A stretch of DNA of 64,000 nt, from the NCBI GenBank assembly GCA_965655095.1, contig OZ296649.1, positions 150,598,001 to 150,662,000 of the forward strand, in the 5' to 3' direction. Of this stretch, positions 1 through 64,000 are shown piece by piece. A model generated the notes under the pieces. It had not been told where the DNA came from. It did not search any database and saw nothing but the letters and a program-made list of their open reading frames with translations. The translations under genes were made by a program, and so were the position numbers. Positions within the stretch are counted from its first letter, which is position 1. Every line of letters begins with the position of its first letter. The stretch is from Haplodiscus bocki. Lineage: Eukaryota.

Positions 1-1
1 T

Positions 2-736
2 TCCAGCATGTTTTTCTTGTAATAATAATTTTAATCTGTCACATAATTCATCAGGATCAGATGATAGAAATATTGTTTTTGAAACACCAGAAGCAGAAAC
101 AATTAAACCTGGTGATTTTAATAATTTTATAAGAGTTTTATCTCGAGTAGGTTTTTTACCTGCTGCCTTCATATCAAAATGCATTTCTTTTGCAAAATCG
201 TACATTAATTTTTTATCCGCTAAACTAGCATGATCTACGTTATAGTCTTTATTAGTTATCAATTCCAAAAGATTTCCTGTTAATTCGAATTGTTTATTTG
301 TATCACGAAAAGTTATCATATTACCATATAAAGTAATTGGTATTTTATTCTTCATTAACAAATCGTTTACTCTATTTGAATTATGATCTTTTTCTAATCT
401 GAATTGACTTTTGTTTTCTGGATTGGTTATTTTAGATAAAGGAGACATTAAATATGTTGCTAATATACCTCTATCATTCATTATTTCTAGAAGTTTGTTG
501 TTTATATTCTCTATTGCTTTGTTGTTTGTTATAGAAGATTCTGTTATAGCTTTTGTTAAGTTTTCAGAAGTATTTTCAAGTGATTTAGTAACTGGTTCAA
601 ATACTTTTTTCATATTTTCGTGAAAGTTCTGTTCACCAAGCTTATCTTGCAATCTGACAACTTTTACTTGATCTTGTAACGAAGCTAACTCTTCTAATTT
701 ATTTAATTCTTCTCTATCCTTAATTGGAAACAACAT
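2..736 (-). CDS. Conserved Polinton uncharacterised coiled-coil protein (3' end runs off window; not in ORF track)
   Basis: Manual translation from ATG at 736: MLFPIKDREELNKLEEL...KLGEQNFHENMKKVFEPVTKSLE...SASGVSKTIFLSSDPDELCDRLKLLLQEKHAG. The DP(N/D)EL.DRL.LL....AG motif is typical of a conserved Polinton ORF. Confidence 0.8.
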   Translation of the reverse strand, partial: MLFPIKDREELNKLEELASLQDQVKVVRLQDKLGEQNFHENMKKVFEPVTKSLENTSENLTKAITESSITNNKAIENINNKLLEIMNDRGILATYLMSPLSKITNPENKSQFRLEKDHNSNRVNDLLMKNKIPITLYGNMITFRDTNKQFELTGNLLELITNKDYNVDHASLADKKLMYDFAKEMHFDMKAAGKKPTRDKTLIKLLKSPGLIVSASGVSKTIFLSSDPDELCDRLKLLLQEKHAG

Positions 737-789
737 TTAAAGCACTAAAATTTTTATAATTACACTTATTCAAATACTACTTTGTATGT

Positions 790-1563
790 TTAAAAAGCTT
801 CAGTTTCACAAATACATTCAATATATGTGGTTTTACTTTCATTGAAAATACGATATCTACCCTCATTTTTATTTTTAGTCGTATCAATACAAAGATAGTT
901 ATATTTTCCATCCCAAGCTTTATGACACATTTCTTTGAATTCATCATATTTCATATCATAAGCTCCGATGTCATAATACATACTTTGAACATCTCTCAGT
1001 GTTTGTTTAAATAGTATTAATATATCACTGTTATTTCTAATACTTTGTCTCGGTAAAGCAAAATAGCTCTGACTAATGTAATAAACGTCTATATCTTCAT
1101 GTCTACCTCTAGTAAAAAATTCATCTATTTGAGAACTATTTTTAGCTCCTAACATATTATCAAATATTACAACTGATCCTTTGTATTTGTTTATCGGTTT
1201 AATTTCATTACTTGTTTTATAATTTGGATATTGATTAGGAGATCTGGTTATTATATTGATTGGTCTTTTGTTACCTATTTTTTCAAGTACTTTGAGCATA
1301 TAAAACGTCTTGCCAACGCCGCTTGGTCCAATAACAACATGACGATGATTTTCAAATTTTGAAACAATGTCGTTTTCATTGTTAACGTTATCGATTTTTG
1401 GTTTTTCTGTTTTATTCACAGAGTCATCAAATTTTCTTTTCTTTTCTTTATTATTATATTTTTTTCTATTCATATTATAACAATTCTTGCATATATTTCT
1501 ATCTCTTTTACAATTATCTGCATCTATTTTTATACCGCAAACAGTACATTTTTTAACATCCAT
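790..1563 (-). CDS. A32/FtsK-HerA-type DNA packaging ATPase with N-terminal Cys-rich Zn-ribbon
   Basis: Walker A GPSGVGKT, Walker B VVIFDN, RGRH arginine motif, ISQSYF and IRNNS motifs. N-terminal CTVC...CKNC. Confidence 0.9.
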   Translation of the reverse strand: MDVKKCTVCGIKIDADNCKRDRNICKNCYNMNRKKYNNKEKKRKFDDSVNKTEKPKIDNVNNENDIVSKFENHRHVVIGPSGVGKTFYMLKVLEKIGNKRPINIITRSPNQYPNYKTSNEIKPINKYKGSVVIFDNMLGAKNSSQIDEFFTRGRHEDIDVYYISQSYFALPRQSIRNNSDILILFKQTLRDVQSMYYDIGAYDMKYDEFKEMCHKAWDGKYNYLCIDTTKNKNEGRYRIFNESKTTYIECICETEAF

Positions 1564-1578
1564 TTAATAAAACAGAAG

Positions 1579-1679
1579 AGTTACATAGAAGGTAACAGTT
1601 ACATAGAACGTAACAGTTACATGAAACGTAACAGTTACATAACAGTTAATGTCTAGTTACATGAAAACGTAACTGTTAC
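1579..1679. repeat. Array of ~18-bp GTTAC/GTAAC units upstream of the ATPase gene
   Basis: AGTTACATAGAAGGTAAC AGTTACATAGAACGTAAC AGTTACATGAAACGTAAC AGTTACATAAC ... AGTTACATGAAAACGTAACTGTTAC read directly. Confidence 0.85.
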
Positions 1680-1753
1680 TTTTTTAAGTTCTAGGTTGAA
1701 ATTTTAATTTATTATGACTAAAAAAAAATTTAATTTTATTTTTATATTCATGT

Positions 1754-2287
1754 TTATAAAAAAGATTCATTTTTATTTTCATCAACATATTTAGTAAAAA
1801 TATTACATAGACTTTCGTATTCAGTTTTATCGATTACGTTATCTTGTAAAGATTTTCTGTATAATTTATCAAAAGATTTAATAGTGTTTTGATCTCTTTC
1901 ATATTGTTTCTTATATTTATTGTATTTGTTTATAATTATTTTATGTAATACTTTACTACCTAATGACAGAGTACAAGCAATACCAGCTGATATTGGTAAG
2001 ATAATCAAACCAACACCTGTAACTGATAGAGTTATTGAAGTCGACGTTGCTCCGATGATAACAATACTGTCTACAGATTCTAATATTGTGTTTAGAGTTT
2101 TATATTTTTTATATCTCTTTTTTGATTTATCGTTTCTGTCTTTGAAATATGTAATCATTTCTTTAATGTTATTGATATGGTTATTAAAACTATTTACATC
2201 ATTTTTTTTCTTTTCTAATCGTTTTTCTAAATCAATATTTTCTAGTAATGGAGCACTAGGATACAATTTATCTGTTTTCTGATCCAT
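1754..2287 (-). CDS. Polinton membrane-active protein (GasderminX-like: coiled coil plus Gly/Ser-rich hydrophobic hairpin)
   Basis: 177 aa with N-terminal LYPSAPL, hydrophobic stretch IVIIGATSTSITLSVTGVGLIILPISAGIACTLSLG and C-terminal DNVIDKTEY. Confidence 0.6.
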   Translation of the reverse strand: MDQKTDKLYPSAPLLENIDLEKRLEKKKNDVNSFNNHINNIKEMITYFKDRNDKSKKRYKKYKTLNTILESVDSIVIIGATSTSITLSVTGVGLIILPISAGIACTLSLGSKVLHKIIINKYNKYKKQYERDQNTIKSFDKLYRKSLQDNVIDKTEYESLCNIFTKYVDENKNESFL

Positions 2288-2346
2288 TTATATATAGTAA
2301 AAATTACTCTTATACAAGTATGAACACATATACAAGTATGATACTC

Positions 2347-2760
2347 TTATATAAATTTGCCTAGATAAAGCCCTCGTCCCTCATGGTAAAATTTTATCAC
2401 TTCGGGTAATGTTGATAGAGCTGCTTTAGGATTTCTACTTGCAGCTGCGGTAGCAACGTTAGCACCGATCTCGAGAAATCGACTAGGATTCTTTAATGCA
2501 ATCTTTGCCAATTTTTGAGCAGCTTTAGAAGAGACCTTTCCCAAATTTTAAAAAAAATCACCGAGTCCTTCAGCTTGAATCACGTTATCAGAAACAATCA
2601 TTGTTTTTTTTCTATTACATATAACGCATTTTCCGACTAGTAATTTAACTTCTTTACCAGTTTTTGTATTATTTGTTTTATTACCAACTATGTCTTTTGT
2701 AGCTGATCTATGTCGTCCATCAACACAATATGAATCACTTTTAAATTTTTGAAAGCTCAT
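2347..2760 (-). pseudogene. Single virion core/membrane-lytic-type precursor gene interrupted by an in-frame TAA (joins ORFs 2548..2760 and 2347..2544)
   Basis: GAT TTT TTT TAA AAT TTG GGA keeps frame. Read-through gives ...VIQAEGLGDFF(K)NLGKVSSKAAQKLAK..., an amphipathic helix after a Gly. A homologous relic lies at ~19400-19580. Confidence 0.65.
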
Positions 2761-2848
2761 TTAAACACAAATAAATATAATTACTTGTATAAATACTCAT
2801 ATAAGTGTACATATAAATACTCATATACTTGTATGAAAACGTGTTTTT

Positions 2849-3942
2849 TCAAATTTTAATCATTTGTAGTGTAAAAGTCAATGTTTCTCCATTAAAATTA
2901 ACTTCTTTGTTATTATCATCTTCTAAATAAAAAGTTATAGTATTCAAAACAGATTTATTTACTTTTTTATAATGAATTGTCTCGGGCTCACAAAATACTT
3001 TGTATCCGGGTTTTTTATCTAATGCAAAACTATATAATATTGTTTGTCTAAAACCATCGACTATACTACCATCGATAATATCACACTTCAAGTGTATTTT
3101 ATTTGTACTACCTAAGTTTACAATTTTTGACTAATATACTTATTATAGTGTTTATAATCCCATCCTGGAGTAAAACCGAGAACAGTACTGAAAAATGATT
3201 TCTCATCAAATCTTATAGCTATAATCATAGCTCTCACTTTTAATTTAGTTTTCATGGTAATGTCATCATATTCAATATCAATTGCTTTGTGATGTCCACC
3301 ATATTCTGGAGGAATAATTTTTAAAAGAGCTTCGGAAATATCTTTAAAAGTGTAAATACCTGGTTCTAATTCATAAGTATTGAAATTTGAATTGTATTCA
3401 TCTAAAACCAGTTTAATATCATCTTCAACCAAATCAATTTGTGTTCTGAGAAAACTTTCGAAATCTTGAAATACAGAACTAGTATAAAATGCTAAAATAT
3501 TCATATATTGCTCATCATTCATTCTTTTTGTTACTTGTTCTTCATATTCTTTAATAATAAGCGGACCTATTATATCATCTTGTAAATCTTCTGCTGTAAT
3601 ATCTTCAATATCTAAATCTTTTTCAATTTCTTTTCTAACTTTTTCATAAGTAACACCACCGGCTTTTTCATCTGGAAATTTATAAAGTTCAAATTTGTTA
3701 TTTTCTTCTGTTATATTAAAAATAGAATTGTATACTTCTAAATCTGTTAAACCTATCATCCAATCTCCTTGAATTTGAATTGGTTGTGAGAAATGAAATG
3801 TTTCTCTTGATTTACTCATTTTGAATTCTAATGTTTCTTCTGCTTTTCTATGAGTTTGTTCGATTAACGTTTCACAATTTTTAGTTATTGATAGTAATAA
3901 ATCTTCTGTTTCATTTTTTGGTCTAATCATTTTCAAATTCAT
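2849..3942 (-). pseudogene. Minor capsid (penton) protein paralogue 1, 1-nt frameshift near 3123
   Basis: N-terminal FHFSQPI...WMIGLTDLEVYNSIFNIT.ENNKF and LEPGIY; C-terminal KIHLKCDIIDGSIVDG..ILYSF..PGYK..ITFYLED..VNFNGE. Adding one A to an A5 run joins the two ORFs. Confidence 0.8.
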
Positions 3943-4090
3943 TTAAAAATTATAAAAAATACTCTTATACAAGTATGTATATACAAGTATGTATAGTAAA
4001 TGTAAACACAAACATCATACTCTTATACAAGTATGTATAGTAATTATAAATACACGTATATGAGTACAATTTTGAGTACAATTTTGATTT

Positions 4091-5161
4091 TTAAATTTTA
4101 ATCAATTGACAAGTAAAACTTATCATTTCATTATTAAAATCAACGGGTTTGTGATCGTCATCTTCAAAATAAAATGTTATATGAGACAAAACAGATTTAT
4201 TTATCTTTTTAAAAAGTTTTACTCTTGGTTCTTTGTATATTTTATGTCCTGGAGGCGATGACAAAGCAAAACTGTACAAAATAGGTTCTCGTTTACCGTT
4301 TACGATACTACCTTGTATACAATCACATTTTAAATGAATTTTATCAATTCCAGTAATATTAATAGGTCTATCACTTTTATACGATCCCGCAATCAATTGA
4401 TAAAATCCATCTATATCATCTAGAGGATAAGAACGTGACTGAGTATAACCTAAAATTGTATAAAAGAAAGACTTTTCGGTGAAAAGTAAAGTTTGATTTT
4501 TTTTTAAATTTGATTTTAATCTAATATCATCTATTGTTACATTTACTTTTACGTTATCAGGTAACATATATTTCAAGGTATTTATTAAGTCAACTATTTC
4601 ATAAATACCTGGATTTAAAGAATAACCTGTTCTTTTTGTAGGAATATATTTCAAGTCTAATATATCCATAATTTCATCATAACTTAGTCTCATTCTGTAT
4701 GCTAAATCTTCAAGATTGTTGTATTTAGCATTTTTTAATTCTTCAATTATCTCATTTTTTTGAGTATCAAAGTCTGATAATTTATATTCTTTATCTGCTA
4801 TTTTTATTTTATTTCCTCTTTTTTTGACTTCTTCTACATGTCATTCAAGAGATTTAAGCTCTAATAATTTCTTTAGATCGTTAATAGTTTTTTCATCAGA
4901 TTCGTTTTGGTAATGACCCGGTATAATGATTGAAAAACTATTGTTTTCGTTGGTGATGTTAAAGACAGAATTTGTACACTCGAATGAACTCACAGCTAGT
5001 AACCATTTGTCTTCTTCAACTAAATTAATCGGAGGATTAAACGAAAATGTTCGTCTTTGTTTGTTCATTTTGAATTCGAGTGTTTCTTGAGGTTTTGTCC
5101 TTGTTTGTTCAATCAACGTATCTGTATGCTTTTTAATTAAAAGTAACAGTTCATTATTCAT
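4091..5161 (-). pseudogene. Minor capsid (penton) protein paralogue 2, in-frame TGA at 4841-4843
   Basis: ORFs 4841..5161 and 4091..4693 are in frame, with 49 open codons between them. Same motifs as paralogue 1: ETLEFKM, NSVFNITNENN, LNPGIY, KIHLKCDCIQGSIVNG, VDFNNE. Confidence 0.8.
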
Positions 5162-5331
5162 TTAAGGAGTTTGAATCCTGATGCTGAAATGTTATTAAGA
5201 AACTTTTTATTGTTTTGTGAAATTTTTTTGTTTTGTTTACGAGGAATTGTTTTTGTTTTATTTTCACTCATCTGTTCAGATTTTGGAATATATCGAACAC
5301 TATTTTCAATAACTATTTTTCTCAAAGTCAT
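5158..5331 (-). CDS. Small basic protein, 57 aa (possible virion core protein; not in ORF track)
   Basis: MTLRKIVIENSVRYIPKSEQMSENKTKTIPRKQNKKISQNNKKFLNNISASGFKLLK. TAAATG start; its TGA overlaps the next ATG. Confidence 0.65.
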   Translation of the reverse strand: MTLRKIVIENSVRYIPKSEQMSENKTKTIPRKQNKKISQNNKKFLNNISASGFKLLK

Positions 5332-5337
5332 TTATAT

Positions 5338-5750
5338 TCAAAGAAATCTTTGATAATACAAATTCAAAACGGCAGATGTAAAATCAATTCCTAAAACTTT
5401 TGATAAATAAATTATATATAAACAATAACTAGCGCAAAAACTATCATTTTTTGAATCTGATATTCAGAATATAAACAATATCCATTTCGTTTTATGATAA
5501 ATTTAGACAATTTCTTTGGACAAATGATACCATAACTATCAAAATAATTTTCATATATATAACAAACCCAATGAGTTCCTTTCGATGGATGTAAATTGAC
5601 AATACCTATATCAGATTTAAAAGGTCCGTCTCTTAGATAGATTCCAACATCATTCAAAGATAAGGATGAAAGGACTTGTTGTATTTTTATATTCGAAGTT
5701 GATTTATTTTTTAAATTATGTTTTTTAATAAAATCATTGAACTTCTTCAT
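5338..5750 (-). pseudogene. Adenain/Ulp1-like cysteine maturation protease, 1-nt frameshift at ~5450
   Basis: GIVNL..GTHWV and YFDSYG motifs. Adding one A to the A6 run restores QIQKNDSFCASYCLY with the catalytic Cys and a stop at 5338. Confidence 0.88.
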
Positions 5751-5843
5751 TTAAACACTCATATAGTTGTATGTATGAATATACATATAATTATATGTAT
5801 CAATACCCATATAAGTGTATATATCTGTGTGTTATAAAGGTAA

Positions 5844-6278
5844 TTATTTATTATCTTCTGATAAATCTCCTCTACGTCTTGTAGTAAATAAAAAATCTTC
5901 TAAAACTTTATCAGCATTTTGATAATTATCAAATAATCCTTTATCATATAATAATTGTATCGTCGTTTTTACAGCTCTCTGAATTAAAATATCTTCTACA
6001 GATTGTTTGTCGTATTGTAATTTAAATTCGTTGTAATCTTTTTCCAATTTTGATAAGTGACCATCTATTTTTAACAATTTTGAATCTAGGTAACCTTTGT
6101 TTATAACATCTGAATCATCAACAGGTTGAAAGTTTGTTGTTAGTTTTTCATCTTTTTTATAAGTATCATGTACTTCAAGCTTCAATTGACTAATATTCAA
6201 ATCTTGTAGTTTATCTCTTTTAGAAACAATACCATCAAATTCACTTTCCCAAAGTTTATTATAAGATATATAAGCCAT
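5844..6278 (-). CDS. Uncharacterised Polinton protein with fibre-type DxxNKxYLD motif
   Basis: 144 aa. PVDDSDVINKGYLD resembles the DAxNKxYVD fibre repeat. TAAATG start. Confidence 0.55.
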   Translation of the reverse strand: MAYISYNKLWESEFDGIVSKRDKLQDLNISQLKLEVHDTYKKDEKLTTNFQPVDDSDVINKGYLDSKLLKIDGHLSKLEKDYNEFKLQYDKQSVEDILIQRAVKTTIQLLYDKGLFDNYQNADKVLEDFLFTTRRRGDLSEDNK

Positions 6279-6295
6279 TTAAACAATAATAATTT

Positions 6296-6634
6296 TTATA
6301 TTTTTTTATTCATTTGTTTCTTCATCCTAAACATAATTAAATTAGCTCTTTTTTCATCATTGATATCTTTTAATAGTTTTGCTTTTGATTCTTCCAACCA
6401 TTTTTGATCATAATCACCTATTTGATTTTTCAAAGCATCGTTTTCAACACTTAATTCGAGTATATCATCACCTAAAACGTTGAAGGCTTTTTTGATTGCT
6501 GGCATCATGCTTGTCAACTGTTCTCCTTTTTTGGCTTGTGTTGATAGTGATTGTTGGTTAAAATCTTTTAAATCTTGTATAGTATCTTTTCTAACCGTTT
6601 GATCAGTAGAAATTAATTGCATAGCTAACTCCAT
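6296..6634 (-). CDS. Uncharacterised coiled-coil protein
   Basis: 112-aa ORF, heptad-like LELSVENDALKNQI, TAAATG start, co-oriented with neighbours. Confidence 0.6.
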   Translation of the reverse strand: MELAMQLISTDQTVRKDTIQDLKDFNQQSLSTQAKKGEQLTSMMPAIKKAFNVLGDDILELSVENDALKNQIGDYDQKWLEESKAKLLKDINDEKRANLIMFRMKKQMNKKI

Positions 6635-6650
6635 TTAAAAAACAAATATA

Positions 6651-7082
6651 TTAGTTATTTTTAATAATTTTGTCTAAATAATGTTCGTTAATTTCAATAT
6701 TCTCTTCTTGAACAGATCCAGCTTTTAAAACATTTTTTGATTTTGTTTTTTTATCATTTGAATTTGTCTTGAGGTCATTTGAGGTCAATTGAGGTCTTTT
6801 GAGGTCACCATTATTATCGATTTTGGTCTTTTTTTGTTGTTTTTTAACGTTTTTTGGATTAATTCTGTATGGTGAAAGCATATTTATATCGTTTCTATAT
6901 CTTTGTATAGTAGAAGGAGACATGTTTAATTGAGATGATATCTCTGATTGTGTCATTTTTGGATTTTGATATTTAATATTCATAAAATCGTTCATAAGTT
7001 TTAATTTATAATATTTAGTTAACATATTAGGGTCCATAGTAGAATTTTTATTTATCTCGTTTAAAGAAGGAGTATTAACCAT
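6651..7082 (-). CDS. Helix-turn-helix DNA-binding protein
   Basis: MTQSEISSQLNMSPSTIQRYRNDI fits an HTH pattern; basic C-terminal tail. Confidence 0.72.
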   Translation of the reverse strand: MVNTPSLNEINKNSTMDPNMLTKYYKLKLMNDFMNIKYQNPKMTQSEISSQLNMSPSTIQRYRNDINMLSPYRINPKNVKKQQKKTKIDNNGDLKRPQLTSNDLKTNSNDKKTKSKNVLKAGSVQEENIEINEHYLDKIIKNN

Positions 7083-7233
7083 TTATATATTCTAATAAGA
7101 ATATTATTATAATTATAAACACAAACACTATAAATAAAACTATAATTAAGTATATCCATAAGTTTTTATTTTGCTTCTTTGTGTTATCAACATAATTAAC
7201 ATATTCTTCAAGTAGATTCGTTTTAATGTTCAT
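7075..7233 (-). CDS. Small single-pass membrane protein, 52 aa (not in ORF track)
   Basis: MNIKTNLLEEYVNYVDNTKKQNKNLWIYLIIVLFIVFVFIIIIIFLLEYING. TAAATG start; stop overlaps the start of the HTH gene. Confidence 0.6.
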   Translation of the reverse strand: MNIKTNLLEEYVNYVDNTKKQNKNLWIYLIIVLFIVFVFIIIIIFLLEYING

Positions 7234-7237
7234 TTAA

Positions 7238-7813
7238 ATGAGACATTGTCAGAATTGTAACAGAAATTATTCAGATAATTATTTCAAAAAGCATTGTTAT
7301 ACTGATATCCATTTAAAAAAAGCGTTTGGAGTTAAATATATATACAAAAAAGAAAACATAGTTATTAATGAAATTGATAACACTCTTTCTGACATAATTG
7401 AAGAACATAAACGGAAATTTCATTCTTTTTATTTTGTATGTAAAATTAATGATAAAAAAATCATTGGTTATCCGAAACGTATCTTATTAAAAAACTATGA
7501 TAAAGATGAAATGATAAATATTGAATTTAATTTTCATTCAAACAGAGAAGATATGTCTTTTAATTACTATCTATCACAACCTAAATCTATGTTAGAAACC
7601 ATGTTGATTAAAAATCTTGATAAATATCCAGAAAAATTAAAAATACTTGAATACAGTAAAGCTCCTTATTATGAATATTTAATACTTAAATACTATGGGT
7701 TTGGCGTCATAACCCACGATAATCGTTTAGTCTTTTGTGTTAGAGATAACTGGTTAAATAATATTCCAAGAGAACCTGATAACGGTTTCAAAGAGATTTT
7801 AAGAAATAGATAA
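7238..7813 (+). CDS. Uncharacterised protein with N-terminal C2H2-type zinc finger
   Basis: CQNC-x12-H-x5-H (KKHCYTDIH), 191 aa, TAAATG start. Confidence 0.68.
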   Translation: MRHCQNCNRNYSDNYFKKHCYTDIHLKKAFGVKYIYKKENIVINEIDNTLSDIIEEHKRKFHSFYFVCKINDKKIIGYPKRILLKNYDKDEMINIEFNFHSNREDMSFNYYLSQPKSMLETMLIKNLDKYPEKLKILEYSKAPYYEYLILKYYGFGVITHDNRLVFCVRDNWLNNIPREPDNGFKEILRNR

Positions 7814-7827
7814 TTTTTTCTATATAA

Positions 7828-8382
7828 ATGACAGTTATATATATCACTGAAAATAATTGTGAATGTTATGCAGTAACTTTTGAAAATAAAGGATGGTTTA
7901 AAGTTCAAAACTTTGAAGATGGGTCTCTTGATGAAAATATTATTTACACAGTCAATCCAATGGAAACATTTTTGGGTAAAAGTCGATCTTGTAGTATGAC
8001 AGCTTTGTCAGGAGTTTTTGATAAGGCTTGTTTCGATGGAAATACTATTTTACTTAAAGTAGGTATAGAAAATGGAAAAAATAAATTTTTATATATTGGT
8101 GGTGATATGGTATGTTCTTTTTTGACTAGCGATAACATATATGAATATATCTCGAATATGGGACGTAATTTAAGTCCTTATAGTTTTGCTATAGGTAAAG
8201 AAAATTACTATTTGTTAACTCCGAATTTTAAATATATTAAAAAGGATAAGATTGATTACAATACTATATTGAAAGGAATATACGTTCCTGATTCTGATTT
8301 GAAGGAGTCTTTTGAAGAAATAGAATTGACTAAAATTCATTCGAATTATAATTACGACAACGAAAGCGATGATGACAACTAA
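7828..8382 (+). CDS. Uncharacterised protein resembling an NCLDV hypothetical family
   Basis: FDGNTILL...KFLYIGG..CSF...YISNMGRNLSPYSFAIGKENYYLL. Paralogous to the next ORF. Confidence 0.65.
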   Translation: MTVIYITENNCECYAVTFENKGWFKVQNFEDGSLDENIIYTVNPMETFLGKSRSCSMTALSGVFDKACFDGNTILLKVGIENGKNKFLYIGGDMVCSFLTSDNIYEYISNMGRNLSPYSFAIGKENYYLLTPNFKYIKKDKIDYNTILKGIYVPDSDLKESFEEIELTKIHSNYNYDNESDDDN

Positions 8383-8469
8383 ATTATCACCAATGATGTT
8401 ATAGTACTCTTACACAAATACGTGTAATTGTATTTTGTCGACACATACTGATAAAATTTTGTATAATAA

Positions 8470-8945
8470 ATGTATAAAATGAATAATCCAGAAACATATT
8501 TGTTATCTCATAACAGATTTATTGATTATCTCGTTTTAATATTTGTAGACAAAAGAAAAGCTCAAATTTTTACATTTCCTAGTAGAGTAGATGAGCATGA
8601 TGTAAATTAATTATTGATTTCCAATATAAACGTTTATTTAGACCAAATAAGCACTTGGAAAGATATCATATCGGAACACCTAAACATGAAAACTTTCTGT
8701 TCAAAATAGGTGATAAAAAATATCTTCATGTTGGAGAGTCTATATTTACTTTCACATCAGATAATAACATCGTAAAATATGGATTTCGATACGGTTCCAA
8801 CGACATTAAATTTCCTTTTGCATATGATCAAACAAATATTTATTATATGTTAGATAAAAAATATGAACCTATTAATCAATATAAAAAATCTACATTCAAA
8901 GACGAATATTCTTACCTATATAGAAATGATAAAACAAACGGTTAA
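8470..8945 (+). pseudogene. Paralogue of 7828..8382, 1-nt frameshift at ~8605
   Basis: TAAATG at 8470 opens MYKMNNPETYLL...; adding one A to GTAAATT joins it to ORF 8655..8945 (NFLFKIGDKKYLHVGESIFTF...KFPFAYDQTNIYYML). Confidence 0.65.
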
Positions 8946-9162
8946 AAAATGCAAAATTATAAACTTATTCATAAATAAAATTTCATTGCAATGATCGTAG
9001 AAATACTTTTCATTTTGCATGTCGCCAATGGTTTTCATATAATAATCCACAATATAATATGGTATAATTACACGAATTCGAATAAGAATAATAGTATTTT
9101 TATTCTTATATTTGTATGAATAAGTTTAATTTTTCTTTTTCTTTTACAAATACTATTTTGTT

Positions 9163-9432
9163 AATTTCTCGAAAATGCTAATAGATACGAGGTTGAAATT
9201 TTCAGGGTACACTTATAATTCAACGGGGTATCGAATGATGTATCACACTTTGATGTAGCTTAAAATTTTACAATCTTTTTATGTTTAAGCAAAGTGTTAA
9301 CGATCAATTTTCTCGAAGATGGTAATAGGTAAAAAGTTGAAATTTTCAGGGTTAACTAAACTTTTGATGGGCTTTCTTTTGATGTATCATTTGTATCTGT
9401 AGCTTAAAATTTTACAATCTCTTCATGTTTAA
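9163..9432. repeat. ~145-bp imperfect tandem duplication in the Polinton terminal region
   Basis: TTTCTCGAA.ATG.TAATAG...GTTGAAATTTTCAGGGT...TGATGTATCA...TGTAGCTTAAAATTTTACAATCT occurs twice (starting ~9163 and ~9308). Confidence 0.8.
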
Positions 9433-9929
9433 CGATGTCGTCATAGTGTGTATATTTCTCAGAAATCGTGTTTCTCGCTTTAGACAAAAAATAATCCACT
9501 GACGTGCAGGTGCAATTTTTCTAGTCTATGCTCGGAAAAAAATGTGTATCATTCGTCAGCCAGTAAATTTCTTCACAAAAAACGATAATTCTGTGAATTT
9601 TTCACAAATTTTTCACAAATTTTTTCACAAATTGTGAAGTTTCCAGTGAAATTCTCAGTATCGCTTCAACGTAAAAATACACGTGCAAGTTCATTTTACC
9701 ATTGCTTCACAATTTTTATGTTCACATAGACGTGGAATTACATATAGACGTTTTCATGTGTTGAAAAAAAAGGCGAAGCTCGAAAGAGCTGAGCAATAAT
9801 ATAAGCGAGAGGCGAGGTTTACCGAGCCGGTGAATGAGCGCAGCGAATGAGCGAGCGGGTATATTGTCGGATTTGCTACTGGGTGGATGGCGCAGCCAGA
9901 CAGTTAGTGGCAAATCCGCAATATACTAT

Positions 9930-10095
9930 ATTATTGACGTTCAATTGAATCTTTGCTTACTTCAATTGTTTTCGAACGTCTTGAAAAAATTGAATAAATT
10001 TGAACTAAATTAAATAGGTCTAATTTGCGGCGGTTAAAATGGCACGAGTTCAAAAAAGCTTGCGGTTGAAAGTGTGAACGGATGAAATGGCATAT
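9930..10095 (+). mobile_element. Fragment of MULE right end (same family as 14597-15779)
   Basis: TGACGTTCAATTGA...GTTTTCGAACGTCTTGAAAAAATTGAATAAATTTGAACT...GGTTGAAAGTGTGAACGG.TGAAATGGC matches ~15597-15757. Confidence 0.8.
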
Positions 10096-10331
10096 AAGTA
10101 GGTTCAAGTGTTGAAGTTACCATAGGATCTCGCGATTATAACTTTTTCGCGATTGATCACATGTCGGTCGTTTTTCTATGGAGGTGATTCTTACAGTATG
10201 GTAAACCTTATATCTAGAATGATGCTCCAATGACTATTTTCTTTCATTCTAAAAAAGTATTTTTTCAATTTTCATGAAAACAAGCCAGTTCATCCTAATC
10301 GTGATAGTTGATTGGTAGTTTTTTTTGGCAG

Positions 10332-10512
10332 GGTTTTGCAAAAATGACATCAACTTTGATGTTCGCTTGATGATAGAGGCTTTCGAGTTGAAAAACAAAC
10401 AAAGCAATACTGGCTCCAGAGTCTCCCAGAACATGTTGACCATCTATCCCAGAAGCCACAACTCACAAATGAACCTGGGAGCCAAAGCCAACGACCACAT
10501 GTTTCATGTGCA
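10332..10512 (+). CDS. CCDC33: Host exon, CCDC33-like C2-domain protein
   Basis: Acceptor tttttggcag, donor GTGAGT. Encodes GFCKNDINFDVRLMIEAF...TIYPR, resembling the GFCKND..DVRL.IEAF/IYPR segment of long CCDC33 isoforms. Phase 1 to 2. Confidence 0.72.
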
Positions 10513-11168
10513 GTGAGTTAGACAATTTTTGAAAACGTTCTCTCGCTGATACGCCGCCCATCTGGTTAATGAGTGACGTCCCGAATGACGAGTGACTTCG
10601 TGGGATCGTTTTTTTTTCAGAAACTGACTGATGCAGAAAAAAGTTTGACCTTCTTTGCTTAATGCCCACTGCGGTTCCTATCGAAATACGAGGCTATATT
10701 TAGTGGGGTCCGATTGAAAGTGAGTGACACTTAAAAGGGTGGTCTAATGAGGAGGGTTGCAGAATTTTTACAGATTCATCAGCTTTATTGGTCCCAAATT
10801 TGGATTTTCCACCAACATTTGTATCAATTGAGGTCAGGAAAGCATAGACTTGTTTTTGTAAATGGTTTTACTTATTTTTTAGCGAAGATATTAGCAAATT
10901 TATTCTCTCCAAGTAACAAGAAGTCAGAGCAACTTTTCTGACACTTTTCCCCGAGTTTAATGACTAGTATCCTTGGTGCCTATATTTTGATAAATAATAC
11001 ACAACTTTGCATTTCAGTTTTGGCTATAGTACTTTTTTCACGCTTATATCTACAAAACCCCATTTGCCCAAGACTTGCAATTAATTTTTACAGAAGTGAG
11101 AATCTAAAGTAGGGATTTATTGGTGAAATAAGGCAGCTGCTTTGGAACAGTTCAATAATTGTTTCCAG

Positions 11169-11349
11169 AGACGAGTTTTCTCTTCTTCGCACGCCTTCGG
11201 GGGACCCGATTCAAGTTCACGCTGGAAGAATTAACATAGACTATTCTTTGAAGGAGTACGTTGCCCCTTCTGCCTATGTAGAGCCTCGTGAGGAGAGGAG
11301 ACAAGTGGCTCCGGCTAATCAACGACTCGTGAGGTCTGCAACTGGAGAG
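11169..11349 (+). CDS. CCDC33: Host exon, CCDC33-like (3' boundary uncertain)
   Basis: Acceptor gtttccag. Phase 2 joins the previous exon: Q-DEFSLLRTPSGDPIQVHAGRINIDYSLKEY... Phase-0 donor is either GTTATA (11350) or GTGAGG (11329). Confidence 0.55.
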
Positions 11350-11705
11350 GTTATACAACAAATATTGTCGAACGGTGTAGAAATACTGCTCTTCAATGTG
11401 TATGAGAAGCGCGTGTATCGAATTCAAAATCTCATATGACACTTACACTGTTAGCTGCATGCATTCTATTGCTATTATCTTAATAATAGTGAAAAAGTTC
11501 AGAATAAAGTAGTTTCACATCGTACACCGGGACGACATATAAAATCGAAACCCGAATTTCAAGATATTATGCTTATACTCTAGGGGCGGCTTACTCGCAG
11601 AAGTAGAAATAATTAGAATGTATAAAATGCGAAAAATTGACATGAGTGGGTGACTGTGGCAGTGAAGAGTTATTGACTTGCAATGTTGAGATTTTTTCGT
11701 TTCAG

Positions 11706-11834
11706 GACTTGGGAACTGCGTCTGAGATCACGATCGATTATGTTCCTCAGTCTGATAACGAAATGTCTGTGGACGAAAATGCGGGGAATTTGAATTTCTT
11801 CCTCGAACATTCTCCTCAGCCTTCCAGAGAAGCA
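11706..11834 (+). CDS. CCDC33: Host exon, CCDC33-like
   Basis: Acceptor ttttcgtttcag, donor GTGAGT, 129 nt, phase 0-0. DLGTASEITIDY...EHSPQPSREA. Confidence 0.6.
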
Positions 11835-12203
11835 GTGAGTCTTCTCTTACAGTGCAGAGTTGCTGTTTCTAGTCTGATCTTAAAAAAGTTTCGAAATTTT
11901 CCAAATGGTCTCAAAATTGCCGAAGCAGCTAGAAGGGAAACCAACGAAAAGTATTGGAGGCGACAGGCGCATGCTTAATTGAGACATTAATAGGAAAATT
12001 TTTCTCATAGGACAAAAAACTGGAAATTTCGACTCAATTACCAAAGTGGTTTCGGGGTAAAGAAGGATAATAGTGAACATTTGGGAAGCACTGGGATAGG
12101 AGGGAAAGATGTAAAATTTCTTCAACTGCGTCGGAGCTGGAGTTATTTTGCTGGGAATGTTCTTATGAGAGCGGATTATGCTCATATCTTCATTTTGTTG
12201 AAG

Positions 12204-12385
12204 ATTTCTGTGGCACCCGCGGGAGGAGATGGAAGCGAGAGCGACAAAAGGCATCAGGATGCAACAGGTGTCGGAGATGCAGTGTTGCCAGCTGTAGGGT
12301 CAGAGGTAATCTATATCAAAGCACATGCCGCACTGAATCTACCGGAAGACAAATTCGAAAACAAACCAACACCTTACGTCGTAGG
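12204..12385 (+). CDS. CCDC33: Host exon, CCDC33-like (start of C2 domain)
   Basis: Acceptor ttttgttgaag, donor GTTAGA. IYIKAHAALNLP...PTPYVVG matches the C2 beta1-beta2 pattern. Confidence 0.75.
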
Positions 12386-12650
12386 GTTAGAATACACCTT
12401 TTACGAATCATTGTATTGTATCATTTCGAAATTATGTGAGTGCAGTGATCATAAAAGTTTAATGTTGCTAACGTTTGATATGAGCAAAAATAAACTTTAA
12501 TTTGAATTCTGAATGTCTGAATTTTTGAATTTGTATGTCGAAGTCCGTCCGAAATTTTAGTTTTATCGATTATAAAATGCCCGACTATTGTAGTGAAGTG
12601 GCATTTTCCAGCTCAAGTGGTAAAAGGCCTATTTAGTAACGGTAATGACT

Positions 12651-12720
12651 GTCTCTGTGGTCTAGTGGATAGGACAAAAAGGTTCCGGGGCCGGATGTGA
12701 GTTCGAATCCCAAAGTAAGC
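12651..12720 (+). other. tRNA-derived Pol III head (SINE or pseudo-tRNA) in intron
   Basis: A-box TGGTCTAGTGG (12658-12668) and B-box GTTCGAATCC (12701-12710). No complete cloverleaf. Confidence 0.5.
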
Positions 12721-13084
12721 TATGTTCCTCACTATTTTCTCGATAAAGACTTTCCCATGTTTTCGAAAAATATGGTACAAAATTATTCGTAATACTTCCC
12801 TAATGTATGGCTCGAAAAACCAGGAACTGTAGTTTTTGCGATATCGAGTTTAAATACACCCAAAAAATTCCTTGCAAAAACGAAAATTTGACTGACCTAC
12901 GAGCAACGCCGACTTTGCACGTTCACGGCGGCTTGTGACAGCCTTATGTCGACAAAGTTTACTACTGTATGAAATGAATCAATTTTGGGCAAATTCAATG
13001 CTTTTTAAGAGCTCTTGGGAGTTGTACAAACTTACTAACTTTCTTTTTGATTTTTCCGAATAAATGGTAAAGTTGTGTTAACAG

Positions 13085-13215
13085 GAGAGTGGTACCGGAA
13101 GAAGGCAATGTGTTGGCACAGGGAGTGACCAAGGCAGTGGGACCCTCCTTCACCCCTTACTGGAATGAACAGATCTGTCTGCAGTTCACACCAGAAGATG
13201 TCGACATGCCCAACA
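13085..13215 (+). CDS. CCDC33: Host exon, CCDC33-like (C2 domain)
   Basis: Acceptor ttaacag, donor GTTAGT. RVVPEEGNVLAQGVTKAVGPSFTPYWNEQICLQF carries the C2 P.WNE motif. Phase 2 to 1 fits both neighbours. Confidence 0.8.
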
Positions 13216-13906
13216 GTTAGTATCAGTGTACTGACTCGTGAACTAAAAATAGTGTATCTGTCTGTACCGGTACTGGAAAGTTCCTGCGCGCTATCGTGTT
13301 TTTCGTGTACTCCACAAAAAAGCTAATGTATTTAGAAGCATCATTGTTACAAGGTTTTCCATATTTAGTGGATAGTTTGTGATCAGGGGATTTCAAGTTA
13401 CGGACAACATTTTACGGACCTTAAATACTGATTACGAAAAAAAATCTGCAGCACAAAGTTGAGAAAAGCTTTTGTATTTGTATTCATGGACTCTGAAATT
13501 GAGCATTCAGTTATTTCGTGAATTTCAATACACTGGTTAGCATACACGCATTCATTTCAGAGTTCCCTGTCGTTATTCCTGAAAGGTGCGAACTAGCTGT
13601 CAATCCAATAATTTTAAGCGACGTTATCTTTGGAAAAGATGTACGTTCGTAATGAAAGTGAGTTCTAGTTTCGATACAAAAGATTGACGCCAAAGTTCAG
13701 TCTAATTTACTAGGTTTCGAGAGAAATTGAAAGTTTTTTTGAGAGTAGCACGCTTTACTAAGAGATAGAAGCTCCGGTCGACAAAGATTCTGAAAACGTT
13801 TCAATTTTGGTCTTGGTTTGGTTGTTTTTAGCAATTATAGACTGTGTAACCGTGATTTGTTGAGAATTTTATTGAATTAGCATAAATTAGTTTTTTTTCT
13901 GTTCAG

Positions 13907-14016
13907 ATTTGCTGATCGTGGTCGCGGATGGCCCCTCGAAAGAGACGCTCTCTTCGTACAAGTTCTCTTTGAAGAATATTCAGCCTTTCATCGAATACCA
14001 CTTCGATTTCTCCAAA
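13907..14016 (+). CDS. CCDC33: Host exon, CCDC33-like (C2 domain)
   Basis: Acceptor ttttctgttcag, donor GTTAGT. NLLIVVADGPSKETLSSYKFSLKNIQPFIEYHFDF resembles the CCDC33 V.D..K..L.SY.I..K....F..YHF segment. Confidence 0.8.
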
Positions 14017-14371
14017 GTTAGTCAAACCATCATTTTAACAATGTTTTGATTTCGATACTGGAATTAAAACATAGGAATATCCTTCAAATCACCTATCTTT
14101 TTTTGCTTAGACACAGCAAAAGACTCGGAAAATTTTACTTTTTACTAAATTTTTGTTCAAAGTTTTCTGATGACTTTTCCAGTTTAAAAATTCCAAGTTT
14201 TTCCCTGTACTATCTTTTGTTAAATTTTACGCAAGTTTTACCTTTCATCAATGTTTTGTCAAATTTTGGATTGTCAGATTTCGAATGTTTAAAAGGAACA
14301 GTAAAAACCTTAAACTGCGTGAGAATATCTTAAATTGTTTTCCGTGAAAAGGTTTTCTCTGTGTTGTTCAG

Positions 14372-14571
14372 ATAAACCGTTCGAAGATAGGAGATTCGAA
14401 TGTGTATGTGTCCATTCTGCGTCTCACTGCCACTCTTCCTCGAGACTACCCATCCAATCCTTATTTGGCACTGGAGTGTGACGTCACTGGGTTGGAGTTG
14501 TGTGAGAGTGGGGTGCTGCCTTCCTCTTACTACATTGTCACTCGAGTTGTCCCCAAGGCCACTCAATACTG
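14372..14571 (+). CDS. CCDC33: Host exon, CCDC33-like
   Basis: Acceptor gttgttcag, donor GTTAGT. VYVSILR...LPR...LALEC...IVTRVVP resembles CCDC33 LYATVVR...IPR...MALE...IARVVP. Confidence 0.78.
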
Positions 14572-14596
14572 GTTAGTAGATCAGTATGAATTCAAT

Positions 14597-15779
14597 GGTG
14601 TCAAAACATTTCGTTCTATGCCATTTCAACCGCTCCTATATCAAACGTTCACCTTTTCAACCGCTTGCCCTTTCGACCGCGTGCCTTTTCAGTCGCTTGC
14701 AATTTCAACCGCTTCAAATAGCGAGTAATAGTTCGAAGAAAGTGTCCGCGAAAAGATGGATGAACTTGCAATATATTTCAAAAGTACTTACTTAGAAAAC
14801 CCTATAGCAAATAAGAAGCTACCCTTTCCAATCGAAATGTGGAACCAGTGCGACACAGCAGTGAAGGCAGTAGCGCGGACAACAAGTAGCGTAGAAGGCT
14901 GGCATTACGGATTGCAGGCGTATTTGAATGGATCCACGCCGAATATTTGGTTGCTATTATGGAACTTGGTAAAACATTCGAAACTGCAGAATTTTCAATA
15001 TAGTCACGCAATTGTCGTTTTATTGTGCTCCAGGCGCCCCCGATATAAAAAAAACTTATAAAAACAAGCAAAATATCCGAAGCAGTTATGAGCTCAAAAG
15101 ATCTGTGTCATATCTTGAAGCAATAGCAAATTTGAAATAAAAAAAACAATTACACAGATTTTTTGTATGTTTCAAATTTTCAGGTTTTTCAAAAATTTGC
15201 TGTAAATATTCATCTTTAATTTTGTCTTCTGAAGAAAATTCAGTTTTTTTTAATAGGGAAGAGTTATTGAGTTAGATGTTTATTTGATTTTTTTTGTCGT
15301 GACGCCGCCGTGCAGACTCTGGGAGTGCGTCTCAGAACATTAACGTGATTGGCTGTTCAGTTTAATCCAAGAAACACTTGTGAGATCGGAAATATATTTG
15401 GATTACGGGCTGGCTAACCCTTTAGAAGAATGTTCAAAGCTGGTGACAAGAAATCAAAGTCCTTTCAATTTTGTTATCCTAGTGAGATGCAAATTCCATT
15501 TTATTTCTTTCTTGTGAAGTTCGGAAAAATTTCAAGTTTGGTAACTTTGGTAGTTTGTCCAATATAACCTTTGAAAGTTACGTACGACTTTCCGATTGAT
15601 GACGTTCAATTGATTCTTCACGTACTTTAATTGTTTTCGAACGTCTTGAAAAAATTGAATAAATTTGAACTGAATTAAATAGGTCTAGTTTGCGGTGGTT
15701 GATTTTGCAATCGGTCGAAAAGGCCAGTGGTTGAAAGTGTGAACGGTTGAAATGGCGTACGACGAAATGACTTGTAACC
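14597..15779 (+). mobile_element. Internally deleted Mutator-like (MULE) DNA transposon
   Basis: TIRs GGTGTCAAAACATTTCGTTCTATGCCATTTCAACCG / CGGTTGAAATGGCGTACGACGAAATGACTTGTAACC. 9-bp TSD GAATTCAAT/CAATTCAAT. Subterminal TTTCAACCG repeats. Confidence 0.85.
14756..15061 (+). pseudogene. MULE transposase C-terminal fragment
   Basis: YFKSTYL...PFPIEMWN...RTTSSVEGWH...PNIW matches the MULE RTNN..EGWH motif. Confidence 0.85.
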
Positions 15780-17249
15780 CAATTCAATACTTCAATACAA
15801 CAATGCCATGTCATGAGAGTACGGATTTCTTTCATTTTACAGCAAAGTTGAGGTGAATACTGATTACTTTGTAAACTTACAACTACCATGCTATTGATTT
15901 TTTCGCTTCAAATTCAATTATCAAATCTTAATCACGGCATAATAATGAAGTGGAGCGAGGGGGCCGAAGAATGAAATAGTGAGCGACAGTAGTCTGCCTA
16001 TGTTTACTTTTTGTGGCTCATGGGTGTGAATATTATTATTACTATCATTCATTTCTGCTAATTCTTAAGTGAGCGGCTCCTGGACGTCTGTTTTTCAACT
16101 CTCGTCCACTTATTTTATCATTTCGTTGTATCAATCAGTTTAGTAGCGTGATTTGTGAAATCGATAACGGTAGAATGTAGGTGAAGATTTCTTTCTTTCC
16201 TTGCATTTTAGGTGATGATACTCCCTTCCCTTCAGCAAATTTTTATCACTCACTCGGTTTGAATTGCATGGCGGCGGCGGCGCTCAACCTGCTGACTGGA
16301 CTGTGTTTGTTGTAACCTGTTGCCGCATGCTGTCGTCCTTCTTCTTCTTGAAAGGACAGACATTTGATTCAATTTGTTTCAGCGCATAACTTCACCTCTT
16401 GTATCATTTGCTATCAAATCCAACGGAGTCAACCAGCGACTGAAAATGGATTCTTTTGTACGCACATCAGCTCAAACAAATGTCCAACTAAATGCAACAT
16501 TTGCAATTGATTGATTCGCTTGAAACAATTCCGCCCTAGTTAATATTCGCCAGTAATTACACGAGCGAGCTGGCCGAAGTGTGTATAACGGACGGCTTTC
16601 AGTATTTGGGAAAATCCATAAATCCATGGGAGCGCAAAAGAAAAAATTATTTTGAAAGATCAAGAGGGGGGACTCTCAGCACCATTAAAAAATTCAAAAT
16701 CAATAAAATTTTAACATGAAAAATTCAAACAAAAAAATCACAGTGCTAGTTTTTTTTTAGAAAAAAGCACAAGCAGAAAAAATACTGACCTTGCTTGCAC
16801 GGCAGTCGCTTAATGTTGTCAGTGGTGTGTAATGTGTGTTTTTAACGCTTTTTCGTACATTTTGCGACCTCCTCCAAAATAAGAAATTTCGTGCGACATT
16901 TGGAAAATTTGAAAAAAAAATTCAAAGCGAGGCAAAGGTTCATGTGGTTACAGAAGGAACCATGCAGACCATCACAGTAGCAACGAGAGGGCGCTTATAA
17001 AAAAAAAAGTTTCAAAAGTTTGTTCTTTTTTCCCAGTCAGTATACTAATAAAAGTATAGAAGTGAAAATATGATTTCTTTCATCCCAATTCGCGTGAAAA
17101 CGGAATAAGAGGTAGGCGGGGCCCAATGGCTATCCCAAAAAATTTCTACAGTCCTATCCGCCTTGGGCCTTTTGTGCTCTGCTGTACACTTTTTAAATTC
17201 AAAAACTAGTGAAAATTAACTTAGGAATATGCTTGTTTTCAATGACTTC

Positions 17250-17945
17250 TCCGGAAGTTTGATCTGTAAAATGAAGCGACCACAAATGTAAAAATTACAA
17301 AATGTTCTCAGTAAACTAAACATGTCGGATTGCGCGATCAAAAGTTTCCAACACATTCAGGAATATTGAATTTACATCCAACAAAAGGAAATCATTGGGT
17401 TTTATACGAAAATCAATTTTATTTTGATTCAGACGGTTGTCCACCACCATCAACTAATTTACTCAATCAAATAAAAAAAAGGCATGGAAAGGCTACTTGT
17501 TCAGAATACAGGACTCAGGGACTTGATCCCAAGTAAAATAATTGTTCATGTGCAATTCATTGTTTGTATGTTTTATACCTCTCGCAGGTTTTTGGTTCTG
17601 AAAGAAGTGTCCTAAAATTTAGAATACCAAGAAAAAATTTCTTCAGAAACAGATGATTCAAAATCTAACTGAGTAGAAACGCAGGAAAATTTGAAATTTA
17701 TGAGACAACCTATGTAGCAAAACACATAGACTAAATATCATTGCAGAGACAATTCATGTGTTCCTTCTCAACAATATCTTATTCCCTACAATTTACTTCT
17801 GAGTCAGGAACACTGCTTGGCGTTACCAAATCATAAAATCTTGCAGGAGAACAGAAAAGCGAAAAACCCAATAATATAGCAAGTATGGATAACATACTTA
17901 TAAAATGTGATTGTGTATAGCGATCAATTGTCAATGAAATTCGTT
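17250..17945 (+). pseudogene. Decayed Polinton relic C: protease and penton fragments
   Basis: GILNLHPTKGNHWVLY..YFDSDGCPPP...CAIHCLYVLY (protease), then KPNNIASMDNILIKCDCV*RSIVN (penton C-terminus). Confidence 0.8.
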
Positions 17946-17959
17946 GAAGTGTTTTTTTT

Positions 17960-19175
17960 TCAGACGAGCGGAGCGAAGCCTATTCGCACAAGGACACTCC
18001 AAAACCATTTCGTTTTTTTTTCTTGTTCGTGACATCCCTCTGCGTTTCATCGCTTTTAAGTCCAATTTTCTCGGCACCTATTGGTCGGATTTATCCAATT
18101 TTTGTATAAACACTACGACAGGTTCGCGGTCTATCATAATCAAATTTTTCGACTACCAAAAAATTTTTCGGCGAGTTTTTCAACGAAAAAAATCTTTTCG
18201 GTTTTTTTTAGGGCAACAGTTTTATTTTTCAGTCCTGTCCCTACAGGAAGCTTGGAAATGCTGGTGTCTTTGCACAAATCGATCGAACACCATTCAGTTG
18301 AGCGGCATCTTGTAATATTTTGTTCCAATTTTTTTGGCCAGTTTCGGTCGAAAAAAAGGCTGACATATTTGAATGTTCCTTATTCCCCATTGCCCTCTGC
18401 TTTTCTTATTTTTGACGCTATTTTTCTACAAACGCATTCGTAGAATACAATATAAATCGTTCGTTGCATTCGGTTTTTAGCTGAAAATTTTGTGGGAAAA
18501 AATGAATTTTAAATTAAATTTCTGTATCATCTAAAGCTTAGCGCGTTCAGCATGCCTCAAAGTGATGCATATTAATTGAATTGAGAAACAGATTAGGCAA
18601 TGTATAAAGCAGTGGGTTTGGATTCAAGATTCAACTCCGAGCGGACTTTTCTCGTGGGTTTATCGCCAAAGAAAGTCAAAAAAGTATTTTCCCTTAAGAC
18701 TTGTCGCCTCTTGCATCCAGGAAAATTGCCCTGAGGGTGTGTCTCCTAGTACTCCTCAGCATCTCCTCATTGGTCATGTGACCATCGGGTTGTGTGAGAA
18801 ATCTTTTAGTCGAGTTTTCTGGAAACTTGTCGAGAAAAAACGGCTTCATGGGAAGATTTTTTGTTCCCAGATTAGTATTTCTTTACTTAACACGTTAGTT
18901 GTCACCTTTTGAAATCTTGCTGCTCTGAGACGGCATTTGCTAAACAGTGGCTGGCTTTCGCTGACTTTTGAGATGATAAATTTTTCTTTTTCAGCTAAAT
19001 TTTGAAGTTAGGATAGTTACCTTGAACCTCCCCTGTTATCTGTATTGGTTGTTCTCTGCCTAATCTCTCCGGATTTTGGTACATGCTCTCTGGCATTGCA
19101 TATGCATGTGGTCAGTGATGTAATCGAGAGGTTGAGTACCTTCGCGAGCCTTACGCTGAGCACCTTAGCGCCTCT
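17960..19175 (+). repeat. Interspersed repeat family copy (GCGAGCGGAGCGAAGCC head; possibly Helitron/Helentron-related)
   Basis: Collinear similarity with 23175-24850, 24853-25650 and 29660-30100. Confidence 0.7.
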
Positions 19176-19379
19176 GTTTTCAATTTGAGTGCTCCATCTG
19201 GTTTTAAACTTTTCACAAAATCAACATCTATAAAGACAAACTTGATAGCATAACTTTCTATTCGGAACATGATGATTATGAAGCAGATTTCAATAGAGAG
19301 ACTTTTACTATCCAATACTCGGGTTTGAGCATTTTTGTTGTTTTTGTGTGTGTATAAAAGACTTCTTAACAGCGAAAAT

Positions 19380-20150
19380 TTTCATTTGTTCGTTCTATCC
19401 TTACTATGTCGGTGGAAAACATTGTTCTGGCACACATAATATAACTGGTTACTTTCACTTGGAGGCACTTGCACAAAGCTTTAACCGAATTAAACAAAGT
19501 TGTTTCTGATCAAACTGTAAAAGCAGGACTTTCAGAATTTTTGAACATCTCGGTACAGCATTTGGAAAGGCAGCTGCAAATTTTGATATAGGCCCATAAA
19601 ATGTTAAATGTAAAGGCAGAGCCTATAAAAATTCAAAAGTAACCAAAAAAATTACAAGAAAGGTTGAAAGAAAAATTAGGAAAGCAAGATTTTGTTCATG
19701 ATTTGCAACAGGTATTCAAGAAGCTTTTAAAGCATACCAACAAGATTCTGCAAGAAAAAAAAGCAACGACTGAAGCATCTGAAAATCAGGTTAAGGCCAT
19801 TAATGATCAAACTGAACGCACCGAAGACTCCAGTAAACATCTCAACAAAGATTTTCGAAAAAGTCTGGAACACAGTATAGTGAAAAGCATTGAAGTATGA
19901 TCAAATAATGAGTAAAAATAATGAACTTCCTACTGATCCTAATCTAATGATGTCGATACTAGTATTGCTAGACCTATACCGAACCTACTTGATGATGGAA
20001 ACAAGAGACGCAGTCACACTGCGATTTTTGCCGTCAAGGCGGCACAGAAATGATAGATTGAACATACAACGATTGATTTTAATAAAGAAACCCATTTTTG
20101 AGAGAAAAAAGTTGTCGATGGATATTTTGACGGAAGAATTCAAGCCAATC
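19380..20150 (+). pseudogene. Decayed Polinton relic C continued: homologues of ORF 2347-2760 and ORF 2-736
   Basis: YYVGGKHCSGT and VSDQTVKAGLSEF (compare YCVDGRHRSAT and VSDNVIQAEGLGDFF). KEKLGKQDFVHDLQQVF (compare DKLGEQNFHENMKKVF). Confidence 0.7.
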
Positions 20151-20199
20151 TAAGGAAAAAACCAGAGATTCTTCAGTGTAAAAGTTATGTAGTAGTCTG

Positions 20200-22250
20200 A
20201 AAGCGTCAATACAGAAATTGATACAAGAATTCAAAGCTGTAGTTTTCGAGAAGGATGAATTGGAATTTCGAGATATGTCTGAACTAAAAGTACTTTTCTC
20301 ACTTCTAGCCCAACAGGATTCCGATGTAGAGATCATTTTTGAAGATATTTAGAAACTAACACTCCACTTCAGTTATAAAGCTATTGAGAGTGAAACCCTG
20401 ATTGAAAAAAAACTGAAATAAATAGAGTTGAATAAGTATAAGTTTGAATACCGAGGTGTGTCAAGACTAAAAGCACTTTCTGGCAACTCTGGTCCATCAA
20501 GATTCCACAGAAGGGTACAAATTCAGCGATTTCCCAATCAAATATTCTAACTCAAAGAGGAAGCTTTAGATTGAGGCTTTGAAGGAAGAAATCAAGTTAG
20601 TAGGTATGGGAAAACCCCGATTAGAATATCGATAAGACTCCATTTTGAAAAATACTTCTTCACGGTTTTGGATTATCAGAAGTCAACCGCATAGAACCGA
20701 TAGTATAGTTTTTGCCACTAATGTTCCACAAAAGCGGAAACTTTTCGAATGCGATCTTGGCGGAAGCAGAGAGATAGTTGCGGACAAAGAAGACTTTGAA
20801 TGCCGAGGTTAATCTAAAGTAAAAGCATATTTGGGATTTTTTGGACTATCAAGATTCTGATGCGAGGAAAATCATTGATTTGATTCGTCAATCGATCTCC
20901 ACAAGTTTCAAGCTTGCAGGAGAGACTAAGATGAGAGATAGCAAGCCTTTAAGTTACGGAGAATTAGGAGTTTCAATATCGAGATGAAACATAAACAGCA
21001 CTATTTGGAATATCGAACTGTCAGTATTCCTATGTAAGGAAGAACATCGACAATATCCATCGAGAATGTGTTTACGACTAAAAGGCGTTTGATTTTGAGA
21101 CCTTGATAGAAGAATTGAAGCCTGTAGATATGGATGACAAATGAGGATAAGTTTGAATATCGAGAAAAATTATTGTGGTTTTCTTTGGAAAATTCGGACT
21201 ATCAGGATTCTGATGCTACGAACAAAATCAACGCTTTTTCCAGCTCAATTTTCCTCTACAAGTGTTGTGTTTTAGATTGAGTTCCTGATTAAGGAGTTCG
21301 AACTTGTAGTGGCTGAGGAATGCAAGTTTGAATATTGAGCGAAATGAATAAAAGTAGCACTTTTTGGAATTTTCGGACTGTCAAGAGTCTGATGCAAGCA
21401 AAATAAATTAACAGTTCTCCCATCTGAAATTTTTCGGCAAACGTTTCGATGCTGACCCTGATGGAAGAGAATAATCCTGTACTTTTGGTGAAACATGTGT
21501 TTGATTATCGAGAAAAATTCAAAGGTTTTTTTTGGAATTTTCGGATCATCAGGATTTTTATGCAAGGGGGAGAAAAACAATGGTTTTTTAATTGAAAAGT
21601 CGTCCAGAAGTCCTTTGTTTTCCATTGAGATCTTGATGGAGGAAATCGAACTTCTAGTGGCCGAGAATTAAAAGTTTGAATATCGATCGATATGAATGTA
21701 AGTACCACTTTTGGTATATCTGGGCTGTCACAAATTCGTTACTTGAATCGTCTGATGCAAATGAAAAGTTTTCGGTGGACAACTTGGTTGGAGAAATCAT
21801 ACCTGTAGTTACTGAGAAATATGAGTTTGATTATCGAGACAAATGAGTAAAATCAAACATTTTTTGATATTTTTACTATCGGGATTATGATGGGAGAATC
21901 AGAAACATTAGTTTTCAATCGAATCAACCTCCAAAATTGTCAGGCTTTCGATTGGGATTGGGATGGAAGAATTCAAGCTTATAGTTGTTGAGAAATTGTT
22001 CAAATATCGATAGAAATCGGTTTTAATAGCACTTTGTTTATTTTTATGACTATCAGGATTCTGATGCACGGAACAAAATTGATATGAATTTTGTTCCGTG
22101 CATCAGAATCCTGATAGTTTTCAACAAAACAGTTCACCACGAATGGAAAACATCCGACTGAGACCCAGATTAGAGATTTAAACCTATATTTTTGAAGAAA
22201 AGTGAGTTTGGAAATCAAAGAAATTCAGTAATAACCTGGCTTTTTGGCAT
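20200..22250 (+). repeat. Degenerate ~170-180-bp tandem array, about 11-12 units
   Basis: Core GGACTATCAGGATTCTGATGC-like motif recurs near 20308, 20491, 20670, 20843, 21014, 21196, 21376, 21543, 21722, 21875 and 22048, each preceded by GAGTTTGAATATCGAG-like and GAAGAATTCAAGCCTGTAG-like motifs. Confidence 0.8.
22049..22118. repeat. Perfect 32-bp inverted repeat with 6-nt loop
   Basis: ACTATCAGGATTCTGATGCACGGAACAAAATT-GATATG-AATTTTGTTCCGTGCATCAGAATCCTGATAGT. Confidence 0.95.
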
Positions 22251-22650
22251 GATCTCAATGTCGATATCACAGAACGAAATGATGCAGGAGACACATTTTC
22301 CAGTTAAACATGCATTTTTGCCTTTGCATGATATAGGATAGTGATAAAACTAATACATAATAGGTGGAAAATTTTGTAGAACCATTTAATTTTGTGATTA
22401 AATTTCAACAGACTTATAATATAACAACTTTTTTTCTCGATTTTTTTTTCTGCAAAATCGAAAATTTCTTCTCAGTTTTTGAAGAATGATTGGAAACACA
22501 ATTTGTTCTATTTACGTCGAAGAAAGGGACAATTTTTGAGAAAAGAAGCCCACTTACCAAAAACCCTAAACTTTTTTTCGAAAAATACATAATTTTTGCT
22601 GCAAAAAATAAGAACGTGCTAACGGTATCTAAAAACACGTTAAAGAAAGA

Positions 22651-22700
22651 TGGTGGAGAGCGGGATTTGAACCCGCCAACTCCGGCTTCTGGATCCCGCT
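22651..22700 (-). other. tRNA-like T-arm/B-box (SINE-like); related copy at ~33270-33310
   Basis: Minus strand TCCAGAAGCCGGAGTTGGCGGGTTCAAATCCCGC versus TCCAGAGTCACAGTTGGCAGGTTCGAGCCCC. Confidence 0.4.
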
Positions 22701-23174
22701 GTGACACCCGAAACATGTATTATACAAGACACCAACGACTTGAACTCTGCGCGTCATGGGCAGTTCCAGGAAAGGGGAATAAAACGCCCACTACTGAATT
22801 GAATAGTTTCGTTTCGAAAAATTTTTTTTGACGGAGAATAACAAAAGTCAATTTAATTTAGAGCAGCAGCCTGGAGATACAAAATCCCCCAAATTGTTCG
22901 CAGGAGACGTTGGGCAGAGAAACTGCAGGTTTCGATGGATGCTTCTATCAGCAGTTTTAGTACTGCATTATTAGCTTCGATATCTGCACTCAAAAGCAGC
23001 TGGGTAGTATTGCCCCGATTTCCCTCTGTTGCCGTTGTAATGCATCTTTGAATGTTCGTTTTTTTAAAGAATCGGCTCGTTTTTTTGAAATTCAGATCAA
23101 CTTGAAGACACTGCTGCGACAGGTACCGAATTTGATCCTTCGACCATTAAGACCATAATAAAAACCATGGATGT

Positions 23175-24850
23175 TTAGGCGAGCGGAGCGAAGCCCATTC
23201 GCAGAAAGAGACACGTCAAAATGATTTCGTTGTTTGTCCCGTCCGTGACATCCCTCTGCGTTTCATCTTTTTAAATGTAATTTTCTCGGTACCTATTGGT
23301 CGGATTCATTCGAATTTGTGTAAACACTACGACCGGTTCACGATCAACCATATTCCAATTTTTCGGCCGCCAAAAAAATTTTTCATGGAGAGTTGGCGAA
23401 AAAATCAGTTTTCGGGTTTCTTACAGGACAAAAGTTTCAATTTTAGGATTATTTAGAGGGCAAAGGTTATATTTTTGAGTCCTGTCTACAGGAAGCTAGG
23501 AAATGCTAATATTTTCGCATTATTCGGTGGAGCAGCATTCACTTGAGCGGCTTGCTGTAATATTTTTGCAAAATTTTTTCTGCCAGTTTTGATCAGAAAA
23601 AGCTGAAATTTTTGAATTTTTCCGAAAGATTCGACATACCTCATTGCCCACTGCATTTTTTAACTTTAACGATCTTTTTCTACAAGCGCATTTATGGGAT
23701 CCGTTTGCTTATTGCTTAGCTGGACTGGCAACTGGCAACGTCGTAATTGACGGGGTCGATGTTTTTGCTGGAGGAAACTTTCTGGCCCGCGAGTTTTTGG
23801 CGAAAATAATTGAAAACCCAAAAATTTTCAGAGGGCAAGTGTTGTTTTGTCGGATTTCTCTGCCCTAATATCCCATGTATGGCATCCCAATACTGGTTAG
23901 GCGACAGAATATGAAGCGTTAGTTGCATTCAGTTTTTGAGAGAGCTTTTTTTGATTTTTCCACAAGGTTTGACCTGAATATTTCTCAAAAAAAAAACGTT
24001 TTCAAATAATTTTCTGAAATATATAAGTTTAGCGCGCTCAGCCTGCCTGAAAGTGATGCATGTGACTTGAATTGAGGAACAGATTGAGCAATTTTTACGC
24101 CAGTGGCTTTTAATGCAAGTTTTGACTCCGACAAACTTTTCTCATGGATTTTTTGGTGAAAATTGTCGAAAAATAGATTTCAATAAAACTTTTCGACTCT
24201 TCCAAAACTTCTTATACGGTTGTACGAACTCCAAAAGTGAACCGGGCTTAATGACGCCCTCTGGATTGCCTAGAGAAGCAGTCGAGAGCTCTTCAGCGTA
24301 CGCTCGGTTGTAGATAGGTGTTCTGTACTCTTTAGATGGAAAGTAGTTTTTCAATTGTTTTTGCCCTTTGCGATAATTTACTACGGTTCTCATCACCAGG
24401 AAAATTCCCCTGAGGGTGTGTCTCCTAGTACTCCTCAACATCTCCTCATTGGTCATGTGACCATCGGGTTGTGTGAGAAATCTTTTAGTCGAGTTTTCTG
24501 GAAACTTGTCGAGAAAAAACGGCTTCATGGGAAGATTTTTTGTTCCCAGATTAGTATTTCTTTACTTAACACGTTAGTTGTCACCTTTTGAAATCTTGCT
24601 GCTCTGAGACGGCATTTGCTAAACAGTGGCTGGCTTTCGCTGACTTTTGAGATGATAAATTTTTCTTTTTCTGCTAACTTTTGAAGTTAAGATAGTTCCC
24701 TTGAACCTCCGCTGTTTTTTATCTTGGTGTTCTCTGCCTAATTTCAGGATTTTGGTACGTGCCCTCTGGCAATGCATAAGCATGTGGCCAGTGTTGTAAT
24801 CAAGAGGTTGATTGCTGTGGCGATGCTTGCGCTGAGCACCTTAGCGCCTA
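23175..24850 (+). repeat. Interspersed repeat family copy (longest copy)
   Basis: Starts TTTAGGCGAGCGGAGCGAAGCCCATT; collinear with 17960-19175. Confidence 0.72.
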
Positions 24851-24852
24851 TG

Positions 24853-25650
24853 TTTAGGCTAGCGGTGCGAAGCCTATTGGCAGAAGGACATGTCAAAATG
24901 ATTCCGTTTTTTTTTCGCGTGCGTGACATCCATCTGTGTTTCAACTCTTCAATTCTATTTTTTTCGGCAACTATTGGTCGGATTCATCCGCTTTTTGTAT
25001 GAACACTACGACGGGTTCTCGATCTATCATATTCGAAACTTTCGGCGGCCGAAAATTTTTTTTCGGCGAGTAATTAGCACTAGAAATTTCAATTTTCGGT
25101 TTTTTTTTTTACAGGGCAAACGGTATATTTTTGAGTCCTCTTTGTAAAGGAAGCTTGGAAATGCTGTTATTTTTGCAGTAATCGATTGAACACCATTCAG
25201 TCTAGCGGCGTGCTGTGATGGCTGTTGTCACAATTTTTTCCCGGCCAGTTTTCGTCGAAAAAGCTGATATTTTTTTTGAATTTTTTCGAGACAGATTCGA
25301 CATTCCGCATTGCCCGCTGCGTTTCTTAACTTTGACGCTCATTTTCTACAACACTTTTGCAGGATCCGTTTGCTCATTGCTTAGCTCTATTGGCAACGTC
25401 GTGATTGACCGAGGCCGATATTTTCGTTGATCAAAATTTTTTCGCCGATTAGTTTTTGGCGAAAACAATTGAAAACCCAGTTTTTTTAGTGGGCAAGTGT
25501 TACTTTGTTGCACTTCTTTGGACTAGTATCCCATCTATGGCATGCCAATGCTGGTTAGGCGATGGAATATAAAGCATAATTTTTATTTAGTTTTTAGCCG
25601 AAAGTTTTGTTTTTTCCACAGGATTTTGCCCGAAAATTTTCTAAAAAGGA
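24853..25650 (+). repeat. Interspersed repeat family copy, tandem to the previous one
   Basis: Starts TTTAGGCTAGCGGTGCGAAGCCTATT; collinear with ~23175-24000. Confidence 0.72.
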
Positions 25651-28600
25651 ATGAGTTATGTTTTTTTTGTTCTTTGCTTACTTTCCTCAGTGGTAAGCGC
25701 TACCATAGGGCTGATAGATAGAAATGGTAGCCTGAATGATTTTGCTTGTTCACTGTTGGCAGACATCTTTACAAGTGAAAGGCAGAGCTTTTGCCCAGAT
25801 TTTTTTTTCTGGGGATGTGAGATTTGTTTTATTACAGAACATCGGATTGAAAAAAAATTCATCGAATGTTGGAGGTCATCGTCAAAGGAATGTTTTGTCC
25901 AGATGGCATGATCAATACTTTGATCCGTTGTTGAATGCTTGAATTTATGTCACTGTATCATCTGAAGTTTTTGATCGGCCTTGATGTCGTTTCAAAGAAC
26001 CTTTACTCGCACGCGAACACGGGACTTTTTTTGCTTTATTTACAAAACTGCAAAACAACGGTGCTTTGGTACAAGTCATTGGTTTTTCTTCATGAGTCTC
26101 CATCTTATTGTTGTCACACAACTGGCATATACTTTAAAAAGCTACACATATAGGGTTAATCAACTTTGAAAACTATCCAGTCAACTATAATAAATCCGTA
26201 ATTTCTTCTGGAAGATTTGGGAAAACGCTTGTCTTTTTTAGCACATTGACGTGTATTCTTTTCTGGAATTTATTTTCGATTTGTTTGTGTTTCAGCAACG
26301 AGATGTTGTTCAAACACAATCGCCCTGCCGGTATTCGAACCCAGAGTGTGCTGTTTCCCAAACCCCTCCCTGAAGCGTTCTCTCTGCCGCAGGGACATTT
26401 GCATGGATACCCTCAGGTTAAACAAATTCATCGACATCTTTTCATTGTACACTTGAATTGATAGAATTTTGTGGCTGAATTTGAGGATAAGTTCCGGTGA
26501 AAGCTTCCGGGTGGTGGTGCTCTAGGAATGATTGCAGTCAAAATGATGCATTGCACATTATCATTGAAAGGAAGAATGTGAATTGAAAGCGTCTTATGAC
26601 GACCTTTTTGAGACATTTGGCTGGTAGTTGTTTATTTTCGCATTCTAAGGTGTTAATTTTTGAACATTGGTTTGAAAAAAATGAACAAGAGCGTGGTAAA
26701 AGGTCGTCTTTGACATCAATGTTTTGAATGAGGGTGTAAAATTTTAGTTTTCTTCTTTACTGTGCAAATCTTTTGAATATTGGGCAGCAAAATTGAGAAT
26801 CTAAAAAGCACATGATTGACAGATCAGCCTTTCGAGTATAAGACAGTGACAGATACTGTCTCAGTTTGCCTTTTTCGAACAAACTCTTGACTGACAGCTG
26901 GTGTAGTATTTCGAAATTCAGTCACATCTCCGATCATGGTTTCAAATGTCTTTGGGGATCTGTGATCTCAATTAACAAGTCAGAATGTGTTTCGAAGTTC
27001 TGCTTAGCCTCTCGTCTGATAATGCCGAGTGTGTACTTAAATGATCACGAAGCGGATCGAGTAGAATGCACAATTTAACGTTTAATGACAAAAAAATTAT
27101 TGGGAGTAAGTTATGCAATCATGTTAAATCAATTGTTTTGCACTTTTTTGTCTGAAACCAGTGTATTGAGTACATAGCGAGTTATAGCAACAGGACATAG
27201 AAGAACACAGGTTTGTTATGGTTGTATTTTGTTGAGGAAAACTTTTCAATGAATTTTTAGGTGAAGCTTCCTGCCCCCAGTGGCGACAATTCACCGTCTT
27301 CTGTTGAACAACAACTTGGCTCTTCTTTGTTTCTGCCCTCCAAAGACCTTGCTTCTCTGTTCGGTGCGACTTCTGGTTTAGTAGTGGAAGTGTTTGACCA
27401 GCGCAGAGCAATGAGTGCCGAGTTTGGATGGAGTCTCTCCTGCCCCTCCGCATTCGCAGTTGTACCTCTCAATAGATCACTGCTTCACAAGTTGGTCGCA
27501 GCTCCGACCAACGCAGTTCTAGTAACCAACGTCCCTCTTGAGGTTACAATTCGCAACAATGTCCTACTCTTGTAATTTAAGGGAACCGTATAACTGGGCA
27601 ACCATGTCCAAAAAATTCCAGATGCCTTCAAGATCCTCGCTCTCAACAACATTCCTTTCAAAATCGTACAAGGTCCATATATGCCCTTTATATACTCAAA
27701 GTACAACACATTGCTGCAAGAATGTTCTGGGCAAAGTCATTGAAGGGCTTTTCATTTTCTTGAGATTCATTGCAAGCATCTCAAAATTACTGTAATAATC
27801 CTGAATATCGCTGAAGCAATTCCCTTTATGCCAGCACCTTGTAGGCTGCTTCAAACCAAGGCCGAGAATATTGAACCCAATCATGTTTCTAAGTTTCATG
27901 CCTATAGTTTTTACTGTTTTCCTTCGCAAAGGTGGCGTGACTGACTGACTGAGAAGGGCTGAGCGCTGAAGTGAACCGGATAATTCCTACTTATTATTTA
28001 CCTTTTTTCTTTCGCTTCCACAAGCTAATGCGTACGTCACTCGATTTACTCCTAGATTTCAAGTAGTTGATTCAAATATTCTCAGATTTGTCTATCTAAT
28101 TTTCATCCCATTTTCCGCTTCTACAAAATTTTGATCATTCATTGTGTCCAAAAAATTCGATCGTCGAAAACTTGAAAACTATTCCCAGCATCGAAAAGTT
28201 TAATATTTCAAAACGCTCCGCATTTCTCGACCCTTCGCGACGCATAGGAATTTCTGCAGAGTTTCCTAAAGGCATATTGTTTCATTGCAAATCGGTTTAA
28301 TGAATTCGCCTCTTCCAATTTTTCAAGGCTTCGAGCGAAGCGAGAACACCCTATTAATCTGATTTTGGCGAATAAAATTATTTTTAGGCGAGCATAGGGA
28401 ACATTGGCAAATTCAGATTTTCATTTTCCGTTCCATGTTGTGGAAACGTATTCTTCAAAGCTATATCTTTACCTATTTGACGGATTTTTCTAATTTGTTC
28501 AGAAACGGTACAAGACTCCAATCTATCACATACTAACTTTCTGTTGCGGTCTGAAAATTCTTCGATAGGTTTTTCTGCGACAGAAACTTGTGAAAACTGA

Positions 28601-29659
28601 GATTTTTTGTTACTTAAACAATGTTTAGCTGCCATCGACCTTTTTTTAGGAACTGTGAACGTAAGATGAAACTTTTTAAATAGAAGCAGGTCTATAGAAA
28701 TAGGGGTGCCGAAACCGCGAGATTAGCACTAAGCTGTATAGTGCCTGCTTTGATTTTTGGGATGCTACTAGTGTTTTCGTCTCAGTGCTTCGTGTGAAAC
28801 GAGAATGCCTTATTATTTGCGCTTTCTTTTCGCAACATTTCGTCTTATCCTTTTTTTCTAAAGCCAATAGCTCCTAGCCTATTGCAGTAACCGCCTTAGT
28901 TAATCCACTAGATGTTCGGAAAACGAGCTAGCCAAAATTTCGCTGAAAAATTCTTTCCTAATTTTTTTGTAAAGAGTTTTTGAAAACCATAAAACTTATT
29001 TTCTTCCTTGGTACTTTGGATATTGAAAGTACGTTTTTCTTTAAATTTCTGGAGCTTCGCAATCCTCCACTCGTTTTCAATGAAGCTGTTTTCGACAGTG
29101 AAGTCTTTTTGGTTTTTTAATAGCCGTTTATCTTGCCGAGCACTGTCTTTTTTAGTATTCTTTCTCAGAGTCTTCGAACCTATCGTGAAAATCCGGCCCT
29201 TAGTTTTTCATCCGCGAATGACTGGAGCACTAGAGGATAGGAGAAAGCTATGCATGGAAATGTCGCTTTGGTGCAGATTTCTGAAGCTGAAATTTCCATG
29301 AAATTCCATGTTCTTCGTCCAGGAAAAATTGCGTTTTTGCAAAAAAGTTTTCCTGTGAACTTTCGAAGTTTCTGCTGGAAATTTTTGTATCCATTTGCTG
29401 ACGGGTCCGGTACAACTTCTGATAAATGCCAGATTGGAGTCTCTCAGGGGTGCGTTTTCAGTCCGTGTTTTCGATAACGGAATCTCTGGAAAATTGTGTT
29501 TTTCGCCGAAAGAAGTAACAACTGACTTTTTTCAAGCCTCTCTCCATTTTAAATTTCTTTGACATGCTCCAATAATTAATCAACAGTAGTTTCGTTTTAG
29601 GACGTGTTTTTGGTCGACCTAATACTCGAAACCCGTGTACAACGCTAATTGCTCCTCTA

Positions 29660-30100
29660 TGAAGGCGAGCGGAGCGAAACCTTTTGTCAGCCTCCAACAC
29701 GTCGAAAATAGTATAGCTTTTCTGTCCCGTTACATCCCTCCGCATTTCATTTCTTTAAAACTAGATATCTCAACTCATATCGGTCAGATACTTGTAATTT
29801 TTGAAAAGTAATACAACAATGGGTTGACTGTGTATGATGTCCCAAATTTCCGGCCGTCGTATATTTTTTCGGCGAGTTTGCAACAAAAAACATCAATTTC
29901 CGGATTTTTTTAGGGCTCCACGGTTGTTTTTTCAAGTCCTGTCCGTACAGTAAGCTTGGGCTCTTACAGTAATGCTGATGTTTTGGCAGTAATGGATGGT
30001 AGAGACTCCGTAGAAGGGCGTCCTGCGATGAGTTTGGTCAATTTTTTCCGGCCAGTTTTTCCCAAGAAAGATCGAAAAATAATGCATTCTTTGAAATTTT
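29660..30100 (+). repeat. Divergent copy of the same repeat family
   Basis: AAGGCGAGCGGAGCGAAACC...ACACGTCGAAAAT...ACATCCCTCCGCATTTCAT...TTTTTTCGGCGAGTTT. Confidence 0.6.
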
Positions 30101-33100
30101 GGTCTTTTCCGGATTGCTGAAGTCAGCTTCCATGCTTCTTTTGATTGGTGATGCTGTTATTCGTGCCCAATATTGTTGTGGAGGCTGTTTCATCTTCGTT
30201 ATTTTGTTTCTGGTTTCCAATTTTGAAGTCTTCGACGAATTATGGCGCGTGGTTTGCAGAGAAGTCAATTTTGGTTCTGAACAGAATTGTGACTTTTTGT
30301 CAGTTTTTGGGCTGCGCAGACTCTCAATTGGTGTCCATTCGCTTGACCCGGACGACTTGCGATCCCTACAGCGCTTTGCAGTTTAATTTAGTTATGCTGC
30401 ATTGTGTTTTTAAGTTACGCCACCGATCTTTATTGTCGAGAATTTGAGTTGTACGAAAAACGGACATTAGGCGCGCTCCAAAGACGTCGAATTTACAAAT
30501 TAGCTTCTATAGCGGTGGAGCTTAATGTTGATTGAGTGTATGCCACCATCCAATCAAGCTTTGTCGGCGAACCTTCAAAAGAAACTTTCTGGCAATATGT
30601 GGGAAAAAACTACGTGATCTGACAGTTTCTTGAGCATTACGTTCACAAATTGGGTTAATTTGTAGTTTTTGTTTTTTCTTTCGTTTCATGAAAGCTGTAG
30701 TACCTAGCCTGAAACGTCAATATTTTTTCTCTCCTCGAAGTTTTGCAGAATAACTACAAATTGTTCGTTTCAAATTTTCCAGTCGACACTGGGGGCGCGT
30801 TCGAGCAGCCGTCTCAGGATTCTTAATTGCTGGTCTTGTTTTTTTTGGACTAAAAGCAATGGTTAAAGTCAGATTAAGAGGTTGTTTTTGAGCATGAGTT
30901 GTGCGATTAGCGATTTTTTTGTGAGAAACGTGTATTTTCATGTGTTTCAGTTTTCCGAGTCATATTTCGCTCTCTTACCTCAATTCTACCAATTTTTAGT
31001 TGTTATGATGATCTTGACTAATTTCGTGATACTCCGTAGGAAGCTTTTCATGCGGCAATATGTTTCTGGCAGCCTATAATATGTCCAAAAAAGTCGTTTT
31101 TGATAATTTCGCAGATTTCCTTACGCCTTCCAGGAAACTTTCCGTAAAATGCGACTATCTCAGAGCCTATGGCGTGTATAGTTTTTACTGATTCAACTCC
31201 GAAGACTTGGTCTTTTTTTGCCGAAACTTTCGGAATTTTTCACCTTCATAGTTTTTTAGCCAAAAAATGTGAGAAGGCGGAAATTTTTCACCAACTGAAT
31301 GCTACTTCCTCGAATCGACTAGCGCAAAAGAGTACCTTGCAGGCTTTAGAACTGTATGAAAGAGATCTACCGAGTACTTTCTTTATCGTATGTACTGTCA
31401 GATTTTTCAAAAAAAATTTTCTTCAATTTTGCCCAAAATTCTTGCTTTTAGTCGGAAAATCGGGTTGTTGGGCTGTATTTGTCTTCGTAGTGCACTTAAC
31501 TCCAAGCATAGGGCCCTTTCGAGCGTACAATTTGATCAAATGGTTTTCAAGAGTTGAAGTTTCATTCGTGTTGACGTTTTGACAAGTTGAAAGTTTCTGA
31601 AGATAGTTCATATATGGCGAAAGTCCGGGAAAATTGAGTTTTCGAAAATACAACTGTTTCTTTTTCCCGAACCACTTTAAGGTGAAACCATAGAGTCATA
31701 CAAAGCACAGAGAATCATATTGCTGACCGTTCTTTCTTTCCGTTGAGCAGCCTATAGGGTGAAACGAATCCGAGAGCCGAAACTTTGACAAAACTTTTTT
31801 TTCTGAGATTAATCAACTTTTGTGAAAAGCTGACGTTTTCGAGTGAGAACTCCTCAACGGATGCTACGTCCCGTCCTTTTTTTGGACCTGATTCAAATTT
31901 TTTCTATTTCTTTTTGCAGCAATTGATCTTTTTGGTGTTTTTTAAGATAGAAATCTGAACAAAATAGTTTTTGCTCAGTTGTAAATTGTTTCATCTTTTC
32001 TGAGTATTTGAACTTTTTGCACCTAGCAATCATTTGCTATAGAAGCGGGTCTTTTTCTGCACAACCTTTGGAATTATCGGCTTTTAAAGCGATTTTACTC
32101 GAAGCTCACGCTCAACGCTCGCTGCGTCAATGTTGTTCATTATTCTAAATTTTTAGCCTTAATACCGGCATCCTTCAGGCCTATGTTGCTCATGTACAAA
32201 ATTTTCCCGGAGTTATTGTCATTGAAAAATGAACCTGGCTCCTTTTGATGCTGAAATACGTCTGAAATTTAATTTAGTTGTCTGCTTCAGGGAATTGGCA
32301 GTAAGTCACCCGCAGTAGTGTCAGTTTTCACCCATCTCATTGACAGCAGTGTAAGTGTAAAAGATTAATAATGACATGAAGCAGTAGATTAAGCCTTCTG
32401 GCCTTTAATTTTTTTGCTTCGAATTTTGTAATCTCAAACCCTTGAAAAGTCAAAGAATCGCTGGTGGATAAAGCGAAAGTGAACGGTAAAGAGTGATATT
32501 CAGTGCCAGGTGAATGGAAAGCAATGGAGCAAAAGTGTTCGATTATTAGAGGCTTTCTTTTCTTAAGACCTTTATGTATATTGAGACGTATGGCCAGCTC
32601 CCTCTTTGGCCATTCACGGTTTGTTTTAAAGACCTCTGAGATCGATGAAATTCTAGTTTAGTATTGGGATCCTAGGCCTGTTGTGGCCGTCATAGCAAGG
32701 ACTCAAAGCATAGAAACCTCATTTTACTTACAAAAATCCCAATCCTTTCCGAAACCAAGTACCGAAAATTTTTTGACCAGGTGAACTCGATACCCCTGCA
32801 CCCCTAAAGGAAGCGTTGACTTGGACCTTCCTGGCTTATTTTGTTTTTTTTTTCAAAATTTCAATTTGAAAAGCATCTCAGGAAAATACATTATCGCACC
32901 ACGAACTGGTACAGTAAAACATAAAAATATAAAACAAAGCAGGTCCATCGTTTTATTTTGGTACTGCGAGACAAAATTTTGTTGACCTTTTTTTCAAATT
33001 GATTTTTTTTTTCGAAACCCAAAAACTTTCCAAAAATCAGAACACTCCTTTTGAGTCTATTGAGCGGCGTTGTGCGTGGGGTGCTGACAACGACCGTTTC

Positions 33101-36100
33101 TAACTTGTTTTTCCAATATATCCTACAATGATACTTTCGTGATTTAGTTAGATTTGCGCAGCGTAGTGATGAAGCTAGTATATTATTGTCGACTAAACAG
33201 TTTTTACTTTTTTTAACTGGTTTGAACTTCGCACTTTTTCCAAGATGATGTTCCGAAAAAAAATCGTTTCATGTGGGGCTCGAACCTGCCAACTGTGACT
33301 CTGGATACTTTTGTTCTGCCGACTGCGGTATCTACTCCAGCAACATTACAGACATCACTGGTATAAATATACTTTGTAGCTGCGTTTCTTGATACAGTAA
33401 ACAATATTTTGTTGTTTAGTTTAAACGTGCTTTTTTGGGACTATCAATTGAATTAGAAGAGTAGTTGTCATAGTGATAAAAGTCATGGCTCTATCGAAAG
33501 TCGTGTTTATCCATCCTATATCCAAGGTCTTTTAGCTCCGGTAACACAGTTTGCTGCGAGCCAGTAACTATGAAATTGAGCTGTCAAACCGTGAGTGGCT
33601 ATAATATAAGCGACTGTTGAAGATCAACGCATCTACAATAGTTGATGAAATCCGGACCGGTCCCAGAAGACAACGACAACAAGCGAATTACTGTCGTTTT
33701 TACTTTTTACTTCCATCATTCGTTAGAGGCGTTTTTTTTTCAAAGACCGATGGTCTGATTGGGTTCATTTAGCATCAATTTGACTAATCGGTACCTTGAG
33801 ATTTGATGAGTAGCCAGAGTGGTTTTTTGAACTTCTTCGCGAAATGTTTTGACTTGTGCTCAAAAAATTGAACATGTTTTCACTTGCGTTGTCCGTTAAA
33901 ACTGTTCTCCTATGTGAGTACTGAGACGTTGGTGTCTGTCCAGTGCTGACTCAACTACCTGCTATCTGGAGTTTCTGATTGGCAGCTCGGATAGTCGTTT
34001 TCTTCAAATTTAGTCGAAAACTATTTCAAACTTGTATTCGAAAAATCAATGTTGCTTTCCTGGGTTATTCGTTGAAACTTTTTTTCGTCATGAGCTATCA
34101 TGCGATTGGTTCTGCCCTGTGCTGATTCAGGTTCCCGCTATCGGGAGCTTTCGGCAATCAGGCCGAATATACCCTTCAACTTTTATCACAAAATGTGTTA
34201 ACATGTTTTCAAAAAATCGAAGATGTCTTTTCTTGCATCATGCGCGAAAACTAATTTTCCTTACAAATACTGTTGGGATTGGTTCCGGTCAGTAATGATT
34301 CAACTTCCAGCTACCTGTGTTTTCTGAAAAGCAGCTGATGTATTTTTTAATCCTTAATCCAAACTATCTTGACTATTTGATTAATCGTGGACGTTTCTAC
34401 TTTCGTTTTTCGTTAAAACTGTTTTTCTAAGGGTTTCGTGATCAGATAGGGCCCATATAATGTCAATTCAACTAGTTGCTTCCTAAATTTCTGATTAGAA
34501 ACAAGGTTGATGTTTTTTTGAATTTTTATGCAAAACATGTTAACTTGTATTCGTAAGATCAGAGATGTTTTTAATTGCGGTATAGGTTGAATTTGTTTTT
34601 CTCCTTTAGTTGCTGTCACATTAGGTCTGTCCAATCAATATCTCAGTATGTGTGCACTTCCAGTTCAGTAGCTGCATTGGTCCGGTTGGGACCTTCTTTT
34701 TGAAGTATCTGTGCTTATCTGCCAGAAATCGAAGTTGTTTTTAATTGTGTCGCTCATTAGAGTGCTTTCCATAAAAACCACTTTTTGGATTGGCTACTTC
34801 GGGCATTGATTTAGATACTCCGTCCTGGGAGCTTCTGAAATTTAGCGTAGAACATTATTGTGAGATCTCCTACTTGCCTTGGACAAATGAAGTTTTTTTC
34901 GTTATTCATTGAAACCGTTTCTATTAACCAGTGGTGACTCCTCTAGCGTTGATTCGAGTACTAGCTTTTTGAAGCTATTGAGTAATATTGGGAATGGTTT
35001 TTTTCGTGTGTCACGATTTGTCTCCTTTTATCTATGAAAACCCGGAGTTCTTTTGTTTTCGCTGTTTGTTTAAAGTTTTCCTTTTATATATTCTTGCGAT
35101 TACAAACCACTTGGGCTGATTCCACTTCTGTTTGCCTAAAAAGCCGTCGTTAAACAGGCTTTCTATGGTCAATATTTGAAGCTGCTTTCTGAAGGTTTTG
35201 AGATTCTTTTGCGTCTTTCTTTGAAATTACTTGCCGGTTTGGGTCTATTCAAAGATAAGTCCACTTCTCTTCGCTTAGAGGCTCTACATATTACAAGGAT
35301 TAATCTACTTCACCCTCTCACTATAATCGTCGAAAGAGTCAGCACTGGTTCATACTTTTACCGAGAGATTTATTGAGTTTTACTTTTAAATTGAAATTTT
35401 TCTGTTGTCCTTTCAAAAACTTTTATAGCGACAATGATTTTTTTGCGCAATGGTTTAATTTATTGGTTCCGGAACAATAGTAAATATGATTGATTTTGAT
35501 TAGCTGCATTTTCCATATGCTGTTCTACAGTGAATATTTCTTGTGTGTAAACTTTACTACATAAATAAATTGAACATTAGATGAACAGTTTTCGTAAGTG
35601 CGCAGAACAGTGGATGCCGTTCCTCACACTCGCGCATGTCTTTGCCAAGCAAAGCTTCGCTTCTGTGTTACGCTAGCGGAATTTAAGTGTAATGGAATGT
35701 AATCTTCGACCACTTACCAGTTGGTCCAAAGTTCGCATTGGCTGTTCAGCTGTTCACGAATACGCGAGTTAAAGTTTGACAATGCTTGCTTGCTCATCCT
35801 GCTGCTTTGCTTGGATTTTACCGCGGATAAGTTTTTGCGGAGCGAATAAACCAATGACAGCAGTGAACTGTCAACTGCATTTCATTTGATAATTCTAGTA
35901 GCATCGACTAATTGCTTGATGCTTGACTTTTGCTTCGGACATTTTATTCTTTGGTTTGTGAAAATAGGTACTCCATTCAAGTACCCGGAATATATCATGA
36001 ATCTGCACAGTTCCATGGGTGTCCTATTTCATATTCTTGTATCCAAATCCCAGAAATTGAGAATCTTCTGATTACTAGGGGTGGCCATTTGCAATGCTTT

Positions 36101-36527
36101 TGCGCGAATTAGCTTGACTGGTTCTTCGAAATCTGAAAATTTTTCACTTGCGTCGTACTAAAATTTTTCTCTCGAAGGCTACATGTTGGATTGGGTCATC
36201 CCTTGCTCAATAGAGAGTGCGCAGTACGGAGAGTGTTCGAAAGTAACGGGACTTCACCGTTCCTACTTATTTTCTTTTCGAAATATCTTGTCTTGTTGTT
36301 TGGAGTTTCTTTAAAAAGAACCTGGTTTTGAACTTAATGGTGAAACTTAATAGCTATGGATGTTCTTTTTGCGGACTTCGGTAGACTTTAATTGTACGGA
36401 TTGCTTTTGATATGACTCGGTCTTTTTGTTTTTTTTTCTTTCGTACGAGACCTCGTCCAAATTAAGGAATTTCATGCAACATTTTGAAAAATTGAAAACG
36501 CAGCAAAGCCGCATGGGCGTACCGGAC

Positions 36528-37055
36528 TGCCATGATATTCATCATGACTTATCAAGAAGTCGAAATCATGCCCACCCAGAAGAGAAATGGACCAATTACA
36601 ACAACCAGCCAATGAGGAGCCAGCACGTGACTGATGCATGTGTTGAACCAACAAACAACAGAGAAAACTAAAAAAAAAGTCGCAAGAGAGAACACCCTCA
36701 TTACCAGCTCTCGTCACTANNNNNNNNNNNNNNNNNNNNNNNNNNNNNNNNNNNNNNNNNNNNNNNNNNNNNNNNNNNNNNNNNNNNNNNNNNNNNNNNN
36801 NNNNNNNNNNNNNNNNNNNNNNNNNNNNNNNNNNNNNNNNNNNNNNNNNNNNNNNNNNNNNNNNNNNNNNNNNNNNNNNNNNNNNNNNNNNNNNNNNNNN
36901 NNNCCTTGTAATAAAATCTTGATCACCCCTTTGAAAATTCCTTGAGATAACTTTGGAGAGATCCCTTCAGAAATCTCTTCGCTGAGATTTTGTTAAACCC
37001 CTCTCTTAAGCATCCACCTAAATACAAGAAATTTTTTCTTGGACCTCCCGTCACA
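36528..37055 (+). repeat. 5' LTR (contains N run 36720-36903)
   Basis: TGCCATGATATTCATCATGA...CCTCCCGTCACA, collinear with 49296-50027. Confidence 0.9.
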
Positions 37056-37199
37056 TTTTTTGGTGACACGAGTTTTTCTCGTTGCTCATCTCAATCTCTG
37101 ATAATCTTTTTTTTTCAGAAACAAAACTTATTCAATAATTCTGCCAAAAAAATTGTATCAGAAACTAACTTCACGAAATGGCCTTCATTCAACCTCTTG

Positions 37200-38200
37200 T
37201 TAATCTTAAACCCTTCAAGGGAAGAGACAAAAGAACTGTAAACGATCTTAATTGTCAATTGACAAGCTGCATTCATAATGATGCAATTAATTATGTTGAT
37301 GGACATCCATAACTTCATCTCCATTTGAAAGGAGGTGCTCTTTCTTCGGCCCAATTCCCGAATTGACAAGGAATGACTTCGTTTTAGCTCTCGCTGCACT
37401 CAGAGAAAGATACTTCATTAACCGACGACTACAGCTCCAGAAAATACTTCTCAGCGCCCGAAAAATGAAGCCATCAGAAGAAAACGGCCGACTTTTTGAT
37501 AGATGTACAAAGATTTGCATCGCCACTGCGGGACCCCCAGCAGTTGCGGTAAAAGATCGTGCACTTGAACGCAATCGCCGAGTGAGCGCAACTTTCATCA
37601 ATGGAATGTCAGTAAAGTTTAAAGGTTTGTTGTTTACCCAACCCTATGATACAAGCATAGAAGACCTGTGTAATGAAGCTGGCAGTCGCATGATTGTTGA
37701 CAAACTATACCCATAAGATGCTTACACCGTATTCAATGACGTTAGTTCGTTTTCCAGTAAGGATCTCTTCACCGGAATCCAAGCTCACTCTCAAGCTCAG
37801 GATAATCTAAAACAAGAAACAAACAAGTCGTCGGGAAGATCTCAAAGATCTAAACGCTTGATGAGATGCTCAAGGTACTCAGTAGAATCAGCCAAGTGGC
37901 CAATATAAACAGCAGAACAAGCAGAAACATAACCAGAGTAATCGTGACTTCAATCAACGTGGACCAACCATCCGTCAACAGCTACCGAACTATAATCAGA
38001 ATTGGCGTCATGGCATCAACCAGAATAACAACTTTCGGAAAACGAATAATAAGCAACTCGTTTCAATAGCCAAAATCAGTATGGCGCACAGTCAAGCAGA
38101 AAGTTTTGCAACATCTGCATTAGGTTTAATCATTTTCCCTCGCAATGTTGGTTCCGCACCTACAACAGAGGGCCCCCAATGTTGACTTATTCGAACTATG
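37200..38200 (+). pseudogene. gag (degraded)
   Basis: CCHC zinc knuckle CNICIRFNHFPSQC at 38107-38148, preceded by N/Q-rich and helical fragments. Start approximate. Confidence 0.75.
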
Positions 38201-38439
38201 TGCCACAACAACCTCCGATCTCAGTTCCAATGAATACTCAACTGAACCATTGATGATTCAGACATATGATTGGAATCAACAGATGACTCAACCAGCGTTT
38301 CCAGATCAGGACAATCCACAACTATTCTGGAAATCAAAACTACTGAGTGGGCCACATTATACCTTCTCTACCCATCTTTTTTCATCTCCCTATTGCTCTC
38401 TAAATGTTCTTTCTTCAAAGCTTCCTACTTCACTTTTCT

Positions 38440-41400
38440 CTGTACCTATTCCGGTTCGTTTTTAAGTTAAAGCCCTTGTGCGTACAGTAGCATTTTCTAT
38501 TGCTATGCCTCTTTCCCTTTTTCGAAAGCTCCAACATATCAATTCTCAATCTATTGCCCAATATAACCCAGCTATAAACACAGTAAAAGTTGCAAGAGGT
38601 GCTACTGTAAGTACCCTCAGATCTTTCAGTGGTTCATTGAAAATAGCAAACGAGATTTTTTCTGAAACATTTTTTTGCTCAAAACCATGAATCAAACTTT
38701 TTTATGTTTGCCTTTTTTCGAAAAGATTGTTATTTCCATTGACTCGAGAACCAGAACTTTAAAATTACCTAGACTTACTTTGCAGTTGATTGAAGTGAAG
38801 GTCTTCATAAAAATGGTAAAGTTAGAGACTCACAGGTAAGAAAAACATTTTTCTTCGAACGACTGAATCGATTGATGTGAATCTTAACAGCACCGAATTT
38901 GTTACTTGCTCTTTAGTAAACGGTTCATATCCCGAAGATACAGGTGGTTTTATTGAACCAGATTCGAAATTTGAACGCCAAACAGGACATTGCATCACTA
39001 GCGCAACCGTCAGTAGAATCTTCAGAAGACATCTGTCTAGCTATCTCGAATGTACTTCCACATGCAATTGCCGTAGCGAATAACAGGTCTTTTTACCATA
39101 TTACGATACTTACACCGAAACAAGCTCAGTATCTTGAACCAATGAATCCAGAAATGTTTTCGTGTTTTCTCAACCAGAACATTATTGCTGTAATCGAGGA
39201 CTCTGAAGTCAGGGTCTATCCTTCGCCTAACGAACTTCGGTTTCCCACACCCGAAAGTTGTCCTAACCCTGAGTCTTTGACAGGAATCCATCGTCGCATG
39301 TAGGATGAAATCGCGAATATGAAATCTCAAAAAATGTCGACCCTATTTACAAGGAATTGGATCGACGCATCTTCTTGGATCAATTTCCATGGACAACTGT
39401 TTTTGGTGCGAAATGAAAATGTAATGTCGAAGACCTTCAATATTATCTTATTTTTGCGCGTCATCGACTTTATATTGGTAAAAATGAAGAGCTTGCAGTT
39501 GAACTTACTCCTGAAAACAATGACACGACGTTTACTCAAGGCCCACCTACTCCTTTCCATTACCGTGCTGAAGTTTTAGTCGAACTTGCTTTTATACAGT
39601 TTTCGGGACTAATATACACACTAGTGTTTTTCAAAAACTCTGGTCCAATTGTTGGCTTTCATAAACCATCGGGTAAGCTGAGAATTTTAATGGGTCTACG
39701 ACGAATAAATAATCTGATCTGGCACGATTATGATAACCACAGTTTCATAATCGCTACGCTAGCAGATGTCGGTGCACATCTTGCCGGTTAAAAGTATTCT
39801 TGCCAAATTTCACTGTAGTCAAGTGTACAGTGTGTTGTAAATGGCAGACTCTTTGTCTGTACCGCTTATGTCCTTAAGTTTCGTATCACGAACTTTTGCC
39901 TTTTTAGTTATAGCGCAAAGACTAGGTCGCTCTGTTGGTGCCTTTGGTTCTATTATGCGTAAATATCTGTATCCATGTAATAAGGCATCTCAATTTTTTC
40001 AATACGTAGATAATCTTGGCACAGCCGCTACTTCTTTTTGCAAATAATTTTTAAGCAATTTTTGTATGTGTTTCTGAAGCAGGACTCCTTCGAATGTGAA
40101 AATTTTTCGACAGAAATTACATTCCTAGCAAGCACTCTTACTAGTCAAGGTATGTCACCGGACCAGAAAAAAGCCTCCAAGTTTTTGTACGCTCTCAAAG
40201 TGCCTAATCCATATGTTTTTTTTGCAATATTTTGTTGCCTTCATACCTCAACTGGGAGAGAAACTTTTTTGCCTTTCTGTAAATTGCGCCGACAAGAAAA
40301 TGAAGCCGTTCCAAATGGAGGACATCATCAGCGTATTGTTGGCTTACTCCGGGGCTTAGAGCAAGCTTGCAATTTGTCGTTTTGCTTGCCAAATGCCAAT
40401 GCCCTACACGTGATTTTGAGTCAAGCAAGCTGTTATGTTGCCGGCTGTGTTCTTTTGATCGAAGTTTACATTGTTGACCAATCAGGTAACTTGTTTAGGA
40501 CTTATGTCCTTGTTTCTTTTGGCTCTGAAATTTTTCACCATCTCATCTTAAACTTCCCATCTATGCCAAAACCTTTTTTGCTGTGCACGTTGCTTTTGAT
40601 AATTTTGCCCTCATTCTTTGGGGTAGTACTTAACCAGTTTTAGTCCTTACGGATAACCGAAGTTTTAATCATTTCTTTCAAGCTAAGACACTTCCTTTTA
40701 GTTTGTGGACATGTGGGACCGTTTTTGGCTTTTCATTTTGTTCCTGATCATATTCCCGGCTCCTGATCATATTCCTGTCACGCATACACACTCATACTAA
40801 ATTGGGACTTCGCTTCCATTCAAAAATTCCTGTACAAAATGTGCAATTAAATATGGGCATGCAAGTCCTTGACAAATCTCTGAACGTTGTACATTACGGT
40901 TGTACCCCCTTTTCCCTCGCGAACTTTTTTCAGCTTCCTTTCCCGAAATAAATGACATGTTCAAAATCCTTTAGATGAGTGTGAAATTCCCAAGAAACTG
41001 ACTTCTGAATCTCCGGGAAGAACAACAGGAAGATTCTAATATCCGACTTCTTCATAGGATGAATACACAACCACCGCAACCCTCTCCGTATTTCAATTCT
41101 AAACTTGATCGATTAGAAGTTTCACAAGGTGTCTTTTATCGTGAGTTTTTTTACCTTACCGGTAAAAGCATTACTCGACAATATGTCATTCCCAAGCAAG
41201 TTGTGTTCTGAATTTCTTAGACGAATCCCTACTAGTAAATTTGCGGGACACAATCGTATCACATCAACTACCCAAATTTTTGAGGAAAGTTTTGCAAGTC
41301 AAGCCTGTAAAATTCGCCATATTGAAACCCCCTCTTGTCTCTTGCTGTCGATAAGTTTTGTTCAAGCGATATGCTCCAAATTGATTCAGTCTGTGCATTT

Positions 41401-42200
41401 CCGGATCCAGCTGTTTTCACTCATTTCGACTGCTGAAGAGGTTTTCACTAAATATCCTGCAATACCCTACGAAATGCAAGTGCTCTTAGCGTGGCCAAGC
41501 AACTCTTCCAAATTTTCATGCGCACATCGTATGTTCCCAAGATTACTCTTTTAGATATGTGTTCTACGATCACTGGAAAAGTATTGACTGAACTTTCCAA
41601 ATTTTTCGAAATCAACCTTGAATATGCTACTGTTAGACATCTACAAACTGTGGGTGCTCTCAAGCGCACTCATGCGTCTCTCGAACAGTTTCTTTGCATT
41701 CACGGAAACAAATTGAAAATCAAGGTTACCACACATACGTAGACTCTAACCATGCTTCAATAGGGTGTACCCCGACCTATCTGTTTCAGGGTCGTGCACC
41801 TATCAAACCTCTTGCTGTTCGTTTTGAGGAATAAAATTCCAAAACCTTGAAACCCGTTACGCATTTACTAGTTTTTTGCAAAATCGAAGGAATGGAGTAT
41901 TTTCTGCTGCGCGTGATGCCAGTGTCACTGCATCTAATAAATACCGTCATTTATATGATCGCAAAGCAAATGCAGCCCTTTAGAGCGATGCAAGTCCCGT
42001 TTGTTGCTGAACCCGAAATTGTCTAATGCCATATGGGTAAATTCCTCACTGATTTGTTTCCACTTGACCGAGTTGAACAAGTGCTCACCAGTTCTAAGTA
42101 AATAATTCGTAAGGTTGGCCCTAATTACTTACAATGCGTTCATCGCATTCGACTATATCATAATACTCCACAGTATCAACTGGACGATCTTTCCGAAATT
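38440..42200 (+). pseudogene. pol (PR-RT-RNase H-integrase), many stops and frameshifts
   Basis: KALVRTVA (decayed ALVDTGA), KPSGKLRIL..LRRIN, QYVDNL (YVDD), ILSQASCYVAGCVL (DAS), VLTDNR, YATVRHLQTVGALKRTH (integrase). Confidence 0.88.
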
Positions 42201-45200
42201 CATCCACAGAAGGTTATCCGTGATCCCGTATCACGTCATATTTCTGAACCTTCCTTGTTTGATTGGACTTCTTTTGGAGGACAAATCTTTTACCCCATTT
42301 GACGATGTTATCGATGTACCTAGTGTTCTTTACTACACTCCGCGAGGTTCTGTTGCACCAACGCAGCTGCCCAAGTTACCTCCGCTAACCCTTCCTCAGA
42401 CTGCTACTGATCGTGTTCTGCGACCACCTTTCAACCCCCCTCAGCCACGTGTTCCCTCACCGCAACTTCCAATCAATTGGTCTTGTCAGCTTGATGACAT
42501 TGTCTTAAATTGGGACGCAGTACTCATGTGTCTGTGTCATCCTCGGATCCTGAATCGTCTCTCTCGGGAGCTTTTTTTGTCCACCGCAGAGACAACCACC
42601 TTTCACTCCCTGAAATTTTTCCGAATGTTATGCCTCCACCACCACCTTGGCTGTAAACTAGTTCCGACTGGGACCTCTCCAGTTGTCTTTTTCATGTTTT
42701 TCGAGTTTCAATATAAATCGTGCGAACAGGTGCATTAATAGTACAACTGTTCCTACTCCTGTTACCCCTACCCTTCCTACTGTAACCTACATGATTCAAA
42801 ACGTCACCCCTAGTGTACGTTCACCATCCAATGTTCATCCATCTAGATCTCGCATTCAACGACCTTTCACTCCTATCTGTCCTCTGCAGTCCGTATCAAT
42901 CTCGAACCCTTCCGACCCCCTCCTCGGTTGTCTCCTCGTCACCCCCTCCTCCCGCACCCCCTTCGTCCATTCTGGATACACCTTTTACGTATTATTACCC
43001 TAATGCATTTTTTAACCCTTCTAGATCTTCTTTTCGAAAAAATTGGACGCTTTTTCCCATTTTTTTGCTTTTACTACTACGATGTCTTCTCAGACCGTCA
43101 CTCAGGACCCCCGTTTACGCTCTAATTCCTCGAAAACCCCTTTACAATCGTCAACCTTGGAAGTAGACTCGTTTTCTGCAACAAATGCTCAAAATTGCTT
43201 TTTCAACCTCTTTGAATATTTTCTATCCTTTGCAACGTGTTAGCCGTCGAACCTGGCCCTATTGGCTGTCTTGGCTTCCTTGCTCCCTGAGCTTTGGCCT
43301 TTATCTTTTTAAACCCCTTTCCGTTGTATTTACCTTTTTCCGTCTCTTTCAGATGTCCGACTTTACCGATTCTATGGCCTCGTACATCCCGAATATTGTT
43401 CTCTACACCCTGAATAGTCCTCGCCCGACGTCATTTGACCCAATGATGCAATTTTGCTATACAATGACATTTTCGATACTTGTAGAAAGAATGCCGTTCT
43501 ATGGGAGAAAATCTGACTTTTTCCACCTTCTGTCGAGTTATCAAATTTTTTTGCCCCATGAGAACCTGCAAGCCCTCTGACAACCCTCACCACTCGCTTC
43601 TTCTTTGAGTTTTGTTTTGTCGAGTGGTACCGCTTCACCGTATTCTTCTGAGAGTTTTCTGCGCTTTTTCATGTTTTGTCTCCCAAAACGGGCCTAAATT
43701 TTGCGTGTGTTCGTGGAAATCTCGGAAATAACTCACGTTTTTTGCCCCTAACGGGACGTGGAGCAACCTCGTACAGCTCCCTGCTTCTCCTATCCTTCGG
43801 ATGGATCATCTGATTTTCCACGACGCTTCGTAGGTATTATCCTCTGAGATAACGTGTTAGATGCTGAATAACCTTTTTTTTCACTGCAAATTTGGGATTT
43901 TATACTGAAACTTTTGTTGAACTTCATTTATGGATAATCTGGCAGTGACTCACAATGGAATTGGCTATCATGATCTCGACAGCTTTGTTTGCTCTGACGC
44001 AAGATCACCCTGCTTAAACCGTTGCTCTCTTTGTGTTTGTATCGAAACCAGCCAACGCTGTTCCAGTATTGACAGTGTGTGATTGTCTGTTTCTAGCAAC
44101 CACGCCGTCCCTAAAAACTGGAACAGATCCTATTTGCTCGAAATTTTTTTCTCTTTGTTCATTCGTTTTACGGAGTCTTTTTTCTAACCGCTGCTTCATT
44201 GATAGACGCAGTTGCTTTTGCACCTTCATGAGCCATATGATCGCTTGGTGATGTCCCAAATAGTTCTTAGAATCGTTTCTCGAACTCTATATCTTCCACG
44301 ACTTCCATTGCAGGCACCCGTAAAGCTTTGCCTTTCTTCAGCTCTTTGCCACTCTGGCGTTGTATTTAAATACTATAACCTTCTTTGACTTTTGACAAAG
44401 TTTTCTCTTTTTTAACCTGATTTTTTTCCCACGGGTAGATAGTACATGGATGAGAAGAAACATTCTCCTCCGACCTCTGATAATCTCCCCACGGGTTACT
44501 TCTTCTTCGGAATGTCTAGCTTTCGACTACTTTCACCTGTTCTTCCAATTGTTGCTTCTTCCCACTGACAGGTGTACCGAAATTTTGTGCATCCGTTTTT
44601 CCAATGGAACCGCCCGATATATTTCGCTCTGTTTTACCACTCACATCACAAAGCAGATGATTGAACACTTCTTGATGTACATAAAAAAACATGCTGTTTG
44701 GATCTTCGTTTCTTCATTTTACCTCCCTGTTGATTTTCTCTATTTTGTCATAAATATTGCACTAGTTAATCTTCTAGACCGTTATTTCCTCCCAACGCTG
44801 TAGGAAATCCATACCCTGCTGCTGGTAACGTTCCCATTAATTTGTTTCTATCCTTGTAACGCTTTCACTCTTCTCCCATATGCAGTTTAATCAGACAATC
44901 ATCCACTTGTTGAGGTGTAGGAATAGCTCGCACTTCTCGACTTTTTTTACATCAGCCACCCATTCTGAATCTTTGCACTGCGACAAAGCTTTTAGAATTT
45001 TTCTTGTTTGGCAGATGCTTGAAGTATGTGATCATCTACCACTCAACCGTCAAAGTGTTTCTCGATACTTTCTCTTAGGAACTGATCCATCTTTACTATG
45101 AAATGATCCAATTCACTTCGTTGAGATGAGACTACGTGCTATTTTAGATCACCTGCTTTTTTCCTTCTTTAGCTGAAGACCTGTTTGATTGCATTCTCCG

Positions 45201-45619
45201 AAAAGTTTGCCTTTTTTTCGGCCCAATATATGACAAATTCTCCGTATATTACCATCTAAACTAACGATATAGTGTGCAGAATTCTTTACTCTGTACAAAC
45301 TTTTTCGGGTAAAATTAAATTAATTTTTTTTAGTTGAGCCACCAACTTTCCCCTTGTTTCTAACTGTACGCTAGTGTTCTTTTCTAACTAATCGCCAACA
45401 CTTTCAGACTACATATATACAGAATATACAGACTAATTGTAAGACTCTTATGGTCAGACCGCTGGCGACCCAGTTTCGGTTTTCAGTGCCCCCGTCCCAC
45501 TCTTGTTTCGCAGGACACTTTGGGTCTCATTCCGTTTTGAAAGAGACTAGTTGCCCGCTCCTGTTCCTATAAGTGCCCTCAACACTTATTCTATAATTTT
45601 CACTAATTGGCAACTCGTT

Positions 45620-47900
45620 TCTTTTCCTTTTTTTGCTTTCTTCTGTTTCTTTCCACGTCTCTTTTTGTTCTTTTTTTATTAGTCTTCCATATGCTCACTC
45701 TGAAGAACTCGACTTAAAATTATAATACGAAACCTATTGTGTTAATACTGATATTCCCTGTATTTAGATTGTTCAGCGAAAATAATAGGCAAACTGCCTT
45801 CGGTAACAAATCAAAGAATCAATGTTTAGAATATTTCACCTACTCATATCAGGTGACTCCTCTCAGAGAAAGATGTTTCTTTTGTATCTTCAATTCAAAA
45901 CTTTCAAGGTACAGAAATATAACACTTTTACCTCAAGTCATCGGCTATGGTTCGTGCCCGATCTCCGGTCTTACCATTTGGCACCTCGGATGGACCTCTC
46001 GAAAAAGACCATTTTTCACGAAGATGAGAAAATTCTCCTTTGTCAGAAAGTTGTGAATGTACTGTTTCTACTTCCAATCACAATGTGTGATGTTCTCATC
46101 AACAAGATATTCTTCGTTTGACTGAGACTCTGGATAAGCTGTGGATTTTGCCGAGATGCAATTGGTATTTGAACTTTACCAATCTTTCGATGGAGGGATT
46201 CAATGTACATTGGCTTGTTTATGAAATACAGAAAGAGATTGATGCTGCGACATTTGATTTAACTAGGCTCTTTAATGAAACTGCGACCCTTATCCAACCC
46301 TCATCAGGTTTTTCTCACCTCGATCGTGTGAAACGTGGTGCTCCTCTTGCCGTCCGTGCACCGAGCGCTTTTGGATTTTTTGGCACTGGGCTTTCCATGG
46401 GTTCTGGTGACTGCGGCCTCAGTGGTTTTCTTTTCAAATTTCACTCTTAACAATTTTCTGGAGCATTTTCTCGACTTTTTTTATTATGTTCCCTCTTTTG
46501 ATGATAATGTTAATGGCTTCAACAAGGCAACAAATGACCAGTTTTACATAATGATTAAAAAACTAGGCACATTGCATGAAATTGAGACCCAGACGATCGA
46601 AATCCAGACTGCCAACTGGAAAACCATCTCGGACCAAATGGATATCTTCGGAGCATATATCCATACCATGCGTAACTGCGACCAACTTTTGTACTCTCGA
46701 CAACAAATTAACTTCAATTTCGTCACTGTTGCTTCTTTACTTTCTTTGTTTTATGCCAACATTGAATCATACCGCGCTTCTTTTTGCATACCACTTTATC
46801 ATGTTAAACAGTGTGCCTGTGCTTCTGACTAAGTGTGTTCCGGTGTCTTTTCTAAGCCAGTACTTCTTGAAATCGTTTTGAACGAAGTTGATTTCGGAAA
46901 ATCGCGTGCAACCAATCGTTTTACTTTGGCCATTCCCACTCAATATCTACAGTCTTATTACGAAGCCCAACTGTTGCATGATGTTACTCTTCCGTGTGGA
47001 CTTTTATAGACGATGTTTATACCCCTTGCCTCCACACAGACAGTTATGATGACATTCCAGGCCTTTCCTCTCCCAATGCCTCAACTAGACTGCGATGAAG
47101 CCCTACAATGGGAAATTGAAGCAAACTATCTCGCCGTCTCAGTGGATGGTAGGGCAACGGCTTTAGTTACTGAGACTCAGCTGCAAAATTCATGTTATTT
47201 CAGTATTTGCCACGAAGGCTATGCGACCGAGGGTCTTCAATAGTCTTGTCTCTCTATTTAATTTTTGGTAATCTTGTCCAGGCCATAAAAGTCTAATATA
47301 AAAGCTGTTATTTTGCCTATCCAGGAATGAGCAAATAATCTTCGCTTTGGAGTTTGGCTCTCTTCTGCTTTTGCAGATTATTCCCTCATGGAATATTACA
47401 TGGGTTCTTCGGCCACTCTTCTTAGTGAAACCTTCCCATCTTGTCGTATCTGCATAATAACACTTGCCTGTGGAAAACCCTTCGCAGGGCCCAACATCAG
47501 AATTCGCTCAAACCGTCAATCGTGTAATCGTTTGCTAGCCACGAAGCTGCGTGTATACCTACCAGAGCCGCTTGCTTCAGTCCTTATTTCCTTGCCTTCG
47601 TTTGACTATTTACCCTCATACACTACTGAAACTCAAGTGAATAATGTTCTTGCAGTTTCTGATGCAAATTTTATAGTTACAATACAGCAGCTTGCACAAC
47701 CATTAATTATGAAAATGGCCGCAATGGATACTTCATTTAAAGACAAATTTGAATCTTTTGCTAACATTCGAACAATCCTTGTTCTTGGTGTTTTTTTTTA
47801 TTTCTGTGGTGCTTCATATTCTGTTTCCATTCTTATTCTATAGATATGCCACTTTGTACAAAAATTCTTTACGTTCACCTAACACTATATGCACGCAAAA
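45620..47900 (+). pseudogene. env-like class I fusion glycoprotein (degraded)
   Basis: Hydrophobic leader, furin site RVKR followed by Gly-rich hydrophobic peptide GAPLAV..FGFFGTGLSMGSGDCGLSG, heptad-like region, Cys-rich ectodomain and C-terminal hydrophobic segment TILVLGVFF. Confidence 0.75.
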
Positions 47901-48329
47901 CAACCCATATGGTTGCGTTGCTTAATGATTGTCGCTGACAAGGACTTCACAGAAATGTTAGTCTCGGGCCTCGAAACATGGAAGAATTTACTAAACCTAT
48001 TCCTCTGTGTCGTTTGAAACGTTTACATACTACCAATATCAATGCCGATAATTTCGAATTAACCGCCCCACTTTGAATACGTTCCGTATAAAAGTCTATG
48101 CACCCGTTTTGAGATCATGAATGCTACTCTTATATCTGACTTTTGTTAGTTTAATGCTACGTTTTAAAGTTAAGTGTACTTTTGACCTCAGAGGAGATGT
48201 TTTCTTTTTCCTTATCTTTTCCTAAATGAAACACACTGCTAAAATAGACAAAATTCTCTATAGAAGCATTTGCGCGTTAGTCCTGTCACTTTGCTACGAA
48301 CTGACCGCTTTAGTTCACTCACTTTCGTT

Positions 48330-48844
48330 ATGCTTGCTTTTTGCTATCCAAATTCCTTTTAGCGCTTCGATTGCCCCATCTGCCTGAATCGCTCTCATGT
48401 GCTCTATAGTTTGACCGTACCTTCTGGCCCAGTACCTCATGTCGTGTTTACCAGTTGCTTTTACCACCTCTGGACTAATGATCTCTCCGATTGCCCTACT
48501 TGTCGCCACCCCATTGAAGCGTTAGGATTATACTACTATTGTGACTTCCCTTGCTTCATTATCGCAGAAGGCACTCCCAACTGGACTCTTTGGGACGTTC
48601 TGAAAACTGCTCGCCTACTCTTGACGAATCATTTTGTCTCATTTGTTTCTCCAAACTTTTTCATACATCCAGCATGTCATTTCTGTGGTAAATCAGAATC
48701 CTAGTTTGTCATATACCACTTTCTTTCTTTGTGCCGATAAATTTTTTGGACAAATACTCAAGACCCTCCTTTTGTGTTTGAATTTCTTGCTGCGTTCCGG
48801 TCATATGTTGTTTACGTGGACCCACATCTTGCTCTTCAGATTTG
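48330..48844 (+). pseudogene. RING-finger accessory ORF inside the LTR element
   Basis: FDCPICLNRSHVLYSLTVPSGPVPHVVFTSCFYHLWTNDLSDCPTCRHPI is a C3HC4 RING with two Cys codons decayed (TCT, TTT). In-frame stops at 48360 and 48702. Confidence 0.65.
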
Positions 48845-49295
48845 AGTTGTTTATTTAGCTTTATATCCGTTTGAAATAAACAAATGCTTAAGTCAACTTT
48901 ATAGTTTATTCGATATGAACTAGAAATGTTCGGTTTCCTTTACAAATACTCAATGATCATAAGTTAAAAAGTAAACAAATCTCAGTCTTCGTTTCCTGTA
49001 TTGCTCTTAGTGATATTTACTAAGAACATGTTGACTATCAACAGCGTTTTTGATTCCTATTTCGAGTTTGTTTGCCCCTTTTCATTTTTCATGCTTATAT
49101 AACCCACTAACCTTTCTTTCTTTGTTAATAATCGAGACCTGTTCCTCCCTTCGTTTTTCCTTTTCCTTCTTTTCCTGGGTATTTTGTGTGCCCTATTCTA
49201 AAATTAACCAGTTCTTTCGTTTTTCACGCTCTTGTTTCTGTCCCCGCTTAGACTTCTTTTTCGCTCTGGACTTCCCGTCTTTCCTCCGTGAGGAG

Positions 49296-50027
49296 TGTGA
49301 TGGTATTTATCATGATATATGAAGAATTCGAAGTCATGCCCCCCTAGTACAGATGTGGACCAATTAGAGCAACCAGCCAATGAGAAGCCAGCGCGTCAAT
49401 GACGCATGTGTTTGTCACAAACACAAGAAGAAAACTGACACAACCCTCCAACAAGCAACAGAAGAGACCCAAGAAAGCCTGAAGAAAGAACACCCTCCTC
49501 ACCAGCTCTCGTCACTAGATGTTNNNNNNNNNNNNNNNNNNNNNNNNNNNNNNNNNNNNNNNNNNNNNNNNNNNNNNNNNNNNNNNNNNNNNNNNNNNNN
49601 NNNNNNNNNNNNNNNNNNNNNNNNNNNNNNNNNNNNNNNNNNNNNNNNNNNNNNNNNNNNNNNNNNNNNNNNNNNNNNNNNNNNNNNNNNNNNNNNNNNN
49701 NNNNNNNNNNNNNNNNNNNNNNNNNNNNNNNNNNNNNNNNNNNNNNNNNNNNNNNNNNNNNNNNNNNNNNNNNNNNNNNNNNNNNNNNNNNNNNNNNNNN
49801 NNNNNNNNNNNNNNNNNNNNNNNNNNNNNNNNNNNNNNNNNNNNNNNNNNNNNNNNNNNNNNNNNNNNNNNNNAACTTGTAATAAAAGCTTGATCACCCC
49901 GCTACAATATTCCTTGAGATAACTCAGAAGAAATCCCTTCTGAAATCTTTTAGCTGAAATTTTGTTAAATCCTTCTTTAAAGTATCCACCTAAATAAAAT
50001 GAATTTTCCGCTCGACCTCCCGTCACA
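49296..50027 (+). repeat. 3' LTR (contains N run 49524-49873)
   Basis: TGTGATGGTATTTATCATGA...CCTCCCGTCACA. Confidence 0.9.
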
Positions 50028-51332
50028 TGACAAGGAGGCCCATCATTGTAGCAGTGCTAGGGTGAAAATCAAAAACTTAACTTTTTATCCAATTTTTCTA
50101 GTTCCCCAGTCAATATTCTGTGTTTCTTGCGACATTTCGATAGAATGATCGTTTTTTCCAAGAACGCAGCCAAGCTGAGTAGGAGTGCAGAAGCGACCAT
50201 GCCCATCGTAAAAGCGGTGAGAGCGCTCAAGTTTTAGAAAGAAGCAAAGTACTAACCGCTTTGAACGGCTAACTTGTCTTTCTCTTCACATTTTCCAAAC
50301 GTTTTCGTTATTGACCAGCTGGCGAGGCCGTTTGCTGATTTTCACCGGGATGGTACATCCTTCTTTTTTATTTTCATTCTTTTGTGTACACTTTCTCCCG
50401 CGTGTTCCAAGCTGGAGCAAGCGTCACTCTTTGCTCTTTGATTTCAAGCACTTGTGGCTATCGGAGTTCAGATTAAGTTAATCAAGTATTTAGACTCAAA
50501 TTTTCTCAAATTTGTCATTGTAATTCGCATCTTGTTTTCTGCTTTCTCGCAAGGATGACCACTCACACCCACCGCGTCTTGAGTTTGTTAATTGCTAAAG
50601 CGTATGAAAATTGCATAACATTCAAAGCGTCAAAAATGACCTGTAGATCATTGTAGGCTCCGAAATTTTCGATGCTGTGTTCAGTGTGCAGTTTGTCGAC
50701 GTGATTGGGAAATTTTTGATGCGTTGATAAATATGCAGTTTTTCAATGCGTTGGGAATTCCCGCTAAAGTTCCATTCTAAGTTCTTTCTTTTCTAAATTT
50801 TTAGCGCTTCATGCGTGGCTACCTTGGTGCCTATGTTTTTGAAATTGTTTTTCTTGAAGACTAGTTGTTGGATCGCGGTCATAATTTGATCATTCTGCGA
50901 AATAGACAAGTCACGTTTTGGTACGTTTCATACTTTCGCTCCAAGACCCAAGACTTCTGGTTGGATTATGACCACCCAGTACTCATTCAAAAGCCCGCAA
51001 TATGAGAATCTGTGAAATACCAGGCTTTTTAGGGAGGAGGCATGACCCATTTCATACATTTACTACTTTTCAAATGACTTGTTTTGATGTTTTGTAATTC
51101 GAGTTTTTTCAGCCTGCGTCTTTCAATTTTGTGACTTTCCACTGACTCATTTGAATGCTGATAACTTAAATTGCTTTTGAACAGTTCTAATGTTTTTTTG
51201 TGAAATTTGGTAGAAACGAGAATTTCACATTCAAGTGATCAATTCGTCGATACCGTTTCTCGCCTTCGTTGCAAGTGTATGCGAAACCCAGCTTCACCTC
51301 TGTTTATTGAAATATAAAATTGCTTGCTGCAG

Positions 51333-51566
51333 GAGAGCACGAAAGCCGACAGTTATGAAGAAGTAGATTTCCAAGAGATATTCCGGAAAGCTGAGCCACA
51401 GTCTCGACTAATGGGCGCAGCAAGTGGTTCAGAAAGGGAAAGACGCCAGCTCGATCAAGACAGGGACTTGGCTGCGTTTCCTCCGTGGAAAATTGTTTTT
51501 GGTGCATCCGATCAGGGAAGATTTCCTCTTACTGCAAATGCTTCCAATACTGTTCCTACAAGAAGA
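51333..51566 (+). CDS. Possible host exon, product unknown
   Basis: Acceptor ttgctgcag, open phase-0 frame ESTKADSYEEVDFQEIFRK..., donor GTTAGA like the other host donors. No recognisable motif. Confidence 0.3.
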
Positions 51567-53496
51567 GTTAGATTTTTGGACTAACGCTTTTATTTGTACT
51601 ACTACACAGGGGTGGTCAATTTAAGTTTTGACTTCTGTTTTCGAGCAAGAATTCAAAAGTTTTGGGAATTCTCTTTTTGGATTTTAATTTCGGCCAAATT
51701 GAAGATTTTATCGCTCTATATTGAATCTTTATATATATAACGGAGACTTAATGAATATATACTGGACAGCATACGGGCCACAGAGGACCTATTCATTGTT
51801 ACCTATCATTTTTTTGAAAGAAAACATTCAAAAAGCCTGAAATAGAATGAAGCAAACATTTTATTCCAAAAGCAGCTTGTACCAAAAAGTCTGAGTAAGA
51901 AACATCATTTCTTAGGAAGTGGTTTCGAATCTCGGCATCGACTGTTTGGAGCAAATAAGTGTATTTCGTAGAAGAGGGATTCGCTCTTGCATGGCAAAGT
52001 GTGAGAATGGATTGGAAATAGGTTTTGTTCTAGGAACGTGTTTTAGTAGCACCTGGATTTATTACTGCAAAATTTAAAACGACCTTGACGTACGCGAAGC
52101 ACTTCTTATTTTTTGGTCGTGTTTTGATTGTACAAGAAGTACAAGCTACAAAGAAAATCAACCGAATGCAAAGTTCAATTTAGAACGATTTTTTGAAGTA
52201 TTACATAATCACTATGTGAGCTACAATTCAATAAGATGCGCATTTATGTTAGAAGCCAGTCGGCTCGTGAATGTTGCAGCTTCTGATCACTTCATGAACT
52301 CTGTTGCCTAACTTTGAGTAGAACTGTGCTGCTGTTACTTGTTACGCACACAAACTGTTTTTTTTTTATTTTGTTTAATACAATGGCAGATTATAATCGC
52401 GTTGCTTCACAGGTAAACAAAACATTTATTCTAAGCAATGAGCATTGTTTCACTGGGCGATTTCTTTCAATTGAAGAAAATATGGCATCGAAATTATTTT
52501 ATCTGCAGGTCTAAGTAAATATGTATGCTCTTGCAAAGAACTGAACAAAATTGTGATGTATTGTTAAACTAAGTATTTTGAATTCTAATGTTTTCGTTCA
52601 TAGCAGGTTTGCATTTTTGAGAGGAGTCTAAAGCAACCTAATTTCCGCTAGTTGTTCAAGGCAAGTCATGCACATTGTGCTTCTTAAATTGTAGGTAACT
52701 TTTAAACATGCTGCTTCGAAATTTTAGAAAGTGCATTTGAACGGGTAGCGAAAATTTTTTCTTCAAAAACTTGCAGTTTGTGACATAATCCAAGAGTCTT
52801 GTGTAAACGGTCAAAAATGACCTTTTTGAGACATTTCGCAGTCACTGGCTATTTTCGCTTGCTGAATTGTGTGCGTGTCTTAAACATTGAGCTGTAAAAA
52901 GGCGCGAATCGAATAGGCATGGTTGAGACGTCAGATTTTCGACTGTGAGACAGTGTGGCAGGTACTTCAAGTACTCTACTGGGTGACGCAAAATAGCTAA
53001 TATTTGTAAACAAAGTGATGAAAATTCTTTCACGTCACAGCCTATCGTTCACCAGCATTGACAACTCCAGATCTCATGAAAGTAACGTGGCTATTTTAGT
53101 TTCCGATTATGAAATTTGTATAGACCTATTTTTACAGAATTGATGCACTTCTTATTTGGATTATTGAAACAAGTTTCATAATGCAAATGATTGGCAAGCG
53201 AGGCAAAAACTTTCTAAAGCAGTTTTACATGTTCTTTGCTAATGTCAGCAATTTTTGAGCTGCAAATTCATATGTATCGTTGCTTTTTTTTGGTCACCTA
53301 GTATTGTAGTTTTTTCGAACAAACCGTTGATTGAGAGTTACTCTCAAAATTCTAAAAATGTCAGCTTACGTCTGCGATCGTGTTTGCAAATGAGTAGTTA
53401 TATAATTCACATTTGACACCAGCCGCAATGCGTCCCACCATGTCCCAAATAATTTACGGCCAAAAACATTATAATAATTAAAATAAGACTCAGACG

Positions 53497-53680
53497 TAAA
53501 AATACACTTTATCAATGGGTTTACACTGGAGATTAGTGAAAGACAATGAAAATTAATAAAAATACACTTTATGAGTGGGGGTACACAGGAAATTGGTCAG
53601 AAAACAATGAAAATTAATAAAAATTATACTTTTTGAATGGGAGTACACAGGATAACGCTGAAGAAAAATAAAATTAAAGA
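53497..53680. repeat. Three ~60-bp tandem units in the Polinton B terminal region
   Basis: AAAATACACTTT...TGGG..TACAC.GGA.ATT.GT...A.ACAATGAAAATTAATA repeated three times. Confidence 0.8.
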
Positions 53681-54227
53681 TTCATCATTTTTCTGCTCCA
53701 TTACTAAAAATTCATACACATCTCATTTTTCCAGCTGCGTAATGAAAAATTTATTCAAAACTTTTTTTAAACCCACTTATCAAAACACATCAAAAGATGT
53801 CAACCAAATCGGAGAAGAAATTCGTGAAAAATTTGGTCAGAAGTTTGGTTTGGATTGTGATCTGAGTTCTGGTTTCTGGTAATATAGTTCCAAAGGATTA
53901 GTTTATCAGAATCAAGGAATTTTCAAGCTACAACAAAATATAATCTACCGTTAGAAAAGTCTTGAATAGATCTTTTCAATGGTAACATATTCGGAAACTT
54001 TAACTGAAACATGGTGTAGGTCAATGCAATTTTTGTTGTTTTTCTTTTGATTTAGATAGAATTCTATCATTATATCTTGCTTCTTTCTTTCTCATTATTT
54101 CTTTCTCAAAAAATGTATTTTTTTTAAATTCATCATTGTTTTTAACGTTTCTTGTCTTTTCAAACTTTTTTTTACTTTTCTAGCACTTTTTCGGATTAAA
54201 AAATCCTGATTTTTCAATTCATCAGTA

Positions 54228-57200
54228 TTAATTCCAAGGTATACTTCCAATTTCATTCAGATAACATCAGTTCTCATCAAAAGCTCATAGTGTAGATTTA
54301 CGGACTTTTTGAAGATACATTTCATGATTAATTGATTTTATAATATAATTATCATTCTTTTTTATAATCACGACCAAATAAACAATTGTAATGTTCTTCG
54401 AAATAATATTTCTCGATTGAGGTTTAGAAATACCTTTCAATCTATTTTCAATATGACTGCCACATTTATATGAATATGCTTTACTTCGCAAACAAATAAA
54501 TTCATCTATAAAAGCGTTTTTAGGAGTCTCAATTTTCAATTTACCTTCAATTTTTTGTCTTTACTTCTGAATATTTCCCGGTCTTTGTTTAGATTACTAA
54601 ATTCAAATAAATCATTAAGATTTTGTAAGTCTTTGATAAAATTACTAGAAATTATATTTAATAAGAAAGCGTCGGTATCGATTTAATGACAGTTTTTTTT
54701 CTCCAAATTATGGTTGTAGATTATCATAATATTTTTCATACATCAACAATTTACGGAATTCTAGTGCGGCGAATCCTAAATAAAGTGGCTTATCCATAAG
54801 AACATCATTTTGCTTAAATATGTGTCATAATTTGTGTAAGATTTATGTGTTCCATTGAAGTTTAGTTTCGATTGTTGTTTGATGATTTCTTGATCATTAT
54901 CTTTTTTAATAAATTTCGTTTTCAATCTATTCGCAACATTTTTGATTGTTTTTCCATAAAATGCATTTTTGAGTAATCTATAGAAGTCCTTTTCGAAATC
55001 ATTTATTGCTTGATTTCTTTTCTGAGTTTTAAAATCAATATGTTTTTTTAGCCATTTATTTTGTTTAAACGAATTTATCTCATGAACTTCATCAACTATC
55101 ATCCCATGTCTCACATAAAATTTCAACATCTTAAAATGAAATAAATAATTTTTTTATCCGTCCAATCGCAAATCTAGAGCACTAGTTATATTTTCAGGGA
55201 AAAATGGAAAATTCTTTGTTCCTGTGTAATATCAGGATATTTTAAGTCAGCTTGTGCGAAGTAACCAATATCCGAATCATCAGGAGTGTTCAATATATCT
55301 TTTAAAGTAACATTTTAATCAAATTTAATATCATCATAAAGTAGATTTTCACTCATAGCGCCACCATATAAATTAGTAGCATCTATATATAATATCTTTT
55401 TATTTTCATCTGATTTCACATATCAATCTTCCAATACTGATGAAATTCTCCCTCGTATATTATTCTGTATTAATAAAACTTATTCTTTATCTTGAAGTGT
55501 TGTAAGTTTTTTCCTGTATATTTCTTTCCACATAACCATGTAAAACCAGTTAGACTTACACAATACAGAGGATTTATTCCAAATTCGTTAATTGATACTT
55601 CTATAAATTTCTCAAAAACACTTGGAAGTAAAGTAACATCAATTTTTGAGTATGATTTATTTAATTCTTCTCCATTTTTTATTAAGAAATAATTTAATAA
55701 TTTCTTTTCTATTTCTTCATCATTGGGATAATCGTTTTTTAGTTTACTGAAGAAGTCTTCTTTTCAAAAATTTTTAACAGGTTTTTGATAATCATCAATG
55801 CTATTGTAATATCCCTAAGGATATGCTTATTTCTTACCTCAATAACTATATATATATATATATATATCTGAAAATTCTGTTTTCAAATTTTTGAGATCAT
55901 TTTCAAATATATAATTATTTAAAGCTTCTATTTTATCAATTTCACCTGGAAAATCTCTTTTTAGATCTTCACTTGAATCCTTGTTATATCTATCCTCACT
56001 AATCAATGTTTCTATTTCCTCAGCAATTTTTCGTATATCATTCCTTCTAGAGCGATTGGTTTTAGCAATATTATCACCTCCGATATTTTATGTTTAATAT
56101 CAACAAGTGTTTTAACTAGTGAATCTAAACTGCTTGATAGAATTCGAGAACTATCAAAGAATCTTGTACAACCATATGTTACTGATATGTATTGTTCGTT
56201 TGTCTGAGGTATAATATCAATTTTTTTCATTCTTTTTATCAACTAATTTTTTGAAGAATAGATGACGATCACGATTACTGAAATTGTGAAATACAAATGG
56301 AATAAAATTACATGTTTCTGTGTAACATTAATGTTACATTTGTTATCTGCTGTTCCTCTATATTTACCTCTTAAGTGACAATGATCACTAACCTTAATAG
56401 AATTTATTTCTTTTCCACGAAATCGACAATTGTTATGATTTCTATAATGTTTTTTCACCTTTTGCAGTCATTATAATATTTTTTATTAGTGTTTTCAAAG
56501 TAAAAGTTCAATTTATTTTCTAATTTTATTACTTCGTCCAGAAACCAGTCTACATTATTATAACCTAACGGAGATTTATAACATCCACTTTGTGAAACAT
56601 CATTCAATTCAGATACTATACAATAACCATTACATACTGCTTTTTGTTTATAAATGTTAGTTGTTTTGTTTCCTTTTTTAGAATTATCAATTGCATTATC
56701 AGCTGCAAAATCTGCATATATCTCAAAATATAATAGATTCTTATGAAAGTGGTTTTTCCAATTTAGATGAGATTTACTTTATGTTTTAATAGCTGTTATT
56801 TCTTTTTGTTCACATCTTTGTCTACGTGTCATTAAAATATTTTAACTTGTATAGCAACTCAAACATCGTCTACATATATGTTTAGAATAATGTTTACTTA
56901 AAAATACGTTTCACTTTTTAACGAGAACGTAATGATTTTTGTATATCATCAAGTCAATAACTCTATCTGAAATTTTTCTACTATTTCCAATAGGGATTAA
57001 ATTATGTTCCCAATTATTTTGATTTCGATTGAAACTTAGTTCAAATATGCTTATTGATAAGTTATTTAGTTTCTCAATTTTGTGAACATCACTGCATTTA
57101 AATCCATTTGTTAAATCAAATCCATCAATGTTTAATTCAAAACAATTTTGTCTAAACTTCGATACTCTATTAGGATAATTATTTTTACAAGGATGTCGAC

Positions 57201-57975
57201 TTGCTAATATCGATCAAAGGAAAGAATAATTATCATCATTTTCAATATTTAATATAGCTGAAGGGCTTAACGGAATATTCATATAATTTACTGTTTAATT
57301 CAGTAGTTTTATGAAACTGTATTGGCATTGAATTAACTTTATCAAATCTCCATCCACTATCCTTTGATTCTTGATTCTGAATCTGTTTTTCTAGTTGAGT
57401 TCTAACACCAAAATCATCAATATCAGAGCCCGCTAAATTTCGATTACTATTCAAGTAATTATATAATTCAATTTCATCTAATACTTGATATTTTTCATCT
57501 TGCTTATCAAAGCTGGCTGAAAACACTGTTTGATCTTTAATTTCATATTGATTTTTAATCTTGCATATATATTAGTCAGATCTTTCATTATATTCTTAAC
57601 CTGTATTTTTTCAATTTCCAGATACTCTGGTGTGATGGTTAATTTAGAATTTATATGATCAATATGATGGCTTTCTAAATTAATATTAAATCCTGCTCTT
57701 AATACTCTGTTGGTAAGGTAATACTGATTATTCATTTTTTGGCTAGTTCTTTTTTGAGTTGTTTATCATCTATTTTAATTTTATCTCATACTATTTGTTT
57801 TGAAGGTTTAGGATTGTGAATTTTACTGGTTCGGTTTTCTTCATTTCATTATAAATGTGGGAGGGAATAATTTTTTCATTTTCTAAATGTTTTTTTTACT
57901 TCTTAAGTGTTTCACAAATGATGCTCTATGAACATCAATATTGCAAATATCACATCTGCGGCTGTTTTCCGTTTT
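54228..57975 (-). pseudogene. Protein-primed family B DNA polymerase (pPolB), fragmented
   Basis: N-terminal C2H2 finger CDICNIDVHRASFVKHLRSKKH, SGWRFDKV, endonuclease VII-like DHCHLRGKYRGTA..CN, YIDATNLYG, KNAFYGK, DTDAF, CLRSKAYSY. Confidence 0.92.
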
Positions 57976-59214
57976 GCCTTTCTGTTTATATGGGATAAAA
58001 GGCTTGAAATGGAATACTTGAGATCTCAATTTTCTCCTCCCTCATCTGATAAATTTTTAACCGTAGTATAATACAGGTCATAAAAATTTATATTCAATTG
58101 TATAACTTGTGGCTTTGTCTGTAGAAACTTCATTAATTTAAAATTAAAATGCTTCATGCAATATTAAAGCTATACCTTCAGCACCTTTAGTGAAAGGATC
58201 TTCTTCAAATTGAAAAGTATTACTCTCTCATATAATTCATTTGACCATAGTACTCACTTATATTTTTCTAAAATTTTAGTTTTGTTTCAACTTTTAAACT
58301 TTGTAATTTATTGATCATGTTTTCTCTTGTGTTATATTTTATATTCACCGTAGAAAAATATATATCTTTCATCTTTTTGTTTGCATAAGGTAGTCTCGTA
58401 GAAAAAATCCTATCTTGTCTAAGTGCTTTTTTATCTATCGGGCGTTTTTGTTTATTAATAATAAATTCGATATTGGACGAAAATGACCTTTATCAAAATC
58501 AATCCAATTACGTTGTTTGCGGATTGGACAATCATTATCTAATTTTGATTCTTCACTAGTCTTTTTCTTTTTTGTCGTTGGATAAGATCTGACTTCTACT
58601 TCATCATTTTCATTTTTAATAACTTTTTGATTGCGTCTTATTTCCGTTTCATGAATAACTTGATATTGAGTTCTCAAAGATTTCGGTGGTTTAAGTAGTC
58701 CGAATATTGTATCTTCAGTTGGGTGAATAATATATTGTTTTTCTTTTACTTCTACATAATATTTGCCATTCAGATATTTCGTTTGAAAGTTGATAAAACA
58801 CTTGCCATTAAATCGAAATATTTTTTATTGTCATAATGTTTATCCCAATGCCATCCATTTCGTTAATCTGATAATATCATGTCCATTTTTTAAATACTTT
58901 TTGCTGGTCTGGAAAAATGATTTTGTTGGAAATCTTCATCCATATTTTTATATTTTGCAATTAATTCGTTTTTGATAATTAATTTGTGATTTTTTAATCT
59001 TGTTAGACATACAGTTAATTTTTCTTTATCATCACCCTCATATATTTTATATACATCAATTCAAATACATAGAACGTTTTTCTCAGCATTTTTCAATCGA
59101 TTGTCAAAGTTTAATTCTTCACGTTGTGTTTTTGAAAGTTCTGGTTTTTGTTTTATTACATTATACCCACATGGAATACAAGTCCTTTCGTATTCATTTG
59201 GTAATGATGTGGTT

Positions 59215-59995
59215 TGTGTACAATGCATCTCTCAGGTTATCAATTGATTCTGTTTGAGGGAATTGTATGGTGTATGATTTCTGTTATTGTGTTTAATTCA
59301 TAGCTCCAATTGGTCGAATATCCTTTACTGAAAACTTTTTTAATGTCTGCGGTTTCAACTAAGTCTCCTAATTGAAACTGAGATTTTCAGTTCCTTCTTC
59401 TGTCCCGGAGATTGTCCAATGATACTGTTCAATTCTTCTTCAAAGAAGCTTGAACTGAGATCATTTTTATTGAGTGGTGTATGGTATTATTCTACTTCTT
59501 AGTGATAGATGGTAATTCACTTATCCATGAAGCGTTTCCTCTTTCAAATACTGGCTTTTTAAATAAATTCCCTATAGTTCTGTTAAATCGTTCTGCTATC
59601 GAATGTCATTCATCGGCATAACGAGAAAAATGTTGAAAATTTTTTAGTTTCAAGAGGTTTTTAAAAATATAAAATTCCTTTCGTCGATCAGATTCTATTT
59701 TGTTATGTTTTCGTTTTGAAACAGTCTTTTATTTGAAAACTCATCTGTTATCTCTTGACTATATTTTCTTTTCAAAGGGATGGTCCAAGCATTTTTAGAG
59801 AATTTATCAATCACTACCAGATTATATCTATAGCTTCTTTTGTTTGATGGTTTATAATCATTTAAATCTAACAAATCATTACACCATATTTCATCAATAT
59901 GAATAGATATTATTTGATTAGTTGGATAGTTTTTTTTCTACGTGGAGTACTGTGTATTTCCTCGATGAATGCTTGGACATTATCCTTCTTGCTCT
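59215..59995 (-). pseudogene. Retroviral-type (rve) integrase of Polinton B
   Basis: IWCNDLLDL...YRYNLVVIDKFSKNAWTIPLK, IESDR..EF, IAERFNRTI, FQLGDLV..FSKGY..NWS. Confidence 0.88.
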
Positions 59996-60019
59996 TTTAT
60001 TTCTAAAAAGTATTTTGCT

Positions 60020-60643
60020 TCAACTTCCTGTAGAAGATATAAACGGTGATTAATTTTGGCTCTTTTTGAATTATTTTCACCACAATACATAGGTCTTAAG
60101 TTAATCTAAGTGAAACATTTTTATTTCGTGTTCATCTAAATCATCGAATGATGTTATTGGTAAACAATGATCGATGCACCAAACAGAACCATGATCATCT
60201 ATACTCATATAACAATAAAGTTGATTTTCTATCCATTTTTTTTGAAAAACTTAGGAGAACAATCTATTGAATTGAAAGTTTTCGTTTTTTCAACATCTTG
60301 AGATTTGAATGCATAGCAATTTCTATTCCTCATAATAACAGTTAATATAAAAGTTAAATCTTTTTCTCTTTTTTTCCGTTGTTCGTTTTTTCCCTTTTAT
60401 CATTTTGATATTTTTTAATTTTATCATGATAATAATAATTCTTAAATAATAGTCTCTCTTCTTTAACCTTTTTTTAGAATCATATTCGCTTTGTCTCTGA
60501 ATTACACAGATTTTTTTTTGAGAATGTAAACTATCTTTAGTTGATGAATTTTTGTAAAAGTTAGATATTAAACAAATCAGATTACATTTAGAACATCGTT
60601 TAACTAAATCGTAATCATATAAATCTTTAATATAGCTACTCAT
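60020..60643 (-). pseudogene. HNH-type endonuclease with N-terminal Zn-ribbon (NCLDV-like)
   Basis: KRCSKC..ISNFYKN..KD.L N-terminus. Downstream frame WIENQL...GSVWCIDHCLPITSFD. Confidence 0.7.
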
Positions 60644-60669
60644 TTAACTATGAATGGTTATTTGAATTA

Positions 60670-61120
60670 AATGTACATTACTTTCGATCTCAGACCGCGA
60701 CCGTACATGTCCGTTAATGATAAGACCTTGCCTCCTGATGTGCTTTCTCAAATATTTGTTGTAGGTTGCCCAACCTGAGCATTTTTTCTTTTAGCAGCTA
60801 CAGCCATACCGATCAACGGAGCGGTTGCGTTAAGTGTTGGCTTAAGAAGCGAATCCTATGCTTTTTTTAGTGCGTTGGCAAATTTTAGCCATTTTATTTT
60901 TGAAACCATTGTCTTCAAGCATATATTGATTAGTGGAACATGTTAATTGTTTCCGACATTTACAATCACTTTTACCACACATATCGTGCAATTTCAGAAC
61001 GGTGCAATCGCTCTTCAAATCAGTCCTTGCTGAATTCGACATAGGGCTAGAAAGCCCGCGTTTACAATTTGCTCCTTTTTCAAATTTCTTTCCTTTAGTA
61101 AGGTTAGCCTGTTTATTCAT
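60670..61120 (-). pseudogene. Polinton virion precursor-type ORF (degraded)
   Basis: LKLHDMCGKSDCKCRKQLT...YMLEDNGFKNKMAKI followed by an Ala/Gly-rich helix and LSLTDMYGRGLR. Confidence 0.5.
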
Positions 61121-61287
61121 TTGCCTAGTAGAAATTTATGATTTATTACGTCCACAATTACTACAAGTACGTCTATTAACTCTACAAGTACGTCTATTTT
61201 ATTCGTTTTAGGGTTTACCTTTTCATATACATTCCGGTTTTTTGTTTCACTAAGATGACTACCACCAACACACCAAGTCTTTGTCAT
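61117..61287 (-). pseudogene. Homologue of the N-terminal half of ORF 2347-2760
   Basis: MTKTWCVGGSHLSETKN...NPKTNK versus SYCVDGRHRSATKD...NTKTGK. Confidence 0.55.
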
Positions 61288-61479
61288 ATAATTACTAAAA
61301 TTATGAATCTTCAGGAGGAGCACTTGGTTCATATTTTTTTTCCTTTTTAGTTTTGAATGAATTTATGTTTATTCTCATATTAATTATCACATCGTTTTGT
61401 TTAAGAAATTATTTAATTTGGTTATTTGTTCTAGCGGAATTTTCTATATTCCCAAAATATCACCAAAAATAACTTCACT

Positions 61480-61975
61480 TTGAACTCAGTGTTTTTCATT
61501 ATATCAGTTCTTTTATCCAAATAACTATTATAAATCTTTCTCATTTCATTAGCTTCTTTATCATCCATCTTTGTATCAACCAGCGATTGTTTCAATGTCT
61601 ATTCATAAAGTAAACTATTTATATTTATCCAATCTCGTAATTTAGTATGTCGTATTTTTAATTTTGAGATGTATTCATTAGTGATTAAAGTAGCTATCGA
61701 TGTAATCAGAGCTGTGCTGCTTGTTACAATAGCTACGCTTGGATTCAATGATGTTGTTTTTGCTGAACCAGATCTGATTAAAATTTCAGAAAAAATTAAA
61801 AATCTTTTCATTCAAATTTTTTTATTTCTTCCCATAATCATTATCAATCTTAAGTGATGTTAAAATATTCTCATAATCATGTTTATCTGTTTTATGTTGT
61901 AGTTCATTCAATTGATCATCTTCTGATTTTAATTTCAATAGTTCTGAGTCTCCATTCAAATTAGGATAAGCCGTT
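61480..61975 (-). pseudogene. GasderminX-like membrane protein remnant
   Basis: AYPNLNG..., hydrophobic SGSAKTTSLNPSVAIVTSSTALITSIATLI, then SLVDTKMDDKEA. Same architecture as 1754..2287. Confidence 0.5.
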
Positions 61976-62441
61976 TGTTAAAAAGAAAATACTATTCTAA
62001 TAATTGAACAGCAACATATTCTTCCAATATTCTCTGTCTATCTAATTTTTCCAAAGCGAGGTTCCTTTTTATATTTATTTCTTGATTCGTAACTTTGCTT
62101 TGTTTCAATATATCTGGATCTGTTGAGGATAACAGTAATATTAATGAACGTTCATGTTTAACGTCTTCAAACATTGTTGCAAAATGGTTTTCCTTTTATT
62201 TTTTGTGAATTCCTTCGAGAATTGATTCCTCTTGATCTTTTATATAATCAAGATAGTCTTTGTTTTGTTCATTTAATTTATTTTTGAACTGTTTATGAAG
62301 ACGATTAATATCATTTTAAAAAGAACCACTTTCTGTTAATTGATCAACATGTTCTTTAATTAACAACATTAATAACATTATTTTTCTCTAATCTCGGATT
62401 GATTCAAATAAATCTCTGAATTAATTTACATGATTCATATA

Positions 62442-62940
62442 TTAGACAGAATGTGTTATTTTAATGGTACTAAACCACATTTGTGCTAAAGCTGTATCGA
62501 TTCGATCATAAACTAGTTTAGTACCATAATTTGATTCTGTAAAATCTAAATTTAATAGAGTCCATTCTGTTGATGTAGTGCTGTGATAAGTATTTTTAGC
62601 AGTTATATATTTTGAATGCCATTGGCCATTCGGTAACAATAATTGAATTCAAAATCATTCGGTAACAATAATTGAATTCAAAATTGCCCCATTGATCTAA
62701 GATTATTACTTGGATCTGAGTATCTGTTATAATTAAAAGTGTATTTTAGTGATTTGAATGATATCTGTTCTTTCAAAACTAACGAGAACGTTTGATCCAA
62801 TATGATTACCACTTGATTCAATGTTTTTGAATCCCTAGGATAGATAGGATAGTTATAAACTTTGCAAATCGTTTTCAGTCATTGTATCATCTTTTAAATT
62901 CTGTTTCTTCATAAAAATTTTTTAAATTACGTATCGTCAT
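62442..62940 (-). pseudogene. Uncharacterised beta-rich Polinton ORF remnant (possible fibre head)
   Basis: TAAATG at 62940. VSFERTDIIQITKIHFNYNRYS...EWTLLNLDFTESNYGTKLVYDRIDTA. Confidence 0.45.
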
Positions 62941-62944
62941 TTAA

Positions 62945-64000
62945 ATAAATTCAACTCCCCTAATTTTATTTCCTTCAAAAACCATTTCAATTTCTCTGTT
63001 TTTTAGTATAACATAAAAATAAGCGTGTGTGGGATTTTCATCGTATCCTTCGAAAACCTAGTTTTCTTTGGTGTTACATAATCCGCTTGAATCCTTAAAT
63101 CAAATATTTGTATAGGATAATATGTCTTCATTTTATCATATGATATAATCGGAGATATTTGTTCACCAGGGTCTTCTTTATAGAATAAATTGGGATCTCT
63201 ATACGGGTTTAGATAATTATTTTCCGGGTAATTTATCTTCTTAGGATCTTTCGGATATTTAATACCATCGATTTCTGCAAAGTATTTTTCAACAGTAACA
63301 TTATCGAATATTGCGTTGTTGAATCTGTTGTTTGAAAGATTTCTAGCAGGATCTATGCGTTGTGTTTTCTGATGTGCTGCTATCAAACATGATGGAGCAA
63401 TGATATCTGATGCTGAGCTGATATCAAGTTGGATTTCTTTACCTGTTTTTACCGGTTTTCTATCAGTTGTCTATGACTCCAATGATAATGTAAAACTTTT
63501 CGTAATAGCTTCGTTGAAAATCCTGTGTGTTTCAGGGCTTGGAATTTTATTTGGTATATATGGAGATAGACTACTAATTGTAACATTAACAATCTCATCT
63601 CTTAGTGAAGTATAGAGAATATCTCATTTTCTGTTGCATGTATTTATTTCGAGTTCAAAACCAAGGCCCTTTGTTATTTTCTTGAATTATTTACAAACTC
63701 TAAAAATATGTTCTACAGGTAAATGTCCTCTTATATCTCCTCTGTTAGCTTCTGTATGGTTGTTAATAAGTATTTGTTTTAACGACGATTTGTTAATACT
63801 AGTCTCACTTTCATCGATAACATCAAAATAGAAGGATAAATCTCCATCTCTTTGTGTTAATAGTCTCATAATGGTTGATACTGGTCGAAATCTTTGTTCT
63901 GTTCTGTTTCAGTACCAGATGATGTTGAAATTCTAGCATCATGAATTGTGAAAGCAAAGGCGTTATTAACTAAGCTGATAACTTCGTTTGTCTTATCAGT
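62945..64000 (-). pseudogene. Double jelly-roll major capsid protein (partial, fragmented)
   Basis: GHLPVEHIF, LYIP..PSPET..IFNE, FDNVTVEKYFAEIDGIKYP, YPIQIFDLR are Polinton MCP-like motifs. Confidence 0.8.

Follow-up and report, generated by a model that had tools for sequence, protein, structure and literature searches.

A candidate poxvirus-late-type promoter at the gene starts of an animal Polinton

Introduction

Animal Polintons may be viruses in their own right, simple transposons or virophages dependent on a large DNA virus, and few systems have been characterised (PMC11296320). A 64,000-nucleotide stretch of the Haplodiscus bocki genome (the window) raises this question, as it contains part of a Polinton, element A, in which genes begin with TAAATG. 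The original prediction had read this motif as a poxvirus-late-like initiator served by an RNA polymerase perhaps borrowed from the host or a helper virus. Here we analyse the motif in the window, across genomic copies, in host genes and in a second Polinton family, and weigh which polymerase may read it.

Results

Element A is a multicopy Polinton without an RNA polymerase gene

Element A measures 19,023 bp and extends ~9.1 kb to the left of the window, where its capsid, integrase and protein-primed family B polymerase (pPolB) genes lie. It is bounded by ~1-kb terminal inverted repeats (TIRs) and identical 6-bp flanks, a target-site duplication (TSD) of the length that serves as a Polinton/Maverick criterion. 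Profile matches over cut-off identified pPolB (DNA_pol_B_2, E = 3.7e-9, left of the window), a retroviral-type integrase (rve, E = 1.5e-11) and an A32-like ATPase (Pox_A32). The capsid and pPolB genes are broken in the window copy; in an intact copy, the double-jelly-roll capsid matched PF21738 (E = 3.6e-11). The combination of pPolB, rve, TIRs with TSD, capsid and A32-like ATPase places element A among the Polintons/Mavericks. The capsid matches PF21738 as its sole Pfam family and not the virophage-type major capsid protein (Lavidaviridae); element A is a Polinton by classification and at most virophage-like in its working. On the basis of a His-Trp motif, we take the gene at 5412-5750 to encode a candidate adenovirus-type cysteine protease; it had no Pfam or PDB match. 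The product of the gene starting at 7828 found no usable match in a protein atlas.

A first look at the genome, which a Wnt gene match (E = 9.5e-48) marks as that of an animal, gave ~20,000 candidate copies. Contigs from four sequencing runs of one study give even, DNA-like coverage of the host flank, and their summed depth over the element is thousands of times that of the flank, which is not a copy number. A homologue search with the ATPase returned at least 120 near-identical proteins (82-91%), with no distant ones among the matches listed. The element contains no RNA polymerase gene, in line with the original prediction, which saw none, and pPolB was the only long open reading frame (ORF) in 13 copies read over at least 20 kb, indicating an element without its own transcription machinery.

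TAA directly precedes the start codons of element A

All 15 identifiable element A starts carry TAA directly 5' of ATG (TAA-ATG) in a sequence check on both strands, confirming the coordinates, strands and motif of the original prediction (Table 1). Among other ATGs on both strands of positions 1-8700, 4/298 (1.3%) follow TAA. As TAA makes up 4.0% of triplets, the chance of 15/15 is P ~1e-21, and P ~1e-15 with a generous TAA rate of 10%. In-frame internal ATGs are logically empty as a control, because TAA inside an ORF cannot precede an in-frame ATG; the controls used instead were out-of-frame ATGs, antisense ATGs, host genes and the second Polinton family (family 2). The single long ORF without TAA before its ATG (4693, 200 aa) is the downstream piece of the broken 5161 gene, which encodes ~355 aa in other copies. 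The gene preceding 5161 stops at a TGA that overlaps the 5161 ATG, and the 3' end of this preceding gene contains the 5161 signal. The divergent ATGs at 7233 and 7238, a layout also found in one other copy, are too close together for templated leaders, unless these cross each other's coding DNA.

Table 1. Features of elements A and B in the window; bases are those at -14 and -13 relative to the ATG, and fractions give TAA-ATG among matches in genomic copies.
Feature	Position	Strand	ATG	-14, -13	Evidence
Right half of Polinton A (family 1)	1..9935				TIRs, 6-bp TSD, rve and DNA_pol_B_2 over cut-off, intact-copy capsid match
Terminal inverted repeat of element A, ~1 kb	8983..9935				contig loose ends accumulate at 9935 in one run
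Candidate promoter/start, conserved 285-aa gene	734..750	-	736	T,T	32/34
Candidate promoter/start, A32-like packaging ATPase gene (790-1563)	1561..1577	-	1563	T,T	Pox_A32 E = 5.6e-6; 33/33
Candidate promoter/start, 177-aa protein with hydrophobic segment	2285..2301	-	2287	T,T	33/33
Candidate promoter/start, small gene, truncated in window copy	2758..2774	-	2760	T,T	31/34
Candidate promoter/start, first of two ~360-aa paralogs, truncated in window copy	3940..3956	-	3942	T,T	32/33
Candidate promoter/start, second ~360-aa paralog	5159..5175	-	5161	T,T	31/33, after removal of 32 cross-matches to the paralog
Candidate promoter/start, small basic protein gene	5329..5345	-	5331	T,T	33/33
Candidate promoter/start, candidate protease-like gene	5748..5764	-	5750	A,T	30/33
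Candidate promoter/start, 144-aa gene	6276..6292	-	6278	T,T	33/33
Candidate promoter/start, 112-aa gene	6632..6648	-	6634	T,A	32/33
Candidate promoter/start, helix-turn-helix (HTH) protein gene	7080..7096	-	7082	A,T	HTH_24 E = 2.3e-5; 31/32
Candidate promoter/start, 52-aa membrane protein gene; TTTAAA common with divergent 7238 start	7231..7247	-	7233	A,A	TAA-ATG 13, TAAA-ATG 18, other 1 (n = 32)
Candidate promoter/start, 191-aa accessory gene, ATG 4 bases from 7233 ATG	7224..7240	+	7238	T,A	
Candidate promoter/start, 184-aa accessory gene	7814..7830	+	7828	T,T	16/17
Candidate promoter/start, broken accessory gene, 46 codons	8456..8472	+	8470	A,T	
TAAATG start in element B	60641..60657	-	60643	A/T absent	
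TAAATG start, decayed element B gene	62938..62954	-	62940	T,T	

The motif is constant across copies and accompanied by a second element

In 33 genomic copies, drawn from 148 best-scoring matches and related rather than independent, TAA-ATG heads 426/462 gene starts and TAAA-ATG another 20. The DNA farther upstream of the same gene varies widely between copies while the motif is constant, and accessory genes present in few copies carry it as well. A second element, A or T (~70% T), lies at -13/-14. Among 107 distinct upstream sequences, T occupies -13 in 75 (G/C in 1), -14 in 73 (G/C in 3) and -12 in 67, against a background of 43% T and 20% G+C; the enrichment at -13/-14 has p values of 1e-7 to 1e-9, with 27 positions tested. 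In the window, T stands at -13 in 12/15 starts. One gene group, that of a divergent zinc-finger gene, has A, not T, at the conserved-T position in 9/9 cases. Between copies that are 83-92% identical in protein, bases next to the motif and to the A/T at -13/-14 differ, but these two elements themselves are constant.

In vaccinia late promoters, the 10th nucleotide upstream of TAAAT is a conserved T (PMC11980589), a position that corresponds to -13 in our numbering. Two sequence marks of a poxvirus late promoter, TAAAT(G) at the start codon and T at the 10th base upstream flanked by weaker Ts, are found in element A, and the coincidence of the second element with the vaccinia position strengthens the poxvirus-late-like reading. 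The bacterial -10 box, as commonly defined, was rejected since A is never dominant at -13/-12, and T5NT was rejected as a diagnostic, since its ratios in the two Polinton families (0.65 and 0.48) are both low. Within genes, TAAAT is not depleted (observed/expected 1.04 sense, 0.93 antisense); TAAATG reaches 0.78 sense and 0.43 antisense, and the control word TAATG is also low (0.66). We discounted internal avoidance as evidence given the TAAAT ratio near 1, the low TAATG control and the relatedness of the copies. The motif is short and AT-rich.

The motif is rare in host genes, absent from family 2 and kept by distant relatives

Across 58 host starts, picked by rule and not annotated transcript starts, TAA-ATG occurs in 3; a purine occupies -3 in 43, T occupies -3 in 10, and A/T is found at both -14 and -13 in 22. 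Family 2 Polintons of the same genome have TAA-ATG at 0/83 starts (16 gene groups). Rarity in host genes and absence from family 2 argue against a host Kozak preference, the explanation that could have undone the poxvirus-late-like reading. A trans-splice acceptor was rejected, as no AG consistently precedes the starts (14% per gene), and AATAAA lies near just 6/13 stops, giving no consistent poly(A) signal.

A relative whose capsid is 40% identical and whose genes are ordered differently has TAA-ATG at 21/22 ORFs, and T at -13 and at -14 in 13/15 distinct contexts. Element B, a decayed member of a distinct AT-rich Polinton subfamily, has a capsid ~25% identical and keeps the motif at the capsid start. 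Both of its predicted TAAATG starts are present, that at 62940 heading just a 17-codon remnant. Searches for relatives in IMG/VR by capsid or integrase, and in phage records, found none.

Searches for a helper and its polymerase

Genome searches for viral Rpb1, Rpb2 and PolB returned host-type genes only, the Rpb2 search missing one expected host gene and hence falling short of full sensitivity. Helper-virus sequence was searched for in the genome assembly and none was found; a VLTF3 search gave 0 matches, as did its control query. Some giant viruses other than poxviruses can have TAA-ATG at up to 5/9 and 6/12 starts, a looser but similar motif, and a helper therefore need not be a poxvirus. 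Of the two polymerase sources in the original prediction, the host is the less likely.

Discussion

We propose, as the probable reading, that the 17-base signal of family 1 acts as a promoter of the poxvirus late type and that a cytoplasmic large DNA virus supplies the RNA polymerase that reads it in trans. That the motif functions as a transcription initiator is likely; that a helper-virus polymerase reads it is reasonably likely; that the helper falls within or close to the poxviruses is possible but somewhat doubtful. The signal, present at each gene, consists of A/T, predominantly T, at -14/-13 together with a TAAATG that takes in the start codon. Transcription would start in the AAA and slippage would add 5' As, yielding mRNA without a templated leader, so that the unfavourable T at -3 would never meet the ribosome. 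Like an endogenous virophage (mavirus with CroV), the element would be expressed, copied and packaged upon helper infection, and then re-integrate via its own integrase. The ~20,000 candidate copies imply massive germline amplification, which would be hard to achieve for an element that depends strictly on a helper.

The huge copy number would fit autonomous germline activity, in which host RNA polymerase II starts at TAAA in the nucleus to give leaderless mRNA, possibly recruited by the HTH-type protein that the element encodes; repeated words upstream of genes and the empty helper searches are consistent with such a promoter. We consider it unlikely: neither host genes nor family 2 use the motif, the poly(A) signal is inconsistent, and the spacing of the -13 T is viral, matching no known Pol II spacing. 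A TATA box acts 25-30 bases upstream of the transcription start (PMC5294985), and TATATAAA fused to the ATG would, as a TATA box, put that start inside the gene; at the observed spacing it was rejected. The motif could also be a relic of helper-dependent ancestors, with present copies spreading without its use, as the many broken copies, the heavy decay of element B and the missing helper might suggest. This is quite improbable, because a motif and -13/-14 A/T fixed amid changing bases, together with rare accessory genes that carry the motif, point to selection during recent spread.

Yeast linear plasmids that encode a polymerase and capping enzyme for others illustrate a further source, an autonomous sibling element. 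These virus-like elements share protein-primed replication with element A, and pGKL1/2 are not known to have a capsid or an integrase. They use TAAAN initiators at which slippage yields non-templated 5' As, giving 5' poly(A) leaders (PMC6211774). Unlike element A, pGKL1/2 encode their own RNA polymerase and capping enzyme, their ATG is not strictly fused to the initiator, and their upstream sequence resembles poxvirus early promoters. Searches of the assembly found no extra Rpb1 or Rpb2 genes, and whereas every gene of the yeast elements requires a conserved sequence upstream, an ATTGAA-like word occurs mainly at three genes in the element A family, leaving a sibling source very unlikely. Least probable is a translation signal: TAA might serve as an in-frame stop, insulating genes or allowing re-initiation on polycistronic RNA, or belong to a Kozak context peculiar to the lineage. 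ATG and TAA share a reading frame and the genes lie close together, but in the 15 window cases TAA closes no upstream gene (0-30 open codons precede it), for which reason stop-start coupling was rejected. TAG or TGA never stand in for TAA, while out-of-frame TAAA-ATG does (20 cases); the first genes of divergent pairs carry TAA; T at -3 is uncommon at host starts; and the -13/-14 element would stay unexplained.

The proposed helper-read promoter resembles vaccinia and mpox late promoters in its TAAAT followed by the G of an overlapping start codon and in its T-rich peak 10-11 bases upstream, and poxvirus intermediate promoters in its TAAA variants. It differs in heading essentially all element genes, including polymerase and integrase, and in belonging to an integrated 19-kb Polinton that has no RNA polymerase of its own. 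At vaccinia and mpox late promoters, slippage gives the mRNA a 5' poly(A) leader. Mavirus and the EMALE endogenous virophages of Cafeteria share with element A an integrated, TIR-flanked form with pPolB and rve integrase. Virophage promoters copy the late promoter of the helper, and mavirus/EMALE genes, like those of element A, are headed by an apparent large-virus late promoter, in their case the TCTA motif shared with CroV (PMC8547959). Element A differs in its animal host, Polinton-type capsid (PF21738), motif and thousands of copies. Polinton-like viruses associated with entomopoxviruses have been proposed as poxvirus hyperparasites in animals; at least two of them have no integrase, their capsids are highly diverged, and the main text never mentions promoter, motif, upstream or transcription (PMC11296320). 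Titles and abstract openings of the open literature examined contained no description of a TAAATG promoter at Polinton starts.

At nearly every gene, a candidate promoter of the poxvirus late type has two parts at exact positions, and it is missing from most host genes and from the co-resident family 2. At the level of sequence this is evidence that an element in an animal depends on a helper, and it predicts a large cytoplasmic virus of this host. A 30-base reporter makes the question testable, and the motif offers a cheap screen of all animal Polintons. Tentatively, and with some doubt, the host may carry thousands of endogenous poxvirus virophages, every gene tied to the late transcription machinery of a pox-like virus that infects marine invertebrates; they would stay silent until such an infection and perhaps act as an inherited antiviral defence, with family 2 relying on host nuclear expression. 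If so, promoter signatures would separate helper-dependent from autonomous animal Polintons and name the helper lineage.

The start motif of element A

Element A is a Polinton. It is integrated with its right end at window position 9935, extends to the left of the window, measures 19,023 bp, ends in terminal inverted repeats of ~1 kb and is flanked by a 6-bp target-site duplication. Among its genes are those for an A32-like ATPase, an rve integrase and a protein-primed polymerase; the double-jelly-roll capsid protein of its family (family 1) was seen in an intact copy, and the capsid and polymerase genes are broken in the copy in the window. The host genome (1.5 Gb) encodes Wnt, which identifies the host as an animal. 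Its histone genes form a very long tandem array (see table). An ATPase search of this genome gave 20,035 first-look candidates, 148 of which were scored.

The original prediction placed 15 starts in element A, each directly preceded by TAA. All 15 ATGs were found in place and 15/15 directly follow TAA, as do both proposed starts of element B (60643 and 62940, minus strand), the decayed Polinton at the right end of the window. TAA precedes 4/298 of the remaining ATGs (both strands, window 1–8700); with TAA making up 4.0% of triplets, 15/15 has P ~1e-21. Internal in-frame ATGs, suggested as a comparison, proved unusable as a control because an in-frame TAA is a stop. The only long ORF lacking TAA, at ATG 4693, is the downstream part of the broken 5161 gene, and the divergent starts at 7233 and 7238, with 4 bases between the ATGs, share TTTAAA.

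The motif across family 1 and controls

From the scored hits we took 32 additional copies, 12 of them covering more than 20 kb and 20 more than 10 kb. The first 45 residues of 18 genes, searched against all 33 copies, matched 494 times; once 32 cross-hits between two paralogs were removed, 462 starts remained. TAA stands directly before ATG in 426/462 and TAAA in 20/462 (18 of these in one gene); 4/462 have a different context (two of these are frameshifted and have a TAAATG lying a few bases upstream), and 12/462 have lost the in-frame ATG through decay. Integrase (12/12), capsid (14/15) and the majority of polymerase types obey the rule, as do accessory genes found in just 2 or 3 copies; same-gene DNA further upstream is often unrelated among copies. 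Among the exceptions are one polymerase type with TAAA(T) ~10 bases ahead of the ATG and one accessory gene with TAAATA directly before it.

A general start-codon preference of the host would also place TAA before host genes. Among 76 loci of histone, Ras-family, proteasome, Hsp70 and tubulin genes, we left out 17 without an ATG in the exon and one duplicate; TAA precedes ATG in just 3 of the resulting 58 rule-based starts, a few of which may be wrong (Fisher p = 6e-13 versus 15/15 in element A). Host starts carry a purine at −3 in 43/58, with T uncommon there, and A/T at both −14 and −13 in 22/58. In family 2, a second Polinton family of this genome, TAA precedes 0/83 starts (16 gene groups, 6 copies), a count that leaves out an antisense 114-codon frame with TAA (4 copies) judged not to be a gene. 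Nor does A+T content by itself produce the rule, since by a naive ORF measure 80 contigs of large viruses that carry an RNA polymerase gene score well below family 1 (97/1,054 ORFs overall and 50/302 in AT-rich contigs, versus 289/355).

Family 2 (L012, left of the window, and L175–L186, outside it) is abundant, with ~10,000 first-look candidates and a G+C content of 36–41%. Its genes are closely packed, and in ~10/16 gene groups an AG lies ≤10 bases before the ATG; these could act in splicing, as acceptors in an adenovirus-like nuclear programme. An intact polymerase gene was not seen in six 20-kb stretches.

A second element of the putative promoter

In 107 upstream sequences of family 1 less than 70% alike, position −13 is T in 75, A in 31, G in 1 and C in 0, and −14 is T in 73, A in 31, G in 2 and C in 1 (p = 2e-7 to 2e-9 against a background of 43% T and 20% G+C). 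The result is stable when the threshold is lowered to 60%, which leaves 76 sequences; A/T likewise prevails at −5 and −4. In the window, A/T occupies −14 and −13 at 15/15 starts, with T at −13 in 12/15. The zinc-finger gene has A instead of T at −13/−14 in 9/9 copies which, together with an inverted upstream word, possibly marks a second (earlier) promoter class. A tandem array upstream of the ATPase is a possible protein-binding array.

Features in and around the Polintons, in the host genome and in control contigs (L numbers, stretches outside the window; G000, host genome assembly)
Feature	Location	Remarks
Inverted word TTGAA ... TTCAATAAA	L011 ~6640–6710 and upstream of L011:2413 (−)	~−45 to −15; common to polymerase, divergent zinc-finger and last gene
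4–5 tandem 17–18-base units, near-palindromic GTAAC(A/T)GTTAC	window 1575–1680	Upstream of ATPase; in every copy viewed
Repeated word around TACTTGTATAAGAGTA	window 2305–2350, 2780–2830, 3960–4040	Upstream of several genes at varying distance, in many copies
Accessory gene of element A	L011:2484–3230	TAAATG start; weak GNAT acetyltransferase match (E 7e-4, under cut-off)
Histone array	G000 C4 15.6–16.3 Mb and C37	Near-identical 4.6-kb unit
AT-rich uncultured giant-virus contigs, loose context	L257, L305, L263, L298, L265, L319, L306, L289	

Conservation beyond family 1

A relative on 9 contigs of other records, with a 40% identical capsid and a different gene order, has TAA before ATG in 21/22 ORFs, the exception being an internal fragment, and T at −13 and at −14 in 13/15 distinct contexts (~6 genes). 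Element B (window 53900–64000, L013) is a decayed third subfamily and no family-1 copy (identity ~25% in the capsid, ~38% in the ATPase, 54–58% in the integrase and 49–58% in the polymerase). Its capsid start, just past the window, and a further such start in L014 are TAAATG with T,T at −14/−13. Two more distant contigs (L232 and L233), one decayed and the other short, show no TAA before ATG.

Probable initiation and a proposed source of the polymerase

The TAA is not the stop of an upstream gene, as the frame ahead of it is open for just 0–30 codons in the 15 window cases. TAG or TGA never replace it and out-of-frame TAAA does, which is in keeping with an initiator rather than a stop. No consistent splice acceptor was found before the starts, and no consistent AATAAA near the stops. 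TAAATG probably acts as a transcription initiator. Initiation within the AAA, with slippage, would put A in place of the T at −3, as we infer from the poxvirus and yeast-element mechanism outlined in part of PMC6211774.

In a review of vaccinia and mpox genes (PMC11980589), late promoters are described as having TAAAT then G, overlapping the start codon; the 10th nucleotide upstream of TAAAT is a conserved T with weaker Ts nearby. In intermediate promoters there is TAAA but no such T. This 10th base corresponds to −13 of family 1. An alternative description, in part of PMC5294985, is a T-containing core 5–7 bases from TAAAT(G/A). The predicted promoters of family 1 show both sequence features of poxvirus late promoters described in PMC11980589. 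The −13 T strengthens the proposed poxvirus-late-like initiator. Such initiators are not limited to poxviruses, because in several AT-rich giant-virus contigs 27–56% of starts have TAA before ATG; the context there is a looser TATA(A)(A)ATG in which T and A alternate and −14 shows no clear T.

The original prediction also saw no RNA polymerase, and apart from the DNA polymerase the element has no ORF of sufficient length for one. On the simplest reading, the promoter would be adapted to the machinery with which a large cytoplasmic DNA virus transcribes its late genes, and transcription by a helper-virus polymerase is, on balance, the mechanism we favour. Mavirus-type elements offer a likeness, having a late motif in common with CroV (PMC8547959, in part). 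Counting against a helper are a copy number very large for a dependent element, the lack of TAAAT avoidance inside genes and the genome search, which found two host Rpb2-type genes and two host PolB genes but no helper virus. Rpb1-type pieces lie at three loci, which we take, from the untranslated DNA, to represent the three host enzymes; a separate query for VLTF3, run without a positive control, found none.

The nearest published case, going by part of PMC11296320, is Polinton-like viruses in entomopoxvirus occlusion bodies; a term search of its main text found no mention of promoters. Parts of PMC11788076 and bioRxiv 10.64898/2026.10.13.758929 provide contextual background. In a literature search whose matches were mostly seen as listings, we did not find a TAAATG-type start motif reported in Polintons.

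Element A likely works like an endogenous virophage, although taxonomically it is not one. Family-1 copies (L015–L030, L187–L214) are strongly mosaic, with unrelated upstream DNA and varied accessory and polymerase genes joined at or near TAAATG; the compact promoters of family 1 may therefore travel with gene cassettes.

Follow-up and report, generated by a model that had tools for sequence, protein, structure and literature searches.

A decayed RING-like reading frame behind env in copies of a probable Gypsy element of Haplodiscus bocki

Ty3/gypsy elements bearing an F-type env gene, the 'ancient errantiviruses', are widespread in metazoans and are described as having three ORFs (Chary & Hayashi, eLife 2026, PMC13524379). 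Extra genes specific to a family, placed downstream of pol and ahead of the 3' LTR or at other sites, have been described for rotifer elements (ORF3 types, PMC5408684), plant elements (aORFs, PMC7264820) and the Cer1 CERV (PMC10309623), and extra genes of rotifer, plant and nematode elements are also treated in PMC12786077 and PMC3485330. The nearest precedent in idea for ubiquitin-related domains in Gypsy elements is Burro/GYPSM1, giant planarian elements for which Arkhipova & Yushenova (PMC6431247) describe an F-like env region together with MATH/TRAF, BIR and Ubi/SUMO-like domains and an AIR1 motif labelled RING Zn-finger, and propose an interference of Burro with host ubiquitination and apoptosis systems.

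The locus studied here lies in a window of 64,000 nucleotides from Haplodiscus bocki (GenBank assembly GCA_965655095.1, contig OZ296649.1), by which we mean the whole stretch of DNA that was analysed. The frame of interest belongs to a decayed LTR element of about 13.5 kb with the following features, numbered from the first nucleotide of the window.

36524 to 37056, plus strand: 5' LTR, direct repeat with 49292 to 50028, N gap at 36720 to 36903, ends approximate
38107 to 38148, plus strand: gag-type zinc knuckle C-x2-C-x4-H-x4-C, read in translation, within a broken gag region
39417 to 42330, plus strand: decayed pol with RT-like, RNase H and integrase-like stretches in this order, many stops and frameshifts
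42331 to 45928, no strand assigned: pyrimidine-rich region of 3.6 kb that separates pol from env, the 'central accessory region'
45929 to 47954, plus strand: env of paramyxovirus/pneumovirus F type, frameshift near 46430 to 46476, several stops
48330 to 48845, plus strand: decayed 171-codon accessory frame interrupted by stops at codons 11, 125 and 137
48372 to 48539, plus strand: RING-like domain with Cys15, Cys18, His37, Cys43, Trp48, Cys55, Pro56, Cys58, Arg59 and an MDM2-like tail (R-H-P-I...L-Y-Y-Y)
48540 to 48704, plus strand: C-terminal half of the frame, outside known families, with Cys71, Cys75, His113 and CHFC at 116 to 119, without Pfam match
49292 to 50028, plus strand: 3' LTR, direct repeat, N gap at 49524 to 49873, ends approximate

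Like the ancient errantiviruses of PMC13524379, the element has LTRs, gag, pol and then a paramyxovirus-F-like env, and it differs from them by an extra frame 3' of env and by the 3.6 kb that separate pol from env; neither RING nor accessory nor ubiquitin occurs as a word in the main text of that paper, and RING and accessory are also absent from its 7 supplements. Burro is 30 kb long (PMC6431247) and has its domains within a giant ORF1 or upstream, whereas the element of 13.5 kb described here has a small separate RING frame behind env. The extra genes of the rotifer, plant and Cer1 elements are given as GDSL, DEDDy, TM, antisense or Rev-like proteins, unlike the RING found here; RING does not occur as a word in the available text of PMC5408684 and PMC7264820 and means ring-shaped in that of PMC10309623. 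An initial annotation of the window, made from the letters alone, had called the architecture complex-retrovirus-like and unusual for Metaviridae; the word unusual is overstated, as env-bearing Gypsy elements are widespread (PMC13524379) and extra ORFs, including ubiquitin-related ones, have been described (PMC6431247, PMC5408684). A stand-alone RING gene behind env was not found in the literature searched, outside which lie Repbase, GyDB and subscription journals.

The RING-like feature is real, present at the level of the element family, non-canonical, and dead in every copy seen. Our preferred reading, to which we assign a probability of roughly 0.5, is that a once-selected fourth gene has left its dead remains in this stretch, and that this gene would have encoded a non-canonical, probably dimeric RING protein using the host ubiquitin system, in an env-bearing Gypsy sub-lineage.

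The LTR direct repeats are 82.1% identical over 346 aligned columns outside the N gaps (K2P 0.21), and the insertion is therefore old. An N gap occupies the same internal position in both LTRs, which leaves about a third to half of each LTR out of this comparison. A scan of the element ends gave no clear target-site duplication, and the gag region gave no Pfam match. Within pol, RNase H is the sole domain with a tool match (Pfam RT_RNaseH at 40508-40690, E 4.4e-5, narrowly missing the cut-off); no match to RT or integrase was obtained in the Pfam or PDB search, and the stretches that we take to be RT-like and integrase-like were assigned by eye from their motifs. The pol region may resemble Gypsy proteins of acoel worms, which is a lead only. 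The Gypsy identity of the element is only likely because RT and integrase were placed by eye and RNase H alone was matched. With its two LTRs and an env related to viral fusogens 3' of pol, the element has two of the features by which an env-bearing Ty3/gypsy element is recognized, a third being the pol order PR-RT-RH-IN with an RT that groups within Ty3/gypsy. The region at 42331-45928 contains ATG frames of 70-131 aa, including plus-strand frames at 43185-43580 (131 aa) and 44450-44803 (117 aa), and a Pfam search with all six frames of 43000-46000 gave no match below E 0.06.

The position that had been claimed for the frame, between env and the 3' LTR, was confirmed, and env is a real F-type gene. 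An intact env relative of 743 aa (P0004) maps to 45929-47954 at 44-48% identity, and its structure model (pLDDT 66) matches the F proteins of RSV, NDV and Nipah, with a best E of 2.7e-6 and 56 matches at E<=0.001. The ESM search of env reached 0.96 to Fusion_gly, but with a low recognition of 1577. By reading through env at 46428-47840, 35 protein relatives were obtained at 32-57% identity, many of 690-760 aa and all unnamed. A RING domain fused to env was found in 0 of the 35, and the comparison of the env C-terminal piece with longer proteins gave 0 of 1251. One further env relative at 48%, the metagenome locus L001, has about 640 nt past its env stop, and these contain neither the RING pattern nor a tblastn match, so the RING gene looks restricted to a sub-lineage. 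Downstream of env in L001, at 3363-3395, there is a short frame with a single C-P-x-x-x-C string. The env relatives P0004-P0038 are themselves diverse full-length F-type proteins without Pfam match, and several of their clusters at 90% comprise 17-38 members, which suggests that young relatives exist in multiple copies.

The accessory frame begins 375 nt 3' of env and ends approximately 450 nt before the 3' LTR. It had been presented as an ORF, which does not hold for this copy: translation gives stops at codons 11 (48360), 125 (48702) and 137 (48738), none of them mentioned at the time, and the longest stop-free piece (48363-48701) is 113 aa. Direct reading of the frame reproduced the motif spacing given in the initial annotation, with CPIC at 48372-48383 (Cys15, Cys18), then x13, Ser32, x4, His37, x2, Phe40, x2, Cys43, x11 and CPTC (Cys55, Cys58; to 48503); Arg59 stands directly after CPTC, the tail ends in three Tyr, and the further CHFC string occupies 48675-48686, codons 116-119. 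If stop codon 125 is read as X, the stretch 48675-48734 gives C-x2-C-x10-H-x4-C in the same frame, a possible second zinc finger, for which a Pfam match is absent and which the matches of the other copies to the frame, ending at 48669, do not reach. Strings resembling a branch point and AG were seen by eye at 48137-48150 and 48301-48313, 5' of the ATG at 48330 with which the frame begins, and an AATAAA lies at 48875, 30 nt past the last stop of the frame; both may be due to chance in this AT-rich DNA, and a strict splice-acceptor pattern had no match in 47900-48400.

A RING ancestry of the decayed frame is likely because the evidence from Pfam, PDB and ESM is concordant though each part of it is weak, and the claim of a RING-type domain is borne out to this extent. 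The 113-aa piece matched the Pfam families zf-RING_2 (E 0.033) and zf-C3HC4_3 (E 0.046). With a trimmed domain of 63 aa, 6 of the 8 families listed were RING families (E 0.0034-0.076, 13-18 bits), all of them under their cut-offs, which lie near 27; the best RING score was 17.9 bits against a gathering cut-off of 27.3. RING proteins made up 30 of the 31 matches at E<1 in the PDB sequence search (RNF4, MDM2, RNF126, Pirh2, HRD1, MAT1, AMFR and NOT4), the best E of 0.0018 belonging to a tandem RNF4 construct and single-domain matches starting at E 0.09. In the ESM feature search (recognition 2403) the ten best family-bearing matches all fell into one clan; the best matches overall (0.93) were unnamed viral proteins of 110-117 aa, followed by RING-labelled viral clusters at 0.89-0.90. 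A single-sequence structure model of the RING piece was uninformative (pLDDT 44), with no fold match at E<=0.001.

The closest characterized proteins are the dimeric RING E3s RNF4 and MDM2 (PDB 2xeu, 4ap4, 2hdp, 2vje; Pfam zf-C3HC4_3 / zf-RING_2), with which the frame shares a CPIC...H...C...CPTCR core, the helix Trp and the linchpin Arg. RING E3s contact E2~ubiquitin through residues equivalent to Ile17, the helix Trp, Pro56 and Arg59. In the alignment with RNF4, Ile17, Trp48, Pro56 and Arg59 of the frame fall on residues of the E2 face or on the linchpin Arg, so that the E2-binding hydrophobics and the linchpin Arg of RING E3s are both present in the window; Arg59 is lost in a second copy of the element (copy 2, see below). 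The tail of the RING-like domain aligns with the C-terminal strand of MDM2 (RQPIQMIVLTYF). The frame differs from RNF4 and MDM2 in having 6 of the 8 ligand positions filled, in its scores below the cut-offs and in an unrelated C-terminal half.

We regard it as very improbable that the pattern arose by chance, or that a conserved cis-acting RNA or DNA element merely translates into a Cys-rich string. The profile scores, all under curated cut-offs, and the uninformative single-sequence model speak in favour of this explanation, as does a relaxed six-ligand pattern that matches once more in the window, outside the element, at 12149. Of 300 first-order Markov shuffles of the internal region (12.2 kb), 1 contained this relaxed pattern and 0 a stricter one, both patterns having been defined post hoc with the motif already known. 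These counts, the agreement of Pfam, PDB and ESM on RING, and the lean of differences between copies towards third codon positions of the RING frame (6 of 12) argue against both forms of this explanation.

The canonical RING-HC (C3HC4) pattern, C-x2-C-x(9-39)-C-x(1-3)-H-x(2-3)-C-x2-C-x(4-48)-C-x2-C, is matched incompletely: in the window 6 of 8 ligands are filled, no Cys or His stands at ligand positions 3 and 5, and the x4 between Ser32 and His37 falls outside the canonical x(1-3), so that the register of ligand 3 is ambiguous, codon 32 not being where the canonical spacing would place it. The MDM2-type C2H2C4 arrangement, in which the His ligands 3 and 4 are four residues apart and followed by x3-C-x2-C, is likewise absent; a Gly and a His align with MDM2 ligands, but ligand 3 is non-His in both the window and copy 2, and the alignment needs a gap. 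The likeness detected by sequence points to the RING superfamily but to neither of these classes. As had been stated, the codons at the two positions are TCT (codon 32, Ser) and TTT (codon 40, Phe). Their being one change from TGT had been taken as a sign of two Cys decayed in this copy, but 29% of all triplets in the element are equally close to a Cys codon, and the other copies lack Cys at these positions as well.

Other copies were read from sequencing-run contigs aligned to 47400-49400 (2 kb) at an 80% likeness filter. The stretch was found in four runs belonging to one study, and the nearly identical contigs among them may come from the very DNA that was sequenced for the window. Two of them, copies 2 and 3, are present in all three runs of sample S1. 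Copy 2 has an env match at 47423-47456, the RING frame at 48449-48583 after 1033 nt (992 nt in the window) and then the LTR edge at 49229, while copy 3 has the end of env at 47792-47839 and the C-terminal half of the frame at 48619-48654 after 708 nt (779 nt in the window). Run X4 contributed further short contigs at 48425-48483 and 48598-48669. The RING-like domain is thereby overlapped by the pieces 48425-48483 and 48449-48583, and the C-terminal half by those at 48598-48669 and 48619-48654. Because env and the frame are colinear in copies 2 and 3, the frame is a trait of the family, and its insertion into a single copy is ruled out; other copies do carry the frame, at the same place.

Two protein matches were returned by phmmer among 1.84 billion representatives. 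P0002 was rejected as a relative, being a low-complexity repeat (11 stretches). P0003 (116 aa) was rejected as an independent relative: it reproduces the differences listed for copy 2 and is therefore copy 2 in a shifted frame. Its first half was called in the +1 frame and its second half in the RING frame, the latter having 52% identity over 46 aa to the C-terminal half of the frame; from the shifted half, the last two bases of every RING codon can be deduced, with 28 of 61 residues identical and no gap. Read in this way, copy 2 lacks the stop at codon 11 and could encode Cys18, His37, Cys43, Trp48, Cys55 and Cys58, whereas Cys15 and Arg59 have been lost from it. It excludes Cys and His at codons 32 and 40, where the residues of the window are possible. 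Upstream of its match, the X4 contig starting at 48425 stays in register (by hand, 21 of 30 loose letters agree), and it differs from copy 2; its codon 32 begins, again by hand, with a pair that excludes Cys and His. The ligand is thus absent at codon 32 in 3 of 3 readable copies and at codon 40 in 2 of 2, so that in all copies read each of the cross-brace zinc sites is short of one ligand. Since the other copies also lack Cys at these codons, the losses are not private decay of the window copy. The view of a C3HC4 finger with two Cys decayed only here is thereby not supported, copy 2 excluding Cys at both codons and the X4 contig at codon 32, and the outcome that the initial annotation itself had named as refuting, a consensus that does not restore the Cys ligands, has nearly come about.

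This shared loss of one ligand per zinc site, with the dimer tail and the hydrophobic E2 face kept, would also suit an accessory protein that was functional and no ligase, namely a decoy or adaptor of RING fold whose zinc sites had weakened and which dimerised with a host RING E3 or bound E2 without catalysis. MDMX dimerises with MDM2. The family-wide presence of the frame and the hint of constraint described below fit such a protein as well. We nevertheless consider it quite unlikely, as the linchpin Arg59 and Trp48 are present in the window copy, like in active RINGs; it is established that RINGs with variant ligands can be active, and a partner for such a decoy is not known.

The distribution of the pieces of other copies along the locus follows the frame. 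Pieces at >=80% (at least 80% likeness) cover 62% of 48330-48704 and 15% of the env tail; the coverage is 0% for the spacer before the frame, 0% for codons 126-171 and 6% for the spacer that follows. Four of the five post-env pieces lie in the frame (chance 0.014), and 2 of 3 do if copies 2 and 3 only are counted (chance 0.15). Which pieces pass the 80% filter is noisy, because the copies and the LTRs are all about 18-20% diverged. Between the window and copy 2, codons 51-61 show 12 differences, 6 synonymous and 6 non-synonymous; pN/pS is 0.30-0.38 depending on the transition weight (p 0.04-0.08), a value from 11 codons of a piece that had been selected by its similarity. Of the six frames, the RING frame shows the lowest pN/pS; the other five range from 0.38 to 4.5, and the low value among them belongs to the antisense frame with the same third positions. 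A coding constraint on the RING frame is suggested by these comparisons, as a hint.

The same data have to be weighed against a passenger origin, in which a RING fragment from the host or a DNA virus was captured in the 3' untranslated region, was already dead in the common ancestor with two ligands lost, and was then copied without function. Such a history would account for the lack of ligands 3 and 5 in every copy read, for the absence of an intact version from all libraries searched and of the frame from L001, and for the marginal selection signal, given also the noisy passage through the 80% filter at 18-20% divergence. We hold it to be unlikely, since the stops and gaps are private to single copies (the codon 11 stop in the window, 5 nt of gaps in copy 2), the similarity clusters within the frame and is lacking in both spacers, the RING frame is the lowest of six in pN/pS, and a donor gene was not found. 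No intact copy of the RING frame occurs among the copies seen, all of which are dead.

On the preferred reading of a once-selected fourth gene, the product would have been a protein of about 125-170 aa with an N-terminal RING fold, non-canonical zinc ligands and a C-terminal half, presumably expressed from a spliced or internally started RNA. Judged from the biochemistry of RING E3s, the RING would dimerise through its MDM2/RNF4-like tail and bind host E2~ubiquitin via Ile17, Trp48, Pro56 and Arg59, and ubiquitin might be transferred to a protein of the host or the element that is bound by the C-terminal half. By analogy with these enzymes a ligase activity of the ancestral protein is likely, while a role against silencing or immunity, as put forward at first, is a guess. 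A more specific scenario, in which an F-type enveloped Gypsy sub-lineage carried a stand-alone RING ligase with reduced ligands, taken from a DNA virus or from the host, and used it to degrade a host restriction or silencing factor, is tentative and in our judgement leans towards the unlikely side. As to origin, the ESM Atlas matches point to small RING proteins from Nucleocytoviricota and Preplasmiviricota, the unnamed viral proteins reaching 0.93 and the RING-labelled clusters 0.89-0.90, a likeness of features only, without alignment or E-value, and a lead on origin only; the RING piece gave no sequence match in viral contigs.

Retroviruses usually recruit host ubiquitin ligases, e.g. via Vif or Vpx, and large DNA viruses encode RING ligases of their own. 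If the preferred reading is true, a Gypsy virus with env and its own RING gene would represent a strategy of DNA viruses inside a retroelement, which would encode the ligase itself rather than hijack one like Vif or Vpx, and this would indicate that an invertebrate lineage defends itself against such elements at the protein level. What limits the value of the finding is that every copy seen is dead, that the set of ligands is incomplete and that Gypsy elements commonly carry extra genes; it mainly shows where to look, namely behind env in the 35 relatives, many of which are full length.

Searches for the frame elsewhere were negative within their range. Among the 1.84 billion protein representatives there was no relative in another host, and a word-indexed protein search with the 171-codon frame gave 4 candidates, none of which scored. 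Viral contig scans with env, the env alignment, and the RING and RT pieces yielded no match, nor did prokaryote genome scans or the PHROGs search. A metagenome scan reduced 138 pattern matches to 2 loci with RING in neither.

A tRNA gene search found none. Upstream of the element, a dispersed repeat family of three to four copies (17959-18316, 23177-23561, 24853-25219 and 29663-29759) and a 300-nt pair (18717-19016 and 24396-24695, 98% identical, 5.7 kb apart) represent further mobile elements. The window also contains, at 22038-22129, a hairpin-forming inverted repeat of 92 nt with 46-nt arms that are 87% complementary and directly adjoin each other without a spacer.
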